From contig JAYQLI010000032.1 in the NCBI GenBank assembly GCA_038143065.1, positions 1 through 37,473 on the forward strand: a stretch of DNA of 37,473 nucleotides, written 5' to 3'. This DNA comes from Rhodospirillales bacterium (GTDB lineage: Bacteria > Pseudomonadota > Alphaproteobacteria > Bin95). The position numbers were made by a program, and so were the translations under genes. Under the pieces are notes generated by a model. That model was given only the letters and a program-made list of their open reading frames with translations. It was not told the origin of the DNA and did no database searches. Shown piece after piece: positions 1-37,473 of the stretch; position 1 is the first letter of the stretch, and each line of letters opens with the position of its first letter.

Positions 1-165
1 GCCTAGGCCAACATCAGAATACCACAAAATTCAGTTGCAAAAAGGAGGAAGTTCAATTCGTTGCAGAATAAAAGGGATTGATTTGTGTTTAGAAACTTGA
101 TGGGATTGATCTGGCAGAACCTCGGAGGAGCCTTTTGGAAGTTCGTACGAAATAGGTTCATCCAC

Positions 166-1146
166 CTAGTTGAAGCGGAATTCCTTGCCGTCCATCGGCG
201 AGGCAAACAACATTTCGCCAATTTTGTAGTCGTGATCGCCTTCGATACGGGCGACCAACTGGCCCAATTCGTGCACATCCAGATGTAGTATGGTTTCTGC
301 CCCGAGTTGTTCCAAATGGTGAATCTTGCCATTCCAGCGGCCGTGATCCTTCGACAGCTCAACGTGTTCGGGCCTTATTCCATAGGTTGAACACCCTTCT
401 GTCTTGGCGATTTCACCTTCGTAGAGATTCATCTTGGGTGAGCCAATGAAGCCAGCGACAAAAGGCGTGGCTGGGTCTCGGTAGAGGTCCATTGGTGCAC
501 CGACTTGCTCGACCTTACCCGCGTTGAGTACCACGATCTTATCGGCCATGGTCATAGCCTCGACTTGGTCATGGGTAACATATATCATCGTTGAGCCTAA
601 TGATTTGTGTAGATCCGTGAGTTCGACCCGCATCTGGCTGCGCAGCGCTGCGTCGAGGTTGGACAGCGGTTCATCAAAAAGAAAGACTTCAGGATTGCGC
701 GTGATAGCGCGGCCAATTGCGACGCGCTGCCTTTGCCCTCCCGACAGCGCTTTTGGTTTACGGTCCAGATAACTCTCCAGTTGAAGAATACGGGCCGCCT
801 CATTGACCCTTTCATTAATTTGATCTTTCGGCAAGCGAGCCAGTGATAGGCCGAAACCAATGTTCTGGCGAACCGTCAAATGTGGGTACAGCGCGTAAGA
901 CTGGAAAACCATCGCGATGCCACGTTCAGATGGTTCGGCATTTGAAACATCGCGACCGCCAATTTCTATGGTTCCCGATGTTTGCTCTTCGAGACCGGAA
1001 ATCATCCGCAACAAAGTCGATTTTCCGCATCCTGATGGACCGACGAAAACACAGAACTCTCCATGTTTGATTTCCAGATCGATACCTTTGATGACCTCGA
1101 CGGCGCCAAAGCTTTTTCGGATGTCTTTCAGAGTTACCGTGGCCAT
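166..1146 (-). CDS. CUT1 sugar ABC transporter ATP-binding subunit (MalK/MsmX-like)
   Basis: Intact 326 aa ORF with Walker [19 protein letters not shown], signature [14 protein letters not shown], Walker [12 protein letters not shown] and H-loop YVTHDQ. Confidence 0.95.
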   Translation of the reverse strand: MATVTLKDIRKSFGAVEVIKGIDLEIKHGEFCVFVGPSGCGKSTLLRMISGLEEQTSGTIEIGGRDVSNAEPSERGIAMVFQSYALYPHLTVRQNIGFGLSLARLPKDQINERVNEAARILQLESYLDRKPKALSGGQRQRVAIGRAITRNPEVFLFDEPLSNLDAALRSQMRVELTDLHKSLGSTMIYVTHDQVEAMTMADKIVVLNAGKVEQVGAPMDLYRDPATPFVAGFIGSPKMNLYEGEIAKTEGCSTYGIRPEHVELSKDHGRWNGKIHHLEQLGAETILHLDVHELGQLVARIEGDHDYKIGEMLFASPMDGKEFRFN

Positions 1147-1150
1147 TTTA

Positions 1151-1976
1151 TTATCCTTTCACGGAGCCTTGTGTCATACCTGCTACAATCTGGCGGTTGA
1201 AGAAGATGAACACCAAAAGCGGAGGGATGGTAACCAACAGGATGTTCATAAAGAGCAAGTTCATTTTAGTCTGGAACTGGCTTTGGAAGTTGAAAAGCGT
1301 TAACTGTACAGTGACGTTATCACGACCGGGAAGGTAGTATAGCATATTGGTGAAGTCGTTGAAGATTGTGACAGACTGCACCACAATCAGTGTTACGGTA
1401 ACCGGTTTTAATAGCGGTAGGATCACCCGGAAGAAGATCTGTAGCGGTTTGGCCCCGTCGATAATTGCGGCCTCGTCCAAGTCTCGCGGAATTGTTGCGA
1501 TAAAGGACCTGAACAAAAGCACGCCAAAGGACAGGTTGTAGGATACCTGGATCAGGATCATACCATGCAATGTCTTGAACAGTCCCAAGGATTGCAGGAC
1601 CCAGATTGTGGGCACGACCGCCGGCGGAGATCATAAGTCCGGCCATGATGGTCGCCATCACGACGTCATTCGTTCTTCCAGGGCGGCGCTGGATGATATA
1701 GCCGATCATTGCAGAGAGAACTACAACCAGTGTTATTGCCCCGACTGTTATGACCGTCGAATTGAAATAGGCAAGCAGCAGCATATAGTTGCGTGCCTTG
1801 ATCACAGCCATGAAGTTTTCCCAGACATGCCAGTTTGACGGCCAAGAAAATTCGAGCATAGCGGATTCTTGCACGTCCTTGGCCGCTGTCAGAAATATAA
1901 AAATGAAGGGCACGATGAATATGACGAAAAACACAGCCAGCGTGATCCAACCAATGATCGCATTCCGCCGTGTCAT
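1151..1976 (-). CDS. CUT1 ABC permease (MalG-like), one frameshift near 1620-1630
   Basis: N-terminal half in ORF 1320..1976, C-terminal half in ORF 1151..1615 with EAA loop DLDEAAIIDGA and typical end QIVAGMTQGSVKG. Confidence 0.88.
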
Positions 1977-2836
1977 AGGTCCACCTCCCGTCGGTTAAGA
2001 AAATAAACGATTGGCATGATGATCAGCGCCACCATGATGAAAAGGATCACGCTACCAGCGGTGGAAAGCCCGTAAAAACCTGCCTGATACTGCTTGAATA
2101 TCACAGATGCCAGAACGTCGGAGGCAAATCCAGGACCTCCGCGGGTCATTGCCCAAATTATATCAAAACTGCGCAAACCACCGATGAGCGACAAGATCAG
2201 CACTGTGACAGTGGCCGGTCGCACAAGCGGAACTGTTACGCGCCAGAATTGCTGAACCCGTGTGGCGCCGTCAATCCGGGCGGCTTCGTAGTACTCTGGC
2301 GATATTGAAGCGAGTCCGGCGATATAGATCAGAGTGGCAAGTCCGACGCCTTTCCATATATCGACAATCGCGACGGTATAGAGCGCCAGTTCGGGGTCAA
2401 CCAACCACCCCGGTCCGTCGATGCCGATAGCTGCCAAAGTAACGTTGATTGTGCCTTTGGTGGGGTGCATCATCTGAGCAAATGCTATACCGACACCAAT
2501 TGTCGATACCAAAACTGGGAAGAAAACTGTCGAGCGCAGAAATCCCTGAAACTTCAGTCCTGAAGTCAGCAATACCGCCAACAGCAGCCCCAAAACCGTT
2601 TTTGTTCCAGATGTCAAAAACGCATAGATTACTGTGTGCCAAATGCCTTCGACTAAGAAGGGCTCCTTAAAAAACTGTTCGTAGTTTTCAAATCCGATCC
2701 ATGTCCATTCGAAAAGGTCCCACCGCGTCATCGAGAAAAAGAAAGCAGAGGCAGAAGGGACCAAAAACAACAGAGCATAAATAAAGATGCCCGGTACGTG
2801 GAACCAGTAAGGATATGCACTTTTTCTTTTTGCCAT
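1973..2836 (-). CDS. CUT1 ABC permease (MalF-like)
   Basis: Hydrophobic protein with EAA loop YYEAARIDGA and MTRGGPG. Likely start is ATG at 2836 (MAKRKSAYPYW), not 2977. Stop overlaps the next start. Confidence 0.92.
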   Translation of the reverse strand: MAKRKSAYPYWFHVPGIFIYALLFLVPSASAFFFSMTRWDLFEWTWIGFENYEQFFKEPFLVEGIWHTVIYAFLTSGTKTVLGLLLAVLLTSGLKFQGFLRSTVFFPVLVSTIGVGIAFAQMMHPTKGTINVTLAAIGIDGPGWLVDPELALYTVAIVDIWKGVGLATLIYIAGLASISPEYYEAARIDGATRVQQFWRVTVPLVRPATVTVLILSLIGGLRSFDIIWAMTRGGPGFASDVLASVIFKQYQAGFYGLSTAGSVILFIMVALIIMPIVYFLNRREVDL

Positions 2837-2852
2837 GATCTTTACTGTTGCA

Positions 2853-2891
2853 GTTTGCCCAGGGCGCGCGCAAGTCACGCACTGGACAAAC
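2853..2891 (-). promoter_or_regulatory. Intercistronic stem-loop downstream of the solute-binding protein gene
   Basis: Arms GTTTGCCCAGGGCG (2853-2866) and CGCACTGGACAAAC (2878-2891), 12/14 complementary. Confidence 0.55.
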
Positions 2892-2906
2892 ATGGCCTTA
2901 TCCGGA

Positions 2907-4185
2907 TTAGTCCCAGCCAGGAAGGCCAAGCTGTTTGGCCTGCTTAACGACATCAAGGTCATACAATGCCGCCGCATCCTCAGCTGAACGGATTCCAGAG
3001 CCGACCTCCACAGTTAGATTCTCAAGATTTGGTCCCTTGATTGGAGACACAAACTCCAGAGCGGGAGCTGTGTTGCCACCTTCCTGAAAGTATGGAAGCA
3101 TATCCGCAATCGCCACGGGTACATCTGCGGGAAGCGAGCATCCGTCTATCAAGTATGGCCCAGTTGCACCAGTGGCAGCCATCATAACTTCACAGCCTTC
3201 TTGTGAAGCGACAAAACTGAGAAACTCTTTCGCGAGTTCCGGCTCTGCTGCGTCCTTGGAGGCGTACATAGCAGTCGGCATCCAGACGGTCAGACCGTTC
3301 GTGTCGGCGCTGGCTCCAGGCTGGGCGAAGAACCCGATATCATTGATATTCTCGGGGTTGTTTTGCTGCACGGTACCGACGGCAAATGTGAGCATCGGGT
3401 AATGAGCGGCTTCGCCAGTAGCGACCATCCGCATTCCGTCTGGGAAGCTTGCGGCGCCAAAGTCCTCGTTCAGATATCCCGCCTCAAAGACATCTTGCAG
3501 ATACTTAAAGCCGCGCATTGCCGCCTCGGATTCCGCGTACTTTGCTTGATTGGCCGTGTAACGTTTGGCGAAATCCGGTTCTGCGGCCTGAACATTATAG
3601 TAATCAGCTAAAACAAATAACTGCGAGGTCCAAGTGTCCCCATAGGTCTGTGCAACTGGCACTTTCCGGCTTCTGCGATCTTGGCGTTGTTCGACATGAA
3701 TTCATCCCAACTGCGCGGAACTTCCAAGCCCAGCTCGTTATAGATGCCACGATTATAGAAGATGCCACCGCCCATGGCTGCGCCAAACGGAACACCAAAA
3801 ATTTCGCCATCAGGCGAGGTAACAGTGGCTTCGAAGCTGTCTGCAACACGATCCAACATATCCTCTTGTGTAATCGGCATCAAGTTGCGGTCAGGGCGGA
3901 TGGCTTGGAACAGTGAGCCGGTATTATAGGTGAAAACGTCAGCCATTTCACCGGTCGCCAATCGCGATTTTACGATGTTGTCACCGTCGGCTCCGCCGGG
4001 ACGGAATTCGACATCAAAGCTGACATCCGGGTTTTTTTGCCAAATGCAGCAACAAGTGCCTCGATGTTTGCAATTGTGTCGGGCGTGTCACCTGCCAGAA
4101 TTGTCAGCATCTGTGCATGTGCTGAGCTATTTAACGCCATGACTGTAGCTATAGCGGTTGTAGTCATTTTTAGATGTTTCATCAT
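2907..4185 (-). CDS. CUT1 ABC solute-binding protein, probably for rhamnose-containing oligosaccharides or glycosides; two frameshifts (about 4035 and 3660)
   Basis: Signal peptide MMKHLK...SSAHA after a GGGAGGA RBS. Fragments 3970..4185, 3608..3961 and 2907..3662 join into an SBP (GGIFYN, VPRSWDEF). The first break is in a T8 run. Substrate inferred from the adjacent GH78. Confidence 0.85.
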
Positions 4186-4213
4186 TTCCTCCCATTTGGA
4201 ACCCTATAGGGTC

Positions 4214-6519
4214 TTATGAAACAAGGTTGAAAGTTACTTCGTGATGTCCCGACCCGAGGGTCGCGCCGCTTTCAGGGACATCCGTCGCGGCGCCATCTAT
4301 GCGCACGTGTTTCCGTGCGGGATTTGCGGTTAGTCTGCCTGTGCAACCAACCGGTAAAATCAAGTGATAGGTCACAGTATCGTCATCCAAAGTCCAACCG
4401 GCCTCAATCCGGCCGTGTCGGCACTCGTGCCACATGCTAACTGAACCGAACGCGGGTAGGATCTGGGGGTTTATGCTTACCTCGTCAAAACCAGGTGAAG
4501 TCTCCAGAAGGTGCAACACCGCCCACTGCTTCAAACAGCCATTGGCATACTGCACCATATGCATAGTGATTGTAACTGTTCATTAAAGGGTCGTAGATTG
4601 TACCATCCGGTCCGATCGCATCCCAACGTTCCCAAATCGTGGTCGCTCCTTGCGCAACTTGATAGAGCCAGCCAGGAACTTCTTTGTTCAGGAAGACTTT
4701 CTCTGCAATATCATTCATTCCAAGCTTGGTCAGTGCGGGTAACAGTGCCGGAGTGCCAATAAAGCCGGTCCCGATCAGATAGTTTGCATCCTCGACCACG
4801 CGGCGGAAATTGACCTTTGCTTGTTCATAGTATTCAGCCGGCACTAGGTCATGGAGAAATGCCAGAGCATAGGACGTCTGGTCGTTGTGGGCAAGGCGCC
4901 CGGAGCCTGTGAAATACTCGCGGATGAAGGCTTTCTTAATTTCGGCGGCTCTGTCCGCACAGGCCTGTGCTTTATCTTCCTCTCCGATGATCCGGCCTAT
5001 ATTGGAGGCCAAGTCGTTTGAAATGAAGTGATAGAGCGTCGCCGCGCAATCATCGCCGATCGTAGGTCGTGGCTTGCGATTATCCCCGACCGGTTGCAGC
5101 CAGTCGCCAAAACTGAAGCCTTCACCATTGAATTCTTTCGATGGAAAGACCAAAGGACCGTCTGAAATACTCCACACGTAGTCTAGCCATTTCAACATTG
5201 CCGGAAAGCATTCACGCAGCACCTCTTTGTCACCGTAATGCAGATAAAGCTGCCATGGTATTACTGTTATGGCGTCACCCCAACCCGTTGAGCCCGCCCA
5301 CTCGTTGTCGTCAGTATTCGGGTTAAGCAGCGTCGGGTCTGGCGAAAAATGCGATATGGCCCCGTTGGATCTCTGATCATTCATTAGGTCGCGCATGTAT
5401 TTACGTAGGAAACTGTGGCTGTCGGCCAACCAGCAGGCGGTGCCTGCAAAGACCTGAGCATCGCCTGTCCATCCTAGACGCTCATCGCGTTGCGGGCAGT
5501 CTGTTGGAACTTCGATGAAGTTACCACGCTGTGACCAGACAGTGTTTTCCACCAGACGATTTGCTAGAAGCTCGCCGCAGGTGAACCCGCCCTTGGCTTC
5601 GGGCACAGAACTTATCGGCACAGATTGGATCGACTGAACCTCAGCATCGCCGGTTATGGTCACACGGGCAAAGCGGAAACCGAAAAATGTGAAGGCGGGT
5701 GACCATGTTTCAGTGCCCTCGCCTTTGAGCACGTAGGTAGCCGACGCGCGGGCACTGCGATAATTGCGGTTGTCGAACTCATTTCGTGGGCCAACCACCT
5801 CGGAGAACTCGATTAGAACCTTTGCCCCTGTTTTTCCTGTCACTGAAATCCTAGGATAGCCACCGACGTTCTGCGCGAAGTCATAAATTGTCCGTCTTTC
5901 GGCATCGGTCCATGTTCGAACAGGGGCGATTGGGACCAGCTCTTTGACCGCGCTAGTTTCATGTGGAACCAGAAGGCTTGTGTCGAACTCTATCACTTCG
6001 ACGCCCTGATCAGCGGACTGGTCTTCTTCACGCGCGTCATAATCTTCGCCGTAGTAGATGCCAGAGCTTGTGATCGGCGTAAGACCGCTTTTCCAGGTAC
6101 TGTCGGTTTTCGACACAACTTTGCCGCCGGCTTCGAATTCCGCGATGGCGGCAATACGGTCTCCCCAAGTGTTGGTCGTTAGCAACTCGCGCCACATCAA
6201 GGCGGATCTAAACCAACCATCTCCCAGCCAAATCCGGATGGTGTTTGTTCCCTGCCTCACCAAACTCGTCACATCGTAACTTTGATAAGCGATACGGTCG
6301 TTATAGCATGTCCAGCCTGGTGTTAGCTGGTCATCGCCAACTCGCTGTCCGTTGATAAATGCACGATAAAGCCCCTGAGCAGAGATATGAAGCATTAGAG
6401 ATCTCCGAGCCTTCATAGTCCACCTTGCCCTCGACAAAGGAAGACTGCTTGGACACCCCTTGATCGCATAAAGGTGCGATCATATCCGCTTGCCAACTGC
6501 GGCGCACACTATCGTTCAT
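4214..6519 (-). CDS. alpha-L-rhamnosidase, GH78; frameshifts near 6430 and 4495
   Basis: GH78 motifs PTDCPQRDERLGWTGDAQ, GATTIWERWD, MNSYNHYAYGAV and N-terminal SAQGLY...LTPGWT. GGGAGGA RBS before ATG 6519. No signal peptide visible. Confidence 0.93.
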
Positions 6520-6548
6520 TTTTCCTCCCTAGGCCTGCCATTAAATTT

Positions 6549-6564
6549 GTGTAGACCGTTACAC
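6549..6564. promoter_or_regulatory. Candidate LacI-family operator
   Basis: Imperfect palindrome GTGTAGACCGTTACAC (GTGTA/TACAC arms) in the divergent GH78/LacI intergenic region. Confidence 0.45.
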
Positions 6565-6656
6565 GTAAACTATTCTACAAAATAGGATTGTCTTGCAAGA
6601 GTTTTTTGAAGTACACTTCAAGCGATCGTTGTTTGACCGTATGACACCCACCGTAA

Positions 6657-7680
6657 ATGTCTGTGAAAAATAATAAAAAACAAGAAAGGATAACCATCAG
6701 AACGGTGGCGAAAGACGCTGGCGTTTCTGTTTCAGCCGTTTCGAAAGTGCTACGAAACGCCTATGGGGTAAGCGATGTGCTGCGGAGCAATGTCGAAGAA
6801 TCGATAGGACGGTTGGGTTATAGGCCTAGTTCTGCAGCGCGTGGAATGAGGGGTAAAACTGACACCATCGGAGTATTGTTGGTGGGACTCGATAACCCGT
6901 TCCTGAGCAAGGTTGTGTCGGTTTGAACCACGTTCTATTTGATGCTGGCTATAAGTCAATGTTCGCGGTCGGAAGTGCGCAGACTCACATCGAAATGCCC
7001 TTGGTTGAATCCATGATGGATTTCAAAATGGACGGCCTTGTCTGATCGGTCCGCGCATGGAACAGAACGCGCTTGCAAGGATTGCCACCATAATGCCCAC
7101 CGTCACCATTGCCGAACATGTGCCGGATGCAACGCAGTTTGATACGGTAAACTCAGATGACCGTTTGGGTGCCCGAGAAGCTGTCACCGCTATGGTCGAA
7201 GCCGGCTATGAAGACATCGCCATGGTCAGCCTGCCAACTCGAGGCAACCGGAATACCAATGTCTGGGTACAACGCGAGATCGGCTATAGGGAAGCAATGT
7301 CCGCCGCTGGCCTCACGAACAATATCAAAATTCATCGCAGGGAAGAGCAGGTCGAATACACTGAGAGCGATTTTGATGATCTGTTGTTGGGCAGTAAGAA
7401 CAGATCACAGGCCTATTTCTGCTGGTCGGACATTCATGCCATTCCATTGCTGAACCGGGCACGGACTTTGGGTTTAGAGGTTCCCAAGGATATTGCGATT
7501 ATTGGCTATGACAATTCTCCGCCGGCAGGGTTGCCGCTGATTGGCCTTGCAAGCGTTCGACAATCGGCCATCGAGCTTGGTGAAACTGCCGCACGCTGCA
7601 TACTTTCGCGGATCGAGGGGCGTGACGTAGCTGAGCACCATTTAATTATACCAGAGTTGGTAAGACGAAGCAGTTTTTGA
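6657..7680 (+). CDS. LacI-family transcriptional regulator; frameshifts near 6920 and 7042
   Basis: HTH TIRTVAKDAGVSVSAVSKVL, hinge YRPSSAARGM, C-terminal VPKDIAIIGYDN and ELVRRSS. The middle segment is readable in another frame (MMDFKMDGL). Confidence 0.9.
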
Positions 7681-7687
7681 GGGCCAA

Positions 7688-7748
7688 CTCGCTTCCGTTT
7701 TGACCAGCGCGACCGCACCACAAATCCCGGGCGTTGGTCAGTAGCGAG
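7688..7748 (+). terminator. Extended stem-loop just after the LacI stop codon
   Basis: CTCGCT/AGCGAG outer arms and TGACCAGCGC/GCGTTGGTCA inner arms. No U-tract, so function is uncertain. Confidence 0.35.
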
Positions 7749-7800
7749 ATGTAATGCTGGCAATCGGAAACTTCTGCAGCCAATTCTGACATTCTGCTTC

Positions 7801-8620
7801 GTGCTGTCCTTGCCAATATCGCACTGCGCAGTGCGGTGCCCTTTGCGTCTGCCGTGCCTGAGCCAATATCATTCCGCTATTTCAAAACCAGCCCTGAGAT
7901 CATCCAACTTGCAGTTATGCTGTATGTGAGGGTGAGGTTTCCCACTTTCACTGAGAAATGTATGGAAGACCTCCTGCATGAACGAGGCGTCGATGTGAGC
8001 TATGAATCTGTTCGGTATTGGTGGCAGAGGTGTGGCGCGCAGTTCGCAAGCCAGATAAAGAAGCGCAGGGCAGGAGGAATGCAGTCCAGTAATTGGAAAT
8101 GGCACCTGGATGAAGTCTTTGTGAAGATAAATGGTGAAAGACATTACCTATGGCGTGCAGTTGATCATGAAGGTGAGGTGTTAGAAAGCTATGTCACCAA
8201 AAAGAGAGACAAAAAAGCTGCTTTAAAGTTCATGAAGAAAGCAATGCGGCGCTATGGATCACCCAACGAGATCGTTACAGATAAATTGGGGTCCTACGGT
8301 GCAGCAGCAAGAGAACTGGGCTGTTCAGAAAAGCAGGTTACTAAGCGATGGGCAAACAACAGAGTTGAGAATTCACACTTACCCTTTCGACGAAGAGAAA
8401 GAGCCATGCTGCGATTTAGACGAATGCACATCTACAGAAGTTCGCCTCAATCCATGCCTCTTTTCACAATTTGTTCAACTCTCAAAGGTCGCTCTCAAAA
8501 CGCAGTACATTCAAACTAAACCGTAACGCAGCTCTCATCGAGTGGCGTTCTTTAGTGACCCCATAGAATATACCGGTCAAATGGATACTGATGCTTGGGC
8601 TCGTTTGGTAAGGCAGCTTC
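7801..8620 (+). mobile_element. IS6-family insertion sequence, about 820 bp, with degenerate terminal inverted repeats
   Basis: Contains an IS6 transposase. Left GTGCTGTCCTTGCCAA (7801-7816) versus right TTGGTAAGGCAGC (8605-8617, reverse complement GCTGCCTTACCAA). Size fits the family. No target duplication identified. Confidence 0.7.
7854..8566 (+). CDS. IS6-family DDE transposase, frameshifted (possibly a pseudogene)
   Basis: FRYFKTSPEII start. DDE motifs WHLDEVFVK, IVTDKLGSY, NNRVENSH, plus YLWRAVD. The C-terminus LQKFASIHAS...AALIEWRSL continues in another frame to TAG 8566. Confidence 0.9.
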
Positions 8621-8743
8621 ATTTTTTTCATCCCGCGGTTCTGAATTCAGATTTTGGCGCGCATTTGTGGTTCCGAGGGTGAGGCATGATTAGCGTTCCG
8701 ATTTTCGTGCTCCTTTGCGAAACGGCAATCTTCTGACTTATAT

Positions 8744-9985
8744 TTATCCCCTAGAAGCAATGCTATTTTGATATCTGTTCAGTTCGTCAATTAGGCCTAG
8801 GCCGTTTTGCACTTCCATACGTGTACAGAACTCTTTCCAAATTTCTCCGAATGGCAGATCTTTAAGCTCTTCTGTCATCATAAAGCGTGTAGAGAAGTCT
8901 AATCCAGTTTCTGCTGATTTTAAGCGATCCAACGGTAGCAGGAGCGCCCTTAATAGGGCTTTTTGCATATTCCGGGTCCCGATAACCCAGGCTGCTGTCC
9001 TGCTGATGGTCGCATCAAAGAAGTCGAGCCCGATATGGGTGCGATCAAGGAGATTAGATGACACCAGTTCCTGAGCCATCATCAAAATGTCGTCACTTTG
9101 CAGGATTACATGATCACTATCCCATCTCATTGGACGCGATACGTGCAGCAGAAGTTCATCAACGGAAAGAGCAACAGAGCTGACTTTGTCGGCAATATTT
9201 TCCGTTGGATGGAAGTGACCCATGTCTAGACATAGGACCGTACCTTTACGGATCGCATAACCCATGTAGAATTCGTGGCTGCCAACCGTCATCGCTTCTA
9301 CGCCAATACCGAAAAGCTTACACTCTACCGCATCGAGCATTTTAGATTTATCCAGCTTATCAATCAGCATCTCGTCAAGTGAAGCTTCAAGGCGCTGACG
9401 GGGGCTTATGCGGTCGATAGGATAGTCTTTGTATCCATCAGGAACCCAGATGTTATTTATGCAAGCAGAGCCCAATTCTTCGCCCATCTTTGCTGCGATC
9501 TCACGTGTTCGCTTGCCGTGCTCGATCCAAAAGTCACGGATGCCTTTGTCTGGGTGACTGAGCGTTAGGTTGTCGTCGGCTTTTGCATGGGCAAAGAAAG
9601 TTGGGTTGAAATCAAGTGCAACCCCCTGTGATTTGGACCAATCAACCCAAGAGGCAAAGTGCTTATATTCAATTTCATCTCGATCTGGTGTTTCGTCTGT
9701 GTCCATATACATGGCATGTAGGTTCAAGCGATGTGATCCAGGGATCATCGAATATGAAAATTCAAGGTCAGCACGCAATTCATCGGGGTTGCGGGCGCGA
9801 CCTGGATGATTGCCGGTTGCCTGTATGCCGCCGCCTGAAATGCCTGTTTGTTTCTCGAACCCAACAACGTCATCGCCTTGCCAGCAGTGCATAGAGATTG
9901 GAATTTCTTTCAATTGATTGATTGCAACTTCGGTATCGACACCCCAATCCGCAAATTGTTGTTTAGCGCTTTCATAGTGACCCAT
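8744..9985 (-). CDS. rhaA: L-rhamnose isomerase, E. coli RhaA type
   Basis: Intact 413 aa ORF. ISMHCWQGDDV, GGIQATGN, KLFGIG, GHFHPTE, LLHVSRPMRWDSDHV and GLDFFDA match RhaA motifs. Confidence 0.95.
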   Translation of the reverse strand: MGHYESAKQQFADWGVDTEVAINQLKEIPISMHCWQGDDVVGFEKQTGISGGGIQATGNHPGRARNPDELRADLEFSYSMIPGSHRLNLHAMYMDTDETPDRDEIEYKHFASWVDWSKSQGVALDFNPTFFAHAKADDNLTLSHPDKGIRDFWIEHGKRTREIAAKMGEELGSACINNIWVPDGYKDYPIDRISPRQRLEASLDEMLIDKLDKSKMLDAVECKLFGIGVEAMTVGSHEFYMGYAIRKGTVLCLDMGHFHPTENIADKVSSVALSVDELLLHVSRPMRWDSDHVILQSDDILMMAQELVSSNLLDRTHIGLDFFDATISRTAAWVIGTRNMQKALLRALLLPLDRLKSAETGLDFSTRFMMTEELKDLPFGEIWKEFCTRMEVQNGLGLIDELNRYQNSIASRG

Positions 9986-10006
9986 TGATACTGTCCCCCG
10001 TATTGA

Positions 10007-12103
10007 TTAGCGAGTAAACGCTTGAACGTTTCCTGCATCAACATTGATAATGTTGCCAGTGGATTTCGCAGATGTGTCAGCAGCAAAAAAATAGCATGCT
10101 TCGGCGATATCTTCCGGTAATACCGACCGCTTTAACATTGAACGTTGACGATACATCTCTTCAAGTCCCTGTTTGTCAGTACCATATGTGTCAGCGCGCT
10201 GTTCCAACCATTCGCCTTCCCAGATTTTTGAGCCTCGCAGGACAGCGTCGGGATTGACGACGTTGACACGGATACCTGCCTCTGCGCCCTCCAGAGCCAA
10301 ACAGCGGGCTAGGTGGATCTCTGAGGCTTTTGCAGTGCAGTAAGCAGATGCGTTTGGACTAGCCGCTAGTCCGTTTTTTGACCCCACAAAGACAACAGAG
10401 CCACCCATGTTTTGTATTCGTAAAATCTTGAACGCTTCGCGACTAACAAGAAGTAACCTGTACTCAGGATCTCCATGTTCTTGTTCCAGAGCGAGAGTGA
10501 TGTTTTCTATCGGCGCAGAGGACGCGATGCCCGCGTTGGACACGAGAATATCCAAGCCGCCAAACTCGACTGCAGTTACTGCAAATGCCGTTTCTACGGC
10601 ATTTTCGTCGGTAACGTTCATATTTACAGTGCGAATGGCATCATCACCGAAGCGCTGTCTCAGCTCGTCCGACGTTTTGGCTAGCGTATCTTCATTGATA
10701 TCTGCAAGCATAACGCAAGCGCCTTCTGACAAATAGCGCTCTGCCGTTGCGGAGCCAATTCCACCTGCGCCGCCAGTGACAAGAGCAATGCGACCAGCAA
10801 GAGACTTAGGTTTCGGCATGCGTTGCAGTTTGGCTTCTTCTAGAAGCCAGTATTCGATGTCAAACGCCTCCTGTTTCGGTAGCCCAACATACTCGCTAAT
10901 TGACGATGCGCCACGCATTACGTTGATAGCATTGACGTAAAATTCGCCAGAGATACGTGCAGTCGCTTTGTCTTTAGCAAAGGTGATCATACCTACGCCA
11001 GGCATCATAAAAACGACAGCATTTGGGTCACGGAGGCCTGGGCTATTCGCATTCTTACAGCGATGGTAATAGGCGGTGTAATCATCGCGATAAGCTGCAA
11101 TTTGCCCTGGAAGATTTCCGAGCACTTCGTCGATGTTCCCAGTCTCAGGATTAAAGTTCACTACGAGTGGACGTATCTTCGTCCGTAGAAAGTGATCTGG
11201 ACATGAAGTTCCGAGGGCAGCAAGCGGCTTTAAATTCTTTGAGTTCACGAATTCTAGAACTGTATCACTGTCAATAAAATGACCTACCATGTTATGGCTT
11301 TCAGAAACGAAGCCACGGATTGCCGGCATAAGGCGAGCAGCTATTTCCCGTCGCTTACCGTCTGTGAGGCTAGTGTGCTTGATCCCGCCAAAAACTGGAG
11401 TGTCTGCTGTCTTTTCAGCGAGCCATGCTGTTGCTGTGTTTATCACCTCAATAGTCTTGTCGTAGCATGCTTTTGCAGTGTCGCCCCAGGTAAACAAACC
11501 GTGACTTTCCAGAACAACCCCGTCTGCATCTGGGTTCTCTAAACAAAATTTTTCCAACCAAAGACCGAGCTCATAGCCGGGTCTTTTCCAAAGGAGCCAA
11601 CCAATTTTATCACCAAAAATTTCCTGAGTGAGTACTTCTGAATTTTTCGAAGCAGCTATCGCAATGATTGCGTCCGCGTGAACGTGATCAACGTGTTTCC
11701 GTGGAACATATGCGTGCAGGGGGTATCAATAGATGCGGCGCGTGGGTTTAGTGCGAAAGTACAGTGTGGGAGGTAAGCTACCATTTCATCTTCATATTTC
11801 GCACCGCGATAAAGTGATTTCAGTTTATGAAGCTTGCCCATGTACAAGGTAGAAAATCCATCCAGTTTCATTGAACCGATGTCTCCACCAGAACCCTTAA
11901 CCCAAAGCACTTCTGTGTCTTCTCCAGTTAGTGGGTCTTTCTCCATCACTTTCGCGGAAGTGTTACCGCCGCCATAATTCGTCACGCGCTTATCCGATCC
12001 AAGGATGTTGGAACGATAAAGCAGCTTCTCTGGTTCGCTCATGCCAACAACTTTTTTTTTCATCCCATCGATTTTCGAGAAATTGAGTGTTTGTACTGTT
12101 CAA
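10007..12103 (-). CDS. rhaD: Bifunctional rhamnulose-1-phosphate aldolase / short-chain dehydrogenase (RhaD/RhaEW), frameshifted
   Basis: LLYRSNILGSD, NYGGGNTSAK, GTSCPDHFLRTKIRP, FDIEYWLLEEAKL, then an SDR domain (VTGGAGGIG, YCTAK, VNPDAV). Probable TTG start at 12103 with GGGAGGA RBS. Breaks at the poly-T near 12055 and near 11720. Confidence 0.92.
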
Positions 12104-12176
12104 AATGAATTCCTCCCAGATAACCTGCAACTCACATGCTAAGCGTTAGTTCGAAAATGCGCAGCATGTGTCAAAT

Positions 12177-12249
12177 TGTCAATCAGTAATAATCATTAAT
12201 GATCAAATTTATACCTAAAATGATCATTCATTATTAAAATTGATTGACA
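12177..12249. promoter_or_regulatory. Divergent rha promoter/operator region, candidate RhaR sites
   Basis: 29-bp inverted arms (12177-12205 and 12221-12249, 24/29 match). Each has three 10-bp-spaced pentamers (AATCA/AATCA/GATCA; TGATC/TTATT/TGATT) and ends in an outward-facing TTGACA. Confidence 0.75.
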
Positions 12250-12289
12250 GGTGATCGAATTTGCCTAACTCTCGCTGTCACGGGAGAAA

Positions 12290-13116
12290 ATGATGCACGA
12301 AAGAGAGAGACACCGAGTGATACTGTCCGCCGTTCAGGACCGGCCGGTAGTTGGTGTCGTAGATCTGTGTAATCTTACCGGAGCGTCTGAAGCAACCATT
12401 CGACGAGACATTGCGACATTGGACTCTCAGGAAAAGCTTCGTCGCGTTCGCGGTGGTGCTGAAGCCATAAGCCCACCACAATTTGTGGGACTTGCAGGAC
12501 GTCCGTTCGTCGTGAATGAAACGATCCGGATTAAAGAAAAGCAGGCGATTGCCCGCAAAGCAGTCGATTTATGCGCTGATGGTGATCCGGTAATCATAAA
12601 TGGTGGTACCACCACTTTCCAGATGGTCCATCCGTTAGCCTCGCGCCGTCTTCAGGTGTTCACCAACTCGTTCCCAATCGCAGAGCATTTTATTAAAAAA
12701 TTCAAAAACACAATGATGCTTTCCGGGAGGCACGATCTACCGTGAACAAAACATCATTCTGTCTCCATTTGACAATGACGTGACGAGGAACTTTTACGCA
12801 AAACGCATGTTCATGGGTGCACAAGGAGTTGGACCGCTCGGTCTAATGGAGGCTGATCCGTTGCTTATTCAGGCCGAACAAAAATTGATAGGGCAGGCTG
12901 AAGAATTAATAGTTCTGGTGGATAGTTCAAAATTCGAAAATCGTTCAAGCTTGGTACTTTGCCCTCTTGCACGAGTTACCTCGGTCATCACAGACGAGAA
13001 GGTATCGGATAAAGCGGCTTCGATGCTTGGAAGCTGCTGACGTAAACTTGATCATTGCTCAATCGGGGGCGGATCAAACTGAGGGAGGAGGCGGCCTCTT
13101 AACGGGCCTCAAATAA
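12290..13116 (+). CDS. rhaR: DeoR/GlpR-family regulator of the rhamnose locus, frameshifted; end approximate
   Basis: HTH ASEATIRRDI, RRVRGGA, INGGTTTF and LVDSSKF. Position matches the rhizobial rhaR (not the AraC-type enteric RhaR). Confidence 0.88.
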
Positions 13117-13145
13117 ACATAAATGTGACTCAAGGGAGGAAAACC

Positions 13146-14140
13146 ATGATACGTCGCAATTTTACTAAACTCGTTGCCGGTCTAAGTTTGGCGGCCAGTA
13201 TGATGGGAACCACGGCACTCGCAGAAGACATGCGAATTGCTGTCGTTGTAAAAGCTCTAGGTATTGGCTTTTTCGAGGCTGCTGCAAAAGGTGCAGAGGA
13301 AGCAGCAGGTGAACTTGGTGGTGTAGAAATTATTTACACCGGACCAACGGACACTACTGCAGAGGGCCAGATTGAAGTCATCAACTCGCTAATCGCTCAA
13401 GGCGTAGATGCGATCGCTATTTCAGCCAACGATCCAGATGCGTTGGTTCCATCTCTTAAAAAGGCGATGAGCCGCGGTATTACAGTGGTTTCTTGGGACT
13501 CAGGCGTTGCTCAAGAAGGTCGTCAAATGCATTTGAATCCTTCTTCAACTCCCTTGATCGGAAATACAATCATCAAAGCTTGCTGCAGATCACATGCCAA
13601 ACGGCGGTGATGTTGCAATTCTATCGGCAACAGCTACCGCAACCAATCAGAATGCTTGGATCGAAGCTGCTAAAGAAGTGTTGCCAAATTATGATGGTGT
13701 AAATCTCGTTGCCACTGTCTATGGAGATGACTTGTCAGACAAATCCTACCGCGAAGCGCAAGGCCTAATGGCAACATACCCTGACTTGAAGGCGATAATC
13801 GCACCTACCACAGTAGGCATCCTTGCTTCGTGTCAGGCTGTCACAGATGCGGGTAAGATTGGCGAAATCAACGTTACCGGCTTGGGTCTACCGTCAGAAA
13901 TGGCTGGTTGTGTGGCGTCAGGTGCAACAAAGCTTCGCTATATGGAACCCAATCGACTTAGGCTATGCAGCTACTATGCTTGCCTACAATATCCATAATG
14001 GTGCTTCTACCGAAGCAGGTGCCTCAGTTCCTATGGGGCGTATGGGTTCAGCGACATTGGATAGCACTGGTTCAGCAGCAATGTCTGATCCATTTACTTA
14101 TGATAGCTCGAATGTCGACGACTTTAAGTCGATCTTCTAA
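13146..14140 (+). CDS. rhaS: Rhamnose ABC transporter solute-binding protein (CUT2), frameshifted
   Basis: Signal peptide, VVKALGIGFFEAA, EGQIEVINSLIAQ, ISANDPDAL, YGDDLSDKSY, VTGLGLPSEM, IWNPIDLGY. GGGAGGA RBS. Confidence 0.9.
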
Positions 14141-14156
14141 TTACCTCCTGATGATC

Positions 14157-14174
14157 CCAGCGTGTAAGCGCTGG
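14157..14174 (+). promoter_or_regulatory. Intercistronic hairpin after rhaS
   Basis: CCAGCGT-GTAA-GCGCTGG stem with a GNRA tetraloop. Confidence 0.5.
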
Positions 14175-14204
14175 TCACCTTTCTCAGCATTTTTGGGCTA
14201 GTTG

Positions 14205-15753
14205 ATGACGTCTCAAACAAAAATTACGCCTGAACACGAACCAGTGCCACCAGTCCTTGCACTTGAAGGCGTCACTAAAACGTTTCCTGGTGTAAAGGCA
14301 CTTTCAGACATTAAGTTAGAACTTTTTCCTGGTCAGGTAACGGCGCTCGTGGGTGAAAACGGGGCTGGCAAATCAACTGTTGTTAAAATTCTGACTGGTA
14401 TTTATCAGCCAAACAGTGGGTCTATTCGGTTAAATGGCATTCCCACTACATTCCGAACACCTCAGAGTGCTTCAGATTCCGGTATTACTGCGATCCATCA
14501 AGAGACAGTTCTTTTTGACGAGCTGTCTGTTGCTGAAAATATTTTCCTGGGACATGCGCCGCGAGGAAGATTTAGTTTAATTGACTGGCCAGAAATGGAA
14601 AGTCGTGCTGCCGAAATTTTAATGAGCATTGGTGCTGAAATTTCACCTTCTACTAAGTTGAGTGATCTCGGGATTGCCAACAAGCATTTGGTCGCAATTT
14701 CGCGTGCATTGAGCATTGATGCACAAGTGGTGATTATGGATGAGCCAACGGCGTCATTGTCTCACAAAGAAATCGAGGAGCTATACGAGCTCATTGAAAA
14801 ACTTAAATCACAGGGTAAATCGATCTTATTTATTAGCCATAAATTTGACGAAATTTTCCGTATTGCCGATCGTTATACAGTTTTTCGCGATGGGCAATTG
14901 ATTGGTGACGGTTTGATTGATGACGTTGGTGAGGCCGAGCTCGTTAAGATGATGGTTGGGCGGGATGTGGACCAAATCTTCACGAAGCGTTCTAGTGACG
15001 TAGGGGAAACTATATTGTCAGTTCAAGGCTATTGTCACCCTACTGAATTCGCAAATATCGAATTCAATCTGCACAAGGGAGAAATCCTTGGCTTCTATGG
15101 TCTTGTTGGTGCCGGCCGCTCTGAGTTCATGCAAGCATTATTTGGAATTACTAAACCATCATCTGGAACTGTTCAGATCGATGGGATTGAAGTGTCAATT
15201 ATGTCACCGGCTGAAGCAGTTGCCAACGGCATCGTGTATGTTCCAGAGGACCGTGGTAAACAAGGTGCAATAACTGATCTACCCATCTTTCAAAACATTA
15301 CACTGCCGTCACTGGGGCGGACATCAAAAAATGGACTTCTCCGTTTAGCTGAGGAATTTAAACTTGCTCGCGAATATACGCAACGGCTTGATTTACGCGC
15401 GGCTTCATTGGACACGAACGTAGGTAATCTTTCAGGTGGCAACCAGCAAAAAGTAGTAATTGCGAAATGGCTCGCAACGCAACCAAAGGTCATAATATTG
15501 GATGAACCTACGAAGGGAATTGATATTGGGTCGAAAGCCGCAGTGCATGAATTTATGGCTGAGCTCGTCTCAGGGACTAGCGGTTATAATGGTAAGTTCT
15601 GAAATACCTGAGGTATTGGGCATGTCTGATCGTGTCATAGTGATGCGAGATGGTCGTATGGTTGCTGAACTCACTGGTAACGATTTGTCTCCGGAAACCC
15701 TGGTCCGCTATGCAGCGGGTATCAATGAAGAAGGCTGTGAACACGCATGCTGA
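14205..15753 (+). CDS. rhaT: Rhamnose ABC transporter ATP-binding protein (two ABC domains), frameshift near 15570
   Basis: GENGAGKST, MDEPTASL, YVPEDR, LSGGNQQKVVIAKWL, LDEPTKGIDIG. Tail VSSEIPEVLGMSDR lies in ORF 15502..15753. Confidence 0.92.
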
Positions 15754-16727
15754 AACATTTATTAGCATCCCGAGAAGCACTATTAATGGGGGCAAATCAT
15801 TGTATTGTTGGGGTTAGTCGCTACGCGTTTCCCAAGTTTCATAACCCCAGTAAACCTTGCGAGTGTATTTAATGACACATCACCATTAATTCTTCTCGCG
15901 ATTGGTCAGATGATCGTAATATTAACGAAATGCATTGATTTAAGCGTAGCGGCAAACCTAGCTTTGACTGGTATGGTTGTGGCTATGATCAACGTAGTTG
16001 CTCCGGATGTTCCAGTTGTGGTGATTATGATTGTTGCTATTGGCCTCGGTACCTTGATGGGTGCCTTCAATGGCATACTGGTTTGGAAACTTGATATCCC
16101 GCCAATTGTTGTAACACTTGGAACGATGACCATTTTTCGTGGGATAATATTCCTAATTTCGGATGGTAAGTGGGTTAATAGCCATGAAATGACTGATGCC
16201 TTCAAAGCATTTCCGCGTGCCGAATTTTTTGGTGTGCCTACAATGAGTTGGACAGCTATCTTTGTCTTGATCGTTTTTACCATTGTTATGACACGCACTA
16301 CCGTGGGTCGTTCATTTTACGCAGTTGGCGGAAACCCATGCAGCGACCTACACCCGGTATAAATGTTGGAAAGTCGCAATTTTTTGCGTCACACCATCGG
16401 GTGCGTTGGCTGGTCTTACGGGTTATCTATGGGTTCAAGGTATGCTGTGGTGTATGTTTGATATCGCATGGAGGATTTGAACTCGACGTTGTGCCGTGTG
16501 TAATTGGTGGTGTTTCGATTGCTGGTGGCATTGGTTCAGTTGGGGGGCTGTTCTTGGCGCGTTATTTTTCGAGTAATCAAGAACGCATTACCTGTGATTA
16601 GATTAATGTCTCACCGTTTTGGCAACTTGCTATTTCTGGGACAGCAATAATTATCGCAGTCGCTTTCAATGCTCGTGCCAACCGTGATAGAGGCAGGATC
16701 ATTTGAAGTCATGATGAGGCCCAATGA
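15747..16727 (+). CDS. rhaP: Rhamnose ABC permease, multiply frameshifted; end approximate
   Basis: Start MLKHLLASREALL, then CIDLSVAANLALTGM, IPPIVVTLGTMTIFRG, GRSFYAVGGNP, GFELDV, VIGGVSIAGGIG. Confidence 0.85.
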
Positions 16728-17709
16728 GCACGAATGAACGATTTCTTCCTGACCGTTTACATTCGGCAATGCAGCGCCGATTAAAAAGTTGGGAAACATT
16801 ACTTTTAGCTGTAAGCCGTCGCAATTTTCATCTTTAATAGTTTTGCATCTCCATATTTCCTTAATGCTTGGAATCTGAGTGATGCAACTTTTAATTTTAC
16901 TGAAAAAGCTATGATTGCATTTGCTATGGCTTTGCTAATTATAGCCGGTGAGATTGACCTTTGTCGCATCTATAATCGCCCTGCTCATCGCTGCTATGGG
17001 TGCTGCCGTTCAAGCTGGGGCCGGCACACCGGTATTGATAATTGTGGGTATTAGTACGGGTTTAATTTGTGGAGCGTTCAACGGTGTTTTGGTAACACGT
17101 TGGGGATTGCCATCGATTGTCGTCACAATCGGTACAATGAGCCTGTTTCGTGGTATCAGCTACATTGTGTTAGGTGATCAAGCTTATCGAGGATATCCAT
17201 CTGAATTTTCATTCTTTGGACAAGGCTACGTCTGGTGGGTGATATCATTCGAGTTCGTCCTTTTGCGATTATTGCATTAGTCTACGCGGTAATACTACAT
17301 CAGACAAATTTTGGTCGCGCAGTGTATGCTATTGGCAATAATCCAACAGGTGCGTTGTTTTCCGGTATTCGAGTACAGCGAGTGAAATTCATATTATTCC
17401 TAATGACTGGCTCTGATGTCAGGTATTGCCGCTATCTGTCTTACATCCCGCCTAGGGTCAACACGTCCATCAATTGCGTTTGGTTGGGAGCTTGAAGTTG
17501 TTACAATGGTCGTTCTTGGCGGAGTTAATATTCTTGGCGGATCCGGCTCGATTCCGGGCGTAATAATTGCCGCATTTGTAATGGGACTTGTAACATTTGG
17601 ATTGGGCCTCTTGAATGTTCCAGGTATCGTGATGTCAATCGTTATCGGTATGCTTTTGATCGGTGTGATTGCGCTCCCGCGGGTCTGGCACAATTGGAGA
17701 TCAAGCTAA
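16724..17709 (+). CDS. rhaQ: Second rhamnose ABC permease, multiply frameshifted
   Basis: LPSIVVTIGTMSLFRG, FGRAVYAIGNNP, RLGSTRPSIAFGWELEVVTMVVLGG across ORFs 16948, 17235 and 17416. Confidence 0.85.
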
Positions 17710-18019
17710 TGCAAAATATGCTTTTAAAATGCGGCTAAATTCCGGTTGTGAAAAGAGTACATGAAACGTCACGATGAGATTTGGCCTGAACTTGTTGGTC
17801 TGTTGAAGGACGCTGGAATTTCTGATTATTCCATTCATCTAGACCGCGAAACAAATATCCTTTTTGGCGTCCTTTGGCGGACAGATGAACACACTATGCA
17901 AAACCTACCTGCATGAAGTCATGAAGAAGTGGTGGGCATATATGGCCGATATTATGGAAAACCCACCTGATAATGAACCTGTTGCAAAAGAGCTTTCTAC
18001 CTGTCTTCACATGCCATGA
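17709..18019 (+). CDS. rhaM: L-rhamnose mutarotase (RhaM/RhaU), frameshifted and absent from the ORF track
   Basis: Manual translation gives [50 protein letters not shown] and VFHMP*. It overlaps both neighbours (TAATG, ATGA). Confidence 0.88.
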
Positions 18020-19396
18020 AACCAAATCATATCGCAGTTATCGATATAGGGCAAAACAAACGCTAAAATTGCTTTAGTGGATTTGAACGACTTGTCTGAA
18101 ATTGCGGTCGCAACTCGTCTAATAAGGTGTTGGCTGGTCCCCCTTGGCCGCATTTCGATGTTGATGCTCACTGGGAATTTTTACTGGACGCTTTGACTAA
18201 TTTTCATGCTCAGCATCGCGTGGATGCGATCTCAGTTACCGCGACACATGGCGCATGTGTTGCGCTACTAGACATTAGCGGAACCTCGCAGCACCAATAT
18301 TGGATTATGAACACTCCTGCCTGAAAATATTGCTATAGAGTATGATGAAATTAGACCATCATTTTCGAGACTGGATCGCCACGGCTTCCTTTGGTCTGAA
18401 TGTGGGTGCACAACTATATTGGACGCTTGGACAAGATATTGGGTTTGCTGGATCGCACAATTGTATTGTCACGTATCCTCAGTATTGGGGGTACCGATTA
18501 ACTGGTGTTGCTGCGACCGATATAACGTCGTTAGGTTGCCACACAGACCTTTGGGACCCTTATCAAAACCAGTTTTCATCACTCGTCAAAAGCTTGGCCA
18601 TCCAAAATAAGATCGCTCCAACATGTCTTCCTAGCACCGTACTGGGGAAGAATTTTACCTGCTATCGCTAAGCGTACGGGTCTTTCTGTAGACACCTTGG
18701 TCTATAGTGGAATACACGACTCTAACGCTTCGTTGCTGCCTCACTTGAAAAATTATGAACCTCCCTTCAGTGTCGTTTCCACTGGGACCTGGGTAATCGC
18801 TATGTCAATTGGAGGAAAGCAACCTGAGCTCGACCCTGCTGATGATACGCTCATCAATGTGAATGCTTTCGGTGATCCCGTGATGTCGGCGCGTTTCATG
18901 GGAGGCAGAGAATATGAAATGGTCATCGCGATTTCGCCGGTCGAGCCATCTGACTCAGAAATAGAAGAGGTCTTGCGAGATGATTAATGCTGTTACCAGC
19001 GGTAGTCCCGGATGCGGGTCCGTTTATGGGAATGCAATCGATTTGGAAATCTCCAGAGCCAAATCTTGGAAGCGGTCAGCGAGAAGCCGCAGTTGGGTTT
19101 TACTTGTCGTTAGTGACCGCTCCGGTGCTTAGAATTGATTGGTCATGAAGGACCCATTATTATTGAAGGACCTTTTTGCTCGTAACCGCTGTTTCCTGAT
19201 GATGTTGTCTGTTTATGCTGGCTGTGAGTGAGCAATGGACAGCGCGACGAATACGAGCGCCGGCGCGGCGCTTCTGGCGTCCTTCGATGTAAAAGCAAAG
19301 TGGAGTTTAAATGAGCCGATTAACATTGTTCCGACACAATTATTCGATCTTCTGGACCGATATGCAAAACAATGGCGTTCTTTTGTAATCTCATAG
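18016..19396 (+). CDS. rhaK: FGGY-family sugar kinase of the rhamnose locus (rhamnulokinase/RhaK), heavily frameshifted
   Basis: [72 protein letters not shown]. Confidence 0.85.
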
Positions 19397-19480
19397 CTTA
19401 TAGCGTAAATTGAATACCTATGCCTGGGCTTTTGAGTTAAGGCGCCCATCAATCCTCTATAATTTCCTCAAATTTTGACC

Positions 19481-21679
19481 TCAAAAGTGCTGGTTAAGCT
19501 CTACTTCGCCGCTATCTTTGCCGATGCCAATGTCGAATATAGTTTCATCTTGAACCCAGTCGCGGGTTACAGAGCTCCAGTATTTGAGTTCATCCGGGCC
19601 GAGTTGAAAACTGATAGTTCTGGTTTCACCCGGGGTGAGTGTAATTCTGCGGAAACCCTTCAATTCCCGAACGGGACGGGCCGACGTACCGAAGCGTTGG
19701 TGGATATATAGCTGAACGACTTCGTCAGCAGAAATTGTACCGGTATTCGTGACATCAATCGATGCCGTCAGGGTTTCACCCGGCGCAATTAGATTGGATG
19801 ACAGTCTAAGATTTTCATAGCTAAAGGCTGTATAGCTGAGGCCGTAGCCAAACGGGTAAACTGGTGTATTTGACTCATTCCAATAGCGCATGTAGGTTTC
19901 TTCAGGTTTGAATGACCTCAGATGCGCATAAGGCAGTGGAATCTGTCTATGTTCCGTGGCCAACTGAAAGGCAACTTACCTCCCAGGAACCGCATCACCG
20001 AAAATTAGGTTGGCGGCAGCTTCACCGCCGCGTGTACCGGGATGCAAATCATAAGCTGTGCATCAGGCTTAGCACCTTTCAGATCTAAAGGACGACCTGA
20101 CATAATTATAAGCACCGTTGGTGTGCCCCGTGGCAATACACCTTCAAGTAATTCTGTTGGCGGCCAGGCAGATCGAGCGTAGATCCAGGCATGCTCACCG
20201 ATCATGATTTGCGATTCTCCAAGAACTAAAACGGTAACCTCGGCTTCTTCAGCCAATTTAATTGCGCGAGCGATCTCCTTATCGTCGTCCACAGTGATCT
20301 CAGGCAAAGGCGGCAGAAACGGGTTGTCGAAGATCGACTGGTGTAAGCGCTCAGGCATCGACACTCCAATAGAGTGGTCAACGCGCGTTTCTTACCTGCC
20401 GCCGCACGGATGCCTGACAACACGAAAGTGACTGTTTCGCTTTCATCTTGTGCAAAAATCCAGGGACCCAATGTCGCGACTGGTCGGCGAGTGGGCCTAT
20501 CACCCGCGATTGAAGTAGTTTTTGCGAAAGTGGTAGCAGCTTGTTTTTGTTTTCCAAAAGTACGGCGCAACGCTCAGCAGCCTCCCTCGCTACATCGCGA
20601 TGCTCAGTTTAATAACGATAATGTTGATTTTGCTTCTTCGGCGTTTATGTAGGGGGCCTCGAAAAGACCCATGCGAGCTTTGACGGTCAACACACGACGC
20701 ACAGCCGTATCCAACTGCTCCATTGTGATACGTCCTGCTTCGAGCGCTGCGGGCAGGGTCTTAAATGCCGAGGGTCACCACCAAAGGGGCGTTGCCATTT
20801 TCATATCGATCCCAGCTTTCAGCGCGCGCGTGCCGCATCAGCGATATCCTTTGCAAAATGATGGGTGGTCAAGTCAGATGCAGCGCCAGCGTCAGTCACG
20901 ACAGATCCATTAAAGCCCATGGTGTTGCGTGGTACGTCTGTCATCAGCCAGTGATTGCCTGAAGCAGGCACGCCATTGAGACCCATATACGCGGACATAA
21001 TGTTTCCGGCACCTTCAGAAATTGCAGCCGGAAAGGGAGGTAAATAGATGTTTCAAAGTTCACTTTCGGACAGATCACTTCGTCATAATCGCGTCCGCCA
21101 AGCGAACCGCCATAGCCTGCGAAGTGTTTGGCCCTGCAATCCACGGTTCGGTGAGCCTATATAGGGACCCTGAAAACCACGAACTTGGGCAGCTGCCATC
21201 ACAGAGCCAAGAAAGGGGTCTTCCTGCACCTTCAATCATTCGGCCCCATCGCGGATCGCGCGTAATGTCAACCATTGGAGCAAACGCCCAGTGCAAACCT
21301 ATAGCACGCGCCTCGGTGGCGGCTGTTGTAGCAATCCTCGACAACTTGCGGGTCCCAGCTTGCCGGCCATAGCCAATGGAACGGGAAATACTGTCCTGAA
21401 CCCGTGGATCGCATCAGATCAAACAGCACTGGAATGCCAAGACGCGTTTCTTCAACAGCAATGCGCTGCAAGCAGTTGGTCTCTTCCGGCGTCGAGACGA
21501 AGAGCAACGAACCAGCGCGCCCAGCTCGAAGCTCAGCTTCGACTTTTTCTAGTTGTTCGGAAGCGCCCGAAAAGACGAAATACTGAGTTAGTTGGCCCGC
21601 TTTTTCTTCAACGGTCATCTCTGAGAGTAGCGCGTCCACCTTTTTTTAATTTTGTTGTTGTGCTGGGGAGATTGCTCAT
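19481..21679 (-). CDS. GH3 beta-glucosidase (BglX-like, with C-terminal Fn3-like domain), heavily frameshifted
   Basis: MTVEEKAGQL, ETRLGIP, FAPMVDITRDPRWGR, KHFAGYG, nucleophile region GFNGSVVTDA, YPFGYGLSYT, EVVQLYI, RPVRELKGF. No signal peptide seen. Confidence 0.9.
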
Positions 21680-21804
21680 ATTCAAATCTATTTCATTAGT
21701 TTCTGACGTATTGCGCTGTTGCTTGTTAAAGAGAGCAAAACAATTTATTGAATAGGTAATTCAGCTTAGGTCATTATTGACGTAATAACTGGTAGGGCGG
21801 AGAG

Positions 21805-22501
21805 ATGAAAGCATTGGTAACTTGGGGTGGCTGGGATGGACATGAGCCAGATCTTGTCGCAAAGCAGTTCTCAGAAATGTTAATATCTAATGGTTTTGAC
21901 GTAGATATTTTTGATACCCTAGATTGTTTCGATGACCCGGATGAATTGGACAAGTACGATCTTATTGTCCCCGTTTGGACAATGAGTGAGTTGACAAAAG
22001 AGAAGAGCCAAGAATGTGTCTTATGCGGTATCTCGTGGTACCGGTCTTGCAGGTTGTCACGGTGGTATGTGTGATGCATTTCGTTCAAATGTGCTGTGGC
22101 AGTTTATGACAGGGGCAAATTGGGTGTCGCACCCAGGTGGCGATGGCGTAACATACACTGTAACTATTGTTGATGCTTCACACGAATTAGTATCAGGCAT
22201 TCCGAATTTTGAAGTTACCAGTGAGCAATATTACTTGCATACAGACCCTTCAAATCATGTCTTAGCTACAACACGGTTTCCAACTGTAGATTGGTATCAT
22301 ACCCCGAATGGTGTGGTAAAAATGCCTGTCGCTTGGACAAGATTTTGGGGCTTGGGTCGTGTGTATTACAATGCCCTTGGGCACAAGCAAAACGTCATTG
22401 CGTCGGGCTATGCTTATGAAATGCTTGATAGAGGCTTATTATGGGCTGGCAAAGGGAAAGCATTAGCAAAACCGAACCTTCATAAACTGAAAGAATGGTG
22501 A
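21805..22501 (+). CDS. ThuA-domain (trehalose-utilisation-like) protein, frameshift near 22015
   Basis: WGGWDGHEP, GTGLAGCHGG, SEQYY and WGLGRVYYNALGH across ORFs 21805..22074 and 22016..22501. Confidence 0.85.
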
Positions 22502-23088
22502 AAATAATTATTCTAACTTTTTTAATGGGAGTTTATCATTACGAATAGTCATGTTAAATGTCTTCTTGCTGTTTTTCGCGTTCGTGTTTTTTGGCTACTT
22601 GTTATTATGAATAATAATTTAGAATATCTTAATTGATATTGGAGCTAGTTTGTGAGTCTCTGGTAACGGTCTCGCTCCCGAGGATCCGCAGGTGATAGCC
22701 ATTATATTGCCACCGCCAGTTTACTAGTGACGTCGACTCTTGCTCAGTTTGGCAGTCACGCAATTCCAATCGTAATTGGAGCCTATTATTTTAAAAGTTG
22801 CTCGACTAATTAAACAAAATTTTAAAAAATTACCCTTCCAAACAAAGAAGTTATATTCATCGGTCTTTGGGGATTTTAATGCTTGATGCAACAACTCGAG
22901 GTTGGATAGTTATTTATGCGCGCGACTCTTCCAGGTGCTGAACAAACTTTAAAATCTAGTAATTCAAGTGTCGAAGATTACTGTTGTAGACCGTTTAGCT
23001 CATGGCTTTGGACAAGTATTAAATCTCGTTCCTCATCAGAAAAGTGCTTTGTTATGGAAGAAGTTCGCACTCTAGAATTTTAAGCCGT

Positions 23089-23853
23089 TTAAAATAGAAA
23101 CCAAAATCCAATATTTATACCGTCAAACATCAGTTTAACTGATATGAGCAATAGTGCCCAAGTTACAAAATTGTAAAATACAGGTTCCGGAATGACTTTA
23201 ACGGCTTTGACGCCGATGAATACAGCCAAAGACGCTGGCAGCATCAAATATAGCGATACGTAAGTACTTTCGTAATCGATCTGCCCTAACCAAACATACG
23301 GAAATAACTTTATGAAATTGACGTATGAAAATGCTATTACTGATGTTCCGACAAACACGGATTTAGGTAAGTTTAAGCGCAGGGTGAATATTTGCCATGG
23401 TGGCCCACCATTGTGACTAATGAAACTTGTAAAACCTGCAATGGTTGTCCAAAAGATCCCTTGGCTGACCTTAATGGCGACCCGTTCATCAGGTAGGCTA
23501 GATTGCTTTTGAAGTAACATTCGCAACGCGAATATCGCTCCCATACAACCAATTAAAAATGTTATAACCCACTCGATAATCATATGTGCAGTAAATGCGC
23601 CTATAATTACTCCTAGCATCATTCCAATAAAAGCAATTTTCAGTACCTTAGGGTTATACTCCCTCCGATAAGCGAAAAGTGCAAAAACGTCAGAAACAAT
23701 GTAGACGGGTAAAAGTAAGCCTGCAGCAGCAATCGGAGACATTACAAGTGAAAGACTGGGGACTGCTAAAGTCGCCATCACAGGAAGACCACCTTTCCCC
23801 AAACCAACAAATATAGCGGCAAGGGTAGCGGATACCCAAAATGTTAAATCCAT
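23089..23853 (-). CDS. TauE/SafE (TSUP) family membrane protein
   Basis: 254 aa hydrophobic protein with VGLGKGG, AAGLLLPVYIVSD and GFTSFISHNGGPP. Confidence 0.85.
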   Translation of the reverse strand: MDLTFWVSATLAAIFVGLGKGGLPVMATLAVPSLSLVMSPIAAAGLLLPVYIVSDVFALFAYRREYNPKVLKIAFIGMMLGVIIGAFTAHMIIEWVITFLIGCMGAIFALRMLLQKQSSLPDERVAIKVSQGIFWTTIAGFTSFISHNGGPPWQIFTLRLNLPKSVFVGTSVIAFSYVNFIKLFPYVWLGQIDYESTYVSLYLMLPASLAVFIGVKAVKVIPEPVFYNFVTWALLLISVKLMFDGINIGFWFLF

Positions 23854-23874
23854 AATGTTGTTCTATTCATACTG

Positions 23875-24693
23875 TTAGCTCTGAAGTTCTATGTAGGCAA
23901 ATCTATACCCTTTGGGATCCCAGCAGGGAACGTTGATTGATCCTTGGCCGCCAAAAATCTTTTTTATCACAGTAATCTCATGGTTACGAAGATTAAGAAG
24001 CTTTAGTTCGACGTGCTTTTGTCGAGGATGGCCTTTGGTTCCAGAAGCATAGGACATATACAGCACAGCATCATCGCTTGGCGACGGATGGGGGAACCAA
24101 TCCACTGTTGGGCCAGAAGTCATTTGGGATAATTTGGTTCCGTCAGGATGCATGCGCCAGAGGTTCATCTCTCCTCCACGTTCCCCATTAAACCAGATCC
24201 AGCGGCCATCGGCGCTAAAGTCTGGACCATCTGTGTGTTCAAAACCGTTGGTGAGTATATTCTCTTTTCGAGTTTTAAGGTCGCATGTGCAGATACAAAA
24301 ATTATTTTCTCTATGTGCTGTGTAGGTAATTGTTTGGCCGTCAGGTGAAACTCCGTGCCACCAAGATGGATTATTTTTAGTGATTTGGATGCATTTGTTT
24401 GCATTAATATTTTTTTGAAAAATTACTGAATTTCCATTTACATCATTGTTACTTAGGAAAAGTGTCGTCCCGTCTGGAGATATTCCGTGATCATTATTAA
24501 GAGTAGTTAGTTCGCCTGTATTGTGAAGCAGCAAAACTGGGTTATTTAAGTCTATTTCAAACAAAAGGCCGTCACTATTAACAAAAATTGTGTCGTTACT
24601 GTGCCAGTTTGGAGCCTCAATTAAACGATCCGTAGTGAGTAATGCTTCAAAACATGACAGACGAGTATCAAAAATTACAAGTTTATATTTCAT
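23875..24693 (-). CDS. TolB-like / PD40-repeat beta-propeller protein of unknown function
   Basis: IEAPNW, NNDHGISPDG, WHGVSPDG, DGPDFSADGRWIWFN, WFPHPSP, GGQGSINVPCW. Probable start is ATG 24693. Confidence 0.8.
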   Translation of the reverse strand: MKYKLVIFDTRLSCFEALLTTDRLIEAPNWHSNDTIFVNSDGLLFEIDLNNPVLLLHNTGELTTLNNDHGISPDGTTLFLSNNDVNGNSVIFQKNINANKCIQITKNNPSWWHGVSPDGQTITYTAHRENNFCICTCDLKTRKENILTNGFEHTDGPDFSADGRWIWFNGERGGEMNLWRMHPDGTKLSQMTSGPTVDWFPHPSPSDDAVLYMSYASGTKGHPRQKHVELKLLNLRNHEITVIKKIFGGQGSINVPCWDPKGYRFAYIELQS

Positions 24694-24697
24694 GACA

Positions 24698-25610
24698 TTA
24701 CCTTTTATCTGGGGATCCATAGAGCGCCGCAAATATGCCTGCTGCAATAATCAACATGATGCCGATACTGCTCAAAGTTGTCGGTACTTGATTAAAAATT
24801 ATCCAACCTAAACCTGATGCCCATACTATGTGCAAATAGTTTACCGGTGCTAGTTGAGAAGCTGGGGCGTACCTATACGCAGATGTAAACAAAAAATGTC
24901 CCGTCATCGCGCACATGCCGAGGATTAAGAATAAAAAGGTATCAAAAATCGTTAAGTTGCTACTCGGGAAATTTGATCCAATCGAAAGCGCTCCAAAAAA
25001 TATGGAACCAATCCAAAGCGTATGGAAAAGCATTGCCAAGGTTGTCTCCGACGATGTTAAGAGCCGAGTTAATATGTGATATGCTACAGCGAAAATTACA
25101 TTTATGAGAACCAAAGCGACACCGAATGAATTCAAGCCACTACTGGGTCTAACGATAACAATAACGCCGATGAACCCGCACATAGCACTAAACCACCCAG
25201 TAGCACTGACACGTTCGTTTAAAAATGTCTTTGCAGCGATCATGACTAAGAATGGTGCCAGGTAGACAATTGATATAGTCTCGGCTAAGGGCATCAATTT
25301 TAATGCAAATCCTAAAGTTAAAGAAGCAAACGCAAGACAAAGTGCTCGAACGACCACAAGCCATGTGTTCGTTGTACTCCACAGATGTCTACCATTGGAA
25401 GGGTAACTCAAAGCGCTTAAAATTATCAGACCGATTGCATATCTCGCAAAAACAACAATGCTCACTGGATAGTTTATTGTGAGATGTTTAGTAATCGCGT
25501 CTGATAGTGCAAACGCTAGAACTGCTAATGCGACATAAATAAACGCACGGATTGGGCGATATATTAAATTGCTCGAGGTTAAATCATGTGTTTGAGTAAT
25601 CCCAGTTTCT
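24698..25610 (-). CDS. DMT/EamA-family transporter; start uncertain
   Basis: Multi-helix protein with FLNERVS, VIVRP and AYRYAPASQLAPVNY. The frame stays open upstream of 25465 (RPIRAFIYVALAVLAFALSDAITKHL) to about 25610. Confidence 0.82.
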
Positions 25611-25651
25611 CGTCAAAGAGTGCAAACGATTATGAACTGTTTGAGTGCGTT

Positions 25652-26701
25652 TTAATAAGTGTTTGACGAAGATACATGGATCCTTGATGTGCTTGCTCGA
25701 ACAATTAATTCGACATCGACTATTTCTGCGGAGTATGGATTTTTCAGTTCTTTGTTCTGTTCAAGAATTTCTGAAAGTTTTTCGGCAGCTCTCAGCCCAA
25801 TAAACTTTCTATTTTGTCTGATCGTAGTGAGTGCTGGAACAAAGTTATCCGCAAGTGAAATATCGTCAAAGCCGACGACGGATATATCCTTTGGGACATT
25901 CAAGCCTGAAGATGTAAGCGCAGATATCAATCCAAAAGCAACTTCATCAGATGCACAAAATACAGCTGTGGGACGATCTTTCATGTCCAAAATTCGGTGT
26001 CCTGCTTCCACTCCCGAAGCAACCGAAAAGTCTCCCCTGATTATCCATTCTGGATTGAAGGGTAAACCAAGTCTTTCTCTTTCGTGATTCAGGCTATCGC
26101 GTCTGATCAAAGTGAGAACATTGTTTTCTGGTCCGGTAACATGTGCGATTTTTCGGTGACCCAACTCGTACAAGTGACGAAACGCAAGTTTTGCGCCTTT
26201 CTCGTTATCACTGCGGATTGAAGGGTAATTTTCATTGTCGACCCACTCACAAGCAAAGACAATTTTATCGTCCACATTGAAAGCGCTGAATTTATCAAGT
26301 TGATTTGATTTGAAGTTTCCATCAAGGCAAATCATTCCATCTATCGTGCCGTCTGAAAAAGACTCGATGACGCGCATTTCTTTTTCATCGAGATGCTGAC
26401 TATCAGTTATTAGCACTGAGTACTTGGTTCTTGAAAAACCTTTACTTATGCCAGACAAAATTTCAGAAAAAAACGGATTACCTAAGTTTGGTACGCAAAC
26501 TAATATTGCGTTGGCCTTTTGTCTTCGTAAACTTTGTGCCGTCTTGTTAATTCTATAGCCTGTTGAATTTATCGCGTCTGAAACCGCTTTTAGGGTCGCT
26601 TCGGACAGTTTTTGAGGATCGTTAAGCGCTCGGCTGACGGTGGCTGTTGAAACGCCAGCAACGCGTGCAACATCTTGAATTTTTGCTGTTTTATGTTTCA
26701 T
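25652..26701 (-). CDS. LacI-family transcriptional regulator
   Basis: KIQDVARVAGVSTATVSRAL, NPFFSEIL, VPKDISVVGFDD, ELIVRAST. Probable start is ATG 26701. Confidence 0.95.
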   Translation of the reverse strand: MKHKTAKIQDVARVAGVSTATVSRALNDPQKLSEATLKAVSDAINSTGYRINKTAQSLRRQKANAILVCVPNLGNPFFSEILSGISKGFSRTKYSVLITDSQHLDEKEMRVIESFSDGTIDGMICLDGNFKSNQLDKFSAFNVDDKIVFACEWVDNENYPSIRSDNEKGAKLAFRHLYELGHRKIAHVTGPENNVLTLIRRDSLNHERERLGLPFNPEWIIRGDFSVASGVEAGHRILDMKDRPTAVFCASDEVAFGLISALTSSGLNVPKDISVVGFDDISLADNFVPALTTIRQNRKFIGLRAAEKLSEILEQNKELKNPYSAEIVDVELIVRASTSRIHVSSSNTY

Positions 26702-26789
26702 TTTGCCAGTTGTTTTGAACGTTGCCTCAGTTTCATGGTTGGCAGAATTTATTTGGCTTGACAACATTATTAATAAAATAAGAAGCTAT

Positions 26790-26845
26790 ATGTAATCGAT
26801 TACAACGCTCACAGAGGGTCTGACGTGTATTGTAATCGATTACAT
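26790..26845. promoter_or_regulatory. Two LacI-family operators
   Basis: The perfect palindrome TGTAATCGATTACA occurs at 26791-26804 and 26831-26844, with central CG, between the divergent LacI and SBP genes. Confidence 0.85.
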
Positions 26846-26902
26846 TGTGCTGAATTGAAGCATGTCAAATTTGTGGTTTGTAGGGCCACATGGGAGGAAA
26901 AA

Positions 26903-28132
26903 ATGAAAATTATTCGTACTATTTTAGCAGCGACAACTGCGCTGACAGTAACGTCTGCAGCTCAAGCTACAGAGCTCGAGGTGATGCACTGGTGGACTTC
27001 AGGTGGTGAAGCCGCCGCAGTAGGTCAGTTCGCAAAAGCGTTTAACGCGACAGGTAATAACTGGGTCGATGCTGCAATCGTTGGGGGTGAGCAGGCGCGT
27101 GCGGTTATGGTTAGTCGCATCATGGGGGGAGACCCAATGGGTGCTTTCCAATTTAACCATGGTAGACAAGCTGAAGAGTTGATCGAAGCGGGTGTTCTTC
27201 GTGATATTACTGACATTGCGGAGGCCGAAGGTTGGAAAGACATCGTCAACCCGTCAAATCTGCTGGATGCTTGTACCGTTGACGGAAGAATTTATTGTGC
27301 GCCAGTGAATATTCACTCTTGGCAGTGGTTGTGGGTAAGTCATAAAGCGTTCGAAGATGCTGGTTTAGATGTTCCAACCAATTGGGATGAATTTGTTGCA
27401 GGTGCGCCTGCGCTTGAGAAAGCTGGTACGCTTCCAATGGCGATGGGGCAACAGGGATGGCAGCAGACCGGTGCTTTCAACGTTTTGATGGCAAGTTTAC
27501 TTCCAAGCGACGTATACATGTCAGTTTACGGTGATAAAAATACCGACGTTGCGGGCGGTGCTGATGTTGCGAAGGTTTTCCAAGCTGCAGCTGACGCGCG
27601 TGCTATGGCATCAAACTCGACTGTTCAAAACTGGAACGAAGCTACAAATCTTGTGATAACTGGAAAAGCTGGTGGTCAGATCATGGGTGATTGGGCTCAA
27701 GGTGAGTTTTCGGTCGCAGAAGCCAAAGCGGGTGAAGATTATAGTTGTCTTCCGGGACTTGGAGTGAACCCACGTCTTTCAACTGGCGGAGATGCATTTT
27801 ACTTCCCAGTGCTAAAAGACGATGCAAAGATTGCTGCACAGACTGAATTAGCAACATTGATGCTGAAACCCGAGACACAAGTTGCATTCAACTTGAGTAA
27901 GGGATCACTGCCAGTTCGTGGTGATATCGACATGTATGCGGCAAACGATTGCATGAGAAAAGGCCTAGATCTTTTGGCAAAAGGTGGACTTCTTCCAGAT
28001 ACAAATATGTTGCTGACACCTGATACCTCAACTCAGTTGAATGATTTGTTTGGTCAATTCTTCACTGATCCGAGTATTTCTGCTGCTGAAGCACAGAAAA
28101 CATTTGTAGACATCATCGCTGACGCCGATTGA
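26903..28132 (+). CDS. CUT1 ABC solute-binding protein, glucose/beta-glucoside (cellobiose-type) clade
   Basis: GGGAGG RBS, signal peptide, LEVMHWWTSGGEAAAV, CAPVNIHSWQWLW, QIMGDWAQGEF. From memory it resembles the Sinorhizobium meliloti SMc04259-type SBP; this needs BLAST confirmation. Confidence 0.88.
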   Translation: MKIIRTILAATTALTVTSAAQATELEVMHWWTSGGEAAAVGQFAKAFNATGNNWVDAAIVGGEQARAVMVSRIMGGDPMGAFQFNHGRQAEELIEAGVLRDITDIAEAEGWKDIVNPSNLLDACTVDGRIYCAPVNIHSWQWLWVSHKAFEDAGLDVPTNWDEFVAGAPALEKAGTLPMAMGQQGWQQTGAFNVLMASLLPSDVYMSVYGDKNTDVAGGADVAKVFQAAADARAMASNSTVQNWNEATNLVITGKAGGQIMGDWAQGEFSVAEAKAGEDYSCLPGLGVNPRLSTGGDAFYFPVLKDDAKIAAQTELATLMLKPETQVAFNLSKGSLPVRGDIDMYAANDCMRKGLDLLAKGGLLPDTNMLLTPDTSTQLNDLFGQFFTDPSISAAEAQKTFVDIIADAD

Positions 28133-28148
28133 TTTCATAATGAACGCA

Positions 28149-28177
28149 AAGCCAACTCAATTTATTTGGGTTGGCTT
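28149..28177 (+). terminator. Stem-loop after the SBP gene (stabiliser or leaky terminator)
   Basis: AAGCCAACTCAA-TTTAT-TTGGGTTGGCTT followed by ATTTT. Confidence 0.65.
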
Positions 28178-28201
28178 ATTTTAGACACGAAGAATGAAAT
28201 T

Positions 28202-29094
28202 ATGGATCAGAAGCGACCTAACCAACTTTTCAGAAATAAGACGGCAAAGATTGCGGCCATACCCATGATTTTGACCGCATTATTTGTATTCGTTGGGGGA
28301 ACAATTTGGACGATAACCTATAGTTTTACGAAATCCGGGTTGCTTCCCAAATTAAAGTGGGTGGGCTTCAAGCAGTATGACAGGCTTTGGGGAACTAAAA
28401 AATGGTTAGTGGCGATCGAAAACTTAGCAATTTATGGTATTTTAATGCTGTTATTGGTGTTTATTATTGGCTTTATACTCGCTGCGTTGATTGATCAAAA
28501 AGTTAGATTTGAAAATACGTTTAGAACAATAATCCTGTATCCATATGCGATGAGCTTTGTCGTTACAGGGCTTATATGGCAGTGGATGTTGAACCCTGAA
28601 TTTGGTGTGCAAAGTATTGTTAGAGATTTGGGTTGGGAGAGCTTTTCATTTGATCCACTCTACAATTCTGACATCGCAATATATGGAGTTCTCATAGCGG
28701 GCCTTTGGCAAGGAAGCGGCCTCGTTATGGTCCTAATGTTGGCTGGTCTCAGGGGCATTGATCAAGAAATTTGGAAAGCTGCAAAAATCGACGGCATTCC
28801 TACTTGGAAAACATATTTGATGGTCGTGATCCCGATGATGAGACCTGTGTTTATCACTACCTTAGTCCTTGTAACAGCAGGCATTGTTAAGGTTTATGAT
28901 TTGATAGTTGCACAAACAAGCGGTGGTCCAGGAATTTCGACCGAAGTGCCCGCGAAATATGTTTATGATGCCATGTTTAGCGGTCAAAACTTGGGGCAAG
29001 GATTTGCTGCATCGACAATGATGCTTTTAACCGTCGCTATTGTCGTCATACCCTGGGCGATATTGAATTTGGGGGTAACAAGAAGCATGGCTAA
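28202..29094 (+). CDS. CUT1 ABC permease 1 (MalF-like)
   Basis: LAGLRGIDQEIWKAAKIDG and TSGGPG. The natural end ...[10 protein letters not shown] (TAA 29092-29094) is reached by a 1-nt correction near 29060. Confidence 0.88.
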
Positions 29095-29987
29095 TTCAAG
29101 TGTGATGAATGTCGAGCCAAGTGGGCCGAAACCCAAGAAAACACTCTCTAGAAATAACATTTTTCTATACGGAACCTTATTCGTAATCGCAGTGTATTAC
29201 GCAGTACCTTTATATGTTATGATCGTTACGTCACTGAAGGGTATGCCTGAAATCCGTATGGGGAACTTATTTGCCCCACCGGTGGAAGTCACCTTTGAAC
29301 CATGGGTTAAAGCTTGGAGTGAGCAGTGTACCGGCTTAAAATGTGATGGATTAAGCACGGGTTTTTGGAATTCCGTAAGAATTACAATCCCATCTGTATT
29401 AGTTTCAATAGCAATTGCTTCAGTTAATGGCTATGCGCTTGCTAATTGGCGGTTCAAAGGGGCCAACTTTTTCTTCACTATTTTAATTTTCGGTGCGTTC
29501 ATTCCATACCAAGTCATGATTTACCCCATCGTGATCATGTTGAGAGAAATGGGGATATACGGCACACTCACTGGACTTGTAATTGTTCACAGTATTTTTG
29601 GTATGCCGATCATTACACTTTGTTTAGAAACTATTTTAGCTCCTTGCCAGAAGAACTGTTTAAAGCCGCACGTGTTGATGGTGCTGGTTTTTGGGGATCT
29701 TCTTCAGAGTCTTACTTCCGATGTCCGTACCGATTTTTACTGTTGCAGTGATCTTGCAGGTAACTGGTATATGGAACGACTTTTTGTTTGGCGTCGTATT
29801 CACGGGTCCAGAAGCCTACCCGATGACCGTGCAGTTAAATAGTATTGTGAACTCAGTCCAAGGTGTGAAGGAATACAACGTAAATATGGCGGCAACTATT
29901 CTTACAGCACTGGTTCCTCTGAGCATCTACTTTGTGTCTGGAAAATTGTTTGTGCGAGGTATCGCAGCCGGCGCGGTGAAAGGTTAA
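29087..29987 (+). CDS. CUT1 ABC permease 2 (MalG-like), frameshifts near 29620 and 29690
   Basis: MANSS start, [29 protein letters not shown] and [12 protein letters not shown] end. Confidence 0.88.
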
Positions 29988-29991
29988 ATCC

Positions 29992-31065
29992 ATGAATTCT
30001 GTTGAGATAAAAAAACTTGATCTTCATTTTGGTTCCGTTGAGGTCCTAAACGATCTTAATTTGGAAATTGAAAAAGGGGAGTTCTTAGTTCTTCTCGGAT
30101 CATCAGGTTGCGGCAAGTCAACTTTGCTAAACTGCATAGCAGGGCTTCTTGAAATAACGAATGGACAAATCTTTATTGAAGGCAAAAATGTAACCTGGTC
30201 AGAGCCGTCAGAACGCGGGATTGGAATGGTATTTCAATCTTACGCATTGTATCCGCAAATGACTGTGGAAGGAAATTTGTCATTTGGTCTAAAGAATGCA
30301 AAACTTCCAAAAGATGAAATTCAAGAAGCGTGTTGCTCGTGCTGCAGAAATTCTACAGATTGAGCCCCTTTTAAAGCGTAAGCCGTCGGCCCTTTCCGGT
30401 GGACAAAGGCAAAGGGTGGCTATTGGCCGTGCATTAGTACGTGACGTAGACGTATTTCTTTTCGATGAACCTCTTTCAAATTTGGATGCGAAACTCCGAG
30501 CTGACTTGCGCGTTGAAATCAAACAGCTTCATCAAAAACTTCATAATACGATGATCTACGTAACACATGATCAAATTGAGGCGATGACGCTAGCTGTTCG
30601 TATTGCCATCATGAAAGGTGGTAAAATTTTGCAGCTGGCATCTCCAGACGAGATTTATAATAAGCCAAAAGTCAAATATGTTGCAGAGTTTATCGGATCA
30701 CCAACAATGAATTTTATGAATGGCAGCATTAGTTCAAATCAATTCACCTCGGACCTATTCGATTGCGCGCTGGATGACTATGAACCAGACCAGCTGAATT
30801 TCTCTGGTGAAGCAATTTTGGGGTGCGCGCTGAGCATATCTTATCTGGAGAGTCTGCTTCACTGGCTCAAGTTCAATTGAAGGGGAGTGTTGAGCTGTTG
30901 GAGCCTTTAGGTTCCGATATTTTGGCACGGGTTAATGTTGATGGTTCTCTATTTTGGGTGCGATTAGATGGACAATCGAACGTAAGTTTGAACCAAGAGT
31001 TAGCGATAGGTTTTGGAACAGAAAACATACACCTTTTTGATGCTGTGTCTGAGCAGCGCATTTAG
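29992..31065 (+). CDS. CUT1 ABC ATP-binding subunit, frameshifts near 30325 and 30825
   Basis: [42 protein letters not shown] and a TOBE-like tail VELLEPLG. Confidence 0.92.
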
Positions 31066-31084
31066 CTAAACGATAGGAAAATCG

Positions 31085-31834
31085 ATGAATACATCATTCC
31101 AACTATATTCAGCTCGCGAATTCACGCCATGGGTTGATATTTACGAAATGCTTGCGAACCTTGGCTATAATCAAGTTGAAGGTTTCGGCGCAAACTATGT
31201 GGACGCGACAGAAACAAAGGAACAATTAGATAAAAATGGTTTAACTATGCCCACGGGCCATTTTTTTCCGATTGGGTCATTTGAAGAAGAACTGAATTCC
31301 ACGCTTAAGGCTGCTCGTGTGCTACAAATGGAACGTATTTTTTGTCCAGCACCTGAAGATTTATGGAGAAACGGAACTGATGCTGCGAATTGGAAGTCAC
31401 TTGCACAAAGACTAGAAGAGGCCTGTAAAAAGGTTAATGATGCGGGTTTTAGGTTTGGTTGGCATAACCACCACTGGGAATTCATGCCATTGCAAAGTGG
31501 AGAAATTCCAATGGAGATAATACTCGAAAACGCGCCTTCGATTGAATGGGAAATGGATGTTGCGTGGGTTGTGCGCGGAGATGCAGATCCAATCTCATGG
31601 ATAAATCGATTTGGGGATCGTATTACGACAGCACATGTAAAAGACATTGCCCCCACGGGTGAAAATGTCGATGAAGATGGCTGGGCAGATCCTGGTCATG
31701 GCACAATGGATTGGAAATCTTGTTACTCTGCGCTCACAAATGTTGGTGTAGACGTGTTTGTGATGGAACATGACAATCCATCTAACGTTTCACGGTTTGC
31801 ACAAAGAGCAATTAAAACTTTTAAATCACTTTAG
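31085..31834 (+). CDS. Sugar-phosphate isomerase/epimerase family TIM-barrel protein (AP endonuclease 2 fold)
   Basis: Intact 249 aa ORF. FQLYSAR, GWHNHHWEF and metal-ligand motifs EMDVAW, HVKD, MEHD. Confidence 0.9.
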   Translation: MNTSFQLYSAREFTPWVDIYEMLANLGYNQVEGFGANYVDATETKEQLDKNGLTMPTGHFFPIGSFEEELNSTLKAARVLQMERIFCPAPEDLWRNGTDAANWKSLAQRLEEACKKVNDAGFRFGWHNHHWEFMPLQSGEIPMEIILENAPSIEWEMDVAWVVRGDADPISWINRFGDRITTAHVKDIAPTGENVDEDGWADPGHGTMDWKSCYSALTNVGVDVFVMEHDNPSNVSRFAQRAIKTFKSL

Positions 31835-31842
31835 AGGCCAAA

Positions 31843-32975
31843 ATGTCAAAAAACTTGGAATAGGCATCCTGGGTTGTGGAAATATTTCAGCTGCATACAT
31901 GAAGCTCGCCCCATTATTTAATGGGATTGAAATTATTGGTTGCGCGGATTTAGACGCTAGCGCGGCCGAATTACGAGGGCAGGAGTTCGATATCAAGGCG
32001 ATGAGCATCGATGAGCTTCTTAGCGCGCCAGATATTGACATTATCGTTAACCTAACTGTTCCCGCAGCACACTTTGAGGTTTCAAGCAGCATCTTAAAGG
32101 CGGGAAAACATGTGTATTCAGAAAAGCCTTTTGTATTAAGTTTGGAAGAAGGCTTAAAGCTGCAAGAGGAAGCAAATAAACGAAATCTACGCGTAGGGTC
32201 TGCACCTGATACCTTTTTGGGTGGTTCACATCAGCTGGCACGAAAATTGATTGATGAAAATGAGATAGGAAAAGTTACTTCGGGTACATGCTTTGTGCAA
32301 AGCCCAGGTATGGAAATGTGGCATCCCAATCCAGACTTTTTCTTTAAGCCAGGTGGTGGTCCGATATTAGATCTGGGTCCTTACTATATATCCAACTTGG
32401 TGCAATTGCTTGGACCAGTCGAAAGAGTGTGTGCCATGAGTTCTTCGGCGTCTGAATATCGGACGATTACTTCGCAACCCCGAAGCGGGGAAAAGATAAA
32501 AGTTGAGACCCCGACAACAGTCCACTCAATTTTACTATTTAAATCAGGCGCTCAAATTAACTATTGTGCAAGTTGGGATGTCTGGGAACATTCTCACTCA
32601 AATATGGAACTTTACGGGCAAACCGGAACTATACATATTCCAGATCCCAATTTCTTCGGTGGCGAGGTAAGGGTTACTGATAAATCTGCTTTTGTAAATG
32701 CTGGAGGCTGGGACCATCCATTCGGTATTGCCAATAGTACTGACGGTAGAGGGATGCCAATGGCCAATTATAGATGTGCTGGGTTGGCGGATATGGCCCA
32801 AGCGATTGTTAATGGTCGAAATCATCGTTGTTCACTTGAGTTTTCACTGCATGTTGTGGACGTAATGACTTCTATTTTGCGATCTGGGGAAGAGTGCCGT
32901 TTCATTGATCTTTCGTCAACATGCGAGCGCCCAGAGTTTTTAGATGTAAATGACGCTCGAGAATTAATGGCGTAA
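31843..32975 (+). CDS. Gfo/Idh/MocA-family NAD(P) oxidoreductase
   Basis: GILGCGNIS, NLTVPAAH, HVYSEKP, SAPDTFLG, GGGPILDLGPYY. Likely start is ATG 31843 with one A missing from the following A-run. Confidence 0.92.
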
Positions 32976-32991
32976 AAAGGGAGGGCGCGTA

Positions 32992-34047
32992 ATGGCAATA
33001 CAAATCAAAGGTCCAGGCATTTTTCTGGCGCAATTCGCTGGTGATTTGGCTCCGTTTAATTCACTCGAGAACATTACGGCATGGGCAGCAGACTTGGGAT
33101 ATAAAGGGGTGCAAATCCCAACCTTTGATACCGGGCTGTTTGATCTAGAAAAGGCTGCGACGAGTGACACGTATTGCGATGAAGTTCTTGGTATCTGTGC
33201 TGATGCAGGTGTCGAAATCACAGAACTATCGACCCATTTACAAGGACAATTGGTTGCAGTTAATCCTGCATATAATGAAGCATTTGATGCTTTTGCACCA
33301 CCGGCAGTGCACAGAAATCCTTCCGCCAGAACTGAGTGGGCTGTTGATCAATTAAAAAAGGCTGCGTTGGCTTCGCACAAATTAGGGCTTGAGCACACCG
33401 TGAGCTTCACAGGTTCCTTAGCCTTTCCGTTCCTGTATCCTTGGCCACAACGTCCTGCAGGGTTGGTTGAAGAGGCTTTTGCCGAGCTCGGACGTCGGTG
33501 GACCCCAATTTTGGATCACTATAAGGAATACGGTCAAGATATCGGTTTTGAAATCCATCCAGGTGAAGATGTGTTTGATGGCGCAACATTTGAAATGTTT
33601 GTTGATGCTTGTGGCGGTCATGAAGCCGCTATGATTAACTACGATCCGTCGCATTTCTTGCTGCAGCAAATGGATTATCTGGCATTTATCGACATCTATC
33701 ATGACCGTATTAATGCGTTCCACGTCAAAGACGCCGAATTTAATCCAGACGGGCGTCAGGGAGTGTATTCTGGCTATCAATCGTGGATCAACCGCGCGGG
33801 GCGGTTCCGCAGTTTGGGCGATGGTCAGGTCGATTTTGCGGGTATCTTTTCCAAATTGATCCAGCATGGGTACGACAGCTGGGCCGTAATGGAATGGGAA
33901 TGCTGTATCAAATCACCTGAACAGGGCGCTGCCGAAGGTGCGCCGTTCATTGCAAGCCACATGATCGATGTAACCGAAGTAGCTTTTGATGATTTTGCGG
34001 GCGGCGAACGGGATGATGCACAAATCAAAAGGATGCTGGGCCTATGA
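32992..34047 (+). CDS. Sugar-phosphate isomerase/epimerase family TIM-barrel protein (long, IolH/hydratase-like type)
   Basis: Intact 351 aa ORF. KGPGIFLAQFAGD, FEIHPGED, YDPSH, FHVKD, FRSLGDGQVDF, MEWEC. Confidence 0.9.
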   Translation: MAIQIKGPGIFLAQFAGDLAPFNSLENITAWAADLGYKGVQIPTFDTGLFDLEKAATSDTYCDEVLGICADAGVEITELSTHLQGQLVAVNPAYNEAFDAFAPPAVHRNPSARTEWAVDQLKKAALASHKLGLEHTVSFTGSLAFPFLYPWPQRPAGLVEEAFAELGRRWTPILDHYKEYGQDIGFEIHPGEDVFDGATFEMFVDACGGHEAAMINYDPSHFLLQQMDYLAFIDIYHDRINAFHVKDAEFNPDGRQGVYSGYQSWINRAGRFRSLGDGQVDFAGIFSKLIQHGYDSWAVMEWECCIKSPEQGAAEGAPFIASHMIDVTEVAFDDFAGGERDDAQIKRMLGL

Positions 34048-35153
34048 CGCGTCTGAAACTTGGGATGGTCGGCGGTGGCCAAGGCGCGTTTATCGGTGCC
34101 GTGCATCGAATTGCATCTAGGATTGATGGCAGGTTTGAATTAGAAGCAGGTGCGTTATCGTCGGATCCTGCCCGTGCCGCTCAGTCTGCGGCGGAATTGG
34201 GTATAGAACGATCTTATGATAATTTTGAAGCTATGGCTGTGGTGAGGTCTGCTCGCGCAGATGGCATTGACGCTGTGGCGATTGTAACCCCAAACCATAT
34301 GCACGCAGGACCAGCTATCGCGTTTTTGAATGCGGGTATTCATGTGATTTGTGACAAGCCTTTGGCCGCTACTATTGAGGATGTCAAAGCAATAGAGAAC
34401 GCAGTTAGCAAGTCGACAGCACGATTTTTCTTGACTCACAATTACACGGGTTACCCGCTTATTCGTCAAGCGCGCGAAATAGTTGCTAATGGAGAATTGG
34501 GAAATGTGCGTATCATCCAGGCTGAATATGCGCAAGATTGGTTGACAGAGGCGGTAGGTTCGTCGAACAAACAAGCGGATTGGCGGACTGACCCTGCGCG
34601 TGCAGGAGCAGGGTGTATTGGTGATATAGGTACCCACGCATTTAACATAGCGACATTTGTGACTGGCATGGTGCCGAATGAATTGTCGGCTGAGCTTTCG
34701 AGTTTTGTTTCGGGACGTCAGGTTGATGACAATGCGTTTATTCGCCTGCGATATCAAAATGGAGCACGCGGTACAATTTGGTCATCACAAGTTGCGGTAG
34801 GCTGTGAAAATGGCTTGAAATTGAGGGTCTATGGTGACAAGGGCGGATTGGAATGGAACCAAGAAAACCCAAACCAAATGACATTTGCGCGATTTGGTGA
34901 ACCCAAGCAAATAATTACACGTGGTGGTGCTGGTTTAGGATCTGGTGCTGGACGTTGGACGCGTATTCCTCCTGGTCATCCAGAAGGCTATCTAGAAGGT
35001 TTTGCGAATCTTTACAACGATATCGCTGATATTATTTCCGGAAAAAATGACAACGGATTGGTTCCTGATTTATCCGCCGGTGTAGACGGAATGTGGTTTA
35101 TTGCTTCATGTATTGATAGTTCAAATACAAATGGCAGTTGGATAAAGCGATAA
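34044..35153 (+). CDS. Gfo/Idh/MocA-family NAD(P) oxidoreductase
   Basis: GMVGGGQGAFIGAVH, IVTPNHMH, HVICDKP, GDIGTHA, PPGHPEGYLEGFANLY. ATGA overlap with the upstream gene. Confidence 0.93.
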   Translation: MTRLKLGMVGGGQGAFIGAVHRIASRIDGRFELEAGALSSDPARAAQSAAELGIERSYDNFEAMAVVRSARADGIDAVAIVTPNHMHAGPAIAFLNAGIHVICDKPLAATIEDVKAIENAVSKSTARFFLTHNYTGYPLIRQAREIVANGELGNVRIIQAEYAQDWLTEAVGSSNKQADWRTDPARAGAGCIGDIGTHAFNIATFVTGMVPNELSAELSSFVSGRQVDDNAFIRLRYQNGARGTIWSSQVAVGCENGLKLRVYGDKGGLEWNQENPNQMTFARFGEPKQIITRGGAGLGSGAGRWTRIPPGHPEGYLEGFANLYNDIADIISGKNDNGLVPDLSAGVDGMWFIASCIDSSNTNGSWIKR

Positions 35154-35322
35154 TATTAGGTTGTGTTAGAATAGCCCCCTTTAAACGTGCATAGACAGCC
35201 TACGGAAGTTTACCTTAATCTATGCCTCTTGTCGCCAACTGTTCAAACTGCATAGGGTCATGTTCAAAATGTAGTACTTTCAATTGATCCGATTTAAGCT
35301 GCTCTAATAATGTCTAAAAAAT

Positions 35323-35832
35323 TCATATTAATAATGGTAACCATAACCCTAATCCGAATGCCGTATGCGCAATCAAACCAACTAAACGACCAAATTGTGG
35401 ATTAGCAGTTTTGGTGAGCGCAATACCTAAACCAATACAGGGGTGTAGAAAAAACCAACCTGCTGATATAGTGAACCAACCGAATGACAAAGCGCTAATG
35501 ATTAGTGGAAGATCAATCCAGTTTACGGAAATCAAATAAAAGAAAAACAGACCATAAACAGCACCAACAGTATAATGAAATGACCATCCTAATTGATTTT
35601 CGTATGCGTAACTTCTGGCCAGTGAAATATCGTCATGTATGACGCGGCCGCGCATGCACTCAACAACCCATCTTCCAACTGGACGCCAATTCGGCTTATC
35701 AAAGCCGAATAATCTGTTAGCAATCACAAGCCATAGATCCATCACGATAGTCGCACAGACACCAATTACAATGCCGGTTTGTACATCAAAATGTTCCAAA
35801 TTTTTCTCCAATTTTTTCGATGGAAATGACAA
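35323..35832 (-). CDS. DUF2938-family membrane protein
   Basis: GVCATIVMDLW, NWRPVGRWV, LGWSFHY and AHTAFGLGLW pattern. Confidence 0.75.
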   Translation of the reverse strand: MSFPSKKLEKNLEHFDVQTGIVIGVCATIVMDLWLVIANRLFGFDKPNWRPVGRWVVECMRGRVIHDDISLARSYAYENQLGWSFHYTVGAVYGLFFFYLISVNWIDLPLIISALSFGWFTISAGWFFLHPCIGLGIALTKTANPQFGRLVGLIAHTAFGLGLWLPLLI

Positions 35833-36120
35833 ATCTATTTAGCATCATCTCTCTTTAAGATTACCTGTAACTCGATCAGCGGCAACAGCAATTATCGCTT
35901 CATCGGCGACCCCTTGAGTTTGCCAGAGTTAACCGTAGTGATTTTCCAGCCGTATTTTGTGCCATTTTCATGTTCGATGTAATAACGTAGAGTATGAATT
36001 TGTAGTTGTGAAATTGTAGTGAAAGGGTTTGTCTGGATTGTTAGATAAGAGTAATGTTACAAATCGATCACACCTATTGCTGCACAGCCCGCATACATAT
36101 AACTGCAATTGAGAAACCCA

Positions 36121-37326
36121 ATGTATCGTTTCGAAAATATCCTTTCAATATCGCGCAAAACTGCGGCAAACCATAGCGGTCTTCCAAAGCATCATTTCGT
36201 AGGTGGCAACATCGATGAAGCTACGGTTCCTCTTGCTGCATTGTCAGATGCACTGGTCGATTTATTAAAGGAGGAGGGTCACCATTTCCACCCAAATACG
36301 GTATGAACAGTGGAATGCAAGGTTACCTGCCGCTGCGCGAACAAATCGCGACTATGCTCGGTGAACGGGCTGGGATGGTCGTTAGTGCAGACGAAGTCCT
36401 TCTGACAACAGGATCATTGCAAGCGATGGATTTGGTTAACAAAGCATTATTAGATTCTGGTGACGTCGTTTTAATTGAGGTCTGAAAACTATGCAGGCAC
36501 ATTAACTAAGCTTGATGCATTGGGGTTGAATACATGGGGTCAAAAACGACGATTATGGAATGTGTCCACAAACATTGCGTGAAAAACTGGGCGAGTTAAG
36601 GCAACTGGGGCGATCGCCAAAATATATTTTTCACGATACCTACAATACAAAACCCAACCGGCACTGTGATGCCATTTGAACGTCGTGGCGCGATTTTGGC
36701 TGCAGCCCGTGAATTTGATGTCCCTATTTTGAAGATGATTGCTACGCTGATCTGGTATTTTCTGGGAGCCGACCACCTGCGTTGCACGCTTTGGATACAG
36801 AGGGGCGCGTACTTTATTGTGGAACATTTTCTAAAACCATAGCCCCAGCGTTGCGGGTTGGATATCTAGTGGCAAAATGGCCACTTATGGGTTTATATTA
36901 CCGCTAAAAACAGATGCGGGAAGTGGTGCGTTAGAGCAAATGCTGCTTGCCAAGTTCTTACCAGTGAACTTTGATAATCATGTTAAGAACTTGTTGCCCA
37001 TGCTAGAAGCGAAAGCCAACGCATTATGTGACGCATTGGATGAACACTTTGGCGCTGCCGCATCCTATACCAAACCTGTTGGTGGCATCTACCTATGGGT
37101 CACTCTGCCTGAACATGTCGATACAGAAAAGCTACTGGCCGCTGCGTTGGCTGGTGTTGAAATCAATCCAGGGCCGCATTGGGCCGCAGATAAAACCGCA
37201 AACAAAAACAAAATGCGAATTTGCTTTGGCCATCCAACACATGAAAGCATCAAACAGGGTATCAAAAAATTAGCCGCTGTTTGCTACCAAGAATTTGGCG
37301 TTCCCTCACCAGTGGAAATACGCTAA
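36121..37326 (+). CDS. Fold-type I PLP-dependent aminotransferase (LysN/ARO8-like), multiply frameshifted
   Basis: GYLPLREQI, LTTGSLQAMDL, TIPTIQNPTG, EDDCY, PLP-lysine motif GTFSKTIAPALRVGY, PVGGIYLW, MRICF. No N-terminal HTH. Confidence 0.85.
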
Positions 37327-37473
37327 ATTAAGATCGTTCTCAAAACCTGGTGGTTTCTAGCATCACTGCAACGCTGCTATAATTAGGTGGAGCAGGACTG
37401 TGCGCTTGTTGCGAAGGTTATCAACCTAATATTGATACAATTTCATTGTTCATGTAAAAAGCCGCAACTATAC

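Follow-up and report, generated by a model that had tools for sequence, protein, structure and literature searches.

Non-hydrolytic cleavage of glycosides through 3-keto intermediates has been described in Agrobacterium tumefaciens and in gut bacteria. In the available text of Bitter et al. 2023 (PMC10628242), the A. tumefaciens glycoside operon contains the FAD enzyme GlycDH, AtOGE (8bvk), AtHYD (8ro4), and a Gfo reductase. The metal ligands of AtOGE are given there as His132, Asp163, His189, and Glu233 and its catalytic residue as His134, and enzymes of AtOGE type reportedly leave C-glycosides uncleaved. The same text describes the LgdA/B1/B2/C pathway of Bacillus smithii as oxidation, elimination, hydration, and reduction by two Gfo-type and two TIM-type proteins. 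The BT clusters of Bacteroides thetaiotaomicron, the AL clusters of Alistipes, and the P2B11 fosmid cluster are covered in the preprint of Nasseri et al. 2024 (10.1101/2024.03.25.586180). In its accessible part, the BT and AL enzymes are said to be located in the periplasm, to bind NAD tightly, and to include a DUF1080 lyase/hydratase, while P2B11 acts on glucuronides and is made up of two Gfo proteins and two TIM barrels.

The window (the whole 37,473-nt stretch of contig JAYQLI010000032.1) contained an operon of eight genes that is most likely a well-supported but ordinary further case of this described route, with no new chemistry. Like the A. tumefaciens operon, it is proposed to carry out the same four chemical steps, it has an AtHYD orthologue (TIM2) and an AtOGE homologue with the metal and catalytic residues kept (TIM1), and a Gfo enzyme adjoins the hydratase. 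Unlike in A. tumefaciens, the predicted oxidase is a cytoplasmic Gfo/Idh/MocA protein in place of GlycDH, and the operon is equipped with an ABC importer of its own and with a LacI repressor that has two palindromic operators. The make-up of two Gfo proteins and two TIM barrels is shared with P2B11 and the Lgd pathway, the enzymes LgdB1, LgdB2, and LgdC being compared by description only. In contrast to the BT and AL enzymes, no signal peptide was read from the sequences of TIM1, Gfo1, TIM2, or Gfo2, and, as the initial annotation had stated, no DUF1080 hydratase was present: PF06439 gave no match in the 97.6%-complete genome.

Operon organisation, regulator, and importer

Pfam and NCBIfam searches of the ORF list placed a solute-binding protein (SBP), two permeases, an ATPase, TIM1, Gfo1, TIM2, and Gfo2 in this order on the forward strand (26903-35153), with a LacI-family gene (Pfam LacI and Peripla_BP_3/1) divergent from them (25652-26767, reverse strand). 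This agrees with the families and order first proposed. The tight coupling and the dissimilarity of the paired enzymes were confirmed as well: intergenic gaps were 4-19 nt, TIM2 and Gfo2 overlapped by 4 nt, the two barrels were 28% identical over 68 aa, and the two Gfo proteins were 25% identical over 186 aa. The statement that no glycoside hydrolase (GH) or kinase is encoded was valid for the interval 26903-35153 and did not extend to the contig, which carries upstream of the operon a GH3 gene broken into five or more pieces (about 19481-21413, reverse strand) and a likewise broken GH78 rhamnosidase gene (4214-6437), as well as an FGGY kinase fragment (18535-18987).

The perfect 14-bp palindrome TGTAATCGATTACA was found by pattern matching at 26791-26804 (putative operator 1) and again, as a second perfect copy, at 26831-26844 (putative operator 2), with 2 matches observed against 0.16 expected. 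Of 99 loci, 18 also had this palindrome in the spacer between LacI and the SBP. A divergent LacI homologue (at least 40% identity) was present in 52 of the 80 related loci that were retrieved with TIM1 for the synteny comparison. These results support the control by LacI that had been claimed, with the repressor predicted to act on the operon through the two palindromic sites.

The SBP (26903-28132, forward strand, Pfam SBP_bac_1) is a periplasmic protein of CUT1 type with an N-terminus (MKIIRT...AQA) that appeared signal-peptide-like by eye. It is followed on the same strand by permease 1 (28166-29086) and permease 2 (29087-29987), both BPD_transp_1, and by an ATPase of MalK/UgpC type with a TOBE domain (29992-31065, Pfam and NCBIfam). 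The best solved relatives of the SBP in the PDB search were the glucose-binding proteins 5xpj and 5dvf (E about 1e-66), 8hqq, 4r2b, and 2b3b. The importer had been described as glucoside-type, yet these nearest solved relatives bind glucose and are not known glucoside binders; on this relationship, a monosaccharide-sized ligand would suit the SBP better, and a glucoside fits less well. The Pseudomonas glucose importer GtsABCD (ppGBP, 5dvf/5dvi; named in PMC7232493) has a clearly homologous SBP and is likewise laid out in the CUT1 manner, with an SBP, two permeases, and a MalK-type ATPase. Unlike GtsABCD, the importer here adjoins a predicted lyase and dehydrogenase, and the SBP-permease-ATPase genes were directly upstream in 70 of the 80 related loci.

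The operon had also been called almost intact, which understates the damage, as six disrupting single-base indels were found across the permeases, the ATPase, and the start of Gfo1. In tblastn with the intact L010 orthologue, permease 1 as written ran into permease 2 with no stop between them. Permease 2 (frames 2/1/3) and the ATPase were each broken twice and spread over three frames, and, owing to one missing A in an A-run, the ATG of Gfo1 at 31843 was not in the frame of the gene, the text being in frame from 31848. Independent metagenome contigs from three DNA runs and one RNA run, 2-3% different from the window, showed a single-base indel relative to it at all six breaks (29064, 29618/29620, 29692, 30323, 30819, and 31847). 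One extra base behind 29064 lets permease 1 stop after 309 aa, while one added base at 29618/29620 and another at 29692 mend permease 2, which then aligns over 1-301 of 301 to L010. One base fewer at 30323 and one more at 30819 give the ATPase as a single 357-aa frame, and an additional A behind 31847 was present in all four runs. With the six indels applied, eight uninterrupted genes with full-length alignment to L010 were obtained.

The six breaks are probably assembly errors and not gene decay, because the independent contigs lacked all of them and because rpoB, an essential gene, was frameshifted in the same assembly. That the transporter genes are true pseudogenes in this strain, in an operon that is decaying while its enzymes are still intact, is considered unlikely. 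Five of the six disrupting indels do cluster in the permease and ATPase genes, a stretch of 1.8 kb, the enzyme-coding frames are interrupted by none over roughly 4 kb (the sixth indel shifts the Gfo1 start codon only), and the comparison contigs come from relatives that are 2-3% divergent and not from the same strain. Against decay, base runs lay at or next to several of the indel sites, the share of sequence in open frames of 200 aa or more was 0.585 for this contig versus 0.75 for the main contig, and the 99.1% identical duplicate contigs C41 and C6 differed by 20 gap events in 10.9 kb.

Predicted functions of the four enzymes

TIM1 (31085-31834, forward strand, 249 aa) is an AP_endonuc_2 barrel and a predicted Mn-dependent 3-keto-beta-glucoside 1,2-lyase (beta-eliminase). 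Its best solved relative in the PDB search was AtOGE 8bvk (E 1.3e-27, at only about 25% identity), followed by 8tcs, 8tcd, and 8tct (about 1e-11). The AtOGE residues H132, H134, E161, D163, H189, and E233 aligned to TIM1 H127, H129, E156, D158, H184, and E228, all six conserved without exception in the 38 aligned orthologues. Foldseek with the AF2 model of TIM1 (pLDDT 89.9) ranked BT1 8tct and AL1 8tcd/8tcr first to fourth and AtOGE sixth and eighth (TMt 0.90, rmsd 2.2), with epimerases and IolE at E 1e-9 or weaker and the DgpB-C lyase only 46th. No solved YcjR was among the PDB sequence matches or the Foldseek matches of TIM1. By sequence, conserved residues, and modelled fold, TIM1 thus belongs with the solved 3-keto-beta-glucoside lyases, whose activity it is predicted to share.

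TIM2 (32992-34047, forward strand, 351 aa) matched 8ro4 (AtHYD) with E 4.8e-159 and 532 bits over residues 5-351 against 4-349, and a count by eye over the first 102 positions of the alignment gave 67 identities. The next PDB match was 2zds (1.1e-35), and IolE 3cny reached merely 7e-9. By this comparison TIM2 is the orthologue of the A. tumefaciens hydratase AtHYD, and its predicted activity is that of a 2-hydroxy-3-keto-glucal hydratase. AtHYD is reportedly the subject of a 2024 paper in Angewandte.

Gfo1 (31843-32975, forward strand, Pfam GFO_IDH_MocA) is a predicted NAD-dependent glucoside 3-dehydrogenase that is only distantly related to any characterised glycoside 3-dehydrogenase. Searched against the PDB, the profile of its family found DgpA1 9m3d best (E 1.4e-27), then DgpA (6.9e-23) and LgdA (3.3e-18), which makes DgpA of the C-glycoside system DgpA/DgpB-C (9m3d, 7xr9, 7drd) its closest characterised relative; the similarity to that system is low, and DgpB-C stands far down the fold matches of TIM1. 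Unlike in the BT2156-2160/AL type, the BT_2158 model NF058561 (cut-off 750 bits) was missed, with 26.6 bits for Gfo1 and 36.4 bits for Gfo2. The context of Gfo1 and the distant DgpA relationship point to a C3 oxidase.

Gfo2 (34044-35153, forward strand, assigned by Pfam) matched 3v5n (E 2.5e-136) and LgdA 6a3f (E 2.9e-33) in the PDB, and 8tdi, the dehydrogenase of the glucuronide cluster P2B11, only weakly (3.1e-11). TIM2 and Gfo2 were both present in 44 of the 80 related loci, and in 42 of these 44 Gfo2 was directly after TIM2; since it is found behind the hydratase, Gfo2 is read as a putative 3-ketoglucose reductase. The split of roles, i.e. which Gfo protein would oxidise and which would reduce, is proposed from context.

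Proposed route and its alternatives

It is fairly probable that the operon is LacI-repressed and serves a small, probably beta-linked D-glucoside from which glucose is freed without a GH by the 3-keto route, the breaks in the text being assembly errors. The CUT1 ABC importer would carry the intact sugar into the cytoplasm, where Gfo1 would oxidise the glucosyl C3-OH with NAD+. TIM1, as a metal-dependent lyase of AtOGE/BT1/AL1 type, would then abstract H2 and eliminate the aglycone to give 2-hydroxy-3-keto-glucal, TIM2 would add water to give 3-ketoglucose, and Gfo2 would reduce this to glucose with the NADH from the oxidation, so that the route would be redox-neutral. The transporter, TIM1, and Gfo1 may form a substrate-specific front module, with TIM2 and Gfo2 as a common back module that is found with other front modules too. 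A pair of hydratase and Gfo2-like genes recurred in contigs C41/C6 with a different transporter and Gfo protein, and the pairing was also seen in a Rhizobium genome.

C3 oxidation, elimination, hydration by a TIM barrel, and reduction had been put forward by the initial annotation, and this sequence of steps is supported by the AtHYD orthology of TIM2, the placement of TIM1 with the lyases, and the absence of DUF1080. The precedent claimed for the chemistry exists in print for A. tumefaciens (PMC10628242) and gut Bacteroidales (10.1101/2024.03.25.586180), as seen in the available parts of both sources, and the pathway is less new than had been assumed.

The substrate of the same chemistry could instead be levoglucosan (1,6-anhydroglucose) or another glycoside that is intramolecular or of monosaccharide size, making the operon a functional analogue of LgdA/B1/B2/C. 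The glucose-binding relatives of the SBP, the likewise two Gfo and two TIM proteins of the Lgd route (PMC10628242, available text), and the match of Gfo2 to LgdA 6a3f favour this, but it is quite unlikely, as the levoglucosan dehydrogenase equivalog NF052479 (cut-off 650 bits) was missed by both Gfo2 (131) and Gfo1 (49.1), TIM1 has its nearest solved relatives among the O-glucoside lyases, and a GH43 gene inside the operon, between Gfo1 and TIM2, in 41 of the 80 related loci points to an oligosaccharide or glycoside.

Salvage of pre-oxidised sugars was given a very low probability. Here the transporter would import 3-keto-glucosides, glucal, or 3-ketoglucose made extracellularly by periplasmic 3-dehydrogenases, and Gfo1 would have another role, e.g. 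as a second reductase or as an oxidase for a different position. The separate FAD enzyme that performs the oxidation in A. tumefaciens (PMC10628242, available text) sets an example for this, and the role of Gfo1 is drawn from context; on the other side, Gfo1 was directly behind the lyase gene in 78 of the 80 loci, its best characterised relative DgpA is a C3-oxidoreductase, and the operon and those ORFs of the window that were scanned contained no GMC/FAD oxidoreductase.

A route in which a sugar is epimerised or isomerised as by E. coli YcjQRS, or one resembling inositol catabolism, would leave glycosidic bonds intact, with a TIM-barrel epimerase or dehydratase acting between oxidation and reduction by the Gfo enzymes. 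Such a route would suit the broad AP_endonuc_2 family in which Pfam puts both barrels and the weak match to IolE that was the only one in NCBIfam, but it is highly improbable given the orthology of TIM2 to AtHYD, the lyase residues retained in TIM1, the rank of lyases ahead of all epimerases among its fold matches, and the scores against the inositol models IolE TIGR04379 (39.9 and 61.4 bits, cut-off 290) and IolG TIGR04380 (53 and 79.7 bits, cut-off 355). The clustering with inositol enzymes that the initial annotation had named as the contrary outcome was ruled out because both equivalog models were missed by such wide margins.

Distribution of related loci

The genomes of at least 80 species, most of them marine Rhodobacterales and Granulosicoccaceae, share the locus for which the non-hydrolytic glucoside route is proposed, and near-identical DNA was found in marine and estuary metagenomes of nine studies, where six of the runs were RNA libraries. 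Marine heterotrophs may therefore commonly cleave glucosides without hydrolysis, a trait that surveys of carbohydrate use based on GH genes would overlook. Since GH43 accompanies the operon in about half of the related loci, the route may work beside a hydrolase in many relatives, and the sugar may be something other than a simple glucoside.

Behind LacI, a GtsA-like importer, the predicted lyase, and Gfo1, and ahead of the hydratase and the predicted reductase, the locus often included, besides GH43, an aldo-keto reductase and a TolB-like propeller of 275 aa. A further reading, possible but rather unlikely, is that the marine locus represents a distinct, fully cytoplasmic, NAD-cycling 3-keto route for an abundant marine sugar. 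In that case, the Gfo1 proteins would add a new clade to the glycoside 3-dehydrogenases, and the propeller would assist the pathway as an enzyme that has so far escaped recognition. Candidate sugars would be a small beta-glucoside and a pentosyl-glucoside, taken up through an SBP that evolved from a glucose binder. Under the assignments proposed here, eight genes gain specific, testable names. In public records, e.g. that of the Phaeobacter plasmid pGal_D78, the enzymes bear no more specific label than "sugar phosphate isomerase/epimerase" or "Gfo/Idh/MocA oxidoreductase".

Enzymes of the operon and the route they support

The operon at 26903-35153 on the forward strand contained eight genes, coding in order for a binding protein (SBP), two CUT1 permeases, a MalK/UgpC-type ATPase, TIM1 (a xylose-isomerase-like TIM barrel of 249 aa), Gfo1, TIM2 (a TIM barrel of 351 aa) and Gfo2. 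The intergenic distances were 4-19 nt, and TIM2 and Gfo2 overlapped by 4 nt. A signal peptide was read from the sequence of SBP and from none of the four enzymes. The two barrels and the two Gfo proteins had been described as dissimilar, and this was borne out, with 28% identity over 68 aa for TIM1 and TIM2 and 25% identity over 186 aa for Gfo1 and Gfo2.

The results supported the placement of the operon in the published non-hydrolytic 3-keto glycoside route. TIM2 matched PDB entry 8ro4, titled "2-hydroxy-3-keto-glucal hydratase AtHYD from A. tumefaciens", with an E-value of 4.8e-159 over residues 5-351 and an identity of about two thirds (67 of the first 102 positions, counted by eye). Among solved structures, TIM1 was closest to AtOGE, the O-glycoside beta-eliminase of A. 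tumefaciens (8bvk, E 1.3e-27). The available text of Bitter et al. (PMC10628242) gives His132, Asp163, His189 and Glu233 as the metal ligands of AtOGE and His134 as its catalytic base. The HMMER alignment paired these with H127, D158, H184, E228 and H129 of TIM1, and E161 of AtOGE with E156. All six TIM1 residues (H127, H129, E156, D158, H184 and E228) were unchanged in every one of the 38 aligned orthologues. A fold search with the AlphaFold model of TIM1 (pLDDT 89.9) returned the "3-keto-beta-glucopyranoside-1,2-lyases" BT1 of B. thetaiotaomicron and AL1 of Alistipes first and AtOGE next (TMt 0.90, rmsd 2.2), and these three outranked every epimerase, IolE and the C-glycoside lyase DgpB-C.

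When Gfo1 was searched as a 37-sequence profile, the C-glycoside 3-oxidoreductase DgpA1 was the best match (1.4e-27), followed by scyllo-inositol/L-glucose dehydrogenase, DgpA (6.9e-23) and LgdA (3.3e-18). Gfo1 is predicted to be the C3 oxidase, and its apparent kinship to DgpA1 and DgpA is distant. Gfo2 closely matched structures that are uncharacterised (3v5n, E 2.5e-136), with LgdA farther away (2.9e-33). Levoglucosan dehydrogenase, IolG, IolE and the BT_2158 glycoside 3-dehydrogenase each have a curated equivalog model, and all four models were missed by wide margins. No DUF1080 protein was encoded in the genome of the window, in agreement with its reported absence. The initial annotation was partly confirmed, and the enzyme matches supported its proposed chemistry of oxidation, elimination, hydration and reduction, with the division of roles between Gfo1 and Gfo2 remaining a prediction.

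The same four-step route is found in the A. tumefaciens, levoglucosan and gut Bacteroidales systems. As set out in the available text of PMC10628242, A. tumefaciens uses the FAD enzyme GlycDH, AtOGE, AtHYD and a Gfo reductase, and the levoglucosan route, as cited there, uses LgdA/B1/B2/C. The available text of a preprint on the gut Bacteroidales route (10.1101/2024.03.25.586180) includes the P2B11 cluster, where a pair of Gfo genes has a "sugar phosphate isomerase" gene on either side. The operon has a cytoplasmic Gfo protein where A. tumefaciens has an FAD oxidase, and it is further distinguished by its own GtsA-like ABC importer and by a LacI repressor with a conserved putative operator. According to the available text of PMC9007349, GapMind omitted the 3-ketoglycoside route for cellobiose, maltose and sucrose because knowledge was lacking. 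A literature search on Phaeobacter and 3-keto-glycosides turned up no roseobacter paper dealing with this locus.

Regarding uptake, the solved proteins most closely related to SBP bind glucose and are those of Pseudomonas (GtsA type) and Thermus, with E-values of about 1e-66 for 5xpj and 5dvf and 1e-28 for 2b3b; oligosaccharide binders matched only at 1e-12 or weaker. On these grounds the "glucoside-type" label given to the importer is an assumption, and the ligand of SBP may be small, judging from its sequence relatives.

Control by LacI, as proposed, gained direct sequence support. The LacI gene (25652-26767) is divergent from the operon, and the 135-nt spacer between LacI and SBP contained the 14-bp palindrome TGTAATCGATTACA twice, each time without a mismatch (26791-26804 and 26831-26844), against 0.16 expected. 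The same palindrome was present in the LacI-SBP spacer of 18 of 99 related loci and is a likely LacI operator. Both copies were spotted by reading the sequence and were missed by the inverted-repeat scan. Downstream of Gfo2, a scan found no terminator-like site.

Conserved modules in other genomes

A scan with TIM1 produced 80 loci at 48-72% identity, mostly from marine Rhodobacterales and some from Granulosicoccaceae and Hyphomicrobiales. Gfo1 directly followed TIM1 in 78 loci, and the two exceptions were one frameshifted locus and one contig end. The importer was directly upstream in 70 loci; the other ten comprised six contig ends, two insertions and two loci with the importer missing. A divergent LacI homologue was present in 52 of the 80 loci. 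TIM2 and Gfo2 were both found in 44 loci and were neighbours in 42 of these, with TIM2 placed directly behind Gfo1, as in the window, in only 10 of the 44 and with one to three genes inserted in the others. An aldo-keto reductase was inserted in 26 of the 80 loci. A GH43 gene of the beta-xylosidase/arabinofuranosidase type, which includes a GH43_C2 domain, lay within the operon in 41 of the 80, for example at L017:12942-14540 and L062:11879-13531; a search of the genome of the window with this GH43 query found no homologue.

In 21 of the 80 loci (e.g. L017:14537-15361), the insertion between Gfo1 and the hydratase included a beta-propeller of the PD40 type (about 275 aa, "TolB family"). Its homologue in the window, at 23875-24747 on the reverse strand, lies two genes past LacI and shares 47% identity. 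The AF2 model of the propeller (pLDDT 95.5) matched the uncharacterised A. tumefaciens structure 2ojh with 39% identity and a TM of 0.97. Beyond 2ojh, the Atlas and fold searches returned nothing but "TolB family" labels for it. The propeller may be a pathway helper.

TIM1 and Gfo1 would form a substrate-specific front half that oxidises and eliminates, and TIM2 and Gfo2 a common back half that hydrates and reduces, mainly because the hydratase-reductase pair recurs with other partners. A second pair, with 82% identity to TIM2 and 66% to Gfo2, was found in the genome of the window on two contigs (L097, C41:2252-13187, and L098, C6:3000-13928), where its neighbours were a CUT2 importer, a different Gfo, a TIM-barrel fragment and a ROK regulator. 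The pair was also present on Phaeobacter plasmids in a divergent arrangement. Plasmids of 70-95 kb in this genus carried a paralogous eight-gene set with TIM1 about 40% and TIM2 81% identical, as in L089 (Phaeobacter gallaeciensis plasmid pGal_D78, 54364-63930), which has two divergent units and generic annotation only. A Rhizobium genome contained the hydratase-Gfo2 pair; the neighbouring ORFs, as picked in this high-GC DNA, matched no Pfam family.

A plasmid match in Rhizobium sp. CIAT894, considered as a GlycDH operon, was rejected for its different gene context. A third TIM/Gfo cluster of the genome of the window (L099, C11:30000-36100) lies beside a TRAP transporter and encodes a Gfo1-like protein with 39% identity and a frameshifted Gfo2-like protein with 33-43% identity over two pieces.

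Frame breaks in the transporter genes

The operon had been called almost intact, which does not hold for the window text. Guided by the intact orthologues of the related locus L010, permease 1 was found to read on into permease 2 with no stop, permease 2 was split over frames 2, 1 and 3, and the ATPase was split over frames 1, 2 and 1. The region 26800-35200 was compared with Logan contigs from three DNA runs and one RNA run of four studies, which were 2-3% divergent from the window. These differed by a single-base indel at each operon break, having one base more at 29064, at 29618 or 29620, at 29692, at 30819 and within an A-run at 31847, and one base less at 30323. The added base at 31847 brings the ATG at 31843 into the Gfo1 frame. 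When the six disrupting indels were applied by script, eight uninterrupted genes were obtained, and permease 1, permease 2 and the ATPase aligned over their full length to L010.

The breaks are most likely assembly errors, because the Logan contigs agree with four further lines of evidence. Several of the indel sites are in or beside base runs, such as tttt/gggg (twice) and aaaaaa. The rpoB gene (C35:2660058-2664196) is frameshifted near 2662010 with the adjoining rpoC intact, so even the main contig is not free of indel errors. The share covered by open frames of at least 200 aa was 0.75 of the 2.86-Mb main contig versus 0.585 of the window contig, and 0.09-0.66 of most other small contigs above 30 kb, with one at 0.73. 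Over 10.9 kb the C41 and C6 regions shared 99.1% identity; they differed by 71 mismatches and by 20 gap events, of which 13 were beside the same base, and they represent either one region assembled twice or two strains. Less probably, the transporter genes are truly decaying in the strain of the window, a reading for which the Logan contigs leave room because they come from relatives 2-3% divergent from it. Apart from the six breaks, all four runs carried one base more and one base less at 34239 and 34246, seven positions apart inside Gfo2. These compensate each other, and the window text probably misreads two or three Gfo2 residues there.

Contig neighbourhood and distribution

The statement that no glycoside hydrolase and no kinase is encoded was correct within the operon and does not extend to the rest of the contig, which carries GH3, GH78 and an FGGY kinase fragment. 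The GH3 glycosidase gene (about 19481-21413, reverse strand) was in at least five frame fragments (Fn3-like, GH3_C and GH3 N-terminal), and beside it a ThuA-like gene (21796-22501, forward strand) was split by one frameshift. Positions 166-19000 form a rhamnoside/rhamnose utilisation region with the GH78 alpha-L-rhamnosidase (4214-6437), L-rhamnose isomerase (8744-9985), a fused aldolase/short-chain dehydrogenase (10007-11557), a frameshifted CUT2 ABC importer (13125-17709) and the FGGY kinase fragment (18535-18987), together with a CUT1 ABC importer and DeoR.

An IS6/IS240-family DDE transposase gene was located at 7836-8519 of the window, and about 20 copies with 64-90% identity were present on other small contigs (C10, C48, C38, C11, C42 and others); these copies may explain the fragmented assembly. 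A search for TIM1 at E <= 1e-20 in 40 relatives, comprising 9 from the same genus, 15 from the same family and 16 from the same class, found no match, and the window DNA showed no synteny with the 9 same-genus genomes. These absences and the transposase copies on small contigs point to the window contig as accessory DNA, whether a plasmid or other replicon, an island, or a mis-binned contig.

A contig of 4817 bases from an RNA library covered SBP to Gfo1; because an assembled contig does not demonstrate one transcript and such a library may contain DNA, it was not counted as evidence of expression. About half of the 31-mers sampled from 28900-31100 were found in marine, seawater and estuary metagenomes, across 20 runs from 9 studies, with RNA libraries making up 6 of these runs.
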